DNA from: a virus
DNA length: 64,000 bases
Reading direction: 5' to 3' (one strand)
IMG/VR virus record: IMGVR_UViG_3300037541_000522
Span: 1-64,000 of that record
The position numbers and the translations under genes were made by a program. The notes under the pieces are model-generated. The model ran no database searches and had not been told where the DNA came from. It was given only the letters and a program-made list of their open reading frames with translations. Numbering within the stretch: the stretch's first letter is position 1; the number at the start of each line of letters is the position of its first letter. Positions 1-64,000 of the stretch are shown in pieces.

Positions 1-1605
1 CTAGTGTAAAAATAGCTACTGATGCTATTACTAGTGTAAAAATAGCCAATGATGCTGTTACTGCTGATAAAATTATTACTAATGCTGTTACCGCTGATAA
101 AATCAATGCTAACGCTGTTACTGCTGATAAAATCAATGCTAATGCTGTTACTGCTGCTAAAATAGAGGCTAATGCTGTTACTGCTGATAAAATCAATGCT
201 AACGCTGTTACCGCTGATAAAATTAGTGCTAACGCTGTTACCGCTGATAAAATTAGTGCTAACGCTGTTACTGCTGATAAAATCAATGCTAACGCTGTTA
301 CTGCTGATAAAATCAATGCTAATGCTGTTACTGCTGATAAAATCAATGCTAATGCTGTTACTGCTGCTAAAATAGAGGCTAATGCTGTTACTGCTGATAA
401 AATTAGTGCTAACGCTGTTACCGCTGATAAAATTAGTGCTAATGCTGTTACAGCTGATAAATTAAGTAGCAATACTATATTAGTAAATCAATCACTAACA
501 GTAGGTAATCCAGTAGTAACAGGCACAACTATTACATCAGGTAGTGGAGCCGTTATTACTGGCGGAAGTAGTAATGCTAGCAATACTGTAGCTTTTGGCA
601 ATAGTACTGCTAATATTGTAGTAAAAGATGGAGTTATTGCTCTTAATGGAGATATAGTAGGTACAAGTAATATTAAAACAAATGCAATTACTAGTGAAAA
701 AATAGTTTCTGATGCCATTACTAGTGAAAAAATAGTTTCTAATGCCATTACTAGTGTAAAAATAGCTACTGATGCTATTACTAGTGTAAAAATAGCTACT
801 GATGCTATTACTAGTGTAAAAATAGCCAATGATGCTGTTACTGCTGATAAAATTATTACTAATGCTGTTACTAGCGTAAAAATAGCTACTGATGCTATTA
901 CTAGTGTAAAAATAGCTACTGATGCTATTACTAGTGTAAAAATAGCCAATGATGCTGTTACTGCTGATAAAATTATTACTAATGCTGTTACTGCTGATAA
1001 AATCAATGCTAATGCTGTTACTGCTGATAAAATCAATGCTAATGCTGTTACTGCTGATAAAATTAGTGCTAACGCTGTTACCGCTGATAAAATCAATGCT
1101 AATGCTGTTACTGCTGATAAAATTAGTGCTAACGCTGTTACTGCTGCTAAAATAGAGGCTAATGCTGTTACCGCTGATAAAATCAATGCTAACGCTGTTA
1201 CCGCTGATAAAATCAATGCTAATGCTGTTACTGCTGCTAAAATAGAGGCTAACGCTGTTACTGCTGATAAAATCAATGCTAACGCTGTTACTGCTGATAA
1301 AATTAGTGCTAACGCTGTTACTGCTGATAAAATCAATGCTAACGCTGTTACTGCTGATAAAATCAATGCTAACGCTGTTACCGCTGATAAAATCAATGCT
1401 AACGCTGTTACTGCTGCTAAAATAGAGGCTAACGCTGTTACTGCTGATAAAATCAATGCTAATGCTGTTACTGCTGATAAAATCAATGCTAATGCTGTTA
1501 CTGCTGATAAAATCAATGCTAATGCTGTTACTGCTGCTAAAATAGAGGCTAATGCTGTTACCGCTGATAAAATTAGTGCTGGTAGTATTACAGCCGATAA
1601 ATTAA
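1..1605 (+). repeat. 30-bp coding tandem repeat (aatgctgttactgctgataaaatcaatgct) in two blocks, each followed by a copy of a ~200-bp duplicated segment
   Basis: 30-nt period directly visible. Segment ~451-650 recurs at ~1591-1790. Confidence 0.95.
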
Positions 1606-2918
1606 GTAGCAATACTATACTGGTAAATCAATCACTAACAGTAGGTAATCCAGTAGTAACAGGAACAACCATTACATCCGGTAGCGGAGCCGTTATTACT
1701 GGGGGAAGTAGTAATGCTAGCAATACTGTAGCATTTGGTAATAGTACAGCAAATATTGTAGTAAAAGATGGTGTTGTTGCTCTTAATGGAAAATTAGTAA
1801 GTAGTAATAATGCCAATTTTGGAGTAATACAGAGTATTTCACAAATTAAATATCTTTATGGTATAACAAGCCCGGCGGCACCAGATGAGGATTTTGATAC
1901 GCAAGGTTATAATGGTGAAAATTTTGTTAATGGTTTTGAATTGTCTAGCATAGCAAATGATGGAACTAAAGCTAGACCTATTGTTACTATTCCAGGAAAT
2001 ACAGATGCAACTAAAAGTTATAGAGTAAATTTAAAATTTACTCTTACAATGGAAATTTCACAGCATTTATTTACCGGAGTATACGGTATACTTGTGTATA
2101 GAACTAATATTGGTGATGGATATGCACCAGTAGATTCTTTAAGATTTAAACATACTCTTGGAATTAATCCTCCTGTAGGCACTGTGCATGTTTTTAAAAA
2201 ATATATCTATGGAGGCATTGATGCAGAGTGGGGTAAAGAGACCAAAGATATAGTTGTAGATATTTTAGAATCTACAGATGATGCTGCTAATAGTTTATAT
2301 CCTGGCTATACCGCAATTCAACATGGTAAAACTTATAGCTATCATATTTATTTCTTTAGTATGCAATACGGCCAAGATCGAGTAACTGTTCAAACAAATA
2401 ATTTTACGTACTATAATGGAGGTGATACAGTAATACCAATACCACATCTTGGACTATATGATATAAAATATGGTTATATTGTTAGGGGCCCAGGACTACC
2501 TTCTACTTATTTTCGAAGAACTCCTACACTTGCGGCTAATAGTGAATACTTAAGATTTAATACTAGTACTGATTTAAATATTGGTATGACTGTAAGTGGT
2601 CGAAGAATTCCTAAAAGATCTGCAATATATACTAAACCTAACAGTACAGAAATAAATTTAGCTACATTTGATGGATCTGGTTTTGGAAGAGATACAAGTT
2701 ATGTACCTATTATACCTATAAGTAATTCGGATTGGGATAAAGTATTTTTTGGTCCTCCGTTAATTAGAAGTATTAATAATGTTACAATAAGTATATGGGG
2801 ACAGTTTTCAATACCTTGGCAGTCCACAATTACAATAGAGCCTCAATTATACGGAGGTAAAGTAGGAGCTATATCTTATCCATCAGGAATTATAGAAACT
2901 ATAGTTTATTATATTTAA
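3..2918 (+). CDS. Tail/tail-tip fibre protein, 5'-truncated, with 10-aa repeats (AVTADKINAN)
   Basis: Frame 3 reads open from the window start and is continuous with track ORF 1941..2918. Translates as NAVTADKINA-type decapeptide repeats typical of phage tail-tip proteins. Confidence 0.8.
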   Translation, partial: SVKIATDAITSVKIANDAVTADKIITNAVTADKINANAVTADKINANAVTAAKIEANAVTADKINANAVTADKISANAVTADKISANAVTADKINANAVTADKINANAVTADKINANAVTAAKIEANAVTADKISANAVTADKISANAVTADKLSSNTILVNQSLTVGNPVVTGTTITSGSGAVITGGSSNASNTVAFGNSTANIVVKDGVIALNGDIVGTSNIKTNAITSEKIVSDAITSEKIVSNAITSVKIATDAITSVKIATDAITSVKIANDAVTADKIITNAVTSVKIATDAITSVKIATDAITSVKIANDAVTADKIITNAVTADKINANAVTADKINANAVTADKISANAVTADKINANAVTADKISANAVTAAKIEANAVTADKINANAVTADKINANAVTAAKIEANAVTADKINANAVTADKISANAVTADKINANAVTADKINANAVTADKINANAVTAAKIEANAVTADKINANAVTADKINANAVTADKINANAVTAAKIEANAVTADKISAGSITADKLSSNTILVNQSLTVGNPVVTGTTITSGSGAVITGGSSNASNTVAFGNSTANIVVKDGVVALNGKLVSSNNANFGVIQSISQIKYLYGITSPAAPDEDFDTQGYNGENFVNGFELSSIANDGTKARPIVTIPGNTDATKSYRVNLKFTLTMEISQHLFTGVYGILVYRTNIGDGYAPVDSLRFKHTLGINPPVGTVHVFKKYIYGGIDAEWGKETKDIVVDILESTDDAANSLYPGYTAIQHGKTYSYHIYFFSMQYGQDRVTVQTNNFTYYNGGDTVIPIPHLGLYDIKYGYIVRGPGLPSTYFRRTPTLAANSEYLRFNTSTDLNIGMTVSGRRIPKRSAIYTKPNSTEINLATFDGSGFGRDTSYVPIIPISNSDWDKVFFGPPLIRSINNVTISIWGQFSIPWQSTITIEPQLYGGKVGAISYPSGIIETIVYYI

Positions 2919-2928
2919 ATTATTACTA

Positions 2929-2967
2929 AAAAAATACCCGACCCTAAACCAGGGCGGGTATTTTTTA
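2929..2967 (+). terminator. Intrinsic terminator
   Basis: aaaaaatacccg-accct...aggg-cgggtatttttt hairpin with T tract. Confidence 0.85.
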
Positions 2968-2969
2968 CA

Positions 2970-2998
2970 TTGACAACTTTATGCTCTTGTGTTACAAT
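2970..2998 (+). promoter_or_regulatory. sigma70-type promoter
   Basis: TTGACA-17nt-TACAAT immediately after the terminator. Confidence 0.75.
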
Positions 2999-3079
2999 AG
3001 TTGAAAATGTCCGTTTCAAAACTAAAATTTTCAAGGAGCCAAACCTTTTAGGCTACTGCACGGAAAGAAAGGGTAAAGA

Positions 3080-3433
3080 ATGTTAGAAATATCAGAACAA
3101 GTCATTCAAGTCTTGGGCCTTATTGCTATAGCCGTTGTAGCCGCATTTTTTGGCATCCAGCAGCTAATAAAAAATTGGAAAGCAACCCAAGCAGAGTCGG
3201 GAATTATACAAATTATGCACCGAGAGCTAGAGCGAATGGGTGAGCAGAATACTAAACTAAGCCTAGAGCTTGGTAGACTACACGAGCAGATTATAGCCCT
3301 GAACAGGGAACTAGAAAAGCTTACACTCGAAAACCAACGCTTACAGGTTGAGGTAGTTGCACTAACAAATGAAGTCGGTATATTTAAACGACTAGCAAAA
3401 CAAGGAGCATACCTAGATGCAACAACCAGCTAA
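3080..3433 (+). CDS. Membrane-anchored coiled-coil protein (holin-like/unknown)
   Basis: N-terminal TM helix followed by heptad-rich C-terminus. Confidence 0.6.
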   Translation: MLEISEQVIQVLGLIAIAVVAAFFGIQQLIKNWKATQAESGIIQIMHRELERMGEQNTKLSLELGRLHEQIIALNRELEKLTLENQRLQVEVVALTNEVGIFKRLAKQGAYLDATTS

Positions 3434-4016
3434 AATTAATTATAAAGTGTATCAGGGTGCAACCTTTCAAGAAATTTATCGTTGGGAATCGCAAACAAAA
3501 GTTTACACACCCATCTCACAAATTTCTCGGAGTGCGCCTTGTGTAATAACTACAACTACTGCATCAAACATTCCCATTGGCTGGCGATTTCGTGTGGCGG
3601 GCGCTGGCGGAATGAAAGAAATTAATAGTGTGGGTGAGGATAATTGGTATATAGCTACTGGGGTTAGTGGTACGCAAATTACCATAAATCAGGTAAATAG
3701 TTTGAGTTATACTCAGTACACCAGTGGCGGAGTAGTAGAGTATAATGACTGGGTTGGACTAAACAATCTTACAGCACGTATGCAAATTCGTGAAACTGTT
3801 GAAAGTCCTGCCATAATATATCAGTGCGGAACCCAAACCGGTGAAATTGTCCTTGATCAAGTCTACAAAACAATTACTATAACTATTCCTGCCGGCATAA
3901 CCGAAGATTTTACTTTTGAAACTGCTGTATATTCTGTAGAATTAGTAGATCAACAAGGTAGAGTAACTCCTTTCTTAACAGGTAATTTAGTACTAGTTAA
4001 GGAGGTAACCCGATGA
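3417..4016 (+). CDS. Putative tail-fibre attachment/structural protein
   Basis: YQGATF...TARMQIR...AVYSVEL pattern of phage structural adaptor proteins; context. Confidence 0.55.
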   Translation: MQQPAKINYKVYQGATFQEIYRWESQTKVYTPISQISRSAPCVITTTTASNIPIGWRFRVAGAGGMKEINSVGEDNWYIATGVSGTQITINQVNSLSYTQYTSGGVVEYNDWVGLNNLTARMQIRETVESPAIIYQCGTQTGEIVLDQVYKTITITIPAGITEDFTFETAVYSVELVDQQGRVTPFLTGNLVLVKEVTR

Positions 4017-4279
4017 CAACTACAGTAGTCGTAGATAAAAATACTACAGTAACTATACGGGAACAAACAGTAAATACTGTAGTTGTACGAGACCAAACTC
4101 CCAGAACTGTTATAACCGGTATAATGGGGCCTCCTGGAAAAACTACAGTAAGTGGCCTAGAAGATGTTGATGTAACCTCTTTAAATCCCGGAAGTATACT
4201 AGTATACAATACACAAACTCAAAAATGGATTTCAACTACCTTGCTGAATCAACAAACAGTTGATTCAGGCCAATATTAA
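4013..4279 (+). CDS. Small structural protein
   Basis: GPPG motif and LEDVDV...GSILVYN...KW fibre-like repeat. Confidence 0.55.
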
Positions 4280-4290
4280 AAGGGACAAAA

Positions 4291-5712
4291 ATGGCTTCTA
4301 TTATTAGAATTAAACGTTCAGAGGTAGCTGGAAATCCAAGTGTTCTAGCTGCAGGCGAAATGGCCTACTCTGGATTAGTTAATAACGATTCAAATGGCGG
4401 TGACCGCCTATACATTGGTATGGGTAACGAAAATAATGGTAACGCTGTTAATCACGTAGTAATTGGTGGTAAATACTTTACTGACCTACTAGATCATACA
4501 CGTGGTACACTAACAGCTAGTTCTGCCATTATCGTTGATGCAAATAAAAAGATCAATGAACTACTAGTAGATAATATTACAATAGATGGTAATAGCATCA
4601 CTAGCACTGATAGCAATGGTAATATAAATATTACTCCAGACGGTACCGGTATTACCATAATTAAAAATATTTATACCGATGCCAGCACTAGTCTTGCTGA
4701 GTATATCTACGACACTGTAGGTGGAGCAATTACTGCTGGTACAGGTATTACTGTAACTAATAGTGATCCCGGTAATACTAGTACAATTAGTATCACTGCT
4801 ACTGGCGTAACAGCTGGAAGTTACGGTTCTCAAACTGCAATACCTGTACTTACCGTTAATGCACAAGGTCAAATTACTAGTGTTAATACTGAAAATATTG
4901 CCACTAACCTAAATATTGCTGGCGGTACAGGTACTGATGCGGTTGCACTACTCACTGATACCTTAACATTTACAGGCGGTACTGGCGTTACTACTGCAGT
5001 TACTAATAATACAGTAACTATTAGCATAGGTCAAGCTGTTGGTACTACCAGTGATGTAACGTTTAATAATGTTACAGTAAATGGTCAATTAAGCAGTGAT
5101 GATATTACAGCTGCAAATATTAGTGTAGCAGGTAATGCTACTATTACTGGTAATCTTACTGTTCAAGGTACTACTACCACTGTAAATAGTACGGCCGTTG
5201 CAATTACAGATATTAACATTGAACTAGCCAAAGATGCTACAACTGCTGCTCAAGCTAATGGTGCTGGTTTAACAGTAACAGGAGCTGGTGCAACACTTAC
5301 TTATACCAGTGCAGATGATCGCTGGAATTTAAACAAAAACTTAGTAGTTACAGAAGTTATTGGTAATAGTGCTACAACTACTAAATGGAAAACAGCCCGC
5401 GACTTAAGCCTAACTGGTGATGCTACTGCTACTCTAGTAGGCGTAGATGGTAGTGCTGCAGTAAGCGCTGCAATTACCCTAGCTACTGTTAATGCAAATG
5501 TTGGTAGTTTTGGTGATGGTTATACAGTACCTACAGTAACAGTTAATGCCAAAGGCTTAGTAACTGCAGTAACCACAACAGCAATTCCAACTGCAACTGC
5601 AGCAGCAACTAGCGGTGCAGCTACACTAGGCTTAGCAAAATTTAATAGTGCAAACTTTACAGTTGACAGTGGCTGGGTAACTATAAGTGTAGTTGAAGGC
5701 GGAAGTTATTAA
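4291..5712 (+). CDS. Tail fibre protein
   Basis: N-terminal IRIKRS...LAAGEMAY motif; T/G/A-rich repeats (VTAGSYGS...TVNAQGQIT). Confidence 0.75.
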
Positions 5713-5758
5713 AAGGTAGTTTTTTAACTACTAGTACAAGTCCTTTTTAGGAAACACT

Positions 5759-8275
5759 ATGGCTAGATTAATACTTAAAAAATCAGCGGTTATTACCGAT
5801 GGTGCACCAAAACAACCTGCGCCAGGCGACCTTGAGTACGGTGAGCTTGCCCTTAACTATGCAGTTGGTACACTCTACTACAAAAAATCTGATAATACAA
5901 TTGGTGCTATTGGCGCAGGTGCTTCACCTGGCAACGGCACCCTGACACTCCAGGCTCAGGCGGGCCTAACTAACACTAGTGTTTCCATTGGTACAGGTAC
6001 AGGATTTAGTGCTAATACTGCAACTAATACAACCTATCAAGTTAATGTTGGTCCAGCACTTAGTGCACTAGCTGGCACCATGACAGGTGCAGGTAGTGGC
6101 TTTTTACGCAAGTCGGGTGCTGATACTTATGAGGTAGATACTAATACGTACGCTACTGCAAGTAGTTTAGCTAATTACTTGCCGCTTGCTGGTGGCACCA
6201 TGACTGGTGCTATTAACATGAGCGGGACTCAAACCCTTACACGTGCTGGTTTTGCTGGTATTGAGTACTACAATACTGCTGGTACTTGGGAAGTCTATAT
6301 TGGTACTGAAAATAACACCGGCAATGTACGGTATAATTCTAGACAGGGTACACATACTTGGTATGCAAATGGAACTTCCATAGGTTCTTTAGCTTCAACA
6401 GGGCTTAATGTTGCCGGAACCTTAACTTTACAAGGTAATAGACTAGGTATTAAAAATACTGCTATTACCGCTGGCATAGACAGCGTAGCAGGATGGGCTT
6501 ACGACAGCACATTTAGTGTTGCTAATCCAGTTGATATATTCTTTAAACCAGACGGTTTAATAATGTATCTAGCGTTTTCTAATTCAATTACCCAGTATAA
6601 TTTGTCAGTTGCATGGGATATCACCACAGCAGTAGCAGGCTCAACATTTTCAATGTCACTAATTGACGTTAGTACATTAGGATTGTTTATTAGTCCAGAT
6701 GGTACTAAGATGATAACCTCTGGTAACAGTGGAGTTGTTATTGCCAACGGTTCAGGTGTTGCAGGCGAAGATAGAGCTTACTATTTTACCTTAGGTACAC
6801 CTTGGGATATAACAACCGCTAGTTTAGTAAGTTCAATACGATTTGCCATAGGTGATGCAGGTGGTATTCCAGCAGCAATGACTGCACCACAGGCGGTAGA
6901 CTTTAAGAATGATGGTACAATAATGTACATCATAGATTCAACTACTGATGCTGTGCATCAGTTTGCGTTGAGTTCGGCATATAATGTTGCAACGGCAACC
7001 TGGACTAAACAATTTAGTGTTAGTGGCCAAGAAAGCGGCCCAACTGGTCTGAGATTTAACACTGCTGGTACACGCATGTACGTATACGGTAGTACCGGAG
7101 ACGACGTAAATGAATATAGATTGGGCACAGCGTGGGACATTGCCACTGCTGTATTTTATGATAAATTCTACACAGGTTGGTTTGAACCTACTCCAACCGG
7201 TATATACATTAACGAATCTGCTAACGTAGCATTCTTATGCGGATCTAGTGGTGATGTAGTATTAAAATTCCGCACAGATCGTCAGGCAGTAGAGATTGAC
7301 GCAGAAACTACTACCAGTAAAATTGAACTTGCTGGCAACACGAGAGTTACAAATAACTTTTACGTTAACGGACGTACAGTACTTGAAGGTCGAGTTGACA
7401 CCCTTGGAGATCTTGTTATCGGGGGTGATATTACAGTTCTTGGTAATGATTTAGTTGTTGGTTCTGCTACGAGTAGTGCGACATTATTCTCTGGATTAAC
7501 GTCGGGTGCTTTAAGCATCGCTACCAGCGAAACAACTGGTGCAATTACTGTAGGCGGAACAGCAGCCACTGGTGTAATCACCGTCGGTCAGTCCACAGTT
7601 AATCAGACTTTAAACTTATCATCGGGTGCTACTACCGCAGTTTCGACTAAAGTTATTAATATTGGTACCGCCGGTCTTGCAGGTTCGACTAGTACAATTA
7701 ACATCGGATCAACAGTTTCGGGAGCACTGGGTGTTACTACAATAGGTGGAACACAAACTATAATTAGTTCTACTACTTCTGCTGTTTCAACTACTACTGG
7801 TGCATTAGTAGTTGCCGGTGGAACGGGTATTGGTGGAAATTTACATGTTGCCGGAACCCTAACACACGCAGGCCTAGCTCCTAGTACCGGTACTGGTATA
7901 GATCAAGTATATACTCATCAACAAAGCATCACACTAACTACTAGCTGGCAAGATACTGGAGTAAATGCTGCCGAACTTGCAACTGGTAGTTATATTGTTC
8001 AAGTAACTAACGTAAGTGACCATACAGTAGGTGGTACTCAATATCAAGAATACTATACTGGCGTAATGAGTTGGTTTGCTGGCAATACTAATAGTGAAGT
8101 AACTGATGAAATTGTCTTGCACCGAGCAGGGCACGCACCAAATAGTGGAACAATATTCCTAAGAGTTCAAAGAACTCCTGGTGAAAACGCAGACGATTTA
8201 AAGCTACAGGTAGCTGGAACAACTACGAATAGTGCGGCATACCAGTACACATTTAAGTTTCGCAGATTGATATAA
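5759..8275 (+). CDS. Tail fibre/adhesin with beta-propeller-like repeats
   Basis: N-terminal LEYGELALNY motif; repeated FKPDG..MY / QY.LS.AWDI.TA blades. Confidence 0.75.
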   Translation: MARLILKKSAVITDGAPKQPAPGDLEYGELALNYAVGTLYYKKSDNTIGAIGAGASPGNGTLTLQAQAGLTNTSVSIGTGTGFSANTATNTTYQVNVGPALSALAGTMTGAGSGFLRKSGADTYEVDTNTYATASSLANYLPLAGGTMTGAINMSGTQTLTRAGFAGIEYYNTAGTWEVYIGTENNTGNVRYNSRQGTHTWYANGTSIGSLASTGLNVAGTLTLQGNRLGIKNTAITAGIDSVAGWAYDSTFSVANPVDIFFKPDGLIMYLAFSNSITQYNLSVAWDITTAVAGSTFSMSLIDVSTLGLFISPDGTKMITSGNSGVVIANGSGVAGEDRAYYFTLGTPWDITTASLVSSIRFAIGDAGGIPAAMTAPQAVDFKNDGTIMYIIDSTTDAVHQFALSSAYNVATATWTKQFSVSGQESGPTGLRFNTAGTRMYVYGSTGDDVNEYRLGTAWDIATAVFYDKFYTGWFEPTPTGIYINESANVAFLCGSSGDVVLKFRTDRQAVEIDAETTTSKIELAGNTRVTNNFYVNGRTVLEGRVDTLGDLVIGGDITVLGNDLVVGSATSSATLFSGLTSGALSIATSETTGAITVGGTAATGVITVGQSTVNQTLNLSSGATTAVSTKVINIGTAGLAGSTSTINIGSTVSGALGVTTIGGTQTIISSTTSAVSTTTGALVVAGGTGIGGNLHVAGTLTHAGLAPSTGTGIDQVYTHQQSITLTTSWQDTGVNAAELATGSYIVQVTNVSDHTVGGTQYQEYYTGVMSWFAGNTNSEVTDEIVLHRAGHAPNSGTIFLRVQRTPGENADDLKLQVAGTTTNSAAYQYTFKFRRLI

Positions 8276-8299
8276 CCTCTGATAAATAGGGACGAGGAT

Positions 8300-11200
8300 A
8301 TGTTTAAAGTAAAAGATGGTATCAGAATAGGTGCCCAAGAATTTGTAGACGGCAGCAGAAATGTAACTGCAGGCACAGTCTCGGCCTCAGACGTTACCAT
8401 TAGTGGCGAGCTTCGTGGCCCAGCTACTATGTATATTGACCCTGCCGGTATCGGTGATAATACAGGTACGCTAGTAATTCGTGGTAATTTACAAGTAGAC
8501 GGTACAACTACTACAATTAACTCTACCACAGTAGCTATTGATGACCTAAACCTACAATTAGCTACGGATGCCCCTAATGCAGCTGCTGCAGATGGTGCAG
8601 GTATTACTATTGGTGGTGCAGGTGCAACCTTTACCTATGTGTCCAGTGGCGACAAGTGGCAGCTAAATAAATCCTTAGAAATTAATGGCAATCAGGTTTG
8701 GCATGCTGGCAACTTAACAAATCTTAACCAACTTACTAATGGTCCAGGCTATATTACCGGTTATACAGAAACAGATACACTCGCAACTGTAACTGCAAGA
8801 GGTGCAAGTACAAGTAATTCAGTTACACTGAGTGGAACGGGGAATCAGTTTGGTGGTCACTTCTATTTTCTTCCTTGGGATTCTGCTGGAAATCACTATC
8901 CTCATTTTAACGACGGAGGTAATGCTTCAGGATCTAAAGTTAATTGGCGTCTATTTACCGGAGGCACCAATAGCATAACACACTATTGGGATACTGGATA
9001 TACGTATTTTGCGAATAGAGTTGAGTCTGCGAGTGACATGCGCGCTACACTATACTATGATGCTACTAATACTTCTTATTATTTAGATCCAGCAGCAGGA
9101 TTTTATCTGTTTGCGAGTTCATCAAGTGCTGTTATAAATGGCACAGAATCTTCTTCTGGGCTTATTATTCAAAACAATTCCACTGGTGGTCCAAAACTTT
9201 CTCTTAAATCTACAGCAGCATCTGGAAAAGATCTATGGTTTATTTCCAATAATACCAGTAACACAGATGGAGCTGGCAGACTCCAGTTATGGAATAATAG
9301 CGACGGCTACACTTTTGCTACTTTTGGCACTACTGCAGGCGCTAATCATTTTATCTATGGTGCATATACACAAATGAGTGGTAGTGCGAGAGCACCAATA
9401 TTCTATGATTCAGATAACACTGGTTATTATGTAGATCCAGCAAGTACGTCAAATCTTTCGGGTTTAACTGTTAGTAATGCTATTTCGGGTAACGTTACAG
9501 GATACTCTAAGTGGATTGACAGAGTCCCTGCATATCAATGGAGCAACTCAACCCTGCCATCTGGGTATAACTCCGGGGTGGAGACATCATTTGTTTCTTC
9601 TGCTGAAGGGTGGCCACAATACGGCGTTGTATTAAGTGTAATGGGACGTGTTCCTGTAGATCCGGGTGGAAATTTTCAATTATTCATGGGACATGGTGCA
9701 AGCTATGGAGGATTAGGGTTAAGAGTTAGATCAATCAATCAAACAAATAATCTTTGGACTTCTTGGAAAATTTTACTTGATGAAACTAACTACACTAATT
9801 ATGCAATGCCTATTGGTTCTTCAGCAACAAACTCTGTTGATATAAGAGCACCGATATTCTATGATTCTGCTGACACTGGTTATTATGTCGATCCGAATAA
9901 CACATCCCGTTTAGCTGAATTGAGAGTTGGCGGTGGACCTGGTGGTAGTACAGCGGGTAACTTATACATACAAGGAAATAATGATTGGAGATGGATTGCC
10001 GGACACGTGCCAAACTATGGTGTAGGAAATGGATTTGGCTTATATAGCGATTCTCTTGGTTACTATTTAATGTCTTTATCGACTTCAGGAAATTGGTATT
10101 TTGGTGAAAACAATCACAATTCATCTCACAGAGTAAGTATCAACGGTACCGGATATGCATCTGGTGATTTTAGATCTCCTATCTTCTATGATTCAAACGA
10201 TACTGCATATTATACAGATCCTGCAAGTACATCTAGGTTAAATAGCATTCTTCCAAATGAAATTCAACTTTATGCAGGTAAAATACAACATGGATCTGGT
10301 TCTGGTGGAACTTCATTTGGTGGGGGCCATTATTCACAGGGTATGGATATAGCTAATGGCTATAGTAGTTGGTCATATCCATATAAAGACTATATCATTG
10401 GACACCATACTGGAATTAGAATAGGTGGTTATTATAATTACGGAGGAACACGATTCTATAATAATTCTCCGACAACTGATGCTGATATGAATGGTCATGG
10501 TGATGGTGGAGAAACACTATTATTCTCGACGGGAATGTGGGATAATAATGTTAGATCACACGTTACGCTGTATGCTCCATTTATATACGACCTTGATGAT
10601 ACTAATTATTATCTAGATCCAAACAGTGGCTCTAGACTACTTCACATTTTTGCTGGAAACGTAAGTTCCAGCAATGATGGTAGTTGGAATGCTAGAATGA
10701 ATCTTGTTGGTTCTGCTCATGCGAGATTAGATGTAGTTAGCAATAGTGATGGCATTATCACTACGATGTATTCACACACTGGTCAAGGCGTGGGCAAAAT
10801 TGGAACGATGTCTAATCATCCGCTAACGTTAATGGCACAAGGCGCTAATGACGGAGGATACGTTTACAACGGATCAATTCGTTCACCAATTTTCTATGAT
10901 GCTAATGATACTAATTATTATTTAGATCCAGCTAGCACATCGAGATTAAACACTTCGCGAATTGGGAACATTAATGTAGGTTCTGGAACTTATTTAAATA
11001 CGATAACACCAATTGGTGATGGTAATATTAATTTAAGTGCACCAAGTGGGGCATTTTATTTTGACACTTGGCCAAGGATGCCAGGATTATATGATATTAA
11101 TGATACTGCATACTATGTAGATCCAAATTCAAATTCTAAACTCGTAAATCTTGGATTAGGTGGTGCCACACCAGACGTAAGATTAAGTATTAGTGGTGAT

Positions 11201-14200
11201 GCACATGTATCAGGCTTCCTTTACATGGCGGGGACTGCAGGATCAGCTGGTAGCTGGGGATCGAGAGATTATACATCAGGAAGCAGTAGATACTTTAACG
11301 CTAACTACTATGAATTTAATAATGTTGGATATGGATCGACTTGGTCATTTACAATTAGCAGTGGAGATACAACATCTTCTTCTTCATCTAGAGCACCTAT
11401 ATTCTATGATTCAAATAATACAGCATACTATACAGATCCAGCAAGCACATCCAGACTAAACTCAATTACTATTGATGACGGCAATGTACAACTGTATAAA
11501 CCACAAACAGTTGACATGTCGAACACTTCGACATATAGCACAAGCAATTACTATCCTGTAACTATACAAGTTCCAACTGGCGGATGCTGGATAGAGATTC
11601 AAAATAATTTAAACTCTAACGTTCCATCTTGGGCTACACACCCAAGCGGATTTACTTTAAATCTAAGATGGTGGACTAACGGTAGTAGCTGGGGAACTAC
11701 TGAAGTTAAGAGAAGGGTAGAACAATACCACGAAAGATTTACTAATTTGACTATTTGTGGTGGTATTACGCAAATGATACATAGTAGTACTGAAGTTGTA
11801 TGGCTACGCGGTGGTGGCACCTACTACTTTTATTTTAGTCGCAATTTAGGTGCTACTGCACAATCAAGTACTTACAGTATTAATAGTCAGAGTGTATCAC
11901 CAACTTCATCAGCTCAAAATAGTGTTTGGGATTCTGCTTCTGGAGCACATACATCTTATAATACACGCGTCGACGCCGATAGTCAGATGCGTTCACCGAT
12001 ATACTATGATTATAATGATACTGGTTATTATGTCGACCCTGGTGCCGATTTATCTTTTCGCACAGCTGGGTACATAAATTTATTTAGAAATGATGTACAA
12101 GCTATTTTACAATCGCAGAATACTTCTGCTGGAAGTCCTGCCCAATTTAATTTGCGCCATAGTTATGGTGATGTAGTTTTAGAAAATTACAGAGGTGGGA
12201 TCCTTGAGTATGCCACTGCGGTTCAAACCAACAATAGTTATCGCGCACCAATATTTTATGATTCAAATGATACTGGTTATTATTTTGATGGTACAGGTGG
12301 AACACGTCAATCTAGATTTTTGACTATAAGTGGTGGAGCTACTGGCATCTACGGGAATGAATTAGTTGTTGGCGCTACTGCTGTACAATACTCTCTTCAA
12401 GATACTAATCAACGAGCAATTATTCAAGCACATGGCGCGTATCCGGTAATATCACTAAATCATACTGTTACGTCTAACACACAGCATGGACCAACTATTC
12501 AGTTTACATCTAATGGCACAGGGCATCAATTTGTTATTGGTACTAATGGTACTGGTACTATGTTGTCAATGGGTTATTCTTCTGCAGGTGACTGGAATCC
12601 TCACAATGGTATTTCTGGATATAATGGTACTTCATTCTTCCATGTTGGAACAAACGGCTACATCGGAATAGGATCTGAAGGCGACTGGACTGTTTCAGGT
12701 GGATCTGGAACACATACTCCTGGATATAATCTACACTTTATTGGAAGCAACAACGCAGTGAATGGACACGCAGCTTTCTTTGATAATCGTGTAAGTGCAA
12801 CAAATAACGGATCCGGATTCTTATTTAGAAATCTTCACGGAAACCATTCATGGGGTGTAGTGGCAGAATATAGAATTGATGGAGCCGGAGATAGACCTTC
12901 TATTTTATTTTCAAGTAATCAGGTAAATACTTCTTGGTCTGTAGGATTTGTAACAGGCAGTGACGACACATTTCGTATAACTAAAAATCATGGTCATAGA
13001 GCATATTATGGTGGATGGACAGATGCTAGTACTGGATGGGGAGCACCATATTTAACCATCAATACTAGCGGTAACGTTACAGCTCCTGTTGACATGCGTT
13101 CACCAATCTTCTATGATTCTAATGATACTAGTTACTATTTAGACCCAAATAGCACTTCGTTTCAACGAAGCCTATTCCTAGGAGCACACGATTCTGGTAC
13201 TTCTGAATTCAGATTTGGTGAAGATAGTAGTGGCTGGTATGGTGACCGATGGTATTGGGATAGCCAATATACTGCATATCGTTATAGCCGATATGCTGGA
13301 ACAGATAGTTTAATTCACTACCACGACACCCGTGATGCCACAAGAATTACTTATGGTCGTAATATTGTATTTGACGACTACGGTAAAGGTATAGTTGGTG
13401 TATATTCTTCTTATAGATACCAAGGCGTGTTTGCAATGGGAGATTCGTATAAACTTCCTGCAGATGGTACTACTACTGGAAGCTTATATGGACTAGCTTG
13501 GTCACACCCAAATGCTGGTGGAACAGCCGGCAATCTAAACACACACGGCCTCCTAGTTTTAGAAAATGGAGGTTTCTTAGCAGCCGTTTCAGGAAGTATT
13601 CGTGCTCGCGATGATATGCGCGCACCAATATTCTATGAGATAAATAACACTGGTTACTATGTCGATCCAGGCAACAATGCAAACATAGCTGGCCAAGTTT
13701 ATATTGGCGGCTGGTTTAGAAACTACGGACAACAAGGTTTGTATAATGAGTCTTATGGAAATCACTGGTATGCAACTGGCAACGACTACTGGAACTTAGC
13801 TGGAAATAATGGCATTAATGTTGGTATTATTTTTAGAACGGGCGGGCATCAAGGCACGTCTCGTGGATATGTGTATGCAGACAGTAGTAATAATATTGGA
13901 TTTTTAAACAGTGGGGCTAGTTGGAGACTGCGTGTTGTTGGAGATGATTATTCTGTAGCAGATGGCTCCTCTATGAGAGCGCAGATTTTCTATGACTCTA
14001 ATGATACCACATACTATCTAGATCCAAATAGTACTACTAGTTCATTAAAAATCGCAGGCGCAATTGAACTAGGCGAAAATCATGCTTTCCCTAACGTAGA
14101 GTGGTCTTCGAGTGGAAGTAGTACTGGTATGATCATATTCAAGTTACCAGGTGGTAGCGGTAACTATGGTATGGTACACATGGTATTTGATTATTACGAG

Positions 14201-15991
14201 TACAATTCTCCTCGCACTGCTACAATCATAGTCGGCGGACATAATTGGAATAGTGCTTGGTATAATAATTCTTGTAATGTAGTTGGGTTCATTGACAAAC
14301 AAGTAAGACTAGGATTTAAAGACGGTCAGTATTGTGTAGTCATTGGAACTTCTGGATCAGAGTGGAACTACGGTACTGTAAGATTAAGAAAAATTCATAA
14401 TGCTTCGTTTTATAACAATGCAATGGATCTTGGTGGATCATACAGCGTAGCTCAAACCACAACAGAGTCATTTACAAATATAACTAGCGACTTAAGAAAC
14501 TTTAGAACACCTACAGCGTTACAGGTTGATGGTATTCTACAAGCATACACAGATGTACGCACGCCTATTGTTTACGATCAAAACGACACCAATTACTACT
14601 GCGATCCTAACGGCAGCAGCAGACTCAATGATGTATTTCCTAATCAGATATACAACTATGGTTGGTTTAGAAATCAAAATTCTGCGACTGGTTTATACAA
14701 TACTGCAACTGATTCGCATTTTTATTCTGCAGGTGCTAATTACTGGCACATTAATCCAGATAATGGTAGTGTTTCAGTTGGCGGATTAATATTTTATGAC
14801 CAGTTTAACAGCACTCAAAATAGCTCAACCGGAAGAAAAGGATCTATTTATTGGGACAGTGCTGGATTTGGTTTATTAGATAGCACGGGTAATTGGACAA
14901 TAAATCTTCATCCAACAAATTATAGACGAGTCACTATAGGCGGTTACAATGGTCTTAACCCTTATAGTAGCGTTGATGGTATTCGCCTTATGTTTGGTGG
15001 CGGCGATGATAACGCGGCTGGCAGTTACTATATTGGTACTAACTTTGAAAACTATGGTGGCACATATACCAAGCTCGATTTACGTTGGCACACCGGTATT
15101 CGCATGGGTGCTCAACCTGGCTATGGTGGTATTAGATTCTACAACAATGAAGGTCTTGAAACAATAAGATTCTCGATTAATAAAGGTGACGAACATACTC
15201 GAGTAGAGAGTGGTAGTTTTTATTCAAACTTAATGTATGATCGTGATAATACTGCTTATTATGTAGATCCAGCAAGCACTTCTAGACTTCTTAAACTACG
15301 AGTTAATACTGCTAATGATCCTAGCGATAATGCATATGGAACGGCAACAGACATACCCATGTATATGTCTGGTAGTACTCGTACTCAATCAACATTTTTA
15401 ATCGAAAATACTAGTAATAGTTTTCTTGAATATCCTGTCATTGTTATTAGAAGAACACAAACTCCAACAGCAGCTAGATTTGGATCATTTATACGTTTTG
15501 CTGATAGGAATTCTGGTGGTAATGATGTATTGACTCAAATTTTTACTTATAATAGACAAACCTCCCAAGATCTAAACATAGAGGCTAGTAGTAGTACAGG
15601 AGATCGTGTAATTATAACAGCAGGTAGTTCTTCTAATATATATGTTGGTGAAAACTATGTTTTTCATTTAAAAGCTGCTAATTATAACGGTATCACTCCT
15701 GGAGCACTAGATATTGATTGTAGGCAAGGCAACTACTTTACAAAAACAATTGCTGGTAATAGTACATTTACATTTAGTAATGTAACTAGTTTAAGTGGAT
15801 ATACTCTTGCATACTCATTTACACTTGAAGTAACACACACTAGTGGTACTATTACTTGGCCTTCAACTGTAAAATGGCCGGGTAACACTGCTCCTTCCTT
15901 AACAACAGGTAAAACTCACTTATTTATGTTTGTTACAGATGATGCTGGAAGTAGATGGCGTGGTTCTTATTTAACTAACTACGATAATTAA
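8300..15991 (+). CDS. Giant modular tail fibre/receptor-binding protein (2563 aa)
   Basis: About 15 copies of an RAPIFYDSNDTxYYxDP linker separating unrelated G/S/N/Y-rich domains. Confidence 0.85.
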   Translation: MFKVKDGIRIGAQEFVDGSRNVTAGTVSASDVTISGELRGPATMYIDPAGIGDNTGTLVIRGNLQVDGTTTTINSTTVAIDDLNLQLATDAPNAAAADGAGITIGGAGATFTYVSSGDKWQLNKSLEINGNQVWHAGNLTNLNQLTNGPGYITGYTETDTLATVTARGASTSNSVTLSGTGNQFGGHFYFLPWDSAGNHYPHFNDGGNASGSKVNWRLFTGGTNSITHYWDTGYTYFANRVESASDMRATLYYDATNTSYYLDPAAGFYLFASSSSAVINGTESSSGLIIQNNSTGGPKLSLKSTAASGKDLWFISNNTSNTDGAGRLQLWNNSDGYTFATFGTTAGANHFIYGAYTQMSGSARAPIFYDSDNTGYYVDPASTSNLSGLTVSNAISGNVTGYSKWIDRVPAYQWSNSTLPSGYNSGVETSFVSSAEGWPQYGVVLSVMGRVPVDPGGNFQLFMGHGASYGGLGLRVRSINQTNNLWTSWKILLDETNYTNYAMPIGSSATNSVDIRAPIFYDSADTGYYVDPNNTSRLAELRVGGGPGGSTAGNLYIQGNNDWRWIAGHVPNYGVGNGFGLYSDSLGYYLMSLSTSGNWYFGENNHNSSHRVSINGTGYASGDFRSPIFYDSNDTAYYTDPASTSRLNSILPNEIQLYAGKIQHGSGSGGTSFGGGHYSQGMDIANGYSSWSYPYKDYIIGHHTGIRIGGYYNYGGTRFYNNSPTTDADMNGHGDGGETLLFSTGMWDNNVRSHVTLYAPFIYDLDDTNYYLDPNSGSRLLHIFAGNVSSSNDGSWNARMNLVGSAHARLDVVSNSDGIITTMYSHTGQGVGKIGTMSNHPLTLMAQGANDGGYVYNGSIRSPIFYDANDTNYYLDPASTSRLNTSRIGNINVGSGTYLNTITPIGDGNINLSAPSGAFYFDTWPRMPGLYDINDTAYYVDPNSNSKLVNLGLGGATPDVRLSISGDAHVSGFLYMAGTAGSAGSWGSRDYTSGSSRYFNANYYEFNNVGYGSTWSFTISSGDTTSSSSSRAPIFYDSNNTAYYTDPASTSRLNSITIDDGNVQLYKPQTVDMSNTSTYSTSNYYPVTIQVPTGGCWIEIQNNLNSNVPSWATHPSGFTLNLRWWTNGSSWGTTEVKRRVEQYHERFTNLTICGGITQMIHSSTEVVWLRGGGTYYFYFSRNLGATAQSSTYSINSQSVSPTSSAQNSVWDSASGAHTSYNTRVDADSQMRSPIYYDYNDTGYYVDPGADLSFRTAGYINLFRNDVQAILQSQNTSAGSPAQFNLRHSYGDVVLENYRGGILEYATAVQTNNSYRAPIFYDSNDTGYYFDGTGGTRQSRFLTISGGATGIYGNELVVGATAVQYSLQDTNQRAIIQAHGAYPVISLNHTVTSNTQHGPTIQFTSNGTGHQFVIGTNGTGTMLSMGYSSAGDWNPHNGISGYNGTSFFHVGTNGYIGIGSEGDWTVSGGSGTHTPGYNLHFIGSNNAVNGHAAFFDNRVSATNNGSGFLFRNLHGNHSWGVVAEYRIDGAGDRPSILFSSNQVNTSWSVGFVTGSDDTFRITKNHGHRAYYGGWTDASTGWGAPYLTINTSGNVTAPVDMRSPIFYDSNDTSYYLDPNSTSFQRSLFLGAHDSGTSEFRFGEDSSGWYGDRWYWDSQYTAYRYSRYAGTDSLIHYHDTRDATRITYGRNIVFDDYGKGIVGVYSSYRYQGVFAMGDSYKLPADGTTTGSLYGLAWSHPNAGGTAGNLNTHGLLVLENGGFLAAVSGSIRARDDMRAPIFYEINNTGYYVDPGNNANIAGQVYIGGWFRNYGQQGLYNESYGNHWYATGNDYWNLAGNNGINVGIIFRTGGHQGTSRGYVYADSSNNIGFLNSGASWRLRVVGDDYSVADGSSMRAQIFYDSNDTTYYLDPNSTTSSLKIAGAIELGENHAFPNVEWSSSGSSTGMIIFKLPGGSGNYGMVHMVFDYYEYNSPRTATIIVGGHNWNSAWYNNSCNVVGFIDKQVRLGFKDGQYCVVIGTSGSEWNYGTVRLRKIHNASFYNNAMDLGGSYSVAQTTTESFTNITSDLRNFRTPTALQVDGILQAYTDVRTPIVYDQNDTNYYCDPNGSSRLNDVFPNQIYNYGWFRNQNSATGLYNTATDSHFYSAGANYWHINPDNGSVSVGGLIFYDQFNSTQNSSTGRKGSIYWDSAGFGLLDSTGNWTINLHPTNYRRVTIGGYNGLNPYSSVDGIRLMFGGGDDNAAGSYYIGTNFENYGGTYTKLDLRWHTGIRMGAQPGYGGIRFYNNEGLETIRFSINKGDEHTRVESGSFYSNLMYDRDNTAYYVDPASTSRLLKLRVNTANDPSDNAYGTATDIPMYMSGSTRTQSTFLIENTSNSFLEYPVIVIRRTQTPTAARFGSFIRFADRNSGGNDVLTQIFTYNRQTSQDLNIEASSSTGDRVIITAGSSSNIYVGENYVFHLKAANYNGITPGALDIDCRQGNYFTKTIAGNSTFTFSNVTSLSGYTLAYSFTLEVTHTSGTITWPSTVKWPGNTAPSLTTGKTHLFMFVTDDAGSRWRGSYLTNYDN

Positions 15992-15992
15992 A

Positions 15993-16667
15993 ATGGATAC
16001 AATTAGTTTTAATAATTTTATGGCTAGTGGTCAACCCAGAGGGTATACACTAACAGCCGGAACTAAAGCGCCAACCCTAGGTGCTGGTGGACATCCTAAT
16101 TATCCTCCTAGTGGTTGGACAGGTTTATCATATGGAAATGTTGATGATAGTTTTGTTAGTGTTACTATACCAAGCTTTGCACTTAATCTAAATAGTTTTA
16201 CAACAGCCTATATCGGTTCAAATACTTATATTACTTTTGGCAGTGGTTCAACTGTTTTTAGTAGTTTAAGTGCAAGTAATCCTGCTCTACATAAAATTCA
16301 CTTAGGAGCTGCCGATAATTCATATCAACAAGTTTCAATGATTCAATCTGGAACTGATTATACAAGAATTAGATATGAAGGAAATGGTAGTACTAGCGGT
16401 ACTATTGGTTCACCTGGTATTGTATATGAAGCTACTTTTTTTAATAGCGCAAAAACAGGCGGAGTACCTGTACTAGAAGTATTATTTGGTAATCATAATA
16501 GAACGAGTGGTGCATCTGGCATAGCTACTACAAACTCTTATCTAGCTACACCCTCTCCTGCAGGATACTTTTCAGCAAATCAAAGCTATGTTTTTGTAGG
16601 CAATGCTTCGGGCGGTACCGCATGGACTATATATACTGGATACTATATGGCAGGTACAGACTACTAA
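15993..16667 (+). CDS. Putative fibre-tip/adhesin protein
   Basis: G/S/T/Y-rich; lies between the fibre and the assembly chaperone. Confidence 0.5.
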   Translation: MDTISFNNFMASGQPRGYTLTAGTKAPTLGAGGHPNYPPSGWTGLSYGNVDDSFVSVTIPSFALNLNSFTTAYIGSNTYITFGSGSTVFSSLSASNPALHKIHLGAADNSYQQVSMIQSGTDYTRIRYEGNGSTSGTIGSPGIVYEATFFNSAKTGGVPVLEVLFGNHNRTSGASGIATTNSYLATPSPAGYFSANQSYVFVGNASGGTAWTIYTGYYMAGTDY

Positions 16668-16680
16668 TTAAGGAAAACTA

Positions 16681-17139
16681 ATGATATATGTAAAATTAAA
16701 TAGTAATGGTGAAATTGAGAAATACCCTTATAATCTGTACGATTTAAGAGTAGATTTTCCTAATACATCGTTTACTATTCCTGTAGAAGAAGATTCTCTG
16801 AATAGTAGAGGTATTTTTAGGGTAGCAGAAAGCGTAATGCCACAGATTGATCATACTAAAGAATTAGTTGAACTACAACCAACTCTACAAAACGGAACTT
16901 GGACAAGGGTTTGGAGTGTAGTTGATGCACTTCCAGAACACATTCAAACTAGATTTGATGCTGCTGCATACGACATAAGAAAACGGAGAAATGAACTACT
17001 TTCAAGCACAGATTGGACACAAGTAGCAGACACCCCTGTAGATAAACAAACATGGGCAACGTATAGACAAGCTCTTAGAAATATTACCACACAATCAAAC
17101 TTTCCTTGGTCAGTAGAATGGCCAACCCAACCCGTATAA
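16681..17139 (+). CDS. Tail fibre assembly chaperone
   Basis: RNELLSSTDWTQ..D...WATYRQALRNIT...FPWSVEWP motif. Confidence 0.85.
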   Translation: MIYVKLNSNGEIEKYPYNLYDLRVDFPNTSFTIPVEEDSLNSRGIFRVAESVMPQIDHTKELVELQPTLQNGTWTRVWSVVDALPEHIQTRFDAAAYDIRKRRNELLSSTDWTQVADTPVDKQTWATYRQALRNITTQSNFPWSVEWPTQPV

Positions 17140-17144
17140 TAAGG

Positions 17145-17237
17145 AATTACTATGGTAACCTCTTAGTTACGCCCATCAAATAATAACAGTCAGAAATCAA
17201 CAAGTTAAAAATGCTAGTAAGATAACTACTAGCAAAA
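17145..17237 (+). pseudogene. Decayed relic of a tail-fibre intramolecular chaperone (peptidase S74) C-terminal coiled coil
   Basis: Translates NYYGNLLVTPIK**QSEINKLKMLVR*LLAK, resembling the YGN...LLVEAIKEQQ.EI..LK end of S74 domains. Confidence 0.55.
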
Positions 17238-17264
17238 CAAGCGCCAACATTTTAGGAGAAAATA

Positions 17265-17642
17265 ATGGCAATTACTTATACATGGAAAGTAACTTCAGCA
17301 AAAACTAAAACTGAAGGTTCAAATCAAAATGCTATTGTTCAAACATACTGGACAAAAACTGGTACTGATGAAAATGGAAATACAGGAACATTTTCAGGTG
17401 CAACACCTTTTACTACAGTAGGAATGCCTGAAGGATATACATTTATTCCTTTTGACCAACTTACGGAAGAAATGGTTTTAGAATGGATTAAAGCTGTAGT
17501 CGTTGGCGGTTACGAAGAACACGTTAATGCTCAAATTCAAAAACAGATTGATGATAAATTAACTCCAGTAACTGAAGCTACACTACCTTGGGCTCCTGCA
17601 CCTACACCTACTACTGCACCACCCGCACCTATTAATCCATAA
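17265..17642 (+). CDS. Conserved small tail-associated phage protein
   Basis: MAITYTWKV...FIPFDQLTEEMVLEW pattern; strong RBS (aggag). Confidence 0.65.
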   Translation: MAITYTWKVTSAKTKTEGSNQNAIVQTYWTKTGTDENGNTGTFSGATPFTTVGMPEGYTFIPFDQLTEEMVLEWIKAVVVGGYEEHVNAQIQKQIDDKLTPVTEATLPWAPAPTPTTAPPAPINP

Positions 17643-17657
17643 TACGTAGAGGTTACT

Positions 17658-18203
17658 ATGCGACAATTAGTTTGGCTATTATTTTTGATTTCAAGCCTTG
17701 CCCTTGCCCAAACAACAGACAGGATTATTTCAGAATCAACAAGTAATAGTCAATCTAATTCGACTAGTACTAGCGTAAATGAAACTACAGTTAAATCGCC
17801 CCCACCTAGTGCTATTAGTCCAGGTATTACTGTAATTAACAATGATCTTTGTACTGTTGGTGTGTCAGGAGCAGTACAAACTCAAATCTTAGGTATTAGT
17901 GGTGGTAGTACTGTTCGGGATATGAACTGTGAACGTATTAAGCTTGCAAAGAATCTTTATGACATGGGCATGAAGGTTGCAGCGGTATCCACACTATGCC
18001 AAGATGATCGAGTATTTACTGCCATGATGAATGCTGGAACACCTTGTCCAGTGGATGGTAAGATCGGCGAAGAAGCTAAGAGAATATGGGACACCAATCC
18101 AACACGAAAACCTGAATCCGTAAAGGAGAGTAACAATGCAAGTTTCTGGCAAAAAGTTAGTGCTGGGCTTGGCGTCCTGGCTATTCTTCTCATTCTCCTG
18201 TAG
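17658..18203 (+). CDS. Exported cysteine-containing protein with C-terminal TM anchor
   Basis: Signal peptide (ALA-Q), several Cys, hydrophobic C-terminus. Confidence 0.7.
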   Translation: MRQLVWLLFLISSLALAQTTDRIISESTSNSQSNSTSTSVNETTVKSPPPSAISPGITVINNDLCTVGVSGAVQTQILGISGGSTVRDMNCERIKLAKNLYDMGMKVAAVSTLCQDDRVFTAMMNAGTPCPVDGKIGEEAKRIWDTNPTRKPESVKESNNASFWQKVSAGLGVLAILLILL

Positions 18204-19584
18204 TGCTCAGGATATACATACAACACCCAATCTAATTCAAAATAGCTGGGCAAATACTGTTACAGGTAATTATACTCCAGGAGGAACATCTGGAGGAAAT
18301 CGCGCAGCCTATAATCCTCAAACACAAACAATACTATTTGGTTATACACAGCAAATTGTTAACCAAGAAATAAGATTACGTGAAGCTCTACAAGGTACTC
18401 ATCTAAGACTTTATGGATACAACTATTCTTTTCAATACATGAATAGTGAATTTAATAGAGGATTTGTTTCTTTTTCTGTTGATCTAAAAGATCAATTTGG
18501 ATTCAGTAAACAAAAAGACAACTATACACTTAATCAAACAAATGGATGGGAAACTGTAAGTGGTAAAAGAAATTATGGCAGTCCATTTAATTTAGATTTT
18601 GTTGATAGGTTTGATGTAAGTTTTAATGGAAAAGATGATAGGTATTGGGCGGGTTATTATGGACCGCAGATTAAAAATGTTTCTTTAAATGCAATGTATG
18701 TGGTTGATGAGTGCGCTGTGAATCCACTTTATGCATCAACCTGTCCAAACTATCAACAAGCATATTTTCAATCTCAATGCAATATTAATTCTATATACAG
18801 TCCAAATTGTCAGGGGTATGCACAAGCATATCGTAGTCAACAATGCTCAGTGAATGTTTTGTTTTCTCCTGAGTGTCCCGGATACGAATCAGCATATCTA
18901 AATCAACAATGTGCTTCTAACCCCCTTTTTTCTACGGCCTGTTTACTGTACCCGCAGGCATACTTCAATCAACAATGCACAGCAAATCCTCTATACAATT
19001 CTGGTTGTTCAGGATATGCAAACGCTTTTAAAGAAAAACAGGTAACAGATGCGTGTAAATCTAATTCGCAGAGTAGTCCACAGTGTACCAATTATACTAC
19101 TCCTACTCTTAGCCCTAGTCAATCAAATTCTTTAACCGATACTAGCAAACTAGCAGAAACTGTATTAATAGGGGACCCTCAAGCGCAGCAAGCAATTACT
19201 GTACCAAGTATTACTAGTACCACCAGTCCTACTTCTCAAATTAATATAAACCCACAACTTGGTACAGGTTTAACTGTATCCGGTATTACACCTCAACCTA
19301 CAGCACAGCAGCAACGTCGAACCCAAGCCGCTCAAACCCAGCGCGCGGAGCGCGCTCGGCAAGACCCCCAGCAGCAGCAACAAGCACAACAAGTTGCACA
19401 AATGGGTACAGTACCGGGGTTTGATCAGTATCAACAAGTTAACCTACCAGACGCTGTATTTTATACTAGCAAGGAAATTTATCGTAATCGTACACTACCA
19501 GATAATCCGCGTGCTCAGCGCGCACTTTCACAGCGCAGCGACCGGCTTCACCAGGAGATGATTGATGAGCAATACAGAAAGTAA
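18136..19584 (+). CDS. Exported protein with Cys-rich repeats (CxxNPLYxxxCxxY) and Q-rich tail
   Basis: Signal-like N-terminus; about 6 tandem 22-aa two-Cys repeats. Confidence 0.7.
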   Translation: MQVSGKKLVLGLASWLFFSFSCSAQDIHTTPNLIQNSWANTVTGNYTPGGTSGGNRAAYNPQTQTILFGYTQQIVNQEIRLREALQGTHLRLYGYNYSFQYMNSEFNRGFVSFSVDLKDQFGFSKQKDNYTLNQTNGWETVSGKRNYGSPFNLDFVDRFDVSFNGKDDRYWAGYYGPQIKNVSLNAMYVVDECAVNPLYASTCPNYQQAYFQSQCNINSIYSPNCQGYAQAYRSQQCSVNVLFSPECPGYESAYLNQQCASNPLFSTACLLYPQAYFNQQCTANPLYNSGCSGYANAFKEKQVTDACKSNSQSSPQCTNYTTPTLSPSQSNSLTDTSKLAETVLIGDPQAQQAITVPSITSTTSPTSQININPQLGTGLTVSGITPQPTAQQQRRTQAAQTQRAERARQDPQQQQQAQQVAQMGTVPGFDQYQQVNLPDAVFYTSKEIYRNRTLPDNPRAQRALSQRSDRLHQEMIDEQYRK

Positions 19585-20233
19585 TGTTGACATTAACAAA
19601 AAGGTAGAAGCTGCAGAAGCTGCCCTAAAAAAGTACGCTAGTAAAGATACTGTGATTAGTATAGGCGGGTACAGTTTTACACCTGCAAAGCTAATGATTG
19701 CGGCCGGTATTATAAGTAGTGTAGTCGGCGGCATGTATGGAGTTTTTGAAGCCTACAAAGACTACGAAAATATGAAGAAAAAGATTGCAAGCTATGTTGC
19801 ACCCGACTTTAGTGAATATGAGGCTCGCATAATTAAACTAGAAGAAAATAGTGAAAAAGTAGTAGGCTATACTCGTGATATTAATCAAAATCTAAAAGGC
19901 GATATTCGTCGCACAGAAACTGTCTTAGAAGGTGTAGAGCGGGGATCTAAAGTTGCTCAGCGTGAAACCGAAAAAGAAGTGGCTAGTATTCGTAGACAAG
20001 TTGATGACGATGTTAAAGAAATACGACGACAAGTAGATACAGAAATAAAAGAAATACGTCGTAGTGCTGATACCAGTGTTCGTGAAATGCAAAAACAAGT
20101 TGATGCAACTGTACAAACCGTAAATGAACGTGTAAACAGAATTGAACGTGATACTAACGGTGAACTACGAGCTATTCGGCGTGAGGTAGATGACAAGATT
20201 AAAAAGGCACTAGATAATCCTCTTGCTAATTAA
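19562..20233 (+). CDS. Membrane-anchored long coiled-coil protein
   Basis: TM segment, then 11-aa periodic repeats (IRRQVDDDVKE). Confidence 0.7.
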   Translation: MMSNTESNVDINKKVEAAEAALKKYASKDTVISIGGYSFTPAKLMIAAGIISSVVGGMYGVFEAYKDYENMKKKIASYVAPDFSEYEARIIKLEENSEKVVGYTRDINQNLKGDIRRTETVLEGVERGSKVAQRETEKEVASIRRQVDDDVKEIRRQVDTEIKEIRRSADTSVREMQKQVDATVQTVNERVNRIERDTNGELRAIRREVDDKIKKALDNPLAN

Positions 20234-20243
20234 GGGGAGTAGT

Positions 20244-20762
20244 ATGGATCCGCTAACGCTAATGGGTACGGTAACAGCTGCATTTAATGGCCTAAAAGCT
20301 GCTGTAAAAGTAGGTCAAGAAGTCGAGGGAGTATACCGTCAATTAAGTAAGTGGGCGGATGCTGCAGGGCAACTTCAACAACTAATCAATGATAATAAAA
20401 CGGATACGGGTGAGCAAAAACCTGGCTTGTTTGAAAAAATAGGATTTGGTAAAACCGCAACAGCAGAAGCCTTTGATATAATTATAGCACAGCAAAAATT
20501 GCGAGAAATGGAAGCTGAAATATATCATATGTTTTATTATGGTGAACTTCAACACCTAGGAGCAGAGGGCTATAGTCAGTTTAATCAGCTACGTCGTGAA
20601 ATTCGTGAGCGCCGTGAGCGTATGATTCGTGATCAAGCTCGCCGTAGAAAACGGTTTATTGAAAACCTATTCTGGGGAACCTTACTAGTTATAACACTTA
20701 CTATTGCAATTAAATTTTTTGTATGGTTATTTGATATTGGCCGCGAAGCAGGCCGATGGTAG
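20244..20762 (+). CDS. Membrane protein (MDPLT... family), C-terminal TM
   Basis: ORF track; likely start at MDPLT with upstream ggggag RBS. Confidence 0.6.
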   Translation: MDPLTLMGTVTAAFNGLKAAVKVGQEVEGVYRQLSKWADAAGQLQQLINDNKTDTGEQKPGLFEKIGFGKTATAEAFDIIIAQQKLREMEAEIYHMFYYGELQHLGAEGYSQFNQLRREIRERRERMIRDQARRRKRFIENLFWGTLLVITLTIAIKFFVWLFDIGREAGRW

Positions 20763-20770
20763 GAGACGCA

Positions 20771-21205
20771 ATGTGGATTCTTCAATGGCTACCTTGGTGG
20801 CTATTTTATATGGTACTAGCCTTAGGATTATTTGGACTAGTGGTAACTTATTTACTTAAGTTTATTCCACTACCCATAATTCATGTGTACAAAACTCCAC
20901 TACAAATTGGGTCTATTATACTTGTAGTTATCGGAGTTTATATGCTGGGCTCTATAGCTAATGAACGTGCTTGGCAGGCTAGGATAAAAGAACTAGAAGT
21001 TAAACTAGCACAAGCTGAGGCTGAAGGGGCAAAAGAAAATATTAAGATAGTAGAAAAAGTAGTTGTGCAACAGAAAATAGTACGCGAACGCGGTCAAAAT
21101 ATAGTACAGTATGTTGACCGAGAAGTAGTTAAGTATGATACTCGGTGTGAAATTCCACAACCATTTGTAGACGCACATAATCGTGCGGCGGAAAAAATAC
21201 AATGA
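20771..21205 (+). CDS. i-spanin (Rz-like)
   Basis: N-terminal TM segments, periplasmic coiled coil, single Cys near C-terminus; followed by a lipoprotein gene. Confidence 0.7.
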   Translation: MWILQWLPWWLFYMVLALGLFGLVVTYLLKFIPLPIIHVYKTPLQIGSIILVVIGVYMLGSIANERAWQARIKELEVKLAQAEAEGAKENIKIVEKVVVQQKIVRERGQNIVQYVDREVVKYDTRCEIPQPFVDAHNRAAEKIQ

Positions 21206-21465
21206 AATCGATAGTAATAGTATTATCACTAGCGTTAGTAGGCTGTAGCACTCCTGTTCCACTAAAACCCAAATTTCCAGAAGCACCACAGGTATTACTA
21301 GAGCCTTGCAGATCTTTAAAACCACTAGAACAAAATGCTAAACTTAGTGATGTAGCTAAAACGGTTACAGAAAATTATCACCTTTACCATGATTGTAGCT
21401 TAAAATCTAGTATGTGGCAGGAGTGGTACAAAACTCAACGTAAATTATTTGAGGACATAAAATGA
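21202..21465 (+). CDS. o-spanin (Rz1-like lipoprotein)
   Basis: Lipobox LVGC, Pro-rich segment, additional Cys residues. Confidence 0.8.
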   Translation: MKSIVIVLSLALVGCSTPVPLKPKFPEAPQVLLEPCRSLKPLEQNAKLSDVAKTVTENYHLYHDCSLKSSMWQEWYKTQRKLFEDIK

Positions 21466-22085
21466 CCTTAACCTTAGAACAATTACAAAAATTAATACCA
21501 CGAAATAAATATACAAGCTATTGGTTACAAGTTATTAATCAGCTATTTCCAGATTACGAAATTAACACTCCACTACGTCAAGCAGCTTGGATTGCACAGT
21601 GTGCACATGAGTCGGCTGAGTTTACAGTCTTACAAGAAAATCTTAACTATCGTTGGCAAAGCTTACGCAAAGTATTTTCTAAATACTTTCCTACGGATGA
21701 ACTAGCACAACAGTATGCTGGTAAACCCAATAAGCAAGAGGCAATAGCTAACCGTGTATATGCTAATCGTATGGGTAATGGCGATGAGGCTTCAGGTGAT
21801 GGATGGCGATACCGTGGCCGAGGACTTATTCAGCTAACTGGTAAAGATAATTATACTTGGTTTGCTCACAGCATAGAAATCAAACCAGAAGAAGCAGCAG
21901 ATTACCTAGAAACCTTTGAAGGAGCTGCTCAAAGTGCGTGCTGGTTTTGGGAAACTAATAGCTTAAATCGTTGGGCAGACCAAGGGGATATTTTAACCTT
22001 GACAAAACGAATTAATGGTGGTACAATAGGCATAGAAGATCGTAAAAAACACTACGAGCACGCCTTACACATACTAGGAGGCTAA
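21462..22085 (+). CDS. Endolysin, glycoside hydrolase family 19
   Basis: AQCAHES, ENLNY, YRGRGLIQLTGKDNY, TKRINGG motifs. Confidence 0.92.
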   Translation: MTLTLEQLQKLIPRNKYTSYWLQVINQLFPDYEINTPLRQAAWIAQCAHESAEFTVLQENLNYRWQSLRKVFSKYFPTDELAQQYAGKPNKQEAIANRVYANRMGNGDEASGDGWRYRGRGLIQLTGKDNYTWFAHSIEIKPEEAADYLETFEGAAQSACWFWETNSLNRWADQGDILTLTKRINGGTIGIEDRKKHYEHALHILGG

Positions 22086-22087
22086 CG

Positions 22088-22378
22088 GTGATTAGTGATA
22101 AAAAACTATTTCTATTCTTGTTAATTTTACTTGCACTACCTGTTGCACTAGCTGCTTTTGGTAGCGATAGGTTTAGATATCCTTGTCAAGATCCTCAAAA
22201 CTGGGAAACTAAGCAGTGTCAGAAACCACTATGCGATGTTACTCGTACTTGTCCAGAGCATATATTTAAAGGGCAGCGAGATCCTAGACTAGGGCCGCCA
22301 GAGACCCGGCAAGAACCAATGACTCAAACTTGTCAACAGTGTCAACCAGATAAAGGAGGAGCTAAAGGTGCAAAATAA
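22088..22378 (+). CDS. Exported Cys-rich small protein
   Basis: Signal/TM segment then RYPCQDP.NW....C..P.C.....C. Confidence 0.6.
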   Translation: MISDKKLFLFLLILLALPVALAAFGSDRFRYPCQDPQNWETKQCQKPLCDVTRTCPEHIFKGQRDPRLGPPETRQEPMTQTCQQCQPDKGGAKGAK

Positions 22379-22811
22379 GGAGACTTTAATTTATACCGAA
22401 GAACAACTAATGGCTAGACTTAAATTCTTTATAGGAGTTTGTCTAGCACTTACACTAACAGGCATTGTATTTGTAGTTTTATACAGTATAATATTTGTTA
22501 CACAGCCACTTAATGCTATGAGTCCAATTGATCAAAAGTTCTTTGAACTTATTGTACCTATAGCAACATTTTTAACTGGTACACTTAGTGGTATTATGCT
22601 TGCAGGAGCTAAAAAAGAAGATCAAGAAGTAATGCTTCAAGCACAAAAACAACAACAAGATGGATTTAAAGCTACTATTGAGGCTATACGTACACCAGAA
22701 CCTAAACCGCAGCACGTCAGACAAGAGCCAGTACTGTTTGCTAGTGGTCAGCCAGAAGCGGGATACGGCGGAAAACCTAAGCCTCCACAAGCACCACACC
22801 CGGAGATTTAA
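22368..22811 (+). CDS. Two-TM membrane protein (holin candidate)
   Basis: Two hydrophobic helices; lysis-cassette context. Confidence 0.5.
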   Translation: MQNKETLIYTEEQLMARLKFFIGVCLALTLTGIVFVVLYSIIFVTQPLNAMSPIDQKFFELIVPIATFLTGTLSGIMLAGAKKEDQEVMLQAQKQQQDGFKATIEAIRTPEPKPQHVRQEPVLFASGQPEAGYGGKPKPPQAPHPEI

Positions 22812-23030
22812 ATGCTTAAATCACTACTACAAGATGGAGTAGATGGCAGCCTAAGCAGCAAACGTGTAATAACATTTTTAGCTTTTATGCTATGTAGCCT
22901 AGGTTTTGTAGCTAATTTATTTTTTGGGTATAAGGTAGACGGAACACTATACGATAGTATGATGTACATAGTATTAGTAGGTTTAGGTGTAATTGTTACT
23001 GAAAAGTTTAGCCCACACAAAAAGGACTAA
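22812..23030 (+). CDS. Small two-TM protein (holin candidate)
   Basis: SSKRV motif, two TM helices, basic C-terminus. Confidence 0.5.
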   Translation: MLKSLLQDGVDGSLSSKRVITFLAFMLCSLGFVANLFFGYKVDGTLYDSMMYIVLVGLGVIVTEKFSPHKKD

Positions 23031-23032
23031 TC

Positions 23033-23230
23033 ATGAAATATATTTTAGCGGTATTAATTTCGTTGTTTGCTACAGGCTATGTGGCAGCTGAACCCGAAAC
23101 AAAACGGGTCTGTGAGATCCAAAAGGATAGCAAAGGTAAAGAGCAAGAAGTTTGTAAAACTATAAAGATCCATAAGAAACTAGAAGGGGCTCAAAAGCCT
23201 AGTGAGGTAAAACCAGACACAAAAAAGTAA
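23033..23230 (+). CDS. Small exported protein with two Cys
   Basis: Signal peptide; Lys-rich. Confidence 0.55.
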   Translation: MKYILAVLISLFATGYVAAEPETKRVCEIQKDSKGKEQEVCKTIKIHKKLEGAQKPSEVKPDTKK

Positions 23231-23270
23231 TCTAAGTGTTTAACCTTAACTTCTTAACAGGGTCGAATCA

Positions 23271-23960
23271 ATGGCAACTAGATCAGGTAAAAAAGCTCGT
23301 AAACAACAAACCAATACTCAATCAAACCCAATTGAGTATGGATTTAGAGATGTAAAACCTCTTAATTTTATACAAGAACAATACTTAAATGCTATAAAAC
23401 AAAATGAGGTAGTTTTTGGAGTAGGCAGTGCAGGTACAGGTAAAACATTTGTAGCTGCTAGCTATGCTGCAGGAGAGCTTTTTCATAGACGCATAAATAA
23501 AATTATACTAACCCGTCCAAATGTAGAAACTGGCCGCGGCTTAGGATTTTTACCAGGTGAATTAGAGGAAAAGTATGCCCCATACTTAGAACCATTTGAC
23601 AACGTGTTTCAACGATCTTTAGGTAAAGGATTCTATGAATATGCACTTAAAAATAAAGATATAGAACCCCGGCCTATAGGATTTATGCGTGGAGCAACAT
23701 TTGATAATGCAATAGTTTTAGTCGATGAAGCGCAAAACTTAACTAAAACTGAACTAAAAATGCTCTTATCACGCATAGGTAAAAATTGTAAAGTAATTTT
23801 AAGCGGTGACCCAGATCAGCGAGACTTAAATAATTCAGGACTAGAGGACGCTATAAAACGGCTAGAAGGTATTGAAGGTATTGAAGTAATTAGATTTTTA
23901 GATCAAGATATAGTTCGTAGCAAAATGTGTAAACAAATAATTTTAGCATATAAGGATTAA
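23271..23960 (+). CDS. phoH: PhoH-family ATPase
   Basis: GSAGTGKT, RP.VE, GFLPG, FMRGATF, DEAQN, GDPDQ.D motifs. Confidence 0.95.
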   Translation: MATRSGKKARKQQTNTQSNPIEYGFRDVKPLNFIQEQYLNAIKQNEVVFGVGSAGTGKTFVAASYAAGELFHRRINKIILTRPNVETGRGLGFLPGELEEKYAPYLEPFDNVFQRSLGKGFYEYALKNKDIEPRPIGFMRGATFDNAIVLVDEAQNLTKTELKMLLSRIGKNCKVILSGDPDQRDLNNSGLEDAIKRLEGIEGIEVIRFLDQDIVRSKMCKQIILAYKD

Positions 23961-23961
23961 A

Positions 23962-24612
23962 ATGGCAAAAACTTACAAACCCACTAGTGGCATGGCATCG
24001 GCAGCTCGTCGTGCCCTAAAGTGGAAAGACGAAGGTAAGCCTGGTGGTACCCTAGTAGGTTTAGCCAGAGCTAATCAATTAAAGGATCGTGATCCACTAA
24101 GCGCTTCAACTGTCCTACGAATGTACAGCTTTTTTTCTCGTCATGAAGTAGACAAAAGGGCTACAGGTTTTCGTAGCGGCGAAGAAGGTTTTCCTAGTAA
24201 GGGTAGAGTAGCTTGGGATCTCTGGGGAGGCGATGGTGGTTATTCGTGGAGCAAGGCTAAACGCAATCAAATTATGCGTGAACGCGAAGGCAAAGCTCTT
24301 AAATTACTAAGCCTAACAGTAAAAGCATATGTAAAGCAGGAATATCTAGACATTGTAGCCGAAGCAATTGAAGACTATGCTAACGAAAGTATCTCAGAAG
24401 AAGTAGAAGCCTTTGGTCAGTTTATGTACCACGCAGAACTACTACGTAATGGTCATGTTGATGTATACTTACAAGACTTACCAGACGTAGACCAACCTTA
24501 TCGCGACATACTAGTAGAAATAGTTAGTACCTTATACGATAGTGATGAAGATAGTTCGGATGATATGGATGATGAGGATAGTGACCAAGACACTGACGAT
24601 TCACCCAGATAA
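23962..24612 (+). CDS. Hypothetical protein with conserved phage domain and acidic tail
   Basis: GGTLVGLARANQL...RMYSFFSRH...AWDLWGGD motif. Confidence 0.7.
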   Translation: MAKTYKPTSGMASAARRALKWKDEGKPGGTLVGLARANQLKDRDPLSASTVLRMYSFFSRHEVDKRATGFRSGEEGFPSKGRVAWDLWGGDGGYSWSKAKRNQIMREREGKALKLLSLTVKAYVKQEYLDIVAEAIEDYANESISEEVEAFGQFMYHAELLRNGHVDVYLQDLPDVDQPYRDILVEIVSTLYDSDEDSSDDMDDEDSDQDTDDSPR

Positions 24613-24613
24613 C

Positions 24614-24649
24614 AAAAAGCCCCGTTACTTTACAGTAACGGGGCTTTTT
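24614..24649. terminator. Bidirectional terminator between convergent gene blocks
   Basis: aaaaagccccgttact-ttac-agtaacggggcttttt. Confidence 0.92.
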
Positions 24650-24651
24650 GT

Positions 24652-24828
24652 TTAACTAGCAGGCGTTTCAGGTGGAGGCTGAAGTGCTTGTAGTTGTTCT
24701 TGTGCTTCTTTTTGGATCTTTTGACTTAGAGGATTGCAAACTTTAGCAGGCAATTCTTGTAAGCCTGCTAAGAGTGCATTAATTTCGTTTACGCTAAGTG
24801 TAAGTGTTAAGATAGGATCATTATTCAT
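24652..24828 (-). CDS. Small hypothetical protein (58 aa, MNNDPILTLTLSVNEINALL...)
   Basis: Manually translated ORF below the track cutoff, directly after nrdJ. Confidence 0.65.
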   Translation of the reverse strand: MNNDPILTLTLSVNEINALLAGLQELPAKVCNPLSQKIQKEAQEQLQALQPPPETPAS

Positions 24829-24837
24829 ATTTAAATA

Positions 24838-26799
24838 TTACTTTACTGGGCATGCGCCGGTTAAACATTCGTCATCTAAGATTGCGTCAAAACTATTGGC
24901 ACTATCTATATTGACGGCTTTTAGGTCTTGAACATATGTGCGAAACGTATATTCGTCGACAACTTCTTGTGGTAGGTATAGGTAGCCAAGATCTTTGGCT
25001 GTTTTTGTAGGATCACTTCTATAAATAAATGAAACTCCAACATAGCAGTCCCAATTATTCATTAACCAATCTACAATTTGTGGAACTTCATGCGGCTCGT
25101 AGCTAATAGTTACTGAGGTATTTTGCTGAGTCCACGAAGTTTGAATTAGTTTATATCGTTCAAGTTGGTCAATAGCAGTTTCTAGGTTAACTTCTTTGCC
25201 ATCTTGTTTGTGGAATGGAACATCCGACCACTCTACTGGAAAGGTTACTAGAACACCGGTATCGTCTGTGGGATGATTAAATACTCGGTAGTTTGCTTCA
25301 CGCAATTTATCTACAACTGGATCGTACTTGCTAAACTGTACATTGTTGAAAATGTACTTGCCTAGAGGCTTATGAACTCCCTCAGTGGTATCCATAATTT
25401 TCGATAACGTGCCACTAGGCTTAACACAAGTAATATTCTTGGGACGTGGTAAGCCTAGCTCATCAGCCATACCAATTGCTGCACTAGTAGCTGTACGTTT
25501 TAGGTATTCATAATCGTAACCAGTCATGTCTGGACGCTTAGCAATACCAGTTAGGCCTACACCACACAGTCGCAAGAAGTAATTGTTGAGATGCCATGCT
25601 TCTTGAAGGATACCGTCTTTGAGGTTAACACAGGTTTGACGGTAATTAGCTCGGGCGGCAAGCCGTATAGCTTCGTGAAGTCCTGCGGTATTTCCCTTAA
25701 ACTTTCCAATATCTGTTTCTGTAAGATTACAGAATGATTTGTTTCCGAGTAGAATCTCAACACAAGGATTTGCTCCCTTATACCAAGGTGCACGACGACG
25801 TGCTTCTTGTGCATTAATAAACCCTGGCTCACTTCCGCCAGCTTCTTGCATAATTGCAAAGATTTCGCTTAGTTGCTCGTAGGTAGGCTTTTCATTAAAC
25901 ACTAGACTATTGTTACTTTGCTGACGATGTGCATTGCCATGCAACCACCAGTCTTTTTTAGCTACTGCAAATTCTTGCCACTCCGGTTGGCCGTAGTCGA
26001 AAAGCGCAATCTCAGCACTTCGGCGACTAGACAGAATGGTACCAAGCCAATTAACAATATCCATGATATCCATTCTGGTGAGTAGTGAATCTGCCCGTCC
26101 ATTAAGGATACGGGCGATAGCAACATAAGCAGTACTGATAGCCGAGTCACCCGAACTAATCCATCCATAGCCTTTTAACCTTTCACCAGCAGGACGCAGT
26201 TGACTGAAGTCTAGAACAAGAGTATCAGCAGGATATTTTCCTGCCATTAGTTTACCAATGCTTTTAGCCCATGCTTCTGCACTATCGCCAACCTGAATAC
26301 GCCAAGTTTTTGTTTGCGGGTCCCAAGTTTCTACATTATGTTCACAGCCACCTTTTTCAGTACGCTGTGATCGTACCACTTCGATATTTTGAATAGGTTT
26401 TGAGAATCCATTTAGTGTGCCTATAATAGGCTTAAATCCTACGCCGCAACCTTGTAAAAGTAGCCATAGTACATCTACTACGTCATATACAGTTTCAACC
26501 TCTGTAAAGCTACAATTAAACTGTGATGCTTCACGATTTTTAGCTACTTGTGTGCCGCCTAGCCATAAGGTACGACCGCTCATAGAAACTTTACGCTCAA
26601 GCATAAGTTGTTCTAGGCGATTTAGTTCTGCGTACTCATTGGGAAGCAGCTGCCTACCGGCAGCACGTTCCCACAACCATGCCTGATGTGAGATTACTCG
26701 GCTAACAGTATCTTGCCAAGTTTCAAATTGTTTGCCATCATCACTGATGGGTCTGTTATAAGTTCTGCGTGTAATTACTTGTGCTCGTGTGCTTGTCAT
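24838..26799 (-). CDS. nrdJ: Class II (B12-dependent) ribonucleotide reductase
   Basis: RRTYNRP, SGRTLW.GG, FNC, NPCVEI, FCNL, TCVKPSGT motifs; C-terminal C..GACP; no small subunit nearby. Confidence 0.9.
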   Translation of the reverse strand: MTSTRAQVITRRTYNRPISDDGKQFETWQDTVSRVISHQAWLWERAAGRQLLPNEYAELNRLEQLMLERKVSMSGRTLWLGGTQVAKNREASQFNCSFTEVETVYDVVDVLWLLLQGCGVGFKPIIGTLNGFSKPIQNIEVVRSQRTEKGGCEHNVETWDPQTKTWRIQVGDSAEAWAKSIGKLMAGKYPADTLVLDFSQLRPAGERLKGYGWISSGDSAISTAYVAIARILNGRADSLLTRMDIMDIVNWLGTILSSRRSAEIALFDYGQPEWQEFAVAKKDWWLHGNAHRQQSNNSLVFNEKPTYEQLSEIFAIMQEAGGSEPGFINAQEARRRAPWYKGANPCVEILLGNKSFCNLTETDIGKFKGNTAGLHEAIRLAARANYRQTCVNLKDGILQEAWHLNNYFLRLCGVGLTGIAKRPDMTGYDYEYLKRTATSAAIGMADELGLPRPKNITCVKPSGTLSKIMDTTEGVHKPLGKYIFNNVQFSKYDPVVDKLREANYRVFNHPTDDTGVLVTFPVEWSDVPFHKQDGKEVNLETAIDQLERYKLIQTSWTQQNTSVTISYEPHEVPQIVDWLMNNWDCYVGVSFIYRSDPTKTAKDLGYLYLPQEVVDEYTFRTYVQDLKAVNIDSANSFDAILDDECLTGACPVK

Positions 26800-26808
26800 G
26801 TTACTCCT

Positions 26809-27294
26809 CTATGTTCCTGTGCTGCCAAAGCCACCTGTACCTCGTTGGGTATCATTCCAGCAGTCTGTAAATGTGGCTAATTGAATTGGTACTATTACTA
26901 GCTGGGCAATTCTGTCGCCTTGTGAAATTTTATATAGGTCGCCTGAAATATTTTTTAACAGAACTTTTAGTTCGCCACGGTAATCACTGTCTATAACGCC
27001 TACGCTATTAGGCAGTATGATTCCCCTTTTTCCTTGACTGGATCTGTTAAAGATTAACCCGACAAAGCCTACTGGAATTTTGACTGCTATACCTGTACCA
27101 ACAGCTTTGGTTTCTTCAGGATAAAGATCAATAGTTTCCGCACTACACAGATCGGCTCCTGCATCTGTGGGGTGCTGACGTTTAGGTAGCTCTGCATCTG
27201 CCGTTAGTCGTAAACATTGAATATTAAGTGTACTAGCATAAAATCCTGCTATATTAGTTGTTCCTGTTAGTGTTGCGCCATTTGTTATCATCAT
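26809..27294 (-). CDS. dut: dUTPase (trimeric)
   Basis: AGADL, RSS, GVIDSDYRGE, RIAQL, RGTGGFGSTG. Confidence 0.95.
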   Translation of the reverse strand: MMITNGATLTGTTNIAGFYASTLNIQCLRLTADAELPKRQHPTDAGADLCSAETIDLYPEETKAVGTGIAVKIPVGFVGLIFNRSSQGKRGIILPNSVGVIDSDYRGELKVLLKNISGDLYKISQGDRIAQLVIVPIQLATFTDCWNDTQRGTGGFGSTGT

Positions 27295-28133
27295 TTAATA
27301 TACTCTTGTAGGATGGTGTCTATTTGTCGGGTATTAGAACCTAGTGCATCTGCACAGTATGTAACTAAGTCCATAAGTTGATAGTTTAGCATGATAGTAT
27401 CTGCACTATCATTAAGTGTTTTAACGTATTTTAGTTTGCTGGAGATAGGTAGATTTGCAACTATGTCAAGAGCAGTGCCCCATTCTTCCACAAGTTGATG
27501 AGCACGTTTAGGGCCGATGCCTTCTACTCCGCGAACATTATCTCCAGTATCACCCATTAGGCATTTAATACTAATGTATTGATCTTGTGTAAAGTCGTAG
27601 TGAGTGTGCCAATTATTAGCTGTAACTTCTTTGCGTGTTACATAACTAAATCTACTAGTATCTTCACCCACTAGTAGATCCCAATCTTTATCGCTACTGA
27701 TTAGCCAAGTATGGGTAACTGGATAGTTTTTGACCTGTTGAGTTATGTAAGCGGCTATATCATCAGCCTCAGTTTGTGGAAACTGAACAACCGGGTATGT
27801 AGTCTGAGTACGAATCCAGTCTAGTGTGTGCTGGTAGTCTTCAAAAAATCGCTCAAAAGCTGCACGTTCTGCTTCAGTTTGCTCAGCAAATTTATCTTTT
27901 CGGTTTTGCTTATATTCAGGATAAATCTGTTTACGATAGCTGCTTGAACCTTGATCCGCAGCCACAATAACCCAGCGAGCTTTGTAACTCTTTTTAAGAC
28001 TATCTATTGTACGCAAGTAATCTTCATAAAAGTCTGTTGCGCCATTGTGTTTCCAGCGAAATGCTAAGTTTAGTGCATCCACTACCATTAAGGTATTTTC
28101 TAATTCACTTACTTGTTGAAATGATTTACTCAT
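27291..28133 (-). CDS. D15: Flap endonuclease / 5'-3' exonuclease (T5 D15-like)
   Basis: VDALNLAFR, YKQNR, EADD, SSDKDW, GDTGDNV.GVEGIGPK. Confidence 0.92.
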   Translation of the reverse strand: MSKSFQQVSELENTLMVVDALNLAFRWKHNGATDFYEDYLRTIDSLKKSYKARWVIVAADQGSSSYRKQIYPEYKQNRKDKFAEQTEAERAAFERFFEDYQHTLDWIRTQTTYPVVQFPQTEADDIAAYITQQVKNYPVTHTWLISSDKDWDLLVGEDTSRFSYVTRKEVTANNWHTHYDFTQDQYISIKCLMGDTGDNVRGVEGIGPKRAHQLVEEWGTALDIVANLPISSKLKYVKTLNDSADTIMLNYQLMDLVTYCADALGSNTRQIDTILQEYIK

Positions 28134-28135
28134 AT

Positions 28136-29152
28136 TTAGTGCTTAATCTGACTCCAAACACGGGTTCTAATTTGAGCTTGTAGTGTCTCTGGAAGGTGTA
28201 CATAATCAAGTTCTTCACTCATTTTAGCACCGTGTTTAAATGCCCAATCAAAAAACTTAATAGCTTCTTGGCTGGATTTTTTATCTTGTGGATCTTTGTA
28301 CATGATAATAAAACTAGCAGTACTAATTGGCCAAGTATTCTTACCCGGTTGATCAACAATACTTAGACCCATACCGGGTACACTAAACCAATCTGCACCA
28401 GCCGCAGCGGCAGCAAAAGTAGTATCATCAGGATTAACAAATATACCGTCCTTGTTTTGTAGTTTCATGTAGGTCATGTTATTTTTCTTAACATAGGCAT
28501 ACTCTACATATCCCACAGAACCACGTACCCTACGCACATTAGCAGCCACGCCTTCATTACCTTTGCCACCTACACTGCTACTAGCAGGCCATTTTACTGC
28601 TGCGCCACGTCCTACACGACTCATCCAGTCTGGGCTTACTGTGCTCAAGTAATCAGTAAAATTAAAAGTAGTTCCCGATCCATCAGCTCTGTGTACTACG
28701 GTAATAGCCATATCTGGTAATTTTTTGGCTGGATTAAGTTGCTGAAGTTTAGGGTCATTCCACTTTGTAATCGTACCCATGAAAACTTCAGCCAGTACGG
28801 GTCCGGTAATAACAAGCTCACCGGGTTGGAATCCGTCAAGATTAATAATAGGAACTGTTCCACCTATAATTGCAGGAAATTGAACTTGTCCCAGTTTATC
28901 TAGGTCTTCACCCTTAACCGGAGCATCTGTAGCTCCAAATGTTACTGTTTTATTATTAATTTGACGAATACCGCCAGAACTGCCAATACTTTGATAATTT
29001 AATCCAATTTTAGTCTCTTTTTGATAGGCTTCAGCCCATTTAGCGTATATTGGATAAGGAAAAGTAGCTCCTGCTGCTGTAATTGTTTGAGCTGCAACTG
29101 AAATAGAGGCTGTAGCAAGAATAATTCCAACTAATTTATTAATCATAGACAA
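28136..29152 (-). CDS. pstS: Phosphate ABC transporter substrate-binding protein
   Basis: GATFPYP.Y.KW, YQSIGSSGG, RADGSGTTF, GKGNEGV, GYVEY; signal peptide. Confidence 0.95.
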   Translation of the reverse strand: MSMINKLVGIILATASISVAAQTITAAGATFPYPIYAKWAEAYQKETKIGLNYQSIGSSGGIRQINNKTVTFGATDAPVKGEDLDKLGQVQFPAIIGGTVPIINLDGFQPGELVITGPVLAEVFMGTITKWNDPKLQQLNPAKKLPDMAITVVHRADGSGTTFNFTDYLSTVSPDWMSRVGRGAAVKWPASSSVGGKGNEGVAANVRRVRGSVGYVEYAYVKKNNMTYMKLQNKDGIFVNPDDTTFAAAAAGADWFSVPGMGLSIVDQPGKNTWPISTASFIIMYKDPQDKKSSQEAIKFFDWAFKHGAKMSEELDYVHLPETLQAQIRTRVWSQIKH

Positions 29153-29154
29153 TC

Positions 29155-29610
29155 CTAGGTTTTGATAAACTCAATATTTTCATTTGTTATCCAATCTTCT
29201 GCTAGTGCAACAAAAAACTTATACTCGTCTCTGTTTATATACACATAAGGATATAGGTCATTAGGTATATCTTGAAAGGCTACAAATATTTTACTACGAT
29301 CAAACTTAAAGAATAGTAGTGGTTGTTTACCGACTTGACCACTTTCTCGTAGTGTTTGCTGCCACCAGTCTAGAAGCGTAGGACTTTTACTAGTTAATAT
29401 ATGGCTAGTAAGATGATCGTCTGCATAGCCTTTTACTTCTACGCAGTATATATTCTTTTCGCCCGGAATATATAAGTCACCTTTTAGGCCATGTTTTTCA
29501 TTTAGGGCACCAGAACCTGGAACTCGTTCCCACTTTAACTGGGTATGTTCTCGTAAAAATTCTTTTACTTTGGTTTCTGTTCTAGCGCCCTTTTGTCGGC
29601 TATCTACCAC
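29155..29610 (-). CDS. D14: Holliday-junction resolvase-like endonuclease (T5 D14-like)
   Basis: DSRQKGAR.E, RVPGSGA, KGDL, EVK. Confidence 0.85.
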   Translation of the reverse strand: MVDSRQKGARTETKVKEFLREHTQLKWERVPGSGALNEKHGLKGDLYIPGEKNIYCVEVKGYADDHLTSHILTSKSPTLLDWWQQTLRESGQVGKQPLLFFKFDRSKIFVAFQDIPNDLYPYVYINRDEYKFFVALAEDWITNENIEFIKT

Positions 29611-29782
29611 GACGAATTTTTGGAACTACACCCACGGGCTTAGGATTTTTCCAGTTATCTATGGCTTGATTTATTTCTAGGGCTAGGGCATTCCAATCAG
29701 TTATCATGTCTAGTTTACCACCAGCGTGATAAACAAATGTGGTATGCTTGCCTTTTACAATCTTTGAGCGTTTGGGCTTCAC
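29600..29782 (-). CDS. Hypothetical protein
   Basis: ORF tightly coupled to neighbours. Confidence 0.55.
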   Translation of the reverse strand: MKPKRSKIVKGKHTTFVYHAGGKLDMITDWNALALEINQAIDNWKNPKPVGVVPKIRRGR

Positions 29783-30429
29783 TATGTAGCTCCATGTAAA
29801 ATAATTTTACATATATGCTCTAACCTTTCAATATGTTCAAAAGCACGCCAAGGACTGGTATCTACAGCTACAACGCCGTGCCTGTCCATTCCTACTATAT
29901 TATACCCTAATGAGCCGTCTAGTTCAAGTTCAAGATTTCGAACACACGCATCAGCTAATTCTTGAGTTAGTGGTAAAAATGCTGGAACAGTTTTTCCAAC
30001 TTTAGTATACCTACTTAATTCAGGGAACTCATTAGATAAAGTTGTTAAGTCAATTCCCTTATACATAGCTGCAGTTGTATATGTAGGATGTAAGTGCAGA
30101 ACAACTCTGGTATCTGTGTTAATTTCCTTTTGTAGAGCAAAGTGCATAGGAATTTCGCCGCTAGGTTTTAAGTTTTTACTTATAGGAGTATGTTCCGCCT
30201 CTTTCCAGTCTTTCCAATACATATCTGGCCCTACTATTCCGCTATGTATTCCACTAACAATATTTAGCTTTTTAAACTGATCTGGTTGAAGTGTTTGCTT
30301 ACGAACACCACTAGGAGTTACATAAAAGTATTTTTGCTCACGATACCTAATACTAGCATTACCATCACGAGTAGTTACCCAGCCGCGTCTGTACCCTTCT
30401 TGAAATATGTCACATATAGTTTCTAACAT
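29782..30429 (-). CDS. Class II aldolase/adducin family protein
   Basis: DGNAS.R, TPSG..K, PSGE..MH, HLHP, HG metal ligands. Confidence 0.85.
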   Translation of the reverse strand: MLETICDIFQEGYRRGWVTTRDGNASIRYREQKYFYVTPSGVRKQTLQPDQFKKLNIVSGIHSGIVGPDMYWKDWKEAEHTPISKNLKPSGEIPMHFALQKEINTDTRVVLHLHPTYTTAAMYKGIDLTTLSNEFPELSRYTKVGKTVPAFLPLTQELADACVRNLELELDGSLGYNIVGMDRHGVVAVDTSPWRAFEHIERLEHICKIILHGAT

Positions 30430-32226
30430 TTAGTCCTCTATCTTAGAGATATTTTGTTTCTTAACAACTGTAATCTTTTCTAACAGGGGATGGGTAAATC
30501 CGTGTGATACTAGTAGTGTATTTAAGTTTTCTTCACGTAGTAAGATTTCTACAAGTTTTTCTTTTCCGTCTAGGTCTAGAGCTTCTACAGTTTCATCTAA
30601 GATTAGTAAGTTTACTCGATTTTGAGATAAACTCTGCATTAGCTTACGAATAGCAAGCAGTGTAGCTACATTAACTCTGGCACGCTCTCCGCCGCTTAAT
30701 GCTTGTATATCAATGTTATTACCATTGTCTACAATAATAACATTAAGTTTGTCATTACCACTAATCTCAAACGCAAGTTGAAATCTTCCACTACTTAATT
30801 CAGCTAAATATTGATTGGTTAGTACCTCTAGATCTTTTACTAAGTTTTCTATTTTATAAGCTACTAAACCAGTTGTACTAAATGTTTTTACTAGAATCGC
30901 TAGTATATTTAGGCGGCTTTGTAAACCTGCAAGATTAGCTTGCCAAGTAGTTAAATCTTCTTGCATATCAGCAAGCTGAGACTTTAAAAGTTCTGCTTTA
31001 CTGTTATGCTGTTGTCGTGCTTGATTTTCTAGCTCAATAGTTTGAATTGCAGTTTTAGCTTGTTGTATGGATTTTTGCAACTCATCTAGCTGTTTTTGTA
31101 GAATTTTTTCATCTAAGAGTTCATTGGGTAAATCATTATCAATTAGTTGATAGTATTTTTCCCATTCTGCCTGAGCTTCTATAGCTTCTTTCCACAGTTT
31201 TAATCTGTTTTCAATATCTTGAATTTTTGTGTTTACTTGTTGGCTAAACTCTTTACTAGTTGTAACGATTTGTTCATATTCATTAAGCAATTGTTGAGTT
31301 TTTTCTCTGTTAATTGCTTGTAAACAAGTAGGACAAGAATCTGATAGATTAGTTAGTTTACGAATAAACTGTTGAGCATCTTGTGCAGTTTTATCATGTT
31401 CAGCACGTTTAGTTATATATTCGCTAATAGTTTCTGTAGGTTTTTCTGGTACAGGTAACAGTTTTAATTTACCTTGAACTGTTTTATATGTATTGTTCTG
31501 AGAAATCTTTTTATTTTTAGCACTTATAGTACTAATAGTTTCTCGAATACTAGCATATTGGCTTATATCATCTTCTGGCTGGGAAGGAACTGGTAGAAGT
31601 GGTTTTTGTTCTAAATTTTGTTTGTTATACTTATCAATCCAGTCTTGAATTGTTCGCAACTTAGATTCTGCACTGGCTACTAGTACTCCTAGATCTTGGT
31701 GTAGGCGTTTAAATTGATCACCAGTTTCTGTGTACCTAGTTAAGTTTAGGAGTTCAATTAAAAACTTTTTACGAGCCGTATCCGCACTAGTTAGAAACTC
31801 TAGACTATTTGCACCACTTTGGTAAACTACTTGCGTAAAAGTTTTGTGATCAATACCTATAATGTCTTCAATAATTTTATAGGTTGTAGTAGCAGTATGC
31901 CCACTTATATCTTTGCCATTCTTATACAACTTAACAATCTGAGAACCAGATCGTTTTGTTTCTATCCTATACTCATCGTTATCTTTTGTTAGTGCAAGTT
32001 CTACGTTATACCAGTTATCTTTTACATATCGGTTTAAAATATCTGCTTTTTTAATACCTTTGCTATTCTTATTATATAGAACTTCTTCAAGTATAAGAGC
32101 TATAGAACTTTTACCGTGTCCGTTTTTACCAATTAATTGCATTAGTGGAGCACTAGTAAAGTTTATTTGATTATCTTTGCCGTAACTAAAACAGTTAGAC
32201 CATTTTAAGTGCTTTATTGTTATCAT
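30430..32226 (-). CDS. D13: SbcC/Rad50-like ATPase (T5 D13-like)
   Basis: GKNGHGKSS, central CPTC hook, LSGGE, LDE. Confidence 0.92.
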   Translation of the reverse strand: MITIKHLKWSNCFSYGKDNQINFTSAPLMQLIGKNGHGKSSIALILEEVLYNKNSKGIKKADILNRYVKDNWYNVELALTKDNDEYRIETKRSGSQIVKLYKNGKDISGHTATTTYKIIEDIIGIDHKTFTQVVYQSGANSLEFLTSADTARKKFLIELLNLTRYTETGDQFKRLHQDLGVLVASAESKLRTIQDWIDKYNKQNLEQKPLLPVPSQPEDDISQYASIRETISTISAKNKKISQNNTYKTVQGKLKLLPVPEKPTETISEYITKRAEHDKTAQDAQQFIRKLTNLSDSCPTCLQAINREKTQQLLNEYEQIVTTSKEFSQQVNTKIQDIENRLKLWKEAIEAQAEWEKYYQLIDNDLPNELLDEKILQKQLDELQKSIQQAKTAIQTIELENQARQQHNSKAELLKSQLADMQEDLTTWQANLAGLQSRLNILAILVKTFSTTGLVAYKIENLVKDLEVLTNQYLAELSSGRFQLAFEISGNDKLNVIIVDNGNNIDIQALSGGERARVNVATLLAIRKLMQSLSQNRVNLLILDETVEALDLDGKEKLVEILLREENLNTLLVSHGFTHPLLEKITVVKKQNISKIED

Positions 32227-32467
32227 TTAAAAATCTTCTAAATTCCTGTAGTCCACCAATCCATTTACCATCTACTACAATTTGTGGAACACTGCGTGCA
32301 CCCGGTAGTGTACTAAAAAATAGTTGTTTAGTTTCTGGCGTATCTATTACGTTAACTTGGTATAGAACACCAAGTTGATCTAATAATTTTTTAACCGTAT
32401 CACACCCAGGGCAGTTTGGCTGCGACCATACAACAACTTGTTTAATCTGTAAGTTTGTCTCTGGCAT
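32195..32467 (-). CDS. Glutaredoxin
   Basis: CPGC, SVPQI, IGG. Confidence 0.88.
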   Translation of the reverse strand: MPETNLQIKQVVVWSQPNCPGCDTVKKLLDQLGVLYQVNVIDTPETKQLFFSTLPGARSVPQIVVDGKWIGGLQEFRRFLNDNNKALKMV

Positions 32468-33410
32468 TATAAAATTCCTCTAATACGCTATTAATTGTAG
32501 TCTGATCTAGTTCTAGAATATAGGTAAGATATTCACGAACTTCCTCAGCCATAGTCATATTAGGGTCTAGAATAAGCTGAGTATCTTGTGCTCGTTTTAC
32601 TACTTTTTTATCGATTAGGTCACTATCTTCTAGTTGACTTAATTCGTGCAAGTTACCCTCAATCTCATAGATTGTATGATCGGGGTATGTCTGCGGTTTA
32701 GGGTCGCTTACGCCTACTGTTCGCTTAATAAGCTGTGGTAGATCAAACTTTAGCCACTCATGTTCCAAATTGTCCAAGTCAAGTAAGATGCATCCAGTTT
32801 CAACTCTGTTACGATGAAAGCTAGTAGTATAAGGACTACCGGGATAGAGAATATTACGCTGAGAGTTTTCATAACTGTGTAGATCTCCTGCTAGTACTAC
32901 TTGCCAGCGATTTAGTAGTTCTAGATTAATTTCTGCCTTAACGTGTGGAGGAATATCTCCACGAACATGAGTTACTAGTACTCTACCTTGAAAGTCTAAA
33001 TTACTGTAATTATCTTGAAAATCCCGTAATTTATTATAAGGAATAATATCAATGTCTCCACCAAGTAAATCACTCCTATAGTCATCACATACAGTTACTA
33101 GTTTATTTAATCGCCAAGTTGCACGTTTTAGATATGTTAAAAAGGTAGTATCCTTTTTAACCATTTCATGATTACCACTATAAATAACACTGGGTTTTTG
33201 AAGGCTAGCTACTAGGTCAAAATATAGCTCGACTTCATCCATATTAGGCAGTCTGTCAAATATATCACCGCCTATAATAATCATATCAGCTTTATCTTGC
33301 ATCTCATGAAATTGATCTACAAATAGCTGAAATCTATTTTTAGCCCATTCTGTGGGCACATTCTTTTGACCTAGTTTAATGTGAATGTCGGCTGTAAAAA
33401 GTAATTTCAT
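32442..33410 (-). CDS. D12: SbcD/Mre11-like nuclease (T5 D12-like)
   Basis: ADIH, GGDIFD, GNHE, GDLH, YPGSP. Confidence 0.92.
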   Translation of the reverse strand: MKLLFTADIHIKLGQKNVPTEWAKNRFQLFVDQFHEMQDKADMIIIGGDIFDRLPNMDEVELYFDLVASLQKPSVIYSGNHEMVKKDTTFLTYLKRATWRLNKLVTVCDDYRSDLLGGDIDIIPYNKLRDFQDNYSNLDFQGRVLVTHVRGDIPPHVKAEINLELLNRWQVVLAGDLHSYENSQRNILYPGSPYTTSFHRNRVETGCILLDLDNLEHEWLKFDLPQLIKRTVGVSDPKPQTYPDHTIYEIEGNLHELSQLEDSDLIDKKVVKRAQDTQLILDPNMTMAEEVREYLTYILELDQTTINSVLEEFYNARDKLTD

Positions 33411-33420
33411 AATATAAGAT

Positions 33421-33454
33421 AAAATAGCCTGCTAAACTTTTGGCTTAGCAGGCT
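33421..33454 (-). terminator. Terminator/stabilising hairpin after D11
   Basis: AGCCUGCUAAG-loop-UUUAGCAGGCU-AUUUU. Confidence 0.7.
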
Positions 33455-33460
33455 GGATTA

Positions 33461-34105
33461 TTAAGCTAAATCTTTAACAGCTTCACGTTCGCTATCTGTT
33501 TGATTCTCTTGTTCCTCTTCTTGACCTTTTTGCAGTTTCTCGATTAAGGCTTTTACCTCGTCGCTGGTGGGGCGAGGATACTTTTCATCAATAGATACTG
33601 CGGTATCAGCTAGCTTACGCTCGTTATCACCAAGGCTGCGCTGTTTACAACGAAGAACTTGCAGGGTGTATTCAACATTAAAAGCTAGTGGGCCAGTTTT
33701 ATTACGCTTAAACACTACATCCCAACCAGTATCGTAGTCAGTAGGGTCGCCCAGATCTTCTGCAGCAGTTAGGATTTGCTCAAACAGTTTCTTTTTAAGA
33801 TTTAGTACTTTAACTTTTCCATCCTTAGGATCAATACAGTTAACTGCATAGCTCCAGGAGCACTTCAAGTCAGGATACGAATCTTGTACCCAATCTTTTT
33901 CTAGATTATCAAATTTTTCTTTTTCACGACTAAAAGCTAGACATTCAATAGGAATATCTTTGTTATTAGTACCTTTTACCCAGTATACATAGCGTGGAAG
34001 AACCCCACCAATAAGCCTAACAGAGTTTTCTCCGTCTTTGTACTCGTAAGATTCAACTTTAGATGTTTGTGCTTTGCCTTTGGTTTGTTTAAATGAGAGT
34101 GCCAT
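33461..34105 (-). CDS. D11: T5 D11-like ssDNA-binding/recombination protein
   Basis: GVLPRYVYW, ECLAF.REKE.F, NLKKKLFEQI; acidic tail; synteny. Confidence 0.8.
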   Translation of the reverse strand: MALSFKQTKGKAQTSKVESYEYKDGENSVRLIGGVLPRYVYWVKGTNNKDIPIECLAFSREKEKFDNLEKDWVQDSYPDLKCSWSYAVNCIDPKDGKVKVLNLKKKLFEQILTAAEDLGDPTDYDTGWDVVFKRNKTGPLAFNVEYTLQVLRCKQRSLGDNERKLADTAVSIDEKYPRPTSDEVKALIEKLQKGQEEEQENQTDSEREAVKDLA

Positions 34106-34490
34106 TTGTTTCCTCGTATATAAATTTTATATGTGCGTGTTTAATTATTAATAGCGGATTGTGTTTAATTGTAGCTATATTTAAGTCTGGGTATAAGGTT
34201 AAGTCAAGATGTTTTTGTTTTATGGTTTTATAGGAAAGATAATCTCTGCGTCCAGCTAGCCTAATATACTGTGCCTTAAATATTGCATCTGTTATTTTAT
34301 CTTCAAATAGTGCTTTTGGATTTAACAAATAACTACTGCCTGCTTCTAGCCCCAAAATAGGTTTGTACTTTTCTCGTGCATTTTTAGGTATCCGAATACC
34401 AAGAAAACACTTATGTAGAGCTGCAACTAAATATTCAGGGTCGTTGTTTGTAGCAAACTCTAATTTGTTTAGGTTAAAAAAGAAGATCAT
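34089..34490 (-). CDS. Conserved T5-like hypothetical protein
   Basis: Located between D10 and D11; QYIRLAGRRDY. Confidence 0.6.
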   Translation of the reverse strand: MIFFFNLNKLEFATNNDPEYLVAALHKCFLGIRIPKNAREKYKPILGLEAGSSYLLNPKALFEDKITDAIFKAQYIRLAGRRDYLSYKTIKQKHLDLTLYPDLNIATIKHNPLLIIKHAHIKFIYEETNGTLI

Positions 34491-34508
34491 TCTTTGAAGT
34501 AAAATAAT

Positions 34509-34537
34509 ATTATATCACTTTGTAGAACATTTTGCAA
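34509..34537 (-). promoter_or_regulatory. sigma70-type promoter
   Basis: TTGCAA-17-TATAAT. Confidence 0.8.
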
Positions 34538-34548
34538 GTCAAAATTTT

Positions 34549-35841
34549 TTAAACCGTTTCAATGTGCCAGCCCTTTCTAAGGTACAAGCCTAGGCGGTTT
34601 CTGTTTTGCTTTTTATCAGCCCAACCAGCAAACTGTAGATCTACTACTAGTGGATCTAATTTACCAGGATGTTGTCGTTGTATTCTACCAATAACTTGCT
34701 CTAACAAGCTATCGTTGTTCATTGGTATTGCTAGGATAACACAGGAGAGTGAGTTGATTGAGATTCCTTCTGAGAAGATTTGTCTGCTACCAGCAATCGA
34801 CATTTTTTCACGGTTAAGGAGCTGTTGTTTAATCGTCTGACGCTCATCAAACCCGGTTTCGCCAGTAACCAACACACAATTTTCTCCGATGTATTCTTTG
34901 ACATTTCGTAAAAACTCCACCCTATCTGCAATTATAAGTACTTGATGCCCTGTTTCTATTTCTTGTTTAGCAATGCCAGCAATAAACTCTTGATAACTGG
35001 TATCGTTTGCTAGTGTATTTACTTTTTCAACCCATGTAGCGCCATGTTTAAGTGTGATTCCAGTGTTAACTGTCCTGACCGTTGGGGCCAGTGTGTTACT
35101 TTGTGGGGGCTTGATAACATGATTTCCAAAATAATCTTGAAATAAGACGTGTTTTCCATCTTTACGTTGCATTGTTCCCGACAGAGCAATGCGAAATCTA
35201 CTGTGAAAAGTGTCAATAATTTGTGTAAATGTTGTTGCTGGACAGTGGTGTGCTTCATCTAGAATAATTGTTCCAAATTCTTTGCTTAGTGTATTACAGT
35301 GCTTTACAAGCGTTTGCACATTAGCCACAGTAATAGCATGATCTTCCCAATCTAACTTACCACTACCTATAATTCCAGCTCTAATACCAAATAGGTTTTC
35401 TACTTCTTCACACCATTGATCTCTAAGCGCTGTAGTGTGAGTAATTACTAGTGTTTTTTGACCCAGCTTTCTAGCAAGATGTAGTGCGGTAAATGTTTTA
35501 CCCCAGCCTACTAGTGCATTAATAAAGCAGGTATCTGTAATCTCGTCACATACGGCCTGTTGTTCTGGGCGTAGCTCAAACTTAGGGTCTGGAAACGGAG
35601 CAGGAACAAGTACTCGTTTATCTACTACTTCCCAGCCTTGAGGAATTAAATCTTTACGGCCTTGTGGAACACTAATAATACCATTACCAATTATTTTATA
35701 GTTTCTAATAGTTTCTATACTACTAAAATGTTTACTACCAGTATCTTTTTTAAACTTATAGGTAAGAGTATCAATAATTTTTTTAGATAGTTCTGCACCT
35801 GGATCATTTAAGTATATTTTATTACTTATGACTGCTTTCAT
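34549..35841 (-). CDS. D10: SF2 helicase (T5 D10-like)
   Basis: GWGKT, DEAHH, LSGT..RKDG, EGI, Q.IGRI.R. Confidence 0.9.
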   Translation of the reverse strand: MKAVISNKIYLNDPGAELSKKIIDTLTYKFKKDTGSKHFSSIETIRNYKIIGNGIISVPQGRKDLIPQGWEVVDKRVLVPAPFPDPKFELRPEQQAVCDEITDTCFINALVGWGKTFTALHLARKLGQKTLVITHTTALRDQWCEEVENLFGIRAGIIGSGKLDWEDHAITVANVQTLVKHCNTLSKEFGTIILDEAHHCPATTFTQIIDTFHSRFRIALSGTMQRKDGKHVLFQDYFGNHVIKPPQSNTLAPTVRTVNTGITLKHGATWVEKVNTLANDTSYQEFIAGIAKQEIETGHQVLIIADRVEFLRNVKEYIGENCVLVTGETGFDERQTIKQQLLNREKMSIAGSRQIFSEGISINSLSCVILAIPMNNDSLLEQVIGRIQRQHPGKLDPLVVDLQFAGWADKKQNRNRLGLYLRKGWHIETV

Positions 35842-35844
35842 TTG

Positions 35845-36423
35845 CTAGATTAGCCTGTAGGTAGTTTTAAATTGATCCAAGTATAAGCCGTATAACATAT
35901 AACCTAAACCCCACTGTAGTATACCAGCATAGCGTTCACCATTTTGTGGATGTCTGAGAGACTTAAATCTCTGATCTAGACCCTCAATTTCTAGAATACA
36001 CCCTAGATTGGTCGCAGGTAACACCCTTTTAATCTTCCGGCAAACCAGCTTGGCGCGTGTGGATTTTTTGTACTGAAATAAGTTTCCATGGTTGTCTATA
36101 AACCATGTAGTAGGCTTTGCTAATTTTATTAAATCCACCAAGAAGTATATTGCGCGAGTAATAGGAAACAGTTTTGATTGGTCAAGCTGATATTTTAAGT
36201 GCAATCGTCTCAGCCCTAGGGTCGGTGCATCTACAGTTCTATCGTCTACAAGACGAAAACCTATAAAACTATTTGTAGAATCTTTATCTACGTACTCTTT
36301 AGAGTAGAACACAACCCCATCCTCAACAGTAGGCTTGTGCTCTCCTAGTCTAAATACGGGCCAGACGATCTCCCCTAAATTCATAAGTTTCCTCAAAAGA
36401 TCCAAAACTGTAGTCATCACCAA
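35845..36423 (-). CDS. Conserved T5-like hypothetical protein (true start probably internal)
   Basis: Synteny between pol and D10. Confidence 0.6.
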   Translation of the reverse strand: MVMTTVLDLLRKLMNLGEIVWPVFRLGEHKPTVEDGVVFYSKEYVDKDSTNSFIGFRLVDDRTVDAPTLGLRRLHLKYQLDQSKLFPITRAIYFLVDLIKLAKPTTWFIDNHGNLFQYKKSTRAKLVCRKIKRVLPATNLGCILEIEGLDQRFKSLRHPQNGERYAGILQWGLGYMLYGLYLDQFKTTYRLI

Positions 36424-38632
36424 TATCTTGGTCTACTCCAATAGGTGAGCCAGAAATACTGCACCCACGATCAGTTTGAGTTCTAGTTTTTAGGATTTTG
36501 CAATAAGTATCAACATCTTTTTCATTAACTAGCGCAACAATAGAGTCATGTACTAACATGAATATTTTAGCATCCAAACCAAGTTTATTGACTTCTTGTT
36601 GAGTTTCCATTGCAGCCAGCAAGTTCATATCGCTGGCTAGAGATTGTACTTCGCTGTTAATACCGCTGCGTACCTCGTGCGCTGCAATACCTTTATCACT
36701 AGAAAACACATTGGGCAACCTACGCTTTCTGCCAAAAAAGCTATAAGTAAACCCATTTTCTTCAATAAACCGTTTGCGACCGTCCAGCCACTTTTTTAGT
36801 TTATTAAACTTGTTAAAATATGCGTCAATGTCATCTTGTGCCTGTCTAACTGGATAAGGCTTTCCAGTAGCTTTTGTAACAGTTACAGACACTTTTTGAG
36901 CACCAGATCCATATAGGATACCAAAGCTAATAGCCTTAGCACTTTGCCGCATTTCTGGGTATAGTTTCTTAACCTGATCTACTTCACAAGGCAGATTAAA
37001 CACCATTTTAGCAATCGTACTGTGAAAGTCTCCGCCGCTGCTAAACACTTGTTGCAGGTTTTTATCTGCACTTAATACAGCCGCATAATACATCTCTGCA
37101 GTAGTCAAGTCTTGCGAGATTATTTTGTAGCCCAAGGGAGCTCGGATACATCCTTTAATAATTGGATCATCTCGTGGTATTTGTTGTGCATTAAATTTAC
37201 CGCTAGAACTAAGTCGGCCACTTGTTGTGAAAATAAGATTAAAATTAGTCCTAATTCTACCATCTTTGTCTAGCTCCGGCAGGATTTTATTGATATAAGT
37301 ATTTTGAATTTTACCTAATTGCCTAACCTTTAGGATAGCACCTGGCAGAGGGTGTTCTTCACTAAGTTTTTCTAGGACTTCGGCGTCTGTAGAAACCGCT
37401 CCGGTACTAGTTTTTTTACCTGTAGGCTGTAGTCCAACATAGTCGAATAGTACCTCACGTAGATGAAACACAGAATTAGCGTTAAAGATTTTACCAGAAT
37501 CTTTTTCAAATTCTTGTACCTCCTTGTAGGTAAATATAGCCTGTTTTGCTTCTTCAATCTGATCGTCTAGATAAAGTTTTGCTGCCTGCATTCTTTTTAC
37601 ACTAATAGGAATACCTACTTCTTCCATATTCATGAGAAACACAGTACCATCGATTAACAGATTTTTATATACCCACAAAAACTTATCATTCTTTTGAATA
37701 ATAGGCCAGAACTTTTGATATAGCTCATAGGTTACAGCAGTATCAATACTTGCATATTCTGAGATAATATCAAAAGGAATCAAATCATAGGTAAACTGCT
37801 CTTCTAGAATACCTTTTGATCTACAGTATTCTTTTTTGAAAGTGTCTAGAGCAGAATCATAATCACCAAAATCTGTGTACTTTAGGGCTAGTTCTTTTAA
37901 GCCATGACTATCAGTTTCATCAAGCACATAGTGCATAACCATAGTGTCATGAACATGGTCTGGTCTAAAGTCAATTCCAAGATGATAGCGAATCATCTTA
38001 AAGTCAAACTTTAGATTATGAAATACAATGTCAAAAGTATCAGCAATTTCTTGAATAAGCTGAATACATTCTTCATCTAGACAATCTGTAAGAATGTATC
38101 TGCCATGTTTTGACCTGTAGGTTACACTAAGGCCAAGCACATAGCCATCTCGAGGATATAGTGCGGTAGTTTCTGTATCCATACACACCACGCCCTGGGC
38201 ACCAGCCAAAACCTCCCTAAAGAATTCTTTAGCCTCTACAGTATCATCAATACCCTTATAGTCGCCAGCCTGTAGTGGCTTAACTTCACCATTATAAATT
38301 TTGATGATTTTGTCTAGTGCACGCTCAAAGTCAGGTTTACCCTCTGGCTTGAACGCAAGCATTGCCGGGTTAGTAATACACACAAACTTATCGTCTACTA
38401 GCTGCCCAGCCATGTTAGTAACGCTGGTAACTTTAGCATATTCTTTAGCAGCTTCTGCGCCCACTAGAATAACTAGATCATACAGTTCATGATCAAAATC
38501 TAAATCAACATCTTTTTTGAGCAACTTAGTAATAGGAACACTACTCATATGAAAGTGTTCAAACTCAAAAAGAAAGTAGTCAGAATATCTAGTTCTATTT
38601 GGTGCTTTGTCAATTAAGGCTACGCGCTTCAT
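36350..38632 (-). CDS. polA: DNA polymerase family A with 3'-5' exonuclease
   Basis: DTETT, HNLKFD, TSGRLSS, DLTTAE, RQSAKAISFGILYG, VHDS. Confidence 0.95.
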   Translation of the reverse strand: MKRVALIDKAPNRTRYSDYFLFEFEHFHMSSVPITKLLKKDVDLDFDHELYDLVILVGAEAAKEYAKVTSVTNMAGQLVDDKFVCITNPAMLAFKPEGKPDFERALDKIIKIYNGEVKPLQAGDYKGIDDTVEAKEFFREVLAGAQGVVCMDTETTALYPRDGYVLGLSVTYRSKHGRYILTDCLDEECIQLIQEIADTFDIVFHNLKFDFKMIRYHLGIDFRPDHVHDTMVMHYVLDETDSHGLKELALKYTDFGDYDSALDTFKKEYCRSKGILEEQFTYDLIPFDIISEYASIDTAVTYELYQKFWPIIQKNDKFLWVYKNLLIDGTVFLMNMEEVGIPISVKRMQAAKLYLDDQIEEAKQAIFTYKEVQEFEKDSGKIFNANSVFHLREVLFDYVGLQPTGKKTSTGAVSTDAEVLEKLSEEHPLPGAILKVRQLGKIQNTYINKILPELDKDGRIRTNFNLIFTTSGRLSSSGKFNAQQIPRDDPIIKGCIRAPLGYKIISQDLTTAEMYYAAVLSADKNLQQVFSSGGDFHSTIAKMVFNLPCEVDQVKKLYPEMRQSAKAISFGILYGSGAQKVSVTVTKATGKPYPVRQAQDDIDAYFNKFNKLKKWLDGRKRFIEENGFTYSFFGRKRRLPNVFSSDKGIAAHEVRSGINSEVQSLASDMNLLAAMETQQEVNKLGLDAKIFMLVHDSIVALVNEKDVDTYCKILKTRTQTDRGCSISGSPIGVDQDIGDDYSFGSFEETYEFRGDRLARI

Positions 38633-39489
38633 GTGTTATATCCAATATAATTTTTTATGCTGTCTACTGTTTCTTGATCTAGTTCGCCAGGGTCTGTATC
38701 TTCAGGTAGATTTATAATTTCTACTAGAAATCCACAATCTTCAATTAGTGGTTTTAGTGTTTGCATAGCATTTTGACCTGCTTCGTCGCCATCAAACATC
38801 AAGTAGATTTTTGTTATACCTTGGGCTCTGTATGGTAATAGTTTAAGCTGTGTATCGTTTTGAAGTGTATTTGTACCAAATGTGCATACTACTGGGTGTA
38901 GTCCTTTATCGTAGACATTTAGTAAATCAAATATGCCTTCAACCATCACTAGGCTAGTTGATTCGTACGGCATATGTGGTGGGAATAAGGGAATCTGCAC
39001 ACCACTAGGATAATTTACATATCTAGGATTGCCATTGCTCATAGTATGCCGGGCTACAAATACTTGGATTTTATTAGTAATGTCCCAAATAGGAAACACT
39101 ATTCTATCCTGAAGTTTTTCTACTTGATTTGTATAAAATGCTTCAAATTTCTTTAAAGTTTTTGGACTAATACCTCTAAATTGCTTTGTGTAAGGAGTAG
39201 CTCCTAGAGGCATATCTAGTCCAGTATTTGTAACCATAAGATCACGTAATTTTTTCTTTAATTTAGCTATTTTAATTGGTACTGGATTTGTAAAAACATT
39301 AAAATGTTTAAATACATTTGTTTTAAATCCGCAGCTAAAGCAGTGGGCGACTCCAGTTACTCGATCTATTCTAAAACTAGGATTTGAATCGTCATGCTCT
39401 GGATTAATACATTTTACAAGATAATCTCTGCCGCTTACGGTATAACTTAATCCTTGTTTTTGCAATAGTTCTAGTACTGGATCGCTCAT
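38629..39489 (-). CDS. DNA primase
   Basis: CINPEH...CFSC zinc finger; TOPRIM VEGIFD and FDGDEAG. Confidence 0.92.
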   Translation of the reverse strand: MSDPVLELLQKQGLSYTVSGRDYLVKCINPEHDDSNPSFRIDRVTGVAHCFSCGFKTNVFKHFNVFTNPVPIKIAKLKKKLRDLMVTNTGLDMPLGATPYTKQFRGISPKTLKKFEAFYTNQVEKLQDRIVFPIWDITNKIQVFVARHTMSNGNPRYVNYPSGVQIPLFPPHMPYESTSLVMVEGIFDLLNVYDKGLHPVVCTFGTNTLQNDTQLKLLPYRAQGITKIYLMFDGDEAGQNAMQTLKPLIEDCGFLVEIINLPEDTDPGELDQETVDSIKNYIGYNT

Positions 39490-40866
39490 TTATGTGTTCC
39501 AAGGTAGATCGTCTACTGGTTCTTGTGTTTTCTTAGTTTTTCCTGCGCGTTTTACTTTTTCTTCGTGCTCTGGTTTTTCTATAGTTTGAGGACTAATACG
39601 TAGTGTATCCCAATCAATAGGACAGGTAAACTGCATTTCTTTACCGCCACGTATTTTAGTAGTTTCAAAGGTAATTGCTTGCTTTTCTTTATCGTGTGCT
39701 TCCATTACTAATGCAATATCGGCAGCATCAAGAATACCTTTTGAAAATCTTGCCTCACCACTGGCATCAATTTGATACGGACTTACTAGTACTATTTCAT
39801 ACTTACGAGCCAGATTCTTTAATTTTTTGGATACCTCAATTTGTGGTTTCCAGTCATACTGGTCTATACCATCGGCAACAATTTGATTTAAGTAGTCTAC
39901 TACTACAACAGCTAGTTTATCGCCAAATCTAGCCTTCATTTTACCAATGTGCAAGTCAATAGCACCTATGCTCAAGTCTCTATCATCAACAATAACCATT
40001 TGATTGGTTTGTTTTAGACGATAGTTTCTGACTAGTGTTTCTTCAAATTTAAATCTATCTCTGTGACGCATAAACTCTAGAACGGTTTGATCCGCATCTT
40101 CAAACATCTCGGCTCTGGCTTTTACTACTTTAAGCACTTCTTCATCAGTTAATTTATTTTGTTTTAGGCTTTGATGATTAACATTAGCTAGAATAGCTAG
40201 GTTTCGCTCCATTACTTCTATAGCTGTCATCTCTATGCTAAAGTAAAGGCAACTATTACCACTCTCATACTGATTAATAAAAATATTACTACTAGTAATA
40301 CTCTTACCGCTACCTCGTTTACCACCGATGAGTATGAGTTCCTGTCTAGCCACGCCGCCAAGCACAGCATCAAAAGTATTGTTAAGTCCAAGATAAACAC
40401 GTTCTTTTTCTAACTCTTGAGGATTGCGGAATAGAAGAATATCGCTCATTGTGTATACTTTTTCACTAGTATGAGTCTTTTCTTCTATGGTTAGGGCTAT
40501 TGTTGATAAGTTTTCTTTTATTTCGTTGGAGTCGTAAAGTGGCAGTTTGTCTACAAATTTATCTAATAATTTTACAGTTTCGTTCTGAGTATACTGATCT
40601 ATAAGAGCATCAAGGGCTACTTCAGCACTAACATCGGGTAACTCAGTTAGCTTTAGTGTAGCTAGAGTTTTAGCTGCCGGACCTTCTCTAATAGTAAGTT
40701 CTAAGTCATCAAAGTTAGGTAGTTTATTATACCGTTCATAGTGCTTATTGATGACACTATACAAAGAGGAGTATGCCGGGTCTAAAAACACCAGCTTAAG
40801 CTTTGCCCATATATCTAGGCTCTGCTCAGATAGCAATTTATTTAAGACTACGGCGGATACATCCAC
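39490..40866 (-). CDS. D6: Replicative DnaB-like helicase (T5 D6-like)
   Basis: GGKRGSGKS, FSIEM, VVDYLNQ. Confidence 0.88.
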   Translation of the reverse strand: MDVSAVVLNKLLSEQSLDIWAKLKLVFLDPAYSSLYSVINKHYERYNKLPNFDDLELTIREGPAAKTLATLKLTELPDVSAEVALDALIDQYTQNETVKLLDKFVDKLPLYDSNEIKENLSTIALTIEEKTHTSEKVYTMSDILLFRNPQELEKERVYLGLNNTFDAVLGGVARQELILIGGKRGSGKSITSSNIFINQYESGNSCLYFSIEMTAIEVMERNLAILANVNHQSLKQNKLTDEEVLKVVKARAEMFEDADQTVLEFMRHRDRFKFEETLVRNYRLKQTNQMVIVDDRDLSIGAIDLHIGKMKARFGDKLAVVVVDYLNQIVADGIDQYDWKPQIEVSKKLKNLARKYEIVLVSPYQIDASGEARFSKGILDAADIALVMEAHDKEKQAITFETTKIRGGKEMQFTCPIDWDTLRISPQTIEKPEHEEKVKRAGKTKKTQEPVDDLPWNT

Positions 40867-40867
40867 A

Positions 40868-41167
40868 TTAACCTACCTTAGATTCATTGTCTACTATAAC
40901 TTGGTCTATAATTTCTGTAACTTTATAAACAATATTTTCTCGTAACTTTTTAATATCTTGCTGATAACTACTACCTTTGTCAAATAGTAGACTTAGCTGT
41001 TCATGTGTTACGAGCTGTTGTAAGCCAAAATATATATGGTCGTATGCCATTGTAGATTCTGGCATGACTTCTACTTGAGCTTGGCGACCATAGTTATGTA
41101 CTGCTTGCTTTACTACTTCTTCTACAGTAAACGATTCTGTATCGTGATATGTGATTGTAACTTTCAT
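40868..41167 (-). CDS. Hypothetical protein
   Basis: ORF in operon. Confidence 0.6.
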   Translation of the reverse strand: MKVTITYHDTESFTVEEVVKQAVHNYGRQAQVEVMPESTMAYDHIYFGLQQLVTHEQLSLLFDKGSSYQQDIKKLRENIVYKVTEIIDQVIVDNESKVG

Positions 41168-41183
41168 TTACAGTATCCAAAGT

Positions 41184-41216
41184 AAAAAGGCCGGGAGTTG
41201 ATTAGACTCCCGGCCT
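41184..41216 (-). terminator. Intrinsic terminator after D5
   Basis: AGGCCGGGAGU-loop-ACUCCCGGCCU-UUUU. Confidence 0.88.
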
Positions 41217-41236
41217 AGTGTTATGCCTAATCTAGA

Positions 41237-41983
41237 TTAGGCAGCAGCTTTAGCCTCGGCCTTGGCTTTCTTGTCTGCGCCTTTGTAATCGGCAACATTA
41301 ATTCCGCGGCGGGTAAGAAGGGTACGAAGACCACGCTCAGTCTTATCAACTTCTTTGGCAATCTCTGCTACAGTCATAGTAGCAATACGACTACCAAGAG
41401 CAACGATAGGATCAACCTGATCTTTAGCATGGGACTCGCGCTGTGCGGGAATCTTAGCAATTTGACCTTTACGAGTAAGGCTAAGAGCCTTGCCACGTAC
41501 ACTTGCAACAGTCTTGTTAAGGGCAGCAGCAATATCCTCGATAAAGGCACCGCGCTCAGCCATTTGAACAAATTTTGCTTCTTCAGCTTCTGTGTAAGTA
41601 CGAGCAACTTCAACTTTCTCGGCAGGCTTTACAGCGCCGGTAAGTTCTAGGGCAAGAAGTTTACCCTGAATCTGTTTAGCAGTAAACTTGCCATCAGCAA
41701 AGTTTTCTGCAATTTCTTTGTAGGTATAACGACCAACATTATCCTCAACAAAGTTGGCAAGATCATCAGTCTCGTCTTCGGTGAAGGCAGTGGTCTTTTC
41801 TTTGGCCATGCTAGCAACATCACGGTCTAGCTGGCGGAGTTTAGCAGCAATACTACGAGTAGTGAATCCAAGGGTTTCGGCGGCTTCTTCAACTTTAGCT
41901 ACGCTAACGGGGCTTTGGCTACCAACGATTTGAAGCAGTTGGTCAACAACCTCGTCATTCCATTTTTTAGCTTTTTCAGTCAT
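41237..41983 (-). CDS. D5: T5 D5-like DNA-binding protein
   Basis: Repeated HTH-like units; IQGKLLALELT, SVRGKALSL, KTERGLRTLLTRRG. Confidence 0.85.
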   Translation of the reverse strand: MTEKAKKWNDEVVDQLLQIVGSQSPVSVAKVEEAAETLGFTTRSIAAKLRQLDRDVASMAKEKTTAFTEDETDDLANFVEDNVGRYTYKEIAENFADGKFTAKQIQGKLLALELTGAVKPAEKVEVARTYTEAEEAKFVQMAERGAFIEDIAAALNKTVASVRGKALSLTRKGQIAKIPAQRESHAKDQVDPIVALGSRIATMTVAEIAKEVDKTERGLRTLLTRRGINVADYKGADKKAKAEAKAAA

Positions 41984-42737
41984 CTTTATTTTCTTTCAAA
42001 AATTGTTGTAGGTCTGTGATAATTTTAATATTTAGTTCTTCGGCACGTTTACGCTTAGAACTAGATTTGTCAGATTCGTCAACTAGAAAGTCTAGGGATT
42101 TGGTTACAGTTTCGGAAATTTTAAATCCAAGCTGTTCAAGTTGATCGTATGCTTCTTGTTTTGTTTTGAAACTTTTTAGTTTACCAGTAATACAAATAGT
42201 TTTTCTATCTTCTAGGGCATCTACTACATGGTTAGAGTGAAATGAGAACGGCAGAAATTCTCTCATTTCTTGAAAATCTGTTTGAATCCAATTCATAAGA
42301 TTTTCGGTGGCTTTTTCCCCTAAACCAGCTTCACGGCATTTTTCTGTGGTAAGTTCGTCAATATGACTGATTACTTTAGAAACTTTCTGTGATGCGGTGT
42401 TACCAATTAAGGGAATACTAAAACTTGCTAGGACTTCGGCTAGACTTGCACTACGGCTGCGATTGATTTCATCAATCAGTTTCTCAGCCATACGCTCACT
42501 GCCCAAGCACTCAGCAATCTCACTTTCCTCTAGGTAGTAGAGTTCAGTAATATCTGCCAGTTCTAGTTTTTCTATAGTCTTAGAACCCATGCCCTTGATA
42601 CCAAGGGTTTTGCAGAAGTGTTCTAACTTTTTATCAAGCTGAGCACTACAAGCCTGATTCCGGCAAAACAGCTGGTCATTAACCCACTCAAGTGGGTATT
42701 CACAACACGGACAATTTGTGGGAATCGTGATTTTCAT
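41976..42737 (-). CDS. NAD-dependent DNA ligase, subunit B (Zn finger, HhH, BRCT)
   Basis: CPCC...C....C, IKGMG, ICITGKL. Confidence 0.88.
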   Translation of the reverse strand: MKITIPTNCPCCEYPLEWVNDQLFCRNQACSAQLDKKLEHFCKTLGIKGMGSKTIEKLELADITELYYLEESEIAECLGSERMAEKLIDEINRSRSASLAEVLASFSIPLIGNTASQKVSKVISHIDELTTEKCREAGLGEKATENLMNWIQTDFQEMREFLPFSFHSNHVVDALEDRKTICITGKLKSFKTKQEAYDQLEQLGFKISETVTKSLDFLVDESDKSSSKRKRAEELNIKIITDLQQFLKENKDD

Positions 42738-42763
42738 GGGGTTTTATCCAACAGAATATAAAT

Positions 42764-42792
42764 ATTATACACTAATTGTATAGGCTTAGCAA
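42764..42792 (-). promoter_or_regulatory. sigma70-type promoter
   Basis: TTGCTA-17-TATAAT. Confidence 0.75.
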
Positions 42793-42824
42793 GTCTAAAT
42801 TTTACTTGCCCGAGCCTGATAAAT

Positions 42825-43781
42825 TTAGGCATCTACTTTGTGCAGCACACAGGGAATGATTTCTCCAGCCCTGATTACAGCTACCCTGTCGCCAATTTCA
42901 AGGCCCAGTGCTTCGATAAAGCCTGGATTGTTTAGGGTAGCTCGGCTCACTTGTGCATCGCCAATCATAACAGGTTCTAGAATAGCCACAGGGGTAACCT
43001 TGCCAGTTTTACCTACTTGCCATTCTACGCCTAAGAGTGTAGTTTCTACGTGTTCAGCTCGTTCTTTTCTAGCGTATGCACCACGGGGATGCTTGCTAGT
43101 ATAGCCCAAGGCTTCAAACTCTTGGTTTGAGTCACAACGAAATACTACACCATCACAAGGATAAATTTTATCTAAGTCTGCTTCCAAGACAGTTTGAAAA
43201 CCCTGCTTACGCAGCCATTTCATATCTTGCGAATATGAGTCTGACCAGTGCGGGAATAAGCCATAGGCAAAGAAACTAATGGCTCGCGTTCTAAATTCAT
43301 CTAGATCCTTTAGATTAAGGGAGCCAGCGGCATAGTTTCGGCTATTTTCAATATGGCTTGGAGCAACAATTTCTCCGGTAATTTGGAGAATAGGCGTATA
43401 GGAAATTTTATGCGGTACTAGGTTAGTTGACAACAGCTTGTCAGTAATCAGTTGACCCTCTACTCCATCGCCCCGAGTAAGTGCTTGAACTAACTCGCCG
43501 TTGATGTAAAGCAGTGAGATGGCTGCGCCATCAAGTTTGGGAGTAACACTAACTTCCCGAACGCCTTCTAGTGGATTACGCTGACCCTCATCATCATAGA
43601 ATTTCTGCAGACTATACATTTGCCTAAAGTGTTTAGCCTTATTGGTCTGCGGAGCACTACCTACCTCGCCGTAGCCAATCAACTCAGCAAGACTATCAAA
43701 CTGCTTATCACTAATAATAGGCCAGCCGTCGTAATAGTGCTTGCTTGCTGTGTCAAGAAATTCTTTGAGTTTGTTTGTCAT
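42825..43781 (-). CDS. NAD-dependent DNA ligase, subunit A (adenylation + OB)
   Basis: KLDG, LTRGDG..G, DGVV, WQVGKTG.VTPVA. Confidence 0.92.
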   Translation of the reverse strand: MTNKLKEFLDTASKHYYDGWPIISDKQFDSLAELIGYGEVGSAPQTNKAKHFRQMYSLQKFYDDEGQRNPLEGVREVSVTPKLDGAAISLLYINGELVQALTRGDGVEGQLITDKLLSTNLVPHKISYTPILQITGEIVAPSHIENSRNYAAGSLNLKDLDEFRTRAISFFAYGLFPHWSDSYSQDMKWLRKQGFQTVLEADLDKIYPCDGVVFRCDSNQEFEALGYTSKHPRGAYARKERAEHVETTLLGVEWQVGKTGKVTPVAILEPVMIGDAQVSRATLNNPGFIEALGLEIGDRVAVIRAGEIIPCVLHKVDA

Positions 43782-43805
43782 GTTAAACTTTCACAAGAGT
43801 TTAAT

Positions 43806-43834
43806 ATTATAACAGTTTAGGGTCGTGTGGTCAA
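43806..43834 (-). promoter_or_regulatory. sigma70-type promoter
   Basis: TTGACC-17-TATAAT. Confidence 0.8.
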
Positions 43835-43835
43835 G

Positions 43836-44117
43836 TTAGGATTTCTTGAGCTGGTTATGGTAGTGCTCAATGATTTCCTCACCCTCTGCTTCAGCGCAGA
43901 TTTCCATCATGCCGTCAAGAAGGTTGTAAATATTCTCCATACTAGCTGGGAAACTTACACCTTCTCGGCTGGCAACCCACTCGCCTTCATAGCTTAAAAA
44001 GTATTTTCGGAGTTGAATATAGATTGTTTCCCTGAAGTCATTGACCACCAGTTTGATCTGAAAGCCTTTTTCCAAGTTTTCTTCTATAAGTTTTTCATAG
44101 ATAATGTTATTATCCAT
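43836..44117 (-). CDS. PC4-like ssDNA-binding protein
   Basis: VNDFR...YIQLRKYF....GEW....EGVS. Confidence 0.75.
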   Translation of the reverse strand: MDNNIIYEKLIEENLEKGFQIKLVVNDFRETIYIQLRKYFLSYEGEWVASREGVSFPASMENIYNLLDGMMEICAEAEGEEIIEHYHNQLKKS

Positions 44118-44740
44118 TAGAATTGAACTCCAACTTCTTTTAAGTGCTTAAGAGAGGCTAATTCACAGGCTGGTTGGTAGGCATACTGTAGCCACTTTTC
44201 ATTAGTTAGCCATACACGGTAAACCCAGCCATAAGTAGGATCAGGCAGTTCTGTAATAATTTTTGCAGTAGAATCATATCTGCTGCTATATACAGTTTCT
44301 CCTACTTCAAACTTATCCTGCATTGCGCCTTCAGGAATAAGTTGGGGATGAAAATAGTCGTGAGAACTATTTCGTTTTGGAACGTGGTTTTCTTCTAGAA
44401 TTCGTTTAATGAATTCCCCACCACGATACGTGGACCTAGAAATACCCTCAATGGTATTACCCTCAAGATATTCACGAATAATAAATCCGGTTTCTTGTTG
44501 GGTTGCAGGTTTTCCACGTAGTGCTGCCCGACGCTCACCATCTCGACGTTGACGCTCTTTGAACTGTTCAAGAAGTGTTTCTAGGCGTGAAGTGTTATAG
44601 TTCATGCCTAGAATCGCGCAAGCTTCTTTTTTGGTTATAGGCTTAGTGTTGGCATCTTTAGGCTCAAGTAGACCAATAACCTTTTGTAGATTAGTGTCTG
44701 TCATACGCTCTTGTTCAAGAGCTGATCGTTTCTTTGCCAT
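44117..44740 (-). CDS. Conserved T5-like hypothetical (possible DNA-binding) protein
   Basis: ITKKEACAILGMNYNTSRL; synteny. Confidence 0.65.
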   Translation of the reverse strand: MAKKRSALEQERMTDTNLQKVIGLLEPKDANTKPITKKEACAILGMNYNTSRLETLLEQFKERQRRDGERRAALRGKPATQQETGFIIREYLEGNTIEGISRSTYRGGEFIKRILEENHVPKRNSSHDYFHPQLIPEGAMQDKFEVGETVYSSRYDSTAKIITELPDPTYGWVYRVWLTNEKWLQYAYQPACELASLKHLKEVGVQF

Positions 44741-44786
44741 AGCCTATAACCTCGAAAAATAAGGGCAGCAATGGCTGCCCGGAATA

Positions 44787-45152
44787 TTAAGCCTTGATAA
44801 CACTCAACAGGTAAACAGCAGCTTTACCAGTCAGTTTGCCAAGAATATCCTCGTCGATAGGAGCACCCTTGGCTTCGATAGCTTTGGTAAGCTCAGCAAT
44901 AGCTGCTTCTTTGCTTACACGCTTAGTGCCTTCGCCGGTTTTGGCGGTACTGCCGCCCTTGCTAGTGCTGGCGGAGGCTTCTTTCTTAACATAGACACCC
45001 GCTTGAACAAGAACCATGCGAACACCGTTAGGTGAGGCTTCGATCTCGTCAGCAATGTCTTTGATAATCTCAGTGCTGCTCTCAGGGGTAGGATCAGCAT
45101 CTTGATACATTTTAACAACTTGTTCTTTAAGTTCAGGAGTCCATTGAGTCAT
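44787..45152 (-). CDS. D3: T5 D3-like protein
   Basis: WTPELKE, NGVRMVL..AGVYVKK, KLTGKAA. Confidence 0.8.
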   Translation of the reverse strand: MTQWTPELKEQVVKMYQDADPTPESSTEIIKDIADEIEASPNGVRMVLVQAGVYVKKEASASTSKGGSTAKTGEGTKRVSKEAAIAELTKAIEAKGAPIDEDILGKLTGKAAVYLLSVIKA

Positions 45153-45161
45153 TTTTAATCC

Positions 45162-45419
45162 TTAGTGTATATTGTCTTTGTCAGAGCGTAAGTTTCCGGT
45201 TTTTGTAAGTTCGTATTCAATTAGTTTGTTATATGCTGCATCAAAACTTGCGGCTAAAATGTAAAGTTTTTCTGTAGGTATTAAGCTAGGTGGTAACATA
45301 GCTGGAATAGTTTTATTTTGTCGGCAAGTTTCGTCAATAATTGCGCCTAATTGAATGGCGATTTTAGCTGCTTCTTGAAGTGTTATGGCATCCCATATTC
45401 TGAATGGTTTATCTGTCAT
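45162..45419 (-). CDS. Hypothetical protein
   Basis: ORF in operon. Confidence 0.55.
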   Translation of the reverse strand: MTDKPFRIWDAITLQEAAKIAIQLGAIIDETCRQNKTIPAMLPPSLIPTEKLYILAASFDAAYNKLIEYELTKTGNLRSDKDNIH

Positions 45420-45688
45420 ACTAAAGTAGTTTCGGTAATTTGCATCCGATCAGGAACAAACTGCCGATAATTGTGTTTAAGATCATGGCGAGCCATTAGC
45501 TGCATAATTTCTTCATGTTGACGATTCTTTACTTGACGATACTCGTCCAAGAAAAGTGCAAAGCTAGACTCATCAAGTTGAGTGAGATCAATACCAGCGT
45601 AATTACGCTGAGGTTCTTGCAGTACCATAACAGCACGTTGTGATTGGGAACCATCTTGTTTTGTGTAATTGAATTCTACAAGTTTCAT
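45416..45688 (-). CDS. Hypothetical protein (FNYTKQDGS.S.R, WYL-like)
   Basis: ORF downstream of a promoter. Confidence 0.6.
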   Translation of the reverse strand: MKLVEFNYTKQDGSQSQRAVMVLQEPQRNYAGIDLTQLDESSFALFLDEYRQVKNRQHEEIMQLMARHDLKHNYRQFVPDRMQITETTLV

Positions 45689-45717
45689 AGTCTGTGTTTT
45701 CCTAATGAAGAAATAAT

Positions 45718-45746
45718 ATTATAGCAATATATGGCACACGATTCAA
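45718..45746 (-). promoter_or_regulatory. sigma70-type promoter
   Basis: TTGAAT-17-TATAAT. Confidence 0.75.
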
Positions 45747-45757
45747 GATTAAATTTT

Positions 45758-46018
45758 TTAATCTTCGTTAATTGCTCGCCGCATTCCTGCTCTAGCCGAT
45801 TCAAACATTGATGGAATAAATACTATTGGAAGTACGATAGGAGCCATTAGTGTGTTTAGCAAAATAAACACTACAGAGCTTAACTTGGGACTACGAGTAA
45901 TATCGTTAATTACTCCTGCCTGAATAGCCTCTCTAACTAAGGGTCTAAACATAAACCACCAACTAACAATGCTAGTAGCTAGTGCAATTGAAAAATATAC
46001 TATAATAATTTCATGCAT
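45758..46018 (-). CDS. Two-TM membrane protein
   Basis: Two hydrophobic segments. Confidence 0.6.
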   Translation of the reverse strand: MHEIIIVYFSIALATSIVSWWFMFRPLVREAIQAGVINDITRSPKLSSVVFILLNTLMAPIVLPIVFIPSMFESARAGMRRAINED

Positions 46019-46021
46019 AGA

Positions 46022-46333
46022 TTACCAGCAATCGCCAATTACTTCTTCGCTATCTCCCTCTACCTTTTCTTCAAGCTCTTTGCCGCGCTTAATATCATCG
46101 TTCATATCCCGTACACGAACTAGTGCATCAATAAGTTCATTAATATGGTCAATGCTAACTGGAACTTCTCGATCACAGGTATCACGCAACATTACGTCTT
46201 CCATACCACCGTTATTAGTGCCCCACTCAAGCTCGTAATAAAAGTATTTAGTAGGTGCTTCATCAGTAGTAAACAGCTCATCTGCATCAAGCTCGCTGGG
46301 ATCGTAGTCTACTGCGCCAAAAAAGATTTTCAT
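46022..46333 (-). CDS. Acidic hypothetical protein
   Basis: Start at MKIFF with aagga RBS. Confidence 0.6.
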   Translation of the reverse strand: MKIFFGAVDYDPSELDADELFTTDEAPTKYFYYELEWGTNNGGMEDVMLRDTCDREVPVSIDHINELIDALVRVRDMNDDIKRGKELEEKVEGDSEEVIGDCW

Positions 46334-46343
46334 TTGTGTTTCC

Positions 46344-46538
46344 TTAGTTAATTTCAATAAAGTTAATTGCAATATCTTGATCTGTACACCACTCTAAGAG
46401 TTTGTCTAGGGTAGCAATACCGGGCGGTTTTGCGCCTAAGTAGTTAACTACAGCATCAAAATCTGTATCCGCGTGTATGATTTTTTGATCTACAGTTCCG
46501 GTATGATTCATGTAGCTAGCTACAATATATTTGCTCAA
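46344..46538 (-). CDS. Hypothetical protein
   Basis: ORF track. Confidence 0.5.
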   Translation of the reverse strand: MSKYIVASYMNHTGTVDQKIIHADTDFDAVVNYLGAKPPGIATLDKLLEWCTDQDIAINFIEIN

Positions 46539-46780
46539 CTTGGATCTCCTAGTAGTTTAAGATTTAGGGTAAAGTTTTCTACTGTTGTTCTGACTAGAGT
46601 AGCTAAGATTAGCATTTCTCGTTCAGTTTCAGGATAGCCAAACAGGTCTACTAGTCCGTTTGCGATTAGCAAATAAGCACTGTTTTCATCTACGCTTAGC
46701 ATACCCCAGTCAATAGGATCGTTAACTTCTTCCTCTTGTGCTAGTTCAATAATTTGTGCTAATTGTGGAATATTATTCAT
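46535..46780 (-). CDS. Hypothetical protein
   Basis: ORF track. Confidence 0.55.
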   Translation of the reverse strand: MNNIPQLAQIIELAQEEEVNDPIDWGMLSVDENSAYLLIANGLVDLFGYPETEREMLILATLVRTTVENFTLNLKLLGDPS

Positions 46781-46785
46781 AGTAT

Positions 46786-46863
46786 TGGTGGGCCCCCTGG
46801 GAGTCGAACCCAGTACCTGCCGATTATGAGTCGGATGCTCTAACCACCGTGAGCTAGAGGCCC
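46786..46863 (-). tRNA. tRNA-Ile2 (CAT, lysidine type) or Met
   Basis: GGGCCTCTAGCTCA...CTCATAA...GGTTCGACT...GGCCCACCA; ileX-like body. Confidence 0.85.
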
Positions 46864-46870
46864 GTATAGG

Positions 46871-47074
46871 TTACATAAATGCTGCCCACAGCAGCGGCAT
46901 GAAAAGTAGAACACCAAAAAACACAGCAACAATCCAACCTGGATCTTTGAGTGTAAGTACGGTTTGTTTGCTGACAGGAACCCCTGCATATTCTACAGTA
47001 TTTTGTGTGTTAGTATTAGTTAGGGTTTCTGAGCTACGTGGCCACGGCCAACTTTTATTTTGCACTTTTTGCAA
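46871..47074 (-). CDS. Small membrane protein
   Basis: C-terminal TM. Confidence 0.45.
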   Translation of the reverse strand: MQKVQNKSWPWPRSSETLTNTNTQNTVEYAGVPVSKQTVLTLKDPGWIVAVFFGVLLFMPLLWAAFM

Positions 47075-47591
47075 TCCTTTTATTTATATCTGCTAGGCTG
47101 ACCGGAGTATAGTTGTCAAGGCACTCCATGCTAACATTTATGTAACGTGGGTCTGGGTGGCCGTTTGGTAAGAGCACTCGTTTGTAGTGCAGGTGTCCGT
47201 GTAAGTTAGTGCCCCAGCGATCCAAACTCTCTGGATGTATAGGCACATGAGTCATTACTACACCGTACCTATGGCATACTCCACGAACATCATCAAAGTA
47301 TTGTGCATACTGTGCTAGCTTACACTCGTCGTGATTACCACGGATCAATATTTTTATACCGTTAAGACGACCTAGAATTTCTAGTCCTGTTGCATTCTTA
47401 GTCATGCAAACATCGCCTAGGAAGTATACTTTGTCATCAGGTTTGACCACACTGTTGTGTTGAGCAATAATGTGCTCGTGCATATGGTTAATGCCATTAA
47501 AACTACGTAGTTGTGTGCCGTCACTTCTAAGAAACTTTAAGATGTTCTCGTGATGAAAGTGATGGTCACTAGCAAAAAATACATTGCTCAT
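47055..47591 (-). CDS. Calcineurin-like metallophosphoesterase
   Basis: SDHHF.H, LGD, GNHD, THVP, HGHLH. Confidence 0.9.
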   Translation of the reverse strand: MSNVFFASDHHFHHENILKFLRSDGTQLRSFNGINHMHEHIIAQHNSVVKPDDKVYFLGDVCMTKNATGLEILGRLNGIKILIRGNHDECKLAQYAQYFDDVRGVCHRYGVVMTHVPIHPESLDRWGTNLHGHLHYKRVLLPNGHPDPRYINVSMECLDNYTPVSLADINKRIAKSAK

Positions 47592-47635
47592 TTTTAAACC
47601 TTAAAAATAATGCCCAGCCTGTGTGACATTTTTAT

Positions 47636-47664
47636 ATTATATCACACTGACTGGGCCTGTGCAA
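47636..47664 (-). promoter_or_regulatory. sigma70-type promoter
   Basis: TTGCAC-17-TATAAT. Confidence 0.75.
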
Positions 47665-47674
47665 GTTTAAGTTT

Positions 47675-47749
47675 TGGTAGTACCTGAGGGTTTCGAACCC
47701 ACGACCCTCTCGGTGTAAACGAGATGCTCTACCACTGAGCTAAGGTACT
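47675..47749 (-). tRNA. tRNA-Val (TAC)
   Basis: Cloverleaf, TTTACAC loop, encoded CCA. Confidence 0.92.
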
Positions 47750-48317
47750 AGGGATTTGCTAGGTAAAAAGCTAGGGCAAAGCCTAGTGGAGTCATACTAC
47801 GCAATTCTTTAGTTCGTTCTGATTTACCACCTAATTGCATTATTGGCGATTTAGGGTCGGGATCAACTGGTGATTGAGGCAGGTCACGATTAAATGTGCC
47901 CCACAATCCTGTTTTCTTGGTGTAGGCGTCACCAAACCACCACGGCTGAAAGTACCAAGGTGTGCCTAGTTCTGGCCTAAGTTTTGCTAGTCTACCCACA
48001 GGATTTTCAATCACCCACCATTTGGGTTCATGATAGCTTATGATTTCTAGGGTTTTATCTACTAGCTGTAGGCTCTGCTGGGTACGCCCATCCCTATCTT
48101 TTTGCCCCCAGTACTGAGCACCACTACTAGCAAAGTCTGTGCAAGGTGGAGCAGCTAGGATGCCGTGTATGGGTTGTGGTAAGTCGCCGGGAGTTATATC
48201 AAGTATATCAAGACCAAGTTTAACGTCTACTTGATATACGTCATATAATCCGCTGTCGCGGTAGTATTTAGGCCAATTGCCACTATAATCGAACAGGGAA
48301 AGTATAATTTTTTTCAT
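47748..48317 (-). CDS. C5-cytosine DNA methyltransferase-like protein (short)
   Basis: ILSLFDYSG (motif I variant), APPCTDF (PC), IENPVG (ENV-like); start at MKKII. Confidence 0.75.
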   Translation of the reverse strand: MKKIILSLFDYSGNWPKYYRDSGLYDVYQVDVKLGLDILDITPGDLPQPIHGILAAPPCTDFASSGAQYWGQKDRDGRTQQSLQLVDKTLEIISYHEPKWWVIENPVGRLAKLRPELGTPWYFQPWWFGDAYTKKTGLWGTFNRDLPQSPVDPDPKSPIMQLGGKSERTKELRSMTPLGFALAFYLANP

Positions 48318-48394
48318 GGAGCGGGTAGGGAGATTCGAACTCCTCACTTCGAGTTTGGAAGACTGGCGTGCTAACCGTTAAACACTATACCCGC
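48317..48394 (-). tRNA. tRNA-Gly (TCC)
   Basis: GCGGGTA...CTTCCAA...TACCCGCTCCA. Confidence 0.9.
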
Positions 48395-48557
48395 TAGTAT
48401 ACCTAACTTGTCTATAGAATAGTTTATTAACTACTTGTTCTCGTTGTTTGTCTGTGTATGCTGTCCAGTCTTGGATTTCTTCCCTAGTTCTCCAGCAGTC
48501 TATACATAGCTCTAGTTTAGGGTCTAGCCTACACACTTTAATACAAGGGGTAATCAT
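48378..48557 (-). CDS. DUF1289-like Cys protein (MITPCIKVCRLD...CIDCWRTREEI..W)
   Basis: Manual translation; PCxxxC...CxxCxRT..EI..W motif. Confidence 0.7.
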   Translation of the reverse strand: MITPCIKVCRLDPKLELCIDCWRTREEIQDWTAYTDKQREQVVNKLFYRQVRYTSGYSV

Positions 48558-48725
48558 ATTAGTCTAAGACTAGCACTTCTACATCCCAGAATCCCCACTC
48601 GTCCACAGTCCAATTTAGGAACATTTTAGTTGGTAGGGGAATAAGGTAGCCAGCACTGGGTGGAATTTTTGTTTGGTTCATTGGCGCAAATCTAAAAAGT
48701 AGAGGGTGCTGGGCACCCTCTATGT

Positions 48726-48815
48726 TGGCAGAAGCGGTGAGATTCGAACTCACGGACCCCTTACGGAATCGTCGGTTTTCAAGACCGGTGCCTTAAACCC
48801 CTCGACCACGCTTCT
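48726..48815 (-). tRNA. tRNA-Ser (TGA)
   Basis: Long variable arm, CTTGAAA loop, GCCA end. Confidence 0.92.
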
Positions 48816-49254
48816 AAAGATCAAGCTGTTGTTGTCCACCAATAGGAATACGCTTAGGCTTCAGGGTTTCTTGCAAGCCTAGGTAAACCTTTAACAAGCC
48901 GTCTTTAAGCTCGGCATGTAGGACTTCATACTGATTGTCTAGGAAAAAGCTACGAGTAAAGCCTCTGTAGGCAATACCTTGATGAATCCAAGCTGTATAA
49001 TCTTTATCTTCTTCCTGCTCAGACTTTTGAGCAGTAATTACAAGTTCGCCTTTTGATACTTCCAGACTAATCTCTGATTCCTTAAAACCAGCAACAGCTA
49101 GTTCTAGGAGATACTTGTGATCTTCTGCTTTGCGAACATTGTATGGTGGATAATTAACATTTGCTTTAGCAATCATTTGCGTATGCAATTTGTTAATGCG
49201 ATCTTGGGCTTCATCAAAGCCTAGAAAGTATTTATTAATATCTTTTAGTGTCAT
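48814..49254 (-). CDS. Small heat-shock protein (Hsp20/IbpA family)
   Basis: NYPPYN, ELAVAGF, HQGIAYRGFTRSF, AELKDGLL. Confidence 0.92.
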   Translation of the reverse strand: MTLKDINKYFLGFDEAQDRINKLHTQMIAKANVNYPPYNVRKAEDHKYLLELAVAGFKESEISLEVSKGELVITAQKSEQEEDKDYTAWIHQGIAYRGFTRSFFLDNQYEVLHAELKDGLLKVYLGLQETLKPKRIPIGGQQQLDL

Positions 49255-49310
49255 CTCATTCTCCTCGGTTGAGCAAGAATTGTTAATAAAAATGCCAAAT
49301 GGCCATTTAA

Positions 49311-49616
49311 GTCCAGGTTTTCTGTTACGAGGATAACCTGGAACCCTAAGCCGAGTTTAGGCGGCTAATGCGAACGTTTCATCGTTTGCGTTTAGTTTGT
49401 TTGCTTCTCTAGCCGGGTAGTCCCAGCCCTACGGCTTCTGCATTGCCGAGTTGTCCATCTTCCTACTCTGCACCCTGTCGAAACCATGACTAGCCCATCA
49501 GAAACATTCTCACGGTTTATCTTTCCGTTCCCAAATACATGGACAAAAATGTTTCTGGTGGACCAGGCGGGAGTCGAACCCGCGTCCAAAGCACCTTTGG
49601 GTTAACTTCATACAAC
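49311..49616 (-). ncRNA. ssrA: Circularly permuted two-piece tmRNA; tag ANDETFALAA
   Basis: Acceptor piece ...GACGCGGGTTCGACTCCCGCCTGGTCCACCA (ends 49556) precedes coding piece GGGCTAGTCATGGTTTCGAC (starts 49496). G3:U70 pair present; tag ORF at 49389-49357. Confidence 0.92.
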
Positions 49617-49800
49617 TATATCTTCTTTTGCGTAACACTACAACTACCAACTAGGGTTTTACCTTTAGTTTCGTAGTCTAGTTTAAGTTTGGCTAGTGCT
49701 TGTTCGCACTCAGCTCTGCTAGAGTATGCACCTCTAGTTCCGTGCTCGCCGCCAGTGCCTAACACAGAAAATAGTATAATCCATACCCAAGCCATAGTAT

Positions 49801-50190
49801 TTATCCTATATCTTGTGCCCAAGAATGCTGATTCCAGAACTCACTAACTTTTGCTTGGTCAAGACCACAAAACTCAGCAAATTTAGTTAGCAAGTTGTCA
49901 TCATGTTCAGCATCAAAAATGCTATTATGTATAGTCAGGTATCCTGCCATCTGTGCAGGAGCATAGGCTTCTGGCCCGAACTCAAACACATTGTAGAGAA
50001 CATACCTGTAAGTGCCCTTGTCCTCAATATCACCTTTGTAGATGCGACGACACACTGCACAGAATGCATCAAGCTGTTGCTCTTTGGTTAAACTATTCCA
50101 GTACTCCTCACTAGCCTGCTCAATATTTAGCATAGCTTTATTCCAAGCTTCGCCAATTTCACTTAGTGAATCTTTAAGTTCTTCGTTCAT
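49801..50190 (-). CDS. Hypothetical protein
   Basis: ORF track; GTYRYVLYNVFEFGPEAY. Confidence 0.65.
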   Translation of the reverse strand: MNEELKDSLSEIGEAWNKAMLNIEQASEEYWNSLTKEQQLDAFCAVCRRIYKGDIEDKGTYRYVLYNVFEFGPEAYAPAQMAGYLTIHNSIFDAEHDDNLLTKFAEFCGLDQAKVSEFWNQHSWAQDIG

Positions 50191-50202
50191 GATTATACTT
50201 AG

Positions 50203-50277
<75 letters not shown>

Positions 50278-50281
50278 GGTG

Positions 50282-50357
50282 TGGAGTAGATGACAGGACT
50301 CGAACCTGCATATACTGGATTTGCAATCCAGTCCCTAGCCTTTCGGGTCACATCTAC
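50282..50357 (-). tRNA. tRNA-Cys (GCA)
   Basis: TTGCAAA loop, U73 discriminator, CCA. Confidence 0.9.
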
Positions 50358-50575
50358 ATAATTCGGGGATCTAGCTTACGTTGGGTAACCAGCTGCTCAA
50401 ATGTTGCAAAGGTGCGCTCAAACTTAAGGTGATAAAGAGTCTTAAGTCCAAGTAAGAGATTATGCACATCGTCACTAAGTTCAAGACTATCAGTTTCCAT
50501 AATAGTCTGCAGATCATCGGTAATATGCCAGCAATCTAGGATTTCTTGTTCAAGATCAAAGCGGTCTTTAGTCAT
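50354..50575 (-). CDS. Hypothetical protein (DRFDLEQEILDCW)
   Basis: ORF track. Confidence 0.65.
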   Translation of the reverse strand: MTKDRFDLEQEILDCWHITDDLQTIMETDSLELSDDVHNLLLGLKTLYHLKFERTFATFEQLVTQRKLDPRIM

Positions 50576-50576
50576 T

Positions 50577-51047
50577 TTAGTTTGAAAGAATAAATTTTAG
50601 TCGGTCTGCTGCGTAACTTGCTGCAAATGCTTGAGGTTTAACTTGTGCTTCTATATTACAGGTGCCACGAATATATCCAATAGCTTGAGAAATTACTTGT
50701 GAACTAGCATAGCGATCATCTGGATTAATATCTAGATGCACTTCTACGTGTCGGTCTTGGAGTACATCGCTTAGCTCATTAAATAGCTGTGCGACCTTAT
50801 ACACTTCACCCATGAGTCGTAGCGCAGGCTTATCTCGGCGTTGATCATAGTCTCGCTCACGAGTAATATGACCAAATATCTTACAGCCGTGTTTGCCTTC
50901 AATGTGAACTACAACCGCTAGGTAGTATTCAGCCATCCAGCAATCACCACCACTTACACGCTCACTATCTGCGCCCAAGTATATTCGAGTATCTGCGCTT
51001 TGAGCACTAATAAACTGTTTAATTTCGTCTAGGTCGAATTGTTTCAT
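50577..51047 (-). CDS. RNase H-like YkuK (DUF458) family protein
   Basis: IYLGADS, EVHLDIN, AASYAAD; start at MKQFD. Confidence 0.75.
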   Translation of the reverse strand: MKQFDLDEIKQFISAQSADTRIYLGADSERVSGGDCWMAEYYLAVVVHIEGKHGCKIFGHITRERDYDQRRDKPALRLMGEVYKVAQLFNELSDVLQDRHVEVHLDINPDDRYASSQVISQAIGYIRGTCNIEAQVKPQAFAASYAADRLKFILSN

Positions 51048-51053
51048 GATTTG

Positions 51054-51127
51054 TGGCAGGGGTACTTGGAGTCGAACCAAGAATATGGGAATCAAAATCC
51101 TGTGTGATACCGTTTCACTATACCCCA
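51054..51127 (-). tRNA. tRNA-Gln (TTG)
   Basis: TGGGGTA...TTTTGAT...GCCA. Confidence 0.9.
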
Positions 51128-51129
51128 CT

Positions 51130-51204
51130 TGGCTCCACAGGCTGGGATCGAACCAACGACCAATTGATTAACAGTCAACTGCTCTACCGCTGAGCTACTG
51201 TGGA
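51130..51204 (-). tRNA. tRNA-Asn (GTT)
   Basis: CTGTTAA loop, GCCA end. Confidence 0.92.
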
Positions 51205-51392
51205 ATATAATTAAGCTGTGCTAGAATGTACCGGTATACTGTTCTACGAGGTTCATCCCCTGACTCCAACATTTGGAGTGGAGTTTGCATACCAAATGCA
51301 CGATTAGGTGATTCGTACCACTTGTCTACTAGCTCTTGTGAACCTAGCATACTCTTTAGGCACATATTAAGTGTAGCGTATGGATACTTCAT
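51195..51392 (-). CDS. Stand-alone Xre/MbcA/ParS antitoxin C-terminal-like (DUF2384) protein
   Basis: W...PNRAFG.QTPL.ML motif. Confidence 0.6.
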   Translation of the reverse strand: MKYPYATLNMCLKSMLGSQELVDKWYESPNRAFGMQTPLQMLESGDEPRRTVYRYILAQLNYIPQ

Positions 51393-51409
51393 TCAGATTC
51401 CTAAGTGTA

Positions 51410-51495
51410 TGGTGCCCCGAGCCGGACTCGAACCGGCACGCATTTTCAGCGAGGGATTTTAAGTCCCTTGTGTCTACCTATTTCACCATCAGGGC
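51410..51495 (-). tRNA. tRNA-Leu (TAA)
   Basis: CTTAAAA loop, variable arm, ACCA. Confidence 0.92.
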
Positions 51496-51500
51496 TTAGA

Positions 51501-51716
51501 TCAGACTAGTACAGTTCCCCTGTCGTAGAGGATATAGATATTTTGGAACTGCTGGTGCATTAGGTCAAGGTCGCGGATCGAGCAGTAGGGTCCGCCTTCA
51601 ATTTGAAAGTCTTTGCCACCCTGCCAGTCGCGGAGCGCTTGCTCACGAGTCTTATACTGGCGACCATAGGCAGGCAGCAAGAACATGGGACTAGTAACTT
51701 GGTTCAACGCTTCCAT
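51501..51716 (-). CDS. Hypothetical protein (LPAYGRQYK...W..GKDF)
   Basis: ORF downstream of a promoter. Confidence 0.65.
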   Translation of the reverse strand: MEALNQVTSPMFLLPAYGRQYKTREQALRDWQGGKDFQIEGGPYCSIRDLDLMHQQFQNIYILYDRGTVLV

Positions 51717-51745
51717 TTAGATTCCTAAATTGTCACAGAAATAAT

Positions 51746-51774
51746 ATTATAGCAAATCTGCGATTTAGGGTCAA
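51746..51774 (-). promoter_or_regulatory. sigma70-type promoter
   Basis: TTGACC-17-TATAAT. Confidence 0.8.
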
Positions 51775-51788
51775 GACAAAAATTTTCT

Positions 51789-51862
51789 TGGCCTCCCCAT
51801 ACGGACTCGAACCGCAACCAACAGTTTTGGAGACTGTGATGCTGCCATTACACCATGAGGAG
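51789..51862 (-). tRNA. tRNA-Trp (CCA)
   Basis: CTCCAAA loop, GCCA end. Confidence 0.9.
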
Positions 51863-51867
51863 GTTAG

Positions 51868-51941
51868 TGGTTGCGGGAGAGGGAATCGAACCCCCATCTG
51901 GAGCTTATGAGACTCCTGAATTACCTTTACTCTATCCCGCG
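51868..51941 (-). tRNA. tRNA-Met (CAT), initiator-like
   Basis: CGCGGGA.../...TCCCGCAACCA with C1:A72 mismatch and A11:U24. Confidence 0.85.
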
Positions 51942-51949
51942 AAAATTAG

Positions 51950-52093
51950 TTATTGTGAGCGATTGAACCAGTTACTAGTAGTAAGCCAGCGCTTTTCTAG
52001 ATCTTCTAGTTCTTTGTGGTCTTTAGGGCCGTATTCTTTGACATAATCCTCGAATGTGTACGGACGAACAAATTCCAGGACGCGCTGCCACAT
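51950..52093 (-). CDS. Small protein (47 aa, MWQRVLEFVRPYTFEDYV...)
   Basis: Manual translation; abuts the upstream gene. Confidence 0.55.
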   Translation of the reverse strand: MWQRVLEFVRPYTFEDYVKEYGPKDHKELEDLEKRWLTTSNWFNRSQ

Positions 52094-52094
52094 A

Positions 52095-52334
52095 TCAGCG
52101 ACTTTCATTATTTACAAAGCCGTATAGCTCTTTGGCTTTCTCTAGAATATCTTTAAAATCATAAAACTTGGGCATATGCGTAGCCCAATCTTCGGGCTGA
52201 ACCTTGCCAAGCTCTACCATCTGGTGAAATGTTTGCTCTGCAAATTGTTTATTAGCTTCAAACTGTTGTTGAAGATAGCCCTGAGCAAGTTGTAGCAGCT
52301 CAGTGCGAATTTCGTACGGATTTTTAGTTGTCAT
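52095..52334 (-). CDS. Conserved phage hypothetical protein (KNPYEIRTELLQLA)
   Basis: ORF with CA-rich leader and aagga RBS. Confidence 0.7.
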   Translation of the reverse strand: MTTKNPYEIRTELLQLAQGYLQQQFEANKQFAEQTFHQMVELGKVQPEDWATHMPKFYDFKDILEKAKELYGFVNNESR

Positions 52335-52364
52335 GATACTTCCTTGTGTGTTGTGTGTGTAAAA

Positions 52365-52475
52365 GAAAAAAGCCGGTTACCTGTCCGGCATAACCCGTAT
52401 CGTCTGTTATGGATGACGCTAGCACTGCCGCGGCTAGTAACGGCTATAGCGGTTTAGGTTCTATAGCTAACCAGG
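52365..52475 (-). ncRNA. Candidate structured RNA (two hairpins plus H-type pseudoknot) ending in a terminator
   Basis: GCUAUAG/CUAUAGC, CUAGC/GCUAG, CGUC/GACG with loop CAUAAC pairing to GUUAUG; GCCGG/CCGGC-U6. Confidence 0.5.
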
Positions 52476-52477
52476 AT

Positions 52478-52556
52478 TGGTCTCGGGGGTGGGATTCGAA
52501 CTCACGATCTCCTGCTCCCAAAGCAGGCGCTTTAAGCCGGACTAAGCTACACCGAG
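52478..52556 (-). tRNA. tRNA-Pro (TGG)
   Basis: TTTGGGA loop, ACCA. Confidence 0.92.
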
Positions 52557-52558
52557 TA

Positions 52559-52635
52559 TGGCACACCTAAGGGGATTCGAACCCCTGATCTACTCCGTGA
52601 AAGGGAGTTGTCCTAGGCCGCTAGACGATAGGTGC
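52559..52635 (-). tRNA. tRNA-Glu (TTC)
   Basis: CTTTCAC loop, GCCA. Confidence 0.92.
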
Positions 52636-52794
52636 TTATTTTTTCGGCGGTTTAGGGTAAGGTTTCTTGCCCTTGTCACCTTCACGAGCATGAATAGCTG
52701 CTTCAGCAGCTTTACATGACTCTAGTGTGTCAAACTGGCAGTTGCCACGTTGACCATATTTGTACTTACCGTTTGCGCATTTATAGCAAGGCAT
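52636..52794 (-). CDS. Small Cys/Lys-rich protein (52 aa, MPCYKCANGKYKYG...)
   Basis: Manual translation. Confidence 0.6.
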   Translation of the reverse strand: MPCYKCANGKYKYGQRGNCQFDTLESCKAAEAAIHAREGDKGKKPYPKPPKK

Positions 52795-52796
52795 GG

Positions 52797-53102
52797 TTAA
52801 TCCAGTGCAGGAATTTTTGTTAGAGTTTTTGTTTTATGCCCTACAATAGTATCTGTAGGCTTGTACTCGCCATCTTGTTCCCTGTACACTCTGATTAAAG
52901 CACCTGGGTCATCTGGCGTTCCTGTAATTTTAAAACTACTACCGGGGATTTGTTCCTCGCCATTAGTAATTACTTTGGTAACTTTGCCACGAGCAGTACC
53001 GCCGCTTGAATTCCAACTAACGCTATCGCCCCTTTTAACATTTTTTGCTTTAGTAATTATAGCATCTAAGGCTGCTATAAGCGTTTCTGTAGAGTAGTTC
53101 AT
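52797..53102 (-). CDS. DUF2945/Tudor-like domain protein
   Basis: KRGDSVSWNSSGGTARGKV; start at MNYSTE. Confidence 0.65.
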   Translation of the reverse strand: MNYSTETLIAALDAIITKAKNVKRGDSVSWNSSGGTARGKVTKVITNGEEQIPGSSFKITGTPDDPGALIRVYREQDGEYKPTDTIVGHKTKTLTKIPALD

Positions 53103-53113
53103 AGTATTCTCCG

Positions 53114-53206
53114 TGGCAGTGAGTGTGGGATTCGAACCCACGGACCCGGTTGACCCGAATCGACGGTTTAGCAAACCGCTGCCTTAAGCCACTCAGCCAA
53201 CTCACT
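53114..53206 (-). tRNA. tRNA-Ser (GCT)
   Basis: TTGCTAA loop, long variable arm, GCCA. Confidence 0.92.
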
Positions 53207-53212
53207 AGGTTA

Positions 53213-53313
53213 TGGTAGAAGGGGTGGGAATCGAACCCACATTAACTGCCTTATCTGGACAGTGCTTACGAGTTTATAAGGCTCGCCCTAAGGCCAATAT
53301 TAGCAACCCTTCC
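53213..53313 (-). tRNA. Aberrant 101-nt tRNA-like RNA, apparent anticodon TAT
   Basis: Acceptor GGAAGGG/CCCTTCT-ACCA, canonical T arm, odd D arm, very long variable arm. Confidence 0.65.
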
Positions 53314-53319
53314 ATTAAC

Positions 53320-53436
53320 TTATGCATCTAGTTTGCGATTTAGTTGACCACGAACTTGTTTATGGGTTTTGGTATGTGAACCCGCCCTACGTTTGCGGGC
53401 TAGTGCCACATACGGATTACGAGGTTTTAGTTTCAT
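53320..53436 (-). CDS. Small basic peptide (38 aa, MKLKPRNPYVALARKRRAGSHTK...)
   Basis: Manual translation; first ORF after a promoter. Confidence 0.6.
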   Translation of the reverse strand: MKLKPRNPYVALARKRRAGSHTKTHKQVRGQLNRKLDA

Positions 53437-53492
53437 GATATACCTAAATTAAATATAAATTACTTTGCAGTTTTAATCAACGCCAAAGTAAT

Positions 53493-53521
53493 ATTATAGC
53501 AAACTAGATTGCATAGTTCAA
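53493..53521 (-). promoter_or_regulatory. sigma70-type promoter
   Basis: TTGAAC-17-TATAAT. Confidence 0.75.
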
Positions 53522-53531
53522 TATTAAAATT

Positions 53532-53747
53532 TTAACTGTCTTGTTCTACATAACGATAGTGTTTAGTTATCTCTGTAAAACATTCTTGAAATTGATCGCG
53601 GGCTTGTAGGAACTGTGTATAGGCTTGAGCACCGTTAGTTGCTAGAGCAAGACTAGCTGCACCCAAGTCATCTACAGCTTGCATTATGGTTTTGTAATCT
53701 TGTTCTTGTTTTGGGCACCAGTATTTATGAATTTTTAAAGCTGACAT
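53532..53747 (-). CDS. Small helical hypothetical protein
   Basis: ORF track; last gene of the fibre-like operon. Confidence 0.6.
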   Translation of the reverse strand: MSALKIHKYWCPKQEQDYKTIMQAVDDLGAASLALATNGAQAYTQFLQARDQFQECFTEITKHYRYVEQDS

Positions 53748-53853
53748 TTTTACTACTTTTTATTTAACTGTAATTTGAGAGCAGTCACACCCGCATGTAA
53801 TCTACTATAGTGCAGCCGCCTCATCTATAGTAGTGTTATCGATACCGTCCTCC

Positions 53854-54258
53854 TTATATTACGTTCCAATTTGTTCCGCGGAACACTAGTGTAATTGCTC
53901 CATCTGTGGCGGCTAATATTGTGTAGCTTGCTGCATTTTCAATGGTTTCTGCACCATTGGGCGTAACGGTAATATCGCTGGTTTGTCCAGCTTCGCTTTT
54001 GATAACTACTGTTCTACCGTCTACACCGGCAGTTAGGTTAATAGCAATCGCAGCTCCAGTGCCTACTACGCCTAAGTAGTAATTTGGAGTAGTACCTGCA
54101 CTGTCTAGGGTATAGGGACTTGCTGCGTTGTTGACTAGCTGTGTATTAACAGTTTCATTTCCTACAACAGAAATAACGCCGTTAGTAACTGTAATATTTG
54201 ATCCAACCTTTACTACACCGTAGTTGGTGGTTGAGGTTAATGGTGAATTATATGCCAT
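53854..54258 (-). CDS. Fibre-like protein: shared N-terminal motif plus beta-sandwich domain X
   Basis: MAYN..L.STT.YGV.KVGS N-terminus; IKSE.G....ITVT...ETIE...ITLVF.GTNW C-terminus. Confidence 0.7.
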   Translation of the reverse strand: MAYNSPLTSTTNYGVVKVGSNITVTNGVISVVGNETVNTQLVNNAASPYTLDSAGTTPNYYLGVVGTGAAIAINLTAGVDGRTVVIKSEAGQTSDITVTPNGAETIENAASYTILAATDGAITLVFRGTNWNVI

Positions 54259-54296
54259 GGATTTTCTCCTGTTATTGTTATTGTTGGCACTGAAAA

Positions 54297-54602
54297 TTAC
54301 CCTGCTATACTCTTCCAGTTAGTGCCGTCGTAAGTAAGTAGTACGCGGCTATATGGAGTATTTAATATTGCAAAACTTGCACCATCAATGGTTTTTCCAC
54401 TGGGTGCAGTAATAGTTATAGGATTTATTTTTGAATTACCTGAAAAATCTTTGATATAATAAGTTTTACCAGTATTACTTCCAGATAGGTTTGGTAGTAC
54501 CAGTGATGACGCAGTTGTTACATTACTAAATATAACCTCATCGTCTTTATCAATTGTGGCGGGTGTTGTTGTAATAGTTCTAGTATCATAAGTTATACTC
54601 AT
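54297..54602 (-). CDS. Stand-alone domain X protein
   Basis: LP...GKTYYIKDFSG....NPITIT....TIDG...L.YDGTNW. Confidence 0.7.
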   Translation of the reverse strand: MSITYDTRTITTTPATIDKDDEVIFSNVTTASSLVLPNLSGSNTGKTYYIKDFSGNSKINPITITAPSGKTIDGASFAILNTPYSRVLLTYDGTNWKSIAG

Positions 54603-54603
54603 A

Positions 54604-55164
54604 TTATCCTATCCTTGTTAGTGTAACCTTGACTGCATAACCTGTTGGTCTAACAGGATTTACTTGAGCAGCTAGTGGGCTAAAACCAGTAGTTATATCT
54701 GGACTACTCCAACAGGTTTGTATGTTATCTCCTGCTGCTAAACTCAGTGTATAATTACCGCTTAAGAATACTATAGATAATACGTTTGTTAGTTGTAACT
54801 CTTGTGCTGAGCCTGTTATATCTACACCGTTTTTTCGTAACCATATACTTAGTGTGGCTGTGCCACCGCTGGTTTTTGTGGTTATAAGTGTAAATATTTG
54901 AGTATATATACCTGCATTTGCAACAGTGATATTGTTACCGCCGCCGCCTATGCTTACTCCATTAGCTGGGCCTAATGTATCAAATGTAATAACATTAACC
55001 TGATTAGCAACTGGATTAGTTTGTGGGGTACTACTATTAACAAATCCATATTCGCCAAAACTGCTGCTAGTTGCAGTAACAATACCATTTGTTACACTTA
55101 ATCCACTTCCTACTTTGATTACGCCATAGTCTGTGGTACTTGCTAGTGCTTGATTATAGCTCAT
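54604..55164 (-). CDS. C1q/BclA-C-terminal-like protein with shared N-terminal motif
   Basis: MSYN..L.STT.YGV.KVGS; ITVANAGIY, WLRKNGVDI, LSLAAGDNI; ATGA overlap with the upstream gene. Confidence 0.65.
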   Translation of the reverse strand: MSYNQALASTTDYGVIKVGSGLSVTNGIVTATSSSFGEYGFVNSSTPQTNPVANQVNVITFDTLGPANGVSIGGGGNNITVANAGIYTQIFTLITTKTSGGTATLSIWLRKNGVDITGSAQELQLTNVLSIVFLSGNYTLSLAAGDNIQTCWSSPDITTGFSPLAAQVNPVRPTGYAVKVTLTRIG

Positions 55165-55652
55165 ACTACATTCCATTCTATGCCATTATAGACCAAACCA
55201 ATACTGCCCCAGTCTGTGTCTAAAACATAAGTTAATTCGCCATCAATACTACTGCCTGTAGTAGTCACAGTAATTGGATTTGTATTAGCATCCCCCGCAC
55301 TATCTTTGATAATAAACACTTTGCCAAGGGTTCCACTAGGAAGTGTAACCGTTACTGCACCATTATAAATTACGCCTAAAAAGTACTCATCTGTGGTAGC
55401 ACTATAGGTTGGCGTATCTATGAGTTGCACAGGCACATCTGCTAGTGAGCCTGGTGGTCCTTGTGGTCCTTCCGGACCCTGAGGACCAGGTGGTCCTGGT
55501 GGACCGGGTGGTCCGGGCGTGCCTATGCCATAGTTGATAAATAAGTCATTATCTTCCATGATTGGAGGCGGCAGGGGCGGAGCAGGAACAAGAGCAAACC
55601 CTTGCTTTTGCCACATAAATGGTGGCAATAAGTGTTGTTTTTGTCTTTGCAC
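55161..55652 (-). CDS. Collagen-like protein with domain X
   Basis: About 8 G-X-Y triplets (GTPGPPGPPGPPGPQGPEGPQGPPG); TVTLP...GKVFIIKDSAG C-terminal domain. Confidence 0.8.
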   Translation of the reverse strand: MQRQKQHLLPPFMWQKQGFALVPAPPLPPPIMEDNDLFINYGIGTPGPPGPPGPPGPQGPEGPQGPPGSLADVPVQLIDTPTYSATTDEYFLGVIYNGAVTVTLPSGTLGKVFIIKDSAGDANTNPITVTTTGSSIDGELTYVLDTDWGSIGLVYNGIEWNVV

Positions 55653-55666
55653 AATAATCTCCTATA

Positions 55667-55701
55667 AAAAGCGCCCCCAGGTCTTTTGAACGTGGGGGGC
55701 C
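55667..55701 (-). terminator. Terminator/attenuator after the coiled-coil gene
   Basis: GCCCCCCA...UGGGGGC-GCUUUU. Confidence 0.65.
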
Positions 55702-55717
55702 AACCGTTAATTAGAGA

Positions 55718-56479
55718 TTATCTAATATTTGTATTTGTGTTTGCTGGATTAGCGGTTTGTGTTCCACTACCAACATTGATTGCTGAGTTAGTATTCTGAA
55801 TGTTTTGAGCAAGGGCCCAGAGAGCATTGTAAAGCTGACCGTATTGTTGTTGCTGTTGAGCTTGCTGTTGCATCTGGTTAACAGTGGTTGTTGTATTGAC
55901 CTCTACACCACGTGTACGCTCTGCGGTATCAAAACGAGATTGCAGTGCAATAATGTTTGCATTAGCATCGCTGAGTTGACGGTTTAGAGTGGCTTCGTAT
56001 TGACTAGTGATTAAGGCACGAGTCTTGTCACCATCATTGTTAATGTCTTGTGCCAACTGGTAACGGTTTTCCATTACTTGTTGTTGTACGCCATTAAGTT
56101 GCTGTGAAAGCAGCATAGCGGTCGCATTAACTGCTTCTTTGGTACCGTCAACACGAGTTGCCAATGAGCCTGTTTGTGCATTGAGCTGGTTTGTAAAAGC
56201 AATGGTTTGATTGGCTTGTGACGCTTCCATGGCTGCTGTACTAACAGCTACTGCCTTGTCTACTTGACCAATGCTCTGCATTAGGCTCATGTTGGCTTGA
56301 ACTTGCTCAGGCGGACTACGTAGAGTTGCTCCAGCAGCTGCGCCATCTCCTCCAAAGAGATTACCATTGTTGCGTAGGAGCGAGCCTAGGATAAGACCGC
56401 CAATAAGACCGCCGCCTCCGAAAAGACCGTCGCCGCCGCCACTCATCATCATGCCTGCAGGTGTGATTGATTCTGCCAT
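55718..56479 (-). CDS. Gly-zipper N-terminus plus long Q/N/A-rich coiled-coil protein
   Basis: GGGDGLFGGGGLIGGLILGSLL then ~190 aa with heptad character; strong GGAG RBS. Confidence 0.8.
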   Translation of the reverse strand: MAESITPAGMMMSGGGDGLFGGGGLIGGLILGSLLRNNGNLFGGDGAAAGATLRSPPEQVQANMSLMQSIGQVDKAVAVSTAAMEASQANQTIAFTNQLNAQTGSLATRVDGTKEAVNATAMLLSQQLNGVQQQVMENRYQLAQDINNDGDKTRALITSQYEATLNRQLSDANANIIALQSRFDTAERTRGVEVNTTTTVNQMQQQAQQQQQYGQLYNALWALAQNIQNTNSAINVGSGTQTANPANTNTNIR

Positions 56480-56554
56480 TTTGTTCTCCGTTTTTTATTA
56501 TTGTTTGTGGAGTTAAACGGCTACTAGGCCGGCAAGCCTAGCTGCCGACCATAA

Positions 56555-56758
56555 TTAACTAACTATGGGTTTCTCTGTGATTACTTCGTACTCATCTAGG
56601 GTAAGGCACTCGTCGTGTTTACTTAACCACATCAAGTTTTCCATCATATAGTTTATATGATCTTGCGTTACCTTAGGGTCTTTGATATGTTCTAAGAGCT
56701 TTTTCATGAGTTTAGGGCTAACCTCAATCTCTACGAACTTGTAATATTTATCGCCCAT
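56555..56758 (-). CDS. Small hypothetical protein (probable paralog of next gene)
   Basis: I.V...LM.KLLE....LTLDEYEVI. Confidence 0.6.
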   Translation of the reverse strand: MGDKYYKFVEIEVSPKLMKKLLEHIKDPKVTQDHINYMMENLMWLSKHDECLTLDEYEVITEKPIVS

Positions 56759-56961
56759 TAAAAACCCCCTCTATCAACTATTGTGTCATAGTGTTTCATA
56801 GTGAGGAGAGTATTTGTTTGCATTAGCCTGATTAGGTGTTCTGCTACAAAGTGCAAATCTTTATCGTGTTTAGCATCTTCGCGCGCAAATTCCATCAATC
56901 TAAGCATTAGCGGAACATCGACTGAAATAATGTCTAATCCGTTATATGCCATCATACACAT
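56758..56961 (-). CDS. Small conserved phage protein (VDVPLMLRLMEFAREDAK)
   Basis: ORF track. Confidence 0.65.
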   Translation of the reverse strand: MCMMAYNGLDIISVDVPLMLRLMEFAREDAKHDKDLHFVAEHLIRLMQTNTLLTMKHYDTIVDRGGF

Positions 56962-57019
56962 CTCCGTGTGTTTAAATTCCCCTTACGGGGGCTGTTTGGG
57001 TTGGTTCCCAAATCTTTTA

Positions 57020-57094
57020 TGGTGGACCGCCGGAGGATCGAACTCCGACCTATGCCGTGCAAAGGCACCGTGCTCCCATTATCACTAGCAGCCC
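57020..57094 (-). tRNA. tRNA-Ala (TGC)
   Basis: G3:U70, TTTGCAC loop, ACCA. Confidence 0.92.
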
Positions 57095-57412
57095 TTAATA
57101 ATAATATACGTGTGGTTTACGTCCTACTGCGGGCGGATCTACTAGCTCTAGGTCTGTGGTCTTGAGCACTGCGTGCTCCCATACACGGCCACGACGACGC
57201 TGTGGACGATTCATAGTAATACGAGTCCACCAGCTAGGTGTTGTGCTATACCAGCGAAAATGACAGTAGTTTCTACGCTTTTTAGTTTTCTTGCCCGCAA
57301 CTTGTATGTAACGAAAACCAAAGCTACTAGTATCTACACGAATAGCATCGTATAAGTAGTGATCTTCTGGATACGCTACAGTGTGCGGTTTATCTTTTAG
57401 AGTACGACTCAT
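57095..57412 (-). CDS. Basic hypothetical protein (MSRTLKDKP...TPSWWTR)
   Basis: GGAG RBS; start at MSRT. Confidence 0.65.
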   Translation of the reverse strand: MSRTLKDKPHTVAYPEDHYLYDAIRVDTSSFGFRYIQVAGKKTKKRRNYCHFRWYSTTPSWWTRITMNRPQRRRGRVWEHAVLKTTDLELVDPPAVGRKPHVYYY

Positions 57413-57422
57413 TATTATCTCC

Positions 57423-57464
57423 AAAAAACCATAGTTCAAATCACGAGTATGAGTTGAACTATGG
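57423..57464 (-). terminator. Intrinsic terminator ending the ncRNA operon
   Basis: CCAUAGUUCAA...UUGAACUAUGG-UUUUUU. Confidence 0.85.
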
Positions 57465-57760
57465 CCCCACTCCCTAAAGTGGCTTCATAGTGTCTTGTTA
57501 CTATTGGGCGACGGCCCGCAGGTCTAGAATGTCCAGTTACGTAGTCCACCATCACTAGTAACTTTTATCGCCCTGTTGCGCGGTATAGTCTAGGGATACG
57601 ACTATGTAAGCGTGGCGGGAACTATTATATGCAGGTGCTCATTCCTGCTTGCTCTAGACTTCACTGTTCACGTTGTACAGTCGAATATCTTTACGGGGTA
57701 CGACCCCAGCCTAGTCACCAGCCTAGAGTTTATAGGTTCAGCGTGAGCAGCGCAATTACG
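57462..57760 (-). ncRNA. Unidentified ~300-nt structured RNA (candidate)
   Basis: No ORF in the track; many nested stems (see findings). Confidence 0.6.
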
Positions 57761-57763
57761 GAT

Positions 57764-57823
57764 GTTGACTAGAAATAAGTTTTCCCAGTTCAGGCTTTAG
57801 AGTGCCTTATCGGGCTAGTCAAC
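57764..57823 (-). ncRNA. 60-nt stem-loop element (candidate)
   Basis: GUUGACUAG...CUAGUCAAC 9-bp closing stem with inner stems. Confidence 0.5.
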
Positions 57824-57825
57824 AA

Positions 57826-57924
57826 CCATATTGAAACACACTGTGGTCTATACATACTTTCCTTGAGAGGTATGTGGTGTACCAGCCCTGATCTTTTTAG
57901 GGATTTTAATGTGCTTCAATATGG
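57826..57924 (-). ncRNA. 99-nt branched RNA closed by a 17-bp stem (candidate)
   Basis: CCAUAUUGAAGCACAUU/AGUGUGUUUCAAUAUGG with G-U pairs on the minus strand. Confidence 0.6.
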
Positions 57925-58008
57925 TGGATGCGGATGGATTCGAACCACCAGCGTTTCTAGTGTCACGAGTTTACAGCCCGCTGCCGTCAACCATTTGGCT
58001 ACGCATCC
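57922..58008 (-). tRNA. tRNA-Tyr (GTA)
   Basis: CTGTAAA loop, variable arm, ACCA. Confidence 0.92.
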
Positions 58009-58194
58009 ATAGTAAAGTATTTTGCTTACTGCCTGCTCGCGCATGAGTTAATCTTCCTGCCATATGATCCCGCTAAGGATCGGCTACGATTAACTTCAGC
58101 CCGCTTTAGGGATATACCGGCCGGGTACCCTTATTTCTCTGGGCTGCAATGTCCTGTTTATTTCACCTAGGACGAACAAAATACTTAACTATGG
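58007..58194 (-). ncRNA. ~185-nt multibranched RNA between tRNA-Leu and tRNA-Tyr (candidate)
   Basis: 17/18-bp closing stem plus GUCCU/AGGAC, CAGCCC/GGGCUG, GUUAAUC/GAUUAAC arms. Confidence 0.65.
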
Positions 58195-58274
58195 TGCCCT
58201 GGGACGGACTCGAACCGTCACGCTCGCGCACTGGCTTCTAAGACCAGCGTGTCTACCAATTCCACCACCTGGGC
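58192..58274 (-). tRNA. tRNA-Leu (TAG)
   Basis: CTTAGAA loop, ACCA. Confidence 0.92.
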
Positions 58275-58367
58275 ATGGTAACGATCTAAGGTTTTAATCG
58301 TTGTGGCTCATGCACCCCAAGCTGACGCTTGTTGAGCTTTTGCGGTTTGTGCCGCCCCATATATAAT

Positions 58368-58487
58368 ATTATACAGTATTAGTTAGCGTGAATCAAGACA
58401 AGAAATTAAACGGTAATAGTTGTATTGCTATTTCTTTCTTAATTCACACTATACACATATTATATCACGTTTACTGGTCTAGTGCAA
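58368..58487 (-). promoter_or_regulatory. Two tandem sigma70-type promoters driving the RNA operon
   Basis: TTGCAC-17-TATAAT (58487-58459) and TTGATT-17-TATAAT (58396-58368). Confidence 0.8.
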
Positions 58488-58489
58488 GT

Positions 58490-59491
58490 CTAAATTTTCA
58501 TTTGCTTGACAAAAGCAGCCTGAGCAAGGTTTTTCTCTTTGGACTCTAGCATAATGTCGCTATACTCTAGAAAACTACCGGCCCACTCGTTACAAGCTAG
58601 GTTCCAGTAGTAGTCACTATGTGCACGCAATTTAGCTCGCGTGAATCCTTGTGTTAACAATTCCTGCAGGTTGGGTCGGGCATTGCGATCATGTTCGACT
58701 ACAACATCTTCACGACTCAAGCTGTAGTGGATTACTGGCCTAACACCTCGCCAAGATTCCCATAACCGCTGTACACGAGGATCGGTTGGCTCAATGTATT
58801 CCCCACTCATAATCCAGTGATGGTGAATGTCTAGGACTAGTGCACAGTGATCTACTAGCTCTAGACTAGCATTAATACCCCAGCTAAACTCAGCGTTCTC
58901 AATGGTAAGCACATTGCGAGCTTCACGACTAAGACGCTTAAGTGCTTGTTTGATACCTTCTGGACCTTGTTTGCCACCAATATGTACGTTGCACTTAAAG
59001 TCTTGAAATTCACGACCATAACCCATGTAGCGAATAAGGTCTACATGATACTCAAACTCTTGAATAGAGTTTTCAACAACATTTGGGTTTTCACTAGCTA
59101 GTACACAAAACTGACCGGGATGAAAACTAAGTCGAATATCGTGTTGTCTAGCTAGGTTGCCAATCATATCAAATCTAGCCTCTAGCTCGCGAACTACGTC
59201 TGGCTCCCAGTACCACCACGACCAGTCGTCGTGGGTATATGCTGGAAGCAAGTCGCTGCTTAGGCGGAACATACGCTCTTGTGCTGGCTTTTTAGCTACC
59301 CACTCTAGTTGCCTGATTATGGCGTTAGTATTCTTGTCCAGAATACCCCATAGCTTGGCTACAGCTACATCTCGGGTCTGATTATTTAGCCAAGTAATTG
59401 TGGTAGTGCCGGTGTTTAGGCCTGGAGCTGCTTTGTCATGGCTTTCTTGAATCTTGCAAGCAAAACCAACTCTGGGGTGTTGTTTGAACAT
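58490..59491 (-). CDS. uvsE: UV-damage endonuclease
   Basis: GFACK, FRLSSDLLP, RLSFHPGQF, LTIEN, LDIHHH, RAHSDY. Confidence 0.92.
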   Translation of the reverse strand: MFKQHPRVGFACKIQESHDKAAPGLNTGTTTITWLNNQTRDVAVAKLWGILDKNTNAIIRQLEWVAKKPAQERMFRLSSDLLPAYTHDDWSWWYWEPDVVRELEARFDMIGNLARQHDIRLSFHPGQFCVLASENPNVVENSIQEFEYHVDLIRYMGYGREFQDFKCNVHIGGKQGPEGIKQALKRLSREARNVLTIENAEFSWGINASLELVDHCALVLDIHHHWIMSGEYIEPTDPRVQRLWESWRGVRPVIHYSLSREDVVVEHDRNARPNLQELLTQGFTRAKLRAHSDYYWNLACNEWAGSFLEYSDIMLESKEKNLAQAAFVKQMKI

Positions 59492-59679
59492 TATCGTGTG
59501 TTTTTATAGTTACGGACTGCTTCGGCGTCCAAGCTAGCATAGACTCTGAATTTGTCTTTGCCGACTTGGTCGTAGAGGTCGCTAGCCAGTTTGTACTGCT
59601 TTTCGGTGGTTTCAAGTCCCAGTGGCTCATATCTGCTCGCAAAACATTCCAACAAAAATTCACGGGTATAGCCTGCCAT
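59491..59679 (-). CDS. Small hypothetical protein (MAGYTREFL...)
   Basis: GGAG RBS downstream of a promoter. Confidence 0.65.
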   Translation of the reverse strand: MAGYTREFLLECFASRYEPLGLETTEKQYKLASDLYDQVGKDKFRVYASLDAEAVRNYKNTR

Positions 59680-59703
59680 GTTTTCTTCTCCAAATGAAAA
59701 GAT

Positions 59704-59732
59704 ATTATAGCACACCGTATCCACTAAGTCAA
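59704..59732 (-). promoter_or_regulatory. sigma70-type promoter
   Basis: TTGACT-17-TATAAT. Confidence 0.8.
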
Positions 59733-59834
59733 GATTAAAAATAACCCAACTACACACCCCACAACAATAATTAGTCGCTCTACTACGGTAAAACTTCCAC
59801 AATGTATAAAGTTGTGTAATCGGATATTCATAGC

Positions 59835-60692
59835 CTACTCCAAGTCAATCCAGACTTTACTGCTAGCCTGTTCAAAACGCTCAGCCTGTCGCTCGTAACC
59901 AGCATATCCACGAGGATTACTTACCACACGGCAACTACCGATCTGGTAGTCATTCATCGAATGCACATGACCATGTGCCCATAGCTTAACCTGCGGATTG
60001 TCTAGGATGATGTTAGTAAGATCACTGTAGTATGCATGGTTGATATAACCATGTACGTGCTCACGGTACTCACTAGCAATTGACTCGTAGCTAGGAGCAT
60101 GGTGAGTCATCACAATAGTTTTGTGGTTGGGGTAGGCTAGTAGAAATTCTTCTAGTCGAGCACGGCTATACCGGTGCTCTTGCTCACTATCACTAGGGGT
60201 GAACTTGTTAGTCCAGTAGCCACCACCAGCTCCCTCTACAAACCTAGCAGGCTCGTGTTTGATTACTTGGTAATCACTCATGAGTCCACCAATAGCATGG
60301 GCAACTGTGGGATTGCCACGATCATTATCCGTCCACATGGTAGCGCCCCAGATCAGGTAATCTTCAATCTTAACATAACTGTTTTGTAGAATAGTTACGT
60401 TAGGGGGTAGAAGGGGTTCAATACGCTTACGCGCAGTTGAGAAATCATGCTGGTAGTACTCGTGATTGCCAAACACGTATAGGACCTGTGCATACTTAGG
60501 CAGTTGGGTATCACAAAACTTGTGGTACGCATCTAGAGTACTCATACCACGACCCACATTGTGTGCTAGTCGGATATGTCCTGCCTCTAAGAGGTCACCG
60601 CATAGGAGCAGGAGATCACCACCCGGCAGGACTAGTGTGTCGTGTCCGGTATCAAAGTTAATGTGTAGGTCGCTAGCGATATGCACTCGCAT
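59835..60692 (-). CDS. Metallophosphoesterase
   Basis: SDLH, CGD, GNHEYY, THHAP, HGHVH, NPRGY. Confidence 0.9.
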   Translation of the reverse strand: MRVHIASDLHINFDTGHDTLVLPGGDLLLLCGDLLEAGHIRLAHNVGRGMSTLDAYHKFCDTQLPKYAQVLYVFGNHEYYQHDFSTARKRIEPLLPPNVTILQNSYVKIEDYLIWGATMWTDNDRGNPTVAHAIGGLMSDYQVIKHEPARFVEGAGGGYWTNKFTPSDSEQEHRYSRARLEEFLLAYPNHKTIVMTHHAPSYESIASEYREHVHGYINHAYYSDLTNIILDNPQVKLWAHGHVHSMNDYQIGSCRVVSNPRGYAGYERQAERFEQASSKVWIDLE

Positions 60693-60722
60693 GATGTTCT
60701 CTGTGTGAATTATTTATAAAAT

Positions 60723-60751
60723 ATTATATAATTTTTGAGATTTAGGGTCAA
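60723..60751 (-). promoter_or_regulatory. sigma70-type promoter
   Basis: TTGACC-17-TATAAT. Confidence 0.8.
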
Positions 60752-60763
60752 GATAGAAATCTT

Positions 60764-60838
60764 TGGCCCGGCCGGAGGGAATCGAACCCCCATTCGCACT
60801 TTAGAAGAATGCTGTCCTATCCGTTGAACGACGGCCAG
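60764..60838 (-). tRNA. tRNA-Arg (TCT)
   Basis: CTTCTAA loop, GCCA. Confidence 0.9.
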
Positions 60839-60842
60839 TGTT

Positions 60843-61094
60843 TTACATACCAGCTATATCCCTGCATACACTACAAATGGGATTTTGATCTAGGTCTAGG
60901 ATTAGTCGCTTAGACCAGATGTTACAGTGTGTACACTGCTCTATGCCAATGTCCATTTCTAGTATACTTTCGTAGTCTAGGTCAAGTTCATTGCATACTT
61001 TTTTAAGCGGCACACGGGTACGCTCTAGGCGTTTAACCAGCTCACTTAGTTTCAGGCTTCCAGCGGTCATCGAGTTCACGGTGTGTTTTTTCAA
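60843..61094 (-). CDS. Small zinc-ribbon protein
   Basis: CTHC...CSVC. Confidence 0.55.
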   Translation of the reverse strand: MKKHTVNSMTAGSLKLSELVKRLERTRVPLKKVCNELDLDYESILEMDIGIEQCTHCNIWSKRLILDLDQNPICSVCRDIAGM

Positions 61095-61497
61095 ATTCTA
61101 GGAGGAACATAATGCAACACATAGCATGAGCTAGGTGGCTTAGTCCCGATTCAGGGTCACGATCTTCGCCGTCTTGAAAAGCTAGGATGTGACGTAGTGC
61201 TGCACTAAGTGGACGAGACCACTCAAATCCGCCACGCCAATTATGTGCAGCGTACTTCTCTTTGCCAAAGGCTAGTACCATAGCAGTTTGATGTAGTGCT
61301 TCACTGCTGAGTAGGCTCATAGGAGCCTTATAACTATCGTACTTTAGTGCAGTACCTTGCGGTTTTGGTGTAGCCTCTTGCCAAGCAGGCTTACTCCAGC
61401 CAGGCCCAAAAAACTGATTTGTTTCTATAGCCTGCTTCATTTTGTCTACTTCTTCTTGCGAGTATAGTGGTGTTTGTGTAAAATTTATAGTTGTCAT
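61042..61497 (-). CDS. dATP/dGTP diphosphohydrolase-like (DUF5664) protein
   Basis: KYD..K, FGKEKY..HNW, ALRH, DPESGLSHLAHA. Confidence 0.85.
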   Translation of the reverse strand: MTTINFTQTPLYSQEEVDKMKQAIETNQFFGPGWSKPAWQEATPKPQGTALKYDSYKAPMSLLSSEALHQTAMVLAFGKEKYAAHNWRGGFEWSRPLSAALRHILAFQDGEDRDPESGLSHLAHAMCCIMFLLEFEKTHRELDDRWKPETK

Positions 61498-61512
61498 GGT
61501 TGTAGTATAGAC

Positions 61513-61698
61513 AAAGGCGGCCAAGTCTCGTAGGAGAACTTGGCCGCGGGAACACACTTACCTGTACACAGGACTTATAGTGTAGCATCCAACTTGTACC
61601 TCCAAGCCGTGTACGGCCCAGATTATATAGTGGATTAAGGCATTTGAGTTGTTTCTTGCAACTAGCAGTTCGTGGTCAAATCCTTGAACACCACGCAA
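61513..61698 (-). ncRNA. Candidate ~185-nt small RNA/leader between promoter and terminator
   Basis: Several hairpins; ends in GCGGCCAAGU...ACUUGGCCGC-CUUU. Confidence 0.6.
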
Positions 61699-61704
61699 AG
61701 TAAT

Positions 61705-61733
61705 ATTATAGCATTTGTGGAAGATTATGTCAA
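61705..61733 (-). promoter_or_regulatory. Consensus sigma70 promoter
   Basis: TTGACA-17-TATAAT. Confidence 0.88.
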
Positions 61734-61735
61734 CG

Positions 61736-61918
61736 CTACTTTTTTGGTGGTTTAAATAGTGCGGGAACCTGCTGTTCACGACGAACCGCAAGTGTTTCTA
61801 TAAGTTCATTTACTTTAGGACTAGTTTCTATGGTGTGTTCTCTATTATACTTTAAATACGTAGGAAGCAATTCTTGTCTAATAACCTGTTCTAGGTTTTT
61901 AGTGTAATCTGTTTGCAT
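61736..61918 (-). CDS. Small hypothetical protein (MQTDYTKN...)
   Basis: GGAGG RBS. Confidence 0.6.
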   Translation of the reverse strand: MQTDYTKNLEQVIRQELLPTYLKYNREHTIETSPKVNELIETLAVRREQQVPALFKPPKK

Positions 61919-61942
61919 AGTAAATCCTCCACAATTTTTATA

Positions 61943-62046
61943 ATTATAGCACTCTAGCAGAACCTTGTGCAACACAAAATTTTTATTGCCCATCAAAGAC
62001 CTGGTTATATTTCGGACTTGATTTATTTTTGTTGATAGAGTATAAT
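61943..62046. promoter_or_regulatory. Divergent promoter pair at the strand switch
   Basis: Minus: TTGCAC-18-TATAAT (61972-61943). Plus: TTGATT-17-TATAAT (62018-62046). Confidence 0.75.
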
Positions 62047-62111
62047 ATATAATCTAGTCATTACTTTTTAGGCTAGAACCCATTAATAACCTTTACCAAA
62101 TCACACCAAAA

Positions 62112-62258
62112 ATGCAAATCGTAAAAATGGATAAAGTGCCGCTTCTAGCTAACGAATTCCTATTCTATCTAGACGCATGGCTTCATTGTTACAAAAATCA
62201 AATTGATCTTAACCGAATCCAACGAAAGAACTGGCAAGTATGGCAAATTGTAGACTAA
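62112..62258 (+). CDS. Small hypothetical protein (48 aa)
   Basis: Manual translation MQIVKMDKVPLLANEFLFYLDAWLHC... Confidence 0.45.
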   Translation: MQIVKMDKVPLLANEFLFYLDAWLHCYKNQIDLNRIQRKNWQVWQIVD

Positions 62259-62297
62259 ACTAGTGTGTGATTTGAGCAATCCACCAAGGAGGCTCAA

Positions 62298-62723
62298 ATG
62301 AAAAAGTTTTTTGTTGTGTTGTGTGGCGCAGTGCTAATTTCTGCTGCTGGGGCAAAGCCCACGGATCCAGAAACACAGTGCTTGGCCCGTAATGTTTACC
62401 ACGAAGCTCGTGGTGAATCTTGGCAGGGTAAGATGGCAGTGGCTATAACTACCATAAATCGTACTAATCACTGGCAGTTTCCTAAAACTATTTGTAAAGT
62501 AGTTTATCAACCCGGACAGTTTCACTGGACTAGAAACAAACATCTTAGGATAACTGATATACCGGCTTGGAATGATAGCATCCTAGTAGCACTTATTGCA
62601 CAAGAGTTTGCACATGAGTATGCAAAACACTTTCCTGCACTATACTTTCACAATCACACAGTTCGTCCACGTTGGCAACACCGCAAGCTGGCTACTATAG
62701 GTCGGCACACATTTTACCACTAA
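62298..62723 (+). CDS. Cell-wall hydrolase, SleB/Hydrolase_2 family
   Basis: CLARNVYHEARGE, FPKTICKVVYQPGQF, IGRHTFY; signal peptide. Confidence 0.9.
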   Translation: MKKFFVVLCGAVLISAAGAKPTDPETQCLARNVYHEARGESWQGKMAVAITTINRTNHWQFPKTICKVVYQPGQFHWTRNKHLRITDIPAWNDSILVALIAQEFAHEYAKHFPALYFHNHTVRPRWQHRKLATIGRHTFYH

Positions 62724-62724
62724 A

Positions 62725-63624
62725 ATGAGCAATATAAAAGCTACTATTATCAGGGACAGTGTATATACTCCCACTAAGTCCAGAATTACTACATTTGAAA
62801 TTGAGTACCCACGCTTTATCCTAGCTGAGTTTAATACTCACCGTATGCTATCGCGCAATACAGCTAGTTCGCGTGCAATTCCTGTACAAAAAATGCACGA
62901 ACACATTCGTGATAACACTGCGGTTCCTGTGGTTTGGGGTCAAAATAAAGCAGGCATGCAAGCAGATGAAGAAATACTGCCAGATATGCAAAACTATGCT
63001 AGGCTAACTTGGATGGAAGCTCGAGATAGTGCTATTCGCTACAGCAGGTTACTAGCAGATTTTGATGTACACAAGCAGATTACTAACCGGCTCACAGAGC
63101 CATTTCAAATTGTTAAAACTGTAGTAACTGCGACGGAGTGGGAAAACTTCTTCTGGCTACGAGACCATGAGATGGCACAGCCTGAGTTTAAGGAACTTGC
63201 CCATCAAATGCATGAACTGTACCGCGCATCACAACCTCAAGCACTACAACCGGACGAATGGCACCTACCCTATGTTCGTACAACTCGTGCTGCTAATCAT
63301 ACGCAGATGTTTATTGATGAACAAACAGGCCTAGAAATCAAGCTGGCCGACGCTATCAAGATTAGTGCTAGTTGTTGTGCACAGGTAAGCTATCGCAAGC
63401 AGGATACCTCACTAGACAAAGCTATTCGTATCTATGATCAATTAGTAGAATCTAAACCCGCACACGCTAGTCCAGTTGAACATCAGGCTACTCCTATTAC
63501 GCAGTGGGATACCCTAGAGCGTATTGGTGTATCGCATCAGGATCGATATGGTCAGCTATGGTCGGGCAACTTCTGCGGTTGGGTTCAATACCGCAAACTT
63601 ATTCCAGGAGAAGCAAAGTGGTAA
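62725..63624 (+). CDS. thyX: Flavin-dependent thymidylate synthase-like protein
   Basis: EFNTHRMLSRNTASSR signature; HKQITNRL; HASPVEH. Confidence 0.85.
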   Translation: MSNIKATIIRDSVYTPTKSRITTFEIEYPRFILAEFNTHRMLSRNTASSRAIPVQKMHEHIRDNTAVPVVWGQNKAGMQADEEILPDMQNYARLTWMEARDSAIRYSRLLADFDVHKQITNRLTEPFQIVKTVVTATEWENFFWLRDHEMAQPEFKELAHQMHELYRASQPQALQPDEWHLPYVRTTRAANHTQMFIDEQTGLEIKLADAIKISASCCAQVSYRKQDTSLDKAIRIYDQLVESKPAHASPVEHQATPITQWDTLERIGVSHQDRYGQLWSGNFCGWVQYRKLIPGEAKW

Positions 63625-63818
63625 AAAATATTGGATTTAATTTATTAGCCCTATTACTTTTTCTACCACTACTAGTAGGCGTGGTTGATTTGTGGGCACT
63701 AATTATGCTGGACACTACATTTATTGTGGAATGGGATTCTCAAAAGTTTACGGGTGCTTGGTTGCTTAGCATTGCTGGTGTTTTTGTTAAAATTGCACAT
63801 ACCTGGAGTAAGGCATAA
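63618..63818 (+). CDS. Small two-TM membrane protein
   Basis: Hydrophobic part of track ORF 63504..63818; GTG start after GGAG. Confidence 0.5.
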   Translation: MVKNIGFNLLALLLFLPLLVGVVDLWALIMLDTTFIVEWDSQKFTGAWLLSIAGVFVKIAHTWSKA

Positions 63819-64000
63819 TGAGAACCCACTATTGGTCGTGTACACCACTAGCGGACAGGATTCGTGGTACACTTAAGCCCACAGCCTTGGGCTGGGACGA
63901 GTGGGAAGGCTGGAAGGTAGAAGCTAAGCAAAAACATCCCCTACGCTACTGGATTGCCGAAACACTTCTAGATAAGGTACAAGCCACCATCCACTGGGTT
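63818..64000 (+). CDS. Hypothetical protein, 3'-truncated (MRTHYWSCTPLADRIRG...)
   Basis: Open to the window end. Confidence 0.6.
   Translation, partial: MRTHYWSCTPLADRIRGTLKPTALGWDEWEGWKVEAKQKHPLRYWIAETLLDKVQATIHWV

Follow-up and report, generated by a model that had tools for sequence, protein, structure and literature searches.

Why an uncultured T5-like freshwater phage with a genome of 97.5 kb carries fibre-like genes among its tRNA genes is the question raised by a cassette of eight open reading frames (ORFs; g1-g8) in the window, by which the whole analysed stretch of 64,000 nucleotides is meant. As an earlier note on this DNA had described, the ORF list places all eight on the minus strand, co-oriented, from tRNA-Ala to the next promoter, and the tail-fibre genes do lie on the opposite strand (3-15991, plus) more than 35 kb off, at a distance of about 37 kb. 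In both genome positions in which it is found, the cassette occupies the strand of the replication and tRNA genes and not that of the late block. No promoter-like site was found between tRNA-Ala and g1, and no dedicated cassette promoter was identified in the window. The features, from the upstream boundary onwards, are:

57020..57094, minus strand: tRNA-Ala, the upstream boundary (tRNA call)
56758..56961, minus strand: g1, a 67-aa helical protein, paralog of g2 (ORF and BLASTP)
56555..56758, minus strand: g2, a 67-aa helical protein, paralog of g1 (ORF and BLASTP)
56527..56550, minus strand: stem-loop GGTCGGCAGC-TAGG-CTTGCCGGCC in the gap between g2 and g3, without a T-run (read from the sequence)
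55718..56479, minus strand: g3, a 253-aa predicted rod protein (ORF, AF2 model, family alignment)
55666..55700, minus strand: intrinsic terminator-like hairpin with TTTTT in the gap between g3 and g4 (sequence, fold energy)
55161..55652, minus strand: g4, a 163-aa putative anchor fibre with a GTG start (ORF, RBS, conserved N-terminus)
54604..55164, minus strand: g5, a 186-aa mini-fibre of motif A and a knob (ORF, AF2, Foldseek)
54297..54602, minus strand: g6, a 101-aa lone domain X (near-threshold Pfam match, PHROG, tblastn)
53854..54258, minus strand: g7, 134 aa, motif A and a C-terminal domain X (pairwise comparison, X profile)
53532..53747, minus strand: g8, a 71-aa helical protein, last gene of the cassette in its tRNA-region versions (ORF)
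53493..53521, minus strand: sigma-70-like promoter, TTGAAC-17-TATAAT with TG, starting the next unit (consensus match alone)

The cassette is real and conserved, is movable as a unit and changes fast. It recurs in more than 50 related viral contigs at two different positions: in related genomes the block of g3, fibre genes and a g1-like gene lies in the tRNA region or else is flanked by the ribonucleotide reductase gene on one side and the end of the late block on the other. The genes thereby co-occur widely, and since the unit is conserved while its composition varies, the earlier description of it as combinatorial holds; none of the characterised head-fibre modules matches it. In relatives whose flanking DNA is about 90% identical, nucleotide homology breaks off exactly over g5-g6 or over g4-g8; in one near-identical relative (L017) g1 and g2 show 100% identity, whereas g5 retains 36% and g6 is missing. 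Together with the domain matches given below, the recurrence in these contigs, the two positions and the replacement of fibre genes in near-identical relatives make a fibre ancestry well supported. Such hypervariability has been reported for putative receptor-binding genes of the C1q type in uncultured phages (PMC3909814, PMC7468147). The small knob genes of the ‘metaviromic islands’ (Mizuno et al. 2014, PMC3909814; Bellas et al. 2020, PMC7468147) diverge sharply between near-identical genomes, as they do here, although they adjoin tail fibre genes, whereas the present genes lie on the opposite strand in a cassette of their own, with a rod protein at its head.

The shared parts that had been recognised in g4-g7 are indeed present: domain X three times (g4, g6 and g7; about 31% pairwise identity, 14 invariant columns), motif A twice and one collagen run. 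Searched with g6, the phage's own genome yields the three X copies only (E 2e-10, 2e-6), and neither X nor motif A was found in the phage's tail genes. The proposed likeness of X to the N-terminal repeats of T4 gp34 is upheld by profile matches to the gp34 proximal fibre (9f4a, E 7e-7; 9x3r, 5e-6) and, more weakly, to CBA120 TSP4-N (7REJ, E 0.0095), gp9 (0.013) and gp10 (0.19), identifying X as an XD1-type domain of the gp34/gp9/gp10/TSP4 kind. g6 itself matches PF07880, T4_gp9_10_N (E 6.2e-5, 23.6 bits against a cut-off of 25), PHROGs 20556 (baseplate), 972 (gp34-like) and 15797, and, in tblastn, gp10-like baseplate proteins. These sequence relatives of X (T4 gp9, gp10 and gp34, CBA120 TSP4-N; PDB 9f4a, 9x3r, 7REJ, 5IV5) resemble the cassette in kind, being modular trimeric proteins that form branched host-recognition complexes from small adaptor domains (PMC8825819). 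Unlike in these relatives, however, X here invariably occupies the C-terminus of its protein (100-230 aa) and once makes up the whole of it; the cassette proteins yielded no XD2 or XD3, the docking domains of gp10 and TSP4, and the genes lie far from those of baseplate and tail. In another protein (P0277), collagen and a C-terminal X are fused to a bona fide tail-protein N-domain (phrog_6013, 3e-39).

The g5 protein, which most likely starts at the ATG at 55164 (MSYN...) overlapping the g4 stop, consists of motif A (residues 1-30, one beta-hairpin repeat) and a jelly-roll knob (about residues 38-186). Its AF2 model has a mean pLDDT of 88.4, exceeding 90 over the knob, and Foldseek matches the knob in the PDB to F-BclA (9h38), BclA (1wck, 3tyj), ExsFA/BxpB, C1QL2/3 and 4-1BBL (E about 4e-8, probability 1.0, TM 0.65-0.76 on the target). 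The C1q/BclA-like head suggested earlier is thus recovered as a modelled TNF/C1q/BclA-C fold, with 23 bits to Pfam BclA_C against a cut-off of 38. Matches in BFVD are phage fibre proteins of collagen, Stf and S74 type, and the same kind of knob is part of large fibre proteins of phages, where it is combined with collagen, Stf repeats or S74 chaperone domains. The jelly-roll is shared with the BclA/F-BclA exosporium and endospore-appendage proteins of Bacillus (1wck, 3tyj, 9h38; TNF/C1q superfamily), and in some relatives (P0274, P0275) a single chain runs from a Pro-rich N-terminal anchor through collagen to a knob of this kind, which is the BclA order. Compared to BclA, on the other hand, sequence identity is 10-20%, the g5 knob follows a single beta-hairpin repeat instead of collagen, and the phage, with a probable Gram-negative host, has no spore context. 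Motif A is common to g5 and g7 (18 of 30 residues identical, E 2e-10) and occurs nowhere else in the 97.5-kb genome; its best match in the PDB (E 0.88, not significant) is to phi29 gp8.5, over the stretch ...YSLPAATTTTLGGVKKG...

Translation of g4 starts from the GTG at 55652, with the RBS AGGAGA upstream, which corrects the earlier gene call. The protein comprises a Gln/Pro-rich N-terminus with a DNDLFIN motif (residues 1-40), a collagen run GTPGPPGPPGPPGPQGPEGPQGPPG of (GXY)8 (55446-55523), similar in length to the collagen of SPP1 gp12, and a C-terminal domain X (about 55164-55409). It matches tail-fibre families in PHROG and, under the cut-off, Pfam Collagen (E 8.7e-4). Its motifs, the anchor N-terminus included, occur nowhere else in the 97.5-kb genome, and the Pro-rich N-terminus is conserved among relatives. 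This anchor is restricted to the first protein after g3, later ones beginning with M(S/A)Y... and then motif A. A g4-type gene, carried by 53 of the 55 T5-like clade loci, is always the first after g3; the two loci lacking it (L039, L046) have identical g3 statistics and probably represent one phage type. Short coiled-coil and collagen capsid fibres are known in phi29 (gp8.5) and SPP1 (the gp12 trimer), where these short trimeric accessory structures are dispensable and aid adhesion (PMC7602432). Compared to these, no capsid-binding base domain was recognised here, the genes lie outside the head module, and there is no significant sequence relation.

In the g3 protein a Gly-rich hydrophobic segment (about residues 18-35) is followed by a helix and a poly-Q stretch, and the last part is a conserved, disordered tail whose end reads ...ANPANTNTNIR. 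AF2, run with an 89-sequence alignment, predicts the helix as unbroken over residues 58-229 (about 170 residues, about 25 nm; pLDDT above 90 for residues 70-190). The family is large (2285 matches, 270 representatives at 50% identity) and has conserved N- and C-terminal motifs in its alignment, and g3 has no match in Pfam, PHROG, PDB or PADLOC. The hydrophobic segment has a mean hydropathy of 1.8 (1.57 over 89 relatives), K and R are commoner after it than before, and at least 60 residues precede it in about half of the g3 relatives; with a borderline prediction, it is a possible membrane segment of uncertain status. Between g3 and the g4 RBS lies a terminator hairpin (GCCCCCC...GGGGGC and a T-run, 55700-55666, -15 kcal/mol). 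Of 60 distinct loci, 34 show a comparable hairpin with a T-run 3' of g3, and in others the hairpin comes with TTT. The partial terminator that the earlier note had seen behind this gene is thus conserved, which fits a greater output of the rod protein than of the fibre proteins.

The module most likely acts on the host surface. We tentatively prefer to see in it, at somewhat less than even chances, an accessory and exchangeable set of fibres for which g3 and the collagen protein would serve as the mount, and of which no member is cultured. In this scheme g3 would oligomerise into a rod of about 25 nm and, because the terminator follows its gene, would be made in excess; g4 would bind the rod or the particle via its conserved Gln/Pro-rich N-terminus and carry a short collagen stalk tipped by an XD1-type beta-sandwich, onto which g5 and g7 (motif A) and the free X of g6 would add as alternative or serial tips. 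The whole would be an accessory host-surface-binding fibre on the virus particle, such as a whisker or a capsid or tail hair, whose tip genes would be swapped between closely related phages. We infer trimer formation, the binding partners and, above all, the location on the virion. The kinds of domain (knob, X, collagen with X) are those of virion fibres and count for such a fibre set, as do the linkage of g3 to the anchor gene, the occurrence of the block at two positions, the hypervariability, the hierarchy with the anchor only directly after g3 and the precedents of the SPP1 and phi29 capsid fibres. Against it count the replication-strand orientation, the lack of a promoter-like site between tRNA-Ala and g1, the g3 genes without fibre genes, the possible membrane segment of g3 and tail genes devoid of X and motif A, as well as the description of XD1 as a spacer, the proven docking domains being XD2 and XD3 (PMC8825819), with X here C-terminal and not near an N-terminal anchor. 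Of the trimeric appendage first proposed, the fibre parts, the combinatorial unit and the terminator stand, while the orientation, the fibre-less g3 genes and an antisense g3 in a prophage cut against a simple virion reading.

An assembly of the infected cell, and not of the particle, is a serious alternative, though less likely than not, in which g3 would be an abundant early rod, membrane-anchored or cytoplasmic, with fibre-type binders replacing its usual small partner in this phage clade. Such binders, inside the cell, at the membrane or free at lysis, could exclude other phages, mask receptors on debris or serve as decoys against fibre-sensing host defence. The orientation with replication and tRNA genes in both positions fits this, as does the Gly-rich hydrophobic segment of g3 with its excess of K and R on the far side. 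Unrelated phages (At2 and L128-L140, L137 and L140 having 48-55% GC) carry g3-family genes with no fibre gene beside them, and the family is horizontally mobile; in distant phages its follower is always a small gene of family A7, not of fibre type, whose product often begins with a Gln/Pro-rich stretch resembling the g4 N-terminus. A lambdoid prophage of Entomohabitans has g3 with a small partner gene antisense to NinG-Q-endolysin-Rz-terminase, in the gap that separates Q from lysis. In lambdoid phages this gap is a classical moron site, which argues for an action of g3 in the cell. Having its own terminator directly 3' and being spread among unrelated phages are likewise typical of morons, although g3 differs in lacking an identified promoter and in matching no known moron family. 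In addition, g3 lies just upstream of the endolysin and Rz genes in At2 and adjoins the endolysin gene in L130. However, g4-g7 have no signal peptides by inspection, so that the usual route to the cell surface is closed, and the known settings of collagen, XD1 and C1q-like knobs are otherwise extracellular or virion structures. Moreover, g3 stands in line within structural modules of other phages (portal-g3-scaffold in L132, tail fibre-g3 in L139), has no PADLOC match and yields only the borderline membrane prediction noted above.

It is improbable that the cassette consists of two mere neighbours, with g3 (and g1 and g2) an independent cellular moron and g4-g7 free mini receptor-binding tips on the phage's own tail fibres or baseplate, g3 being uninvolved. 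The occurrence of g3 without fibre genes elsewhere, including L039 and L046 of the same clade, and the terminator between g3 and g4 agree with this, and small knob proteins behind fibre genes are common in uncultured phages (PMC3909814). Nevertheless, the anchor-X gene directly follows g3 in nearly all clade loci and moves along with it between the two positions, the g4 anchor is unique in the genome, the tail genes offer neither X nor motif A for docking, and the fibre genes are remote from the cassette. That g3 is a holin-like or spanin-like membrane protein of lysis with unrelated fibre genes as passengers is very improbable, since its single hydrophobic segment, a helix of about periplasm width and the lysis-gene neighbourhoods of At2, L130 and the Entomohabitans prophage are opposed by the phage's own lysis block in the window (endolysin 21462-22085, with membrane proteins around), the Rz-like spanins that At2 and the prophage have of their own, the antisense placement in the prophage, the absence of a match to any PHROG lysis family and a charge distribution unlike the N-in topology of i-spanins.

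The preferred fibre set leaves the small helical genes at its edges to be described. g1 and g2 are weak paralogs (25% identity, E 1e-5 in BLASTP), and g1, without a match in Pfam, PHROG or PADLOC, may alternatively start at the ATG at 56955 behind GGAG; the stem-loop after g2 is possibly a processing or stability element. g8 is unrelated to the partner family of the distant g3 genes (hhalign probability 0.4), and its family lies 3' of the fibre genes in 29 loci. Most cassette loci have a member of the g1/g2 family, those that follow the ribonucleotide reductase gene among them, and there it lies downstream of the fibre genes.

The phage genome record is 97.5 kb long (IMG/VR), and the window covers its bases 31586-95585. 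The DNA polymerase is 49% identical to the enzymes of T5-like Vibrio phages, and the genome layout is T5-like, a plus-strand late block being set against a minus-strand block of replication and tRNA genes. DNA searches of the phage collection, for near and for distant matches, returned tRNA matches only. All eight minus-strand open reading frames that the earlier note had listed (g1 to g8, from 56961 down to 53532; g3 encodes a rod protein and g4-g7 fibre proteins) are present as a cassette between tRNA-Ala and a promoter-like site, in the following setting:

Late block, plus strand: terminase, portal, capsid, tail tube, tape measure and large fibres, then lysis genes
20756-22811, plus strand: the phage's lysis block, last among the late genes
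21462-22085, plus strand: endolysin (phrog_181, E 7e-76), with small membrane proteins on either side, one of them with a weak Rz-like match
23271-23960, plus strand: PhoH-like gene, after the lysis block
Minus-strand block: replication genes, 18 tRNA genes and a tmRNA gene
57020-57094, minus strand: tRNA-Ala, one boundary of the cassette
53521-53493, minus strand: promoter-like site, the other boundary

No promoter of the cassette's own was found, and within the window neither g3 nor g1 is directly preceded by a consensus promoter. Directly upstream of tRNA-Ala lies a basic open reading frame of 114 aa (57095-57439, minus strand) with no PHROG match, and a transcript from a weak promoter-like site at 57439-57411 may run into the cassette. 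An inverted repeat, CTACTATAG...CTATAGTAG (53762-53850, minus strand), is located within the 106-nt gap between g7 and g8.

The claim that these small proteins are assembled from shared parts is confirmed, far beyond chance: domain X in three proteins (g4, g6 and g7), the N-terminal 30-residue motif A in two, the (GXY)8 run and the weak paralogy of g1 and g2 are all genuine. A genome-wide search with g6 returned just the three copies of X (E 2e-10 and 2e-6). A profile built from 39 X domains matches, with the whole domain aligned, gp34, the proximal subunit of T4-type long tail fibres (E 7.3e-7 and 5e-6), CBA120 TSP4-N (E 0.0095), the fibre connector gp9 (0.013) and gp10 (0.19). PHROG families 972 and 20556 (gp34 and baseplate families) match X near threshold, and Pfam PF07880, with a cut-off of 25 bits, also scores near threshold (23.6 for g6, 14 for g4). 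On a published domain map, XD1 is the sandwich common to gp9, gp10 and TSP4 (PMC8825819), and the part matched by X is XD1. The gp34 matches together with this map bear out the earlier likening of X to the N-terminal repeats of gp34. The profile gave no match to the docking domains XD2 and XD3, its matches falling on gp9, on gp34 and, within TSP4-N, on XD1 (residues 99-174). Nor does X occupy the N-terminal, particle-proximal end that would be expected in a baseplate-attached fibre or spike; it is C-terminal in g4, in g7 and in each of the 74 distinct relatives listed.

Motif A shows 60% identity across its 30 residues between g5 and g7, the only two proteins of this genome in which it was found, and aligns with A(S/T)TTxLGVxxVGxGLx(V/I)TxxG(V/I) repeats of many relatives. 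It forms a low-confidence beta-hairpin in the g5 model and may be a triple-beta-spiral-type repeat. Kinship with a solved fibre was rejected as not significant (phi29 gp8.5, E 0.88; adenovirus fibre, E 6.4), and these matches serve as a lead only. That tail genes of this phage carry motif A, the DNDxxIN anchor of g4 or X as a docking partner was likewise discarded, all three being confined to the cassette.

For g5, an AlphaFold2 model based on 47 relatives reaches a mean pLDDT of 88, and exceeds 90 across residues 40-186, where the knob is predicted to be a ten-strand jelly-roll of the TNF/C1q/BclA-C type. Foldseek comparison of this knob with the PDB gave probability 1.0 and E 4e-8 to 2e-6 (9h38, 1wck, 3tyj, 4qpy, 6mgp), the best matches among solved structures being the C-terminal domains of Bacillus F-BclA and BclA, ExsFA/BxpB, C1q-like proteins and the TNF ligand 4-1BBL. 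The fold of the C1q/BclA-like head proposed earlier is thereby upheld. The kinship is at the level of fold only: g5 missed the Pfam BclA_C threshold (PF18573; 23.0 bits against a cut-off of 38), and a knob profile from the 47 relatives found no significant match among PDB sequences. A spore-coat or exosporium reading was rejected, the likeness to BclA being one of fold and architecture only. Fibre-type proteins of 400-1600 aa in viral contigs contain this knob, and predicted viral structures show it in long fibre proteins that also have collagen or Stf repeats or S74 chaperone domains.

The g4 gene, whose start was assigned from relatives, begins at GTG 55652 after an AGGAGA ribosome-binding site. 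Its conserved N-terminus passes from a Gln-rich through a Pro-rich/hydrophobic stretch to an acidic D-N-D-(L/V)-(F/I)-I-N motif and then into collagen, an uninterrupted Pro-rich Gly-X-Y run of eight to nine triplets, GTPGPPGPPGPPGPQGPEGPQGPPG. This run is short, and g4 therefore stays below the Pfam Collagen cut-off (PF01391; 19.5 against 27.2 bits); among relatives the collagen varies from 5 to 27 triplets. Between g3 and the g4 ribosome-binding site lies a GC-rich hairpin followed by a T-run (55700-55666, -15 kcal/mol). A comparable hairpin and T-run stands 3' of g3 in 34 of 60 distinct related loci, and several others have a hairpin with TTT only.

The product of g3, modelled from 89 relatives, contains an unbroken helix at residues 58-229 (pLDDT above 90 for 70-190), a short helix in a Gly-rich hydrophobic segment and a tail that is disordered yet conserved. 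As a helix of about 170 residues (about 25 nm) would need partners, we infer that g3 forms an oligomeric coiled coil. By hydropathy the hydrophobic segment is a borderline membrane helix, with K/R slightly more frequent after than before it. The family comprises 2285 homologs (270 representatives at 50% identity), all without annotation; no match was found in Pfam, PHROGs, PADLOC or PDB sequences, and the ESM Atlas returned unnamed viral clusters only. A conserved in-frame N-terminal extension of g3 (...YYxKLAxxI...) was noted in six contig loci (L145:5656-5890, L149, L153, L039, L147, L151). It precedes MAE(V/S), the start of g3 in the window, and long and short forms from two starts are therefore possible. 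The loci concerned have the cassette behind the ribonucleotide reductase gene; what precedes g3 there is this extension and no clear intergenic promoter.

The co-occurrence of the cassette genes in other genomes was looked for and found. One scan detected g3 in 43 viral contigs, and a second scan added further ones; the cassette-bearing contigs derive from freshwater metagenomes. In the T5-like clade a gene for a protein combining a Pro-rich anchor with X lies directly 3' of g3 in 53 of 55 loci, a count that includes two pairs of overlapping segments, each pair cut from one contig. L039 and L046 are the exceptions; their g3 statistics agree exactly, and they probably represent one phage type. 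In L039 a 153-aa non-fibre gene follows g3. Three architectures occur: one protein in which long collagen (12-27 triplets) is joined to X; the arrangement of the window, with short collagen-X, A-knob, X and A-X proteins; and one without collagen, made up of a Pro-rich-X protein, a 132-aa X protein, an A-X protein of about 155 aa and sometimes more. In syntenic genomes the cassette occupies either the tRNA region (window, L017, L014, L010, L142) or the space that has the ribonucleotide reductase gene on one side and, on the other, the late block's convergent end (L145, L149, L153), and a gene of the g1/g2 type moves along with it. DNA homology is lost exactly across g5-g6 in L017, L022 and L023 despite about 90% nucleotide identity in the flanks, and across g4-g8 in L030 and L018, again between flanks of about 90% identity. 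Compared with the window, L017 has g1 and g2 that are 100% identical, a g5 that is 36% identical and no g6. Replacement hot spots of this kind have been described in uncultured phages, at putative receptor-binding genes of the C1q type (PMC3909814, PMC7468147). The cassette is thus a conserved, mobile and hypervariable unit.

The g3 family is not confined to the T5-like clade. In Acinetobacter phage At2, whose publication is a genome announcement with no proteomics, g3 is located between the tail genes and the endolysin/Rz genes, without the genes of the fibre cassette. Elsewhere it precedes HNH, endolysin, terminase and portal genes in that order (L130), lies between portal and scaffold (L132) or follows a tail fibre gene (L139). 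The copies in L137 (55% GC) and L140 (48% GC) are 55-58% identical to that of the window; these contigs have no other detectable gene in common with it and differ in GC content, which indicates that g3 spreads horizontally by itself. A lambdoid prophage of Entomohabitans teleogrylli (NZ_LLXO01000014.1; L154:6584-8107, also L129) carries a g3 homolog and a partner gene for a Gln/Pro-rich protein of 159 aa (WP_058912851.1), for which a cluster look-up and a homolog search returned 'hypothetical protein' only. Both genes lie in the gap that separates the Q antiterminator gene from the holin, endolysin and Rz genes, with NinG, Q, endolysin, Rz and terminase all on the opposite strand. The gap between Q and lysis genes, in antisense, is the textbook place and orientation of an independently expressed moron.

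In the distant loci, drawn from viral contigs, one scan of genome contigs and one annotated phage record, a gene for an unannotated small protein, of a family here called A7, always lies directly downstream of g3. The C-terminal part of these proteins is a conserved helical domain, with the conserved motif ...FLxTxEGKxxIxL...FKK, and the N-terminus is often rich in Gln and Pro; members are:

L131:6666-6989
L132:6687-6923
L134:6368-6703
L139:6622-7092
L042:5298-5552
L127:7375-7662

A T5-like contig (L042/L043) retains an A7 member of 84 aa after its fibre genes, and g3 with its A7 partner looks like an old two-gene unit. The Gln/Pro-rich N-terminus of the A7 partner and of g4, a likeness of composition, suggests that this region may be the one that meets g3. 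A scan with protein P0222 as query gave no match, and g8 was rejected as a relative of the A7 family (hhalign probability 0.4).

Every recognisable domain of the cassette is a fibre domain, and this keeps a role on the virion alive. The most economical reading, which we favour tentatively and as something short of probable, is that the fibres form a modular set for binding the host, with the rod protein and the collagen adaptor as its organisers. P0277, one of the longer relatives of g4, combines a full-length match to PHROG tail protein family 6013 (E 3e-39) with collagen and a C-terminal X. Two metagenome proteins, P0274 (313 aa) and P0275 (331 aa), join the cassette parts in a single chain: the same Pro-rich anchor, the DxDLFIN motif, a long collagen run, a BclA-like domain and, at the C-terminus, X. 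They show that X can come after a knob within one polypeptide. On the evidence of these layouts, a stalk of collagen with X as its distal tip is an established way of building tail fibres; the tail-protein anchor gives way in g4 to the Pro-rich N-terminus that accompanies g3. Short collagen or coiled-coil accessory capsid fibres have precedents in SPP1 gp12 and phi29 gp8.5 (PMC7602432). The virion reading is complicated by the occurrence of g3 beyond the clade at loci without fibre genes, by the replication-gene orientation of the cassette in both positions with no promoter of its own found, and by the borderline membrane segment of g3.

These same complications speak for the possibility, plausible if on the unlikely side, that the assembly belongs to the infected cell or is freed at lysis. 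A more specific proposal, which we think rather unlikely as a whole, is that the g3 family constitutes a membrane-anchored rod of the infected or lysogenic cell that works with the product of the next gene. In the T5-like clade, mini-fibres of the receptor-binding type would have replaced that partner and would act as intracellular or lysis-released binders (in exclusion, receptor masking or as defence decoys) and not as parts of the particle. It is doubtful, given the near-constant anchor-X neighbour in the T5-like clade, that a g3 moron and free-standing fibre tips are merely adjacent. Marks of a moron in g3 are the terminator that follows it at those 34 of 60 loci, its spread among unrelated phages and its antisense position in the lambdoid prophage. 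That g3 acts in lysis, as a spanin or a holin, is very improbable, as neither g3 nor 24 relatives matched PHROG or Pfam lysis families, the hydropathy is borderline and the charge bias misfits an N-in topology.

No cassette protein had a match in Pfam, PHROG, PDB or PADLOC to characterised families of head fibres, spanins, holins or defence proteins. The genes of the branched T4 gp10-gp11-gp12 and CBA120 TSP1-4 complexes lie in the tail/baseplate module, whereas the cassette is found in the tRNA/replication block or, in relatives, behind the ribonucleotide reductase gene. T4 gp10 and the CBA120 complexes dock partner trimers through XD2/XD3 jelly-rolls, but none was matched in the cassette. 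A recognisable capsid-binding base or a place in the head module would mark capsid fibres of the phi29 gp8.5 and SPP1 gp12 kind; the cassette has no Pfam or PHROG head-family match and lies outside the head genes.

Should the fibres be on the particle, the cassette would represent a compact plug-in kit for host recognition (rod, collagen adaptor and swappable knobs, each of only 100-190 aa) that is encoded away from the structural genes, travels as one block and changes fast. This would bear on host-range prediction for uncultured freshwater phages and on the engineering of small exchangeable binders. Should they not be, tail-fibre domains would have been re-used for a cellular or post-lysis task; the proposal of a membrane-anchored g3 with replaced partner, if true, would mean that fibre modules have found a novel use and that many phage lineages share a novel accessory system of two components. 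Either way, the g3 rod family, with its 2285 homologs and conserved downstream partner, constitutes a sizeable unexplained part of phage gene content. Possible clues to the host group are the tRNA set and a permuted, two-piece tmRNA inside the tRNA cluster (window 49266-49648, minus strand), for which ARAGORN gives the tag ANDETFALAA.

What the first reader, a model, noticed from the sequence alone, without database searches (positions are those of the whole stretch)
57423..58487. ~950-nt tRNA-punctuated operon of unidentified structured RNAs
Seen: two tandem promoters (58487, 58396) and a clean terminator (57464-57423) bracket a region with no credible ORF. The order is: an 82-nt leader ending in ACCA, tRNA-Leu, a 185-nt multibranch RNA, tRNA-Tyr, a 99-nt branched RNA, a 60-nt stem-loop and a ~300-nt ornate RNA. 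It appears more GC-rich than the flanks, and G-U pairs favour the minus strand. Established: T4 and T5 tRNA clusters yield stable RNAs of unknown function, and large RNAs such as GOLLD and ROOL sit among phage tRNAs. Inference: tRNA processing releases a set of phage ncRNAs. I could not match them to RNase P, SRP, 6S or GOLLD signatures by eye.
Basis: partly seen in the sequence, partly recalled or inferred. Interest (0 to 1): 0.8.

Follow-up and report, generated by a model that had tools for sequence, protein, structure and literature searches.

The report
Phage tRNA operon carrying new RNAs
A lake phage transcribes two tRNAs together with several folded non-coding RNAs, two of which belong to widespread, uncatalogued phage RNA families, and one of those sits next to the Ro60 RNA-quality-control gene in other phages.

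Summary
On the minus strand, 57423-58487 is an ORF-free unit. It runs promoter(s), an 82-86 nt leader, tRNA-Leu(UAG), a 183-nt branched RNA (B), tRNA-Tyr(GUA), a variable spacer hairpin (C), a stem-loop (H60), about 300 nt of ornate RNA, then a hairpin and U-run. Rfam 15 matches only the tRNAs.

The "ornate RNA" is two independent families fused together.

- Da (57650-57753) is a pseudoknotted three-way junction. I found it in 40 distinct phage sequences; 92.7% of cells pair against 58.7% in shuffles, and the pseudoknot itself covaries.
- Db (57462-57630) covaries in 9 sequences, and 17 further contigs match its profile, always inside tRNA arrays.
- In other phages the two occur in the opposite order or alone.

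Lake metatranscriptome contigs cover H60-Da-Db at depth about 88, against 3-5 on neighbouring genes.

New here: Da lies within 4 kb of 15 of 80 phage Ro60 (TROVE) genes. All 15 are on the same strand, and they fall in at least three separate Ro60 clades. This points to a Y-RNA-like role. The window phage itself has no Ro60 gene. B, the leader, H60 and C exist only in close relatives.

The scan had already met Da on other DNA, a 524-kb phage (e1-5694173, e1-5694183). Processing and function are inferred, not shown.

The parts
58459..58487 (-). Promoter 1: TTGCAC, 17-nt spacer, TGaTATAAT (extended -10)
   Evidence: Read. Conserved in L004-L006.
58368..58396 (-). Promoter 2: TTGATT-17-TATAAT, inside an 83-nt insertion found only in the window
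   Evidence: 10 of 12 matches. The insertion is absent from L004-L006 (A1 columns 80-162).
58275..58360 (-). Leader: cloverleaf-shaped, not tRNA-like by any model; ends in ...ACCAU directly before tRNA-Leu
   Evidence: Fold (z -1.9). 98-99% identical in L004 and L005. No Rfam match.
58192..58274 (-). tRNA-Leu(UAG)
58009..58191 (-). B: 183-nt multibranch RNA closed by a 16-bp stem that starts right after the tRNA-Leu CCA and ends before tRNA-Tyr
   Evidence: Fold z -3.4. 97% column identity across 6 relatives. The few changes are GNRA loop swaps (GCGA, GUAA, GCAA) and a compensatory GAUCC/GGAUC to GAUUC/GAAUC change. RNA contigs from 3 studies cover it.
57922..58008 (-). tRNA-Tyr(GUA)
   Evidence: Absent together with C in L065.
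57834..57921 (-). C: variable spacer hairpin closed by UAUUGAAGCACAUU / AGUGUGUUUCAAUA
   Evidence: Replaced by unrelated sequence with a similar closing stem in L004.
57761..57833 (-). H60: long stem-loop found only in the window's close relatives
57650..57753 (-). Da core: P1; CUGAA; pseudoknot strand CCUA; UAA; P2; GGUGAC; pseudoknot strand UAGG; P3; GUAAnGRUA; P4; P2'
   Evidence: Model R1 scores 95 bits. Covariation.
57631..57648 (-). P5 hairpin following Da (GCAGG-AAUGAGCA-CCUGC); a variable accessory
   Evidence: Stem covaries by eye across L023, L039, L044, L046 and L059; not counted formally.
57462..57630 (-). Db: about 170-nt multi-helix RNA with two invariant complementary loops, UCCCUA and UAGGGA
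   Evidence: Alignment A8. Covariation count. 17 more profile-matching carriers, all in tRNA arrays.
57423..57466 (-). Terminator-like hairpin plus U6. Its 5' strand overlaps the 3' end of Db. Its loop carries a 55-60 nt insert in L004 and L005

Best explanation
The region is one transcription unit of a roughly 98-kb uncultured lake phage. It makes two tRNAs and a set of folded non-coding RNAs.

Shown:
- The layout of the unit and the lack of ORFs.
- Two embedded RNA families, Da and Db, are conserved with compensatory base-pair changes across many unrelated phage contigs.
- Neither family is in Rfam 15.
- An RNA spanning H60-Da-Db is over-represented in lake metatranscriptomes.

Inferred biogenesis (about 0.7): host RNase P and 3' tRNA-processing enzymes cut at the tRNA borders. 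The long stems that begin just after each CCA and end just before the next 5' G (B, C, terminator) act as processing or stabilising stalks. This would release B and the roughly 370-nt H60-Da-Db RNA.

Inferred function (about 0.35-0.4): Da is a protein-binding module of the Ro60/Y-RNA pathway. In phages that encode Ro60 it is encoded just upstream of that gene. In this phage, which has no Ro60 gene, it would engage the host's Rsr or its partner exoribonuclease and redirect decay of structured RNA during infection.

Db is a separate RNA specific to tRNA arrays, with an unknown partner. Its two invariant complementary loops could kiss within one molecule or between molecules.
For: Layout.

No Rfam family even at E <= 10, in the window and in 7 related loci.

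Da:
- 40 distinct sequences; 92.7% of cells paired against 58.7% in shuffles and 34-42% when partners are slid; 25 of 27 pairs show double changes.
- The pseudoknot is 100% paired, as CCUA/UAGG, CCCA/UGGG, CUCA/UGAG, CCAA/UUGG and CAUC/GAUG.
- Phage-specific: 1 hit on a small MAG contig among 185,579 prokaryote species genomes.

Db:
- On a structure-blind MAFFT alignment, 92% paired against 78% in shuffles and about 40% when slid; 19 of 43 pairs show double changes.
- All 17 further carriers have it inside tRNA arrays on the tRNA strand.

Modularity: Da and Db occur in the opposite order, or one without the other.

RNA evidence: contigs at 57479-57812 and 57480-57824 have depth 88-90, against 3-5 for contigs of the same phage on flanking genes. 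A second study shows 16 and 7.6 against 2.6. Contig depth is a crude measure, and reads from related strains may pool.

Ro60 link:
- 4 of 4 Da-bearing contigs that encode TROVE have Da 0.1-2.6 kb upstream on the same strand.
- 15 of 80 phage Ro60 loci hold Da within 4 kb; all 15 are on the same strand and 14 are upstream.
- 12 of those 15 loci have no tRNA nearby.
- The 15 fall in at least 3 separated Ro60 clades, needing 7 changes on the tree against 13.9 for shuffled labels.

Context from the literature: Y RNAs are typically encoded next to Ro60 (PMC4201824), and a phage Ro60 binds RNAs encoded upstream of its gene (PMC12135203).
Against: - The window genome (92% complete) has no TROVE or RtcB gene.
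- Of 9 Da-bearing genomes estimated at least 90% complete, 8 lack TROVE.
- Da does not match the Rfam YrlA or Y_RNA models.
- Da has GCUGAAC where bacterial Y RNAs have GNCGAA.
- Da lacks T and D arms, except in L038 and L049.
- No ends are mapped and no binding is shown.
- The depth figures are per contig, and reads from related strains may be pooled into one contig.
- B, the leader and H60 are known only from near-identical relatives.
- Neighbouring genes in those relatives are mosaic (76-98% identity), so high identity alone is weak evidence of selection.
Confidence: 0.6

Rival explanations
1. The folded segments act only in cis. They are processing stalks and stabilisers that help the precursor to be cut and the tRNAs to mature, with no function of their own after release.
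For: - B, C and the terminator are all hairpins closed by strands that start at a CCA and end at the next 5' GG.
- C and the terminator loop are freely swapped or enlarged among close relatives.
- B, the leader and H60 have no distant relatives.
Against: - Da and Db keep about 20-30 invariant junction nucleotides and covarying helices across unrelated phages.
- Da also occurs far from any tRNA, between tail sheath and tail tube genes and beside Ro60.
- The H60-Da-Db RNA appears to accumulate.
Confidence: 0.15
2. Da, and perhaps Db, is a decoy or sponge against a host defence or RNase that targets tRNA-like RNAs. It would be deployed from the tRNA operon like the phage's spare tRNAs, independently of Ro60.
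For: - It sits in tRNA arrays.
- In L038 and L049 the Da core replaces the anticodon arm of an otherwise tRNA-shaped scaffold: a 7-bp acceptor stem, a D-like arm and a UUCAAUU T-loop.
- It is phage-only.
Against: - The tRNA-like scaffold is seen in only one lineage.
- The linkage to Ro60 is not predicted by this idea.
- No defence gene or target is identified.
Confidence: 0.12
3. Da is a new self-cleaving ribozyme that helps to cut polycistronic phage transcripts. It would be analogous to the HDV-like theta ribozymes found beside gut-phage tRNAs.
For: - It has a pseudoknotted core with many invariant junction nucleotides.
- It occupies intergenic and tRNA-flanking positions; in L050 it sits flush between two tRNAs.
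- There is precedent in PMC10879173.
Against: - No match to any ribozyme family in Rfam.
- Its topology differs from HDV-like ribozymes: no P3/L3 hairpin between P2 and the pseudoknot strand, and a pseudoknot of only 4 bp.
- RNA contigs run unbroken through Da at high depth.
Confidence: 0.08
4. Da is a cis-acting leader (a riboswitch or attenuator) that controls downstream genes such as tail tube or Ro60. The window copy would be a relic.
For: It lies upstream of and on the same strand as tail tube genes and Ro60 genes.
Against: - In the window it is followed by Db and a terminator, not by a regulated ORF.
- The distance to Ro60 varies from 0.1 to 3.4 kb, often with ORFs in between.
- It is usually enclosed by its own closing stem, leaving no evident expression platform.
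Confidence: 0.05

Closest known systems
Bacterial and phage Y RNAs (YrlA/YrlB, D. radiodurans Yrn1, Thermus phage phiLo Yrl1/Yrl2), the RNA partners of Ro60/Rsr
   Same: - Da is encoded just upstream of phage Ro60 genes on the same strand in 15 of 80 loci.
- It is usually enclosed by a stem formed from its 5' and 3' flanks.
- It has an invariant single-stranded ...GCUGAAC next to that stem.
- One lineage embeds it in a tRNA-like scaffold, echoing the tRNA mimicry of YrlA.
   Different: - No hit to Rfam YrlA or Y_RNA.
- The motif is UGAA, not CGAA.
- The core is a pseudoknotted three-way junction not described for Y RNAs.
- Most carriers, including this window, have no Ro60 gene.
- Binding is untested.
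Phage T4 small stable RNAs rnaC (species 1, 139 nt) and rnaD (species 2, 119 nt)
   Same: They are non-tRNA structured RNAs encoded on the tRNA strand, directly after a tRNA in the tRNA cluster, with function still unknown.
   Different: No sequence or structure match to Da. T4 rnaC carries a T-arm-like hairpin, which Da and Db lack.
GOLLD (RF01998) and ROOL (RF03087) large ornate RNAs
   Same: They are phage-associated, often near tRNAs, elaborate folds with unknown function. The complementary loops of Db could in principle mediate self-assembly.
   Different: No Rfam match. Da (about 105 nt) and Db (about 170 nt) are much smaller and have different architectures.
HDV-like theta ribozymes beside gut-phage tRNAs (PMC10879173)
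   Same: They are small pseudoknotted RNAs in phage tRNA clusters.
   Different: Theta ribozymes lie within 5 nt of the tRNA 3' end and keep the HDV core. Da has a different helix order and is not tied to tRNA 3' ends.

Membership tests
Y RNA (Ro60-associated ncRNA) | Gene lies next to a Ro60/Rsr (TROVE) gene | tested here: not met
   The window genome has no TROVE hit. At family level the feature is met elsewhere: 15 of 80 phage Ro60 loci and 4 of 4 TROVE-encoding Da contigs.
Y RNA (Ro60-associated ncRNA) | Ro60-contact motif GNCGAAN0-1G (bacteria) or GGUCCGA (animals) near the 5' end, by the terminal stem (PMC4201824) | tested here: inconclusive
   Da has an invariant GCUGAAC after P1: U where C is expected. 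The arrangement relative to the paired strand differs from that in animal Y RNAs.
Y RNA, YrlA subclass | Near-invariant T and D arms (tRNA-like domain); match to Rfam RF02553 | tested here: not met
   No RF02553 or Y_RNA hit on Da in the window or in 7 + 15 loci. T- and D-like arms appear only in L038 and L049.
Y RNA (Ro60-associated ncRNA) | Physical binding to Ro60 | not testable with these tools
   Needs EMSA or co-purification.
T4-type stable RNAs of tRNA operons (rnaC/rnaD) | Encoded in the tRNA transcription unit on the tRNA strand, flush with tRNAs | tested here: met
T4-type stable RNAs of tRNA operons (rnaC/rnaD) | Homology to rnaC or rnaD | tested here: not met
   R1 run with filters off on the T4 region gives a best score of 7 bits, which is noise.
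GOLLD / ROOL / other Rfam ornate RNAs | Match to the family covariance model | tested here: not met
HDV-like / theta ribozymes | HDV nested double pseudoknot core; position within 5 nt of a tRNA 3' end | tested here: not met
   No Rfam hit. The helix order differs. In the window, Da lies 168 nt from the tRNA-Tyr 3' end.
tRNA (for leader, B, C, Da, Db) | Match to the tRNA model | tested here: not met
   Only the three annotated tRNAs score in 57000-58800 at E <= 10.

The most novel reading that the evidence does not exclude
Da is a new structural class of Y RNA. It would be a pseudoknotted module that partners Ro60/Rsr, or the exoribonuclease that Ro60 recruits. Phages would carry it either beside their own Ro60 gene or, as here, in a tRNA operon to commandeer the host's RNA-decay machinery. 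Db would be a second, independent effector RNA that may self-associate through its invariant complementary loops.
Probability: 0.35. Interest if true: 0.8.

Novelty: new variant of a known kind. Interest (0 to 1): 0.72.

Why it matters
Stable non-tRNA RNAs in phage tRNA clusters have been known since T4, but none has an assigned function. This locus makes the problem more tractable in three ways.

- It gives two well-supported, widespread families (Da and Db) with defined cores.
- It offers a first functional handle: repeated gene linkage of Da to phage Ro60 genes.
- It provides a natural example in which the same module is delivered from a tRNA operon in a phage that lacks Ro60.

If Da binds Ro60 or its nuclease partner, it would be a new Y-RNA architecture. 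It would also show that phages manipulate RNA quality control with RNAs released from their tRNA operons.

Tried and rejected
- Rfam at gathering score and at E <= 10, on the window and on 7 + 30 related loci: only tRNAs, tmRNA, one wcaG and one group I intron.
- blastn of the region and of jumbo-phage Da copies against 50,697 GenBank phage records: only tRNA hits, or nothing.
- Cultured relatives chosen by their tail-tube protein (Sinorhizobium phage Phosso, Agrobacterium phage Atu_ph07, Pseudomonas phage PA5oct): no Da upstream of the tube gene.
- T4 rnaC and rnaD: no relation.
- Literature search for the invariant motifs found nothing relevant.
- The supplements of the 10,006-csRNA paper (PMC10690425) are not held, so I could not check whether Da or Db are among its unnamed candidates.
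- Distant relatives of B, the leader, H60 and C: none among about 250 fetched loci.
- A helix between J1/2 and the P5 loop proposed by RNAalifold has no covariation and was dropped.
- Folding energy does not discriminate the strands.
- TROVE and RtcB in the window genome: absent.
- RNA contigs did not cover the tRNA genes or 57340-57473. Nothing is inferred from these gaps.
- The 7-letter identity between Da (UGACUAG) and my recollection of the 3' strand of animal Y RNAs was judged superficial, because the pairing partner lies on the other side. That Y RNA sequence is from memory and was not checked with a tool.

Full report
**What is there**

The window is part of a 97.5-kb IMG/VR virus record, estimated 92% complete. 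It carries 19 tRNA or tmRNA genes on the minus strand, including a permuted tmRNA.

The flagged stretch lies between a UvdE-type endonuclease gene (58490-59491; Pfam PF03851) and a 105-aa ORF that starts at 57412. On the minus strand it reads as follows.

- Promoter 1: TTGCAC, 17-nt spacer, TGaTATAAT (58487-58459).
- An 83-nt insertion, unique to the window, that carries promoter 2 (58396-58368).
- A cloverleaf-shaped leader (58360-58275).
- tRNA-Leu(UAG).
- B (58191-58009).
- tRNA-Tyr(GUA).
- C (57921-57834).
- H60 (57833-57761).
- Da (57753-57650) with an accessory hairpin.
- Db (57630-57462).
- A 13-bp hairpin followed by six U (57466-57423).

There is no credible ORF. GC content is 0.48, against 0.43-0.45 in the flanks. 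Rfam 15 finds only the tRNAs, even at E <= 10.

**Relatives and modularity**

The UvdE protein retrieved 31 related viral loci.

- In close relatives (L004, L005, L043, L064, L065), the leader, the tRNAs and B are 98-100% identical to the window. UvdE is only 79-80% identical at the DNA level, but other neighbouring genes range from 76% to 98%. The region is therefore mosaic, and identity alone proves little.
- C is replaced by unrelated sequence in L004.
- tRNA-Tyr and C are both missing in L065.
- The terminator loop holds 55-60 nt inserts in L004 and L005.
- nhmmer showed that the '300-nt ornate RNA' is two units. In L023, L037, L046, L051 and L059 they occur as Db then Da, each with its own flanking stem.

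**Da**

An exact-pattern scan of the viral collection found 31 stretches; a relaxed pattern found 96. A covariance model built from 11 sequences (R1) confirmed 40 distinct copies.

- On their alignment, 92.7% of cells form standard pairs, against 58.7% in shuffles and 34-42% when partners are slid.
- 25 of 27 pairs show compensatory changes.
- The relaxed pattern left four letters free on each of two junction strands. These always stayed complementary: CCUA/UAGG, CCCA/UGGG, CUCA/UGAG, CCAA/UUGG and CAUC/GAUG. This establishes a pseudoknot.
- About 22 junction nucleotides are invariant: CUGAA, UAA, GGUGAC and UAAnGRUA.
- Da is essentially phage-only: one hit in 185,579 prokaryote species genomes, on a 4.4-kb MAG contig.

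Contexts vary. Da occurs in tRNA arrays, in one case flush between two tRNAs (L050). In jumbo phages it lies between tail sheath and tail tube genes. In one locus it follows a Q-like antiterminator gene (L055). In L038 and L049 it takes the anticodon-arm position of a tRNA-shaped scaffold.

**Db**

On a structure-blind MAFFT alignment of nine sequences, my helices are 92% paired, against 78% in shuffles and about 40% when slid. 19 of 43 pairs show double changes. Two hairpin loops, UCCCUA and UAGGGA, are invariant and complementary; this contact is untestable by covariation.

A pattern scan plus nhmmer found 17 more carriers. In every one, Db lies inside a tRNA array on the tRNA strand, often within 20 nt of a tRNA end. 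None has Da nearby.

**B, leader, H60 and C**

No distant relatives were found. The six known copies of B differ by three GNRA-type loop variants, one compensatory pair and two wobble changes. This suggests a constrained structure, but the sample is thin.

B, C and the terminator share one design. Each is a long stem that begins right after a CCA and ends right before the next 5' GG, with variable cargo in the loop.

**Expression**

Four metatranscriptome runs from three studies hold parts of the stretch.

- In two runs of one study, a single contig spans 57479-57812 or 57480-57824 at depth 88-90. Contigs of the same phage on the flanking genes have depth 3-5.
- In another study the figures are 16 and 7.6, against 2.6.
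- One contig bridges C, H60 and part of Da.
- B is covered in three studies.

These are contig depths, not read counts. The conserved RNA may also pool reads from related strains, and no ends can be read. I take this as suggestive evidence for an abundant RNA of at least 340 nt covering H60-Da-Db.

**Link to Ro60**

I also noticed Ro-like genes next to tail tube genes in cultured relatives. I therefore tested the linkage.

- Of 39 Da-bearing records, four encode a TROVE protein. In all four, Da lies 0.1-2.6 kb upstream on the same strand.
- In the reverse direction, among the best 80 of 261 phage Ro60 loci, 15 hold Da within 4 kb. All 15 are on the Ro60 strand; 14 are upstream and one is immediately downstream.
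- Twelve of the 15 have no tRNA nearby, and none has an Rfam YrlA hit.
- As a control, 21 Db loci (212 kb) had no Da.
- On a Ro60 tree, the Da-linked genes fall in at least three separated clades. The tree needs 7 changes, against 13.9 for shuffled labels.
- Db, B and the other parts are absent from Ro60 loci.

Gene linkage is the criterion by which bacterial Y RNAs were found (PMC4201824). A phage Ro60 binds RNAs encoded upstream of its gene and also forms complexes with host PNPase (PMC12135203).

Against membership:

- Da does not match the YrlA or Y_RNA models.
- It has UGAA where CGAA is expected.
- It has a different core.
- The window phage and seven of the eight other near-complete Da carriers lack Ro60.

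**Reading**

The operon and the reality of Da and Db are well supported. Processing by tRNA enzymes is inferred from position. My best guess at function, at about 0.35-0.4, is that Da is a Ro60-pathway module. In this phage it would be supplied from a tRNA operon and would act on host Rsr or its nuclease partner.

The rivals are cis-only processing scaffolds, a decoy against defence systems, a ribozyme, and a cis-regulatory leader.

I found no description of Da or Db in Rfam 15 or in the papers I searched. They may be among the unnamed candidates of PMC10690425, which I could not check.

Noticed in passing
window 49287-49676 (-): A permuted (two-piece) tmRNA gene with tag ANDETFALAA. It matches Rfam RF04321 (114 bits) and the betaproteobacterial tmRNA model, which hints at a betaproteobacterial host.
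   Followed up: no
window 53216-53313 (-): A 98-nt stretch scores 39.9 bits to the tRNA model but ARAGORN did not call it. It may be an aberrant tRNA-like gene with a long insert.
   Followed up: no
window 61042-61557 (-): An ORF with a dATP/dGTP diphosphohydrolase N-terminal domain (PF18909, E 4e-34). From my own knowledge (not checked here), this family is associated with phages that modify their DNA bases. A ThyX-like gene lies nearby at 62725-63624.
   Followed up: no
window 58376-58458 (approx.): An 83-nt insertion carrying a second near-consensus promoter is present in the window and absent from L004, L005 and L006, which have promoter 1 only.
   Followed up: partly
L168 1558-4186 (G004:C1:117557-120185): A 2.5-kb ORF-free stretch in a 296-kb phage contig holds Da, then a wcaG RNA (RF01761, 56 bits), then more unassigned sequence, directly upstream of its Ro60 gene. 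It looks like an island of non-coding RNA genes.
   Followed up: partly
L038 10960-11110 (-), same in L049: The Da core sits where the anticodon arm would be in a tRNA-shaped RNA. That RNA has a 7-bp acceptor stem GCCGCAG/CUGCGGC, a D-like arm with GG, and a T-like arm with loop UUCAAUU.
   Followed up: partly
L175 3301-3422, L179 2889-3016, L203 3071-3201, L178 3296-3419: Phage Ro60 loci carry 120-130 nt hits to the tRNA model about 0.6-1 kb upstream of Ro60. They may be YrlA-like tRNA mimics that fall below the YrlA gathering score.
   Followed up: no
L004 7946-8003 and L005 7961-8020: The loop of the terminator hairpin holds unrelated 55-60 nt inserts in the two close relatives. This suggests the hairpin is a tolerant insertion site or a cargo-carrying spacer, like B and C.
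   Followed up: partly
L158 1-1152 and L159 1-853: The cultured jumbo phages Sinorhizobium Phosso and Agrobacterium Atu_ph07 encode a Ro-like protein immediately upstream of the tail tube genes. In Atu_ph07 a roughly 650-nt unannotated gap follows it. No Da was found there.
   Followed up: partly

Follow-up and report, generated by a model that had tools for sequence, protein, structure and literature searches.

A structured non-coding RNA of about 345 to 400 nucleotides is encoded on the minus strand of a tRNA island in an uncultivated phage, where it extends from about position 57824 to somewhere between 57480 and 57423. Comparison of approximately 35 related contigs resolves the region into three parts, here called modules A1, A2 and B. 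The RNA is a fusion of separable modules, which stand alone or in reverse order in other phages, and not one two-domain fold. Covariation, family-wide conservation and presence in RNA libraries together support a functional structured non-coding RNA as opposed to a spacer or a decayed gene.

Genomic setting of the RNA locus

The window is a 64,000-nucleotide stretch (positions 1 to 64,000 of IMG/VR record IMGVR_UViG_3300037541_000522) of a phage record of 97.5 kb that is estimated to be 92% complete, and the public runs containing window DNA are lake-water metagenomes. The phage carries genes for a family A DNA polymerase, a DnaB-like helicase, an SbcC-like nuclease subunit and a ribonucleotide reductase. 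Its polymerase resembles those of large (~127 kb) Vibrio phages such as Thalassa (48.7% identity), and for this reason we consider the phage to be distantly T5-like. The protein encoded at 61042-61557 (minus strand) carries at its N terminus a domain of the dATP/dGTP diphosphohydrolase type (PF18909, E = 3.8e-34), and phages with modified purines employ such enzymes.

Between 46.8 and 60.8 kb, the minus strand carries nineteen tRNA genes and a permuted two-piece tmRNA (ARAGORN, Rfam). The tmRNA (49266-49676, minus strand) encodes the tag ANDETFALAA and scores 114.5 bits with the Rfam tmRNA_permuted model and 111 bits with beta_tmRNA. Also within the island is a YkuK-type RNase H-like protein (PF04308, E = 1.3e-18; 50577-51128, minus strand). 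The RNA locus lies between tRNA-Tyr and an ORF of 105 amino acids, after which comes tRNA-Ala. The RNA is probably the last gene of a minus-strand operon composed of a promoter-like site, tRNA-Leu, tRNA-Tyr, the RNA, and a hairpin with a U-run:

58368 to 58396, minus strand: candidate sigma-70-like promoter TTGATT-17-TATAAT (consensus scan, 10/12 matches) upstream of tRNA-Leu, the probable operon start
58192 to 58274, minus strand: tRNA-Leu(UAG), first gene of the putative operon (ARAGORN, Rfam)
57922 to 58008, minus strand: tRNA-Tyr(GUA) (ARAGORN, Rfam)
57098 to 57412, minus strand: 105-aa ORF of no known family, downstream of the RNA and separate from it

The 105-aa ORF is not regarded as part of the RNA because one member locus (L010) lacks the ORF and a 216-kb phage (L005) has the ORF without the RNA; neither module B nor module A2 was found in the latter. 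In loci of the window type, the ribosome-binding site of the ORF directly follows the terminal hairpin. The encoded protein, with many Arg and Trp residues and VYYY at its end, shares 44% identity with the product of L005:3001-3291, which is likewise located beside tRNA-Tyr.

Extent and modular composition

The block conserved among relatives runs from UAUGGYUGUUGAC (57830) to UUGAACUAUGG (57429), and two unrelated sequences are found upstream of it. An earlier, sequence-only reading had proposed an ornate RNA of about 300 nucleotides, and the comparison lengthens this RNA by placing its start near 57824. That reading also favored a structured RNA over a decayed protein gene, and we agree: the region is judged non-coding because no ORF exceeds 47 amino acids and because relatives differ there by frame-breaking 1-nt indels and 52-53-nt insertions. 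A mini-ORF (AUG AAN CCA CUU UAG) was considered and dropped, as subfamilies S11 and S21 have no AUG at that position. The three modules are as follows:

57763 to 57824, minus strand: module A1, a lineage-specific 5' hairpin (GUUGACUAG/CUAGUCAAC, with inner CCCG/UGGG and GGC/GCC pairings)
57625 to 57760, minus strand: module A2, about 135 nt (model R2, alignment A9)
57453 to 57623, minus strand: module B, about 170 nt, the family core (model R1, alignment A6)

Module A1 is a long hairpin in the window and a short one in L117, and is missing from other subfamilies; a single A-U to G-U change within it is consistent with a minus-strand RNA. In loci of the window type, module A2 is fused to module B on its upstream side; in two other loci (L020 and L113) it is found downstream of B, and in a further two (L135 and L136) it stands alone. 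The junction between A2 and B tolerates inserts of 53 nt (L009) and about 60 nt (L117). The phage genome has a single copy of each module.

Folding energy gives no sign of this structure. Minimum-energy folding against shuffled controls, which the sequence-only reading had named as a condition that could refute it, yields z-scores of -0.32 (whole stretch), -0.85 (module B) and -0.68 (module A2), all of which are at chance level. Since the folding-energy test is a weak one, relatives were compared instead, and compensatory changes in a total of 34 pairs (A2 and B together) support the folds of both modules, as a covariation check had been proposed to reveal.

Structure and covariation of module B

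The module B structure was drawn by eye and converted to a model (R1), after which members were realigned and pairs counted. Among 25 distinct sequences (alignment A6), 89.2% of cells are paired, versus 32-42% when the partners are slid, and compensatory changes occur in 24 of 42 pairs, versus 5-7 when slid. None of 500 shuffles reached the observed values. At several positions G-U pairs occur that are compatible with a minus-strand RNA only. The elements of the fold are:

57620-57618 with 57534-57532, minus strand: H0, the closing helix of a three-way junction; UCC/GGA, exchanged as a whole for AGG/CCU
57617-57614 with 57572-57569, minus strand: Ha, in the long-hairpin arm of the junction
57612-57610 with 57581-57579, minus strand: Hb, in the same arm
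57605-57600 with 57590-57585, minus strand: Hc, with the invariant loop UCCCUA (57596-57591)
57562-57536, minus strand: Hd, a variable hairpin forming the other junction arm
57517-57506, minus strand: He, a hairpin with a conserved YGUC loop
57496-57483, minus strand: conserved single strand AAGACACUAUGAAG / AAGACACUAUGAA after He
57491-57486 with 57463-57458, minus strand: Hg, flanking Hf to form an extended hairpin
57482-57467, minus strand: Hf, invariant CCACUU-UAGG-GAGUGG
57462 to 57464, minus strand: CCA after Hf, at the base of the terminal hairpin, as NNCCA in most subfamilies

The invariance of Hf is not merely an effect of the search, because a separate, independent anchor pattern led back to the same AGG-type members, with Hf unchanged in every one. 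Hf opens with NCCA (CCA at 57482-57480) in 25/25 sequences, unlike the downstream CCA, which is missing in two subfamilies: most members of S17 have CAUCA, and S11 has GGCUA. In S11, Hg and Hf form a single continuous hairpin. The UAGGGA segment of Hf (57476-57471) is complementary to the Hc loop UCCCUA (57596-57591). Both are invariant, with no compensatory change, and a contact between them, either intramolecular or intermolecular, is possible. A truncated or divergent copy of module B at L116:461-590 (minus strand; 43.8 bits) keeps only Hg, Hf and the spacer hairpin, and its upstream sequence is unrelated.

Structure and covariation of module A2

Module A2 has homologues in L020, L113, L135 and L136, all four of which end in CCUGC-CACCA. 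In alignment A9 (model R2), 98.8% of cells are paired and compensatory changes are present in 10/23 pairs, versus 0-2 when partners are slid. A2 is a second, independent family. Its helices are:

57728-57720 with 57660-57652, minus strand: P2, the main long-range helix, CUCUAGGCU/AGUCUAGAG in the window and CUAUCGUGCU/AGCACGAUAG in L020
57707-57695, minus strand: P3 hairpin
57681-57663, minus strand: P4 hairpin
57648-57631, minus strand: S1, the 3' hairpin of A2, with covarying GCAGG/CCUGC

The loop of S1, UGAGCA (57641-57636), is complementary to UGCUCA (57749-57744) in all copies of A2. This contact, proposed by the sequence-only reading, is plausible in view of its retention; the pairing partners show one wobble-compatible change (in L135) and zero compensatory changes. 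A second contact suggested at the same time, GUCG with CGAC, is unconserved. In L020 (~8060-8190, minus strand) and in L136, a stand-alone A2 and its spacer are followed by another conserved non-coding module (GUGGCCAAGUAGCCCAACUAUCAGGGUAAUACCGAAUCC...) upstream of tRNA-Phe.

Every sequence quoted in the earlier reading occurs at its given place on the minus strand, including the CCA at 57464-57462, and seven of its eleven helices hold in relatives. Five of the seven covary: GCAGG/CCUGC (to GUGGG/CCCAC and GCGGG/CCCGC), CGCC/GGCG (to CGCA/UGCG, CGAC/GUCG and CGGC/GCUG), GGGC/GCCC (to GGAU/GUCC and GGCU/UGCC), AUAGUC/GACUAU and GUUAC/GUAAC. CCACU/AGUGG is invariant, and GGGGU/ACCCC is conserved, although its constant part is GGG/CCC only. 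The other four find no support. The helices that were thought to close two domains are the weakest of the eleven when counted on close relatives. Specifically, CUGCUCACG/CGUGAACAG pairs in 79.6% of cells and has a C-A mismatch in all sequences, and its 3' strand is the loop and 3' arm of a different, covarying hairpin; GUCUAGA/UCUAGAC pairs in 78.6% of cells, has two pairs broken in 4/6 close relatives, and loses its 5' arm to helix P2. CCUA/UAGG is broken in L003, and the strongly covarying P2 pairing forms instead. AUAGU/ACUAU is missing from most other subfamilies.

Spacer hairpins that begin at CCA

For each of tRNA-Leu, tRNA-Tyr and the RNA, a long hairpin starts precisely at the CCA, and one more occupies the gap between the tmRNA pieces:

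58007 to 58194, minus strand: spacer hairpin from the tRNA-Leu CCA, CCAUAGUAAAGUAUUUUG ... CAAAAUACUUAACUAUGG (inverted repeat I2, 18 nt, 94% complementary)
57825 to 57925, minus strand: spacer hairpin from the tRNA-Tyr ACCA, ACCAUAUUGAAGCACA / UGUGUUUCAAUAUGGU; the stem differs in L004 and L009 with pairing kept
57423 to 57464, minus strand: terminal spacer hairpin CCAUAGUUCAA.../...UUGAACUAUGG, stem 57464-57429, then U6
49490 to 49566, minus strand: hairpin starting at CCA between the two tmRNA pieces

These stems have the 3' CCA at their start and UAUGG at their end. At the base of the stems (CCAUAGUUCAA or CCAUAUUGAA) the sequence is conserved from one subfamily to another, and wherever it differs the two arms covary; the base of the terminal hairpin, for example, is CUAUAG/CUAUAG in S11 and CCAUAUUGAA/UUCAAUAUGG in S19. 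The interiors are variable (36 to 113 nt), some with further conserved inserts. The same type of spacer hairpin that follows tRNAs also follows the CACCA of A2 in L020, L113, L135 and L136. From their sequences, the spacer hairpins may be shared processing signals or cassette boundaries.

In the window, the terminal hairpin has the form of an intrinsic terminator and is predicted to act as one. In relatives it spans 40-113 nt with variable inserts, and the U-run is often missing. It is not just a terminator, because in L010 the block meets tRNA-Ala directly, without ORF or U-run. Hg and the terminal hairpin must compete, since the hairpin's 5' arm includes nucleotides that also belong to the 3' arm of Hg. 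A rule that would restrict CCA to the terminal module fails, because the internal module B of L113 has UGCCA.

Additional elements are present within the hairpin that follows module B in some relatives. A 'module C' of about 55 nt, consisting of CUGG..CCAG and AGC..GCU hairpins, occurs in L002:2916-2968, L010 and L020:8377-8459 (minus strand), and is missing from the window. At L024:1-70 (minus strand) the hairpin contains a tRNA-type T-arm sequence, GGGGUUCAAUUCCUC, and a tRNA-like piece appears to be nested in this spacer.

Distribution of the family

Five close relatives, about 90% identical, were found via the downstream ORF and a conserved 17-mer. More distant members, recovered by a scan with the 16-mer CCACTTTAGGGAGTGG, are all in phage tRNA islands and on the tRNA strand. 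Together, the 16-mer scan and the models place module B on ~17 viral and ~18 metagenome contigs, which yield 25 distinct sequences in 7 subfamilies. Module B occurs once per locus, always co-oriented with tRNAs, and in most subfamilies it begins about 12 nt past a spacer hairpin. Only the 3' 170 nt (57623-57453) are common to all subfamilies. As delineated by these searches, module B is a conserved, uncatalogued family restricted to the tRNA islands of uncultivated freshwater phages.

Downstream neighbors vary and include the 105-aa ORF, tRNA-Ala, tRNA-Ile and module A2. A riboswitch or other cis-regulatory leader finds no support, for lack of a constant class of downstream gene. No co-occurring protein within ~7 kb is common to more than 3/7 subfamilies; the best is the YkuK-type RNase H-like protein, with homologues near the RNA in 3/7, and this protein is a candidate processing nuclease.

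Searches elsewhere returned little. A blastn comparison of 57400-57900 with 50,697 cultured-phage records gave no match, and a scan of 185,579 species genomes gave one true copy, of the S19 subfamily (L132, JBDNIA010000359.1). That 7.5-kb contig carries 21 tRNAs and module B and is binned into a Crocinitomicaceae MAG. Either it is a phage contig that was mis-binned, which is probable, or it offers a host clue for the S19 subfamily; as a probable phage contig, it was not accepted as a bacterial homologue or as host evidence. Pattern AAGACACTATGNNNCCAC produced chance matches only, apart from known members, and patterns GGCACTCTAAAGCC and GGCGAAAAAT...ATCCTCNCT produced mostly chance matches.

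Presence in RNA libraries

Contigs of 324-425 nt assembled from RNA are present in four metatranscriptome runs of four studies (lake, river and estuary). They correspond to 57824-57480 (depth 88), 57807-57483, 57887-57486 and 57897-57496, and all span A2 and B with termini within the non-coding block. The RNA is apparently expressed, with the limitation that these Logan contigs are no proof of transcription, strand or ends. We do not take 57824, where one contig starts, for a mapped 5' end; the start may be an assembly break caused by a T/C polymorphism at 57825. At the other end, the contigs stop at 57480-57496, ahead of Hf and not as far as the CCA at 57462. No contig of these runs covers the ORF at 57098-57412 or most of the flanking sequence, an absence that carries no weight as evidence. 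Those that stop at 57486 and 57496 have adapter sequence at the low-coordinate end. The stops at 57480 and 57483, from two studies, hint weakly at a 3' end, or else at a reverse-transcription block caused by the Hf pseudoknot.

Comparison with known RNAs

A search of 57000-58300 with Rfam 15 at E-values up to 10 returned only the three flanking tRNAs and chance-level microRNA matches. A tRNA or pseudo-tRNA is not supported, since neither ARAGORN nor Rfam RF00005 makes a call in 57094-57922 and no acceptor stem can be drawn. The sole tmRNA of the window is the one at 49266-49676, and Rfam finds none in the RNA stretch. The sequence-only reading had considered such complexity typical of a ribozyme or an RNP scaffold. 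Known self-cleaving ribozymes and group I and II introns have no Rfam match, and the same is true of bacterial RNase P RNA (type A/B) at E-values up to 10. In bacterial RNase P, helix P4 is formed by the universally conserved segments CR-I (GAGGAAAGUCC) and CR-V (ACAGAA..GGCUUA). The only look-alike of RNase P RNA, GUGAAGUCUAGAG, forms the 3' arm of helix P2 and is replaced by GCCGAGCCUAGAG and GCGGAGCACGAUAG in relatives. More generally, resemblances noted by eye to RNase P, group I intron, 5S rRNA, SRP and tmRNA were set aside, as Rfam returned nothing and the motifs vary among relatives.

For 50 years, stable RNAs other than tRNAs have been recognized as products of the tRNA clusters of large lytic phages such as T4 and T5, and more recently GOLLD and ROOL came to light in similar surroundings. 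In the T5 record, eight genes for 'stable RNA with unknown functions' are annotated among tRNAs, and the T4 record lists rnaC and rnaD, the latter ending in CACCA. Like the T5 RNAs (RNAI, RNAIII, RNA1, RNA2, RNA2H, RNAIV and RNAX) and T4 species 1 and 2 (rnaC and rnaD), the RNA described here is a non-tRNA RNA encoded among, and on the strand of, the clustered tRNA genes. Its phage has the usual replication genes of large lytic phages and is distantly T5-like. Stand-alone A2 shares its CACCA end with T4 rnaD. The RNA differs from those of T4 and T5 in its larger size, its modularity, its 3' ends of pseudoknot type and its spacer hairpins anchored at CCA. With filters off, searches of the T4 region (R1) and of the T5 tRNA region (R1 and R2) gave best E-values of 0.08-1, none of them at the annotated RNAs.

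To our knowledge, no function is established for the T4 and T5 stable RNAs, GOLLD or ROOL. GOLLD and ROOL are phage-encoded near tRNA islands, abundant, and found in lakes, and GOLLD combines a conserved 3' part with a variable 5' part (PMC12286853). The RNA resembles GOLLD (RF01998) and ROOL in kind, not in membership: those are large ornate phage or prophage RNAs, abundant and often by tRNA islands, but at 170-365 nt the RNA is a quarter to a half the size of theirs (580-800 nt), and the helices are unrelated. GOLLD and ROOL models gave no match in the window (gathering score), in 57000-58300 (E up to 10) or in 11 member loci (E up to 5). We place the RNA, as a new family, among RNAs of the kind to which the T4 and T5 stable RNAs, GOLLD and ROOL belong.

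The tRNA-like structures (TLS) of plant viruses offer a different comparison. In the TYMV type, the loop of a 3' hairpin pairs upstream, creating a coaxial stack with a continuous 3' strand and a tail that ends in CCA. Similarly, and as in the tRNA-like domain of tmRNA, the 3' hairpin loop of each module can pair upstream to give a stack of 10-12 bp that precedes a CCA tail. The 6-nt complementarity between loop and upstream segment is present in all members of A2 and B, with no compensatory change. All stand-alone copies of A2 have NNCCA, as do most subfamilies of module B; S11 and most S17 members lack it. Unlike a TLS, the modules have the 5-nt NNCCA rather than NCCA, CCA is missing in two module-B subfamilies, and there is no T-loop or anticodon-like element.

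Proposed role and rival explanations

The most likely role, in an account that as a whole has a probability of roughly 0.6, is that of a stable, trans-acting RNA matured like a tRNA. Such an RNA would be co-transcribed with tRNA-Leu and tRNA-Tyr, released by the tRNA route via the spacer hairpins that start at CCA, and would then accumulate as a compact pseudoknotted RNA. The 3' end of each module would present a hairpin loop paired upstream, followed by NNCCA. During infection it would most likely act in trans, with its invariant 3' domain, which resembles a tRNA end, displayed to a factor of host or phage origin from the tRNA or translation apparatus. A more specific proposal, by analogy with TLS and unlikely as it stands, is that A2 and B are phage-made mimics of the tRNA acceptor end. 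Being matured, repaired or charged by tRNA enzymes would follow from such mimicry (a 10-12 bp stack plus NNCCA); alternatively, the mimics might be decoys for bacterial anti-phage nucleases that target tRNAs.

Several other explanations account for part of the evidence. Module B, with or without the 3' hairpins, might be a self-cleaving or processing ribozyme that cuts the polycistronic tRNA precursor, maybe after the CCA at 57482-57480. Hammerhead and HDV-like theta ribozymes are known beside phage tRNAs, and the complex pseudoknotted fold, with its many invariant unpaired nucleotides, would suit a catalyst. So would the NCCA at the start of Hf, which is kept in 25/25 sequences where the downstream CCA is not, and the contigs of two studies that stop at 57480 and 57483 with no loose end. 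We nevertheless judge a ribozyme improbable: no known family matches at E-values up to 10, the other two runs end at 57486 and 57496 and thus indicate no single cut site, the continuous Hg-Hf hairpin of S11 suggests that both helices belong to the mature RNA, and 170 nt is large for a mere processing signal. Self-assembly in the manner of ROOL or GOLLD, in which the UCCCUA-UAGGGA pair forms between molecules to yield dimers or larger RNA-only assemblies, seems quite improbable. It fits the invariance of both 6-nt complementary loops, the high depth in small metatranscriptomes, and a context of phage tRNA islands, lakes, and a conserved 3' with a variable 5' part that recalls those RNAs (PMC12286853). 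However, there is no sequence or model similarity to them, the RNA is much smaller (170-365 versus 580-800 nt), and loop complementarity reads the same for intramolecular and intermolecular pairing.

The overlap of Hg with the terminal hairpin invites a cis-acting explanation, namely a leader or attenuator controlling read-through of the hairpin into the 105-aa ORF or tRNAs, with CAUAGU pairing either with ACUAUG (Hg) or with the 3' arm of the hairpin. Each of these helices excludes the other, both keep pace with one and the same sequence change in S19, and in the window type the ORF has its ribosome-binding site just past the hairpin. We hold this to be very unlikely, given that a tRNA or RNA module, not the 105-aa ORF, comes next in most members, that ORF and RNA occur without each other in L005 and L010, and that only some members have a U-run after the hairpin. 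Finally, the chance-level folding energy, together with three successive 3' hairpins that are loosely cloverleaf-like, might suggest a non-functional spacer of decayed tRNA genes or of a protein gene. This is extremely improbable because covariation contradicts it: compensatory changes affect 34 pairs. Motifs are moreover invariant across seven subfamilies, no tRNA or pseudo-tRNA is called, and there is no ORF, with indels in relatives breaking the frame.

Implications

These findings add two covariation-supported families, A2 and B, to the stable RNAs of phage tRNA clusters, both of them apparently abundant in RNA from lakes and rivers. If the acceptor-end mimicry were true, it would reveal a TLS-type RNA made by a bacterial virus and shuffled as cassettes between CCA-anchored hairpins. 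The shuffling of modules between such hairpins, one of which also splits the tmRNA gene, hints at a common system for the maturation or cassette exchange of phage RNA genes. At 135 nt and 170 nt, respectively, A2 and B are small enough for structure probing, crystallography and cryo-EM, and any function found for this RNA would probably illuminate the whole of a neglected class.
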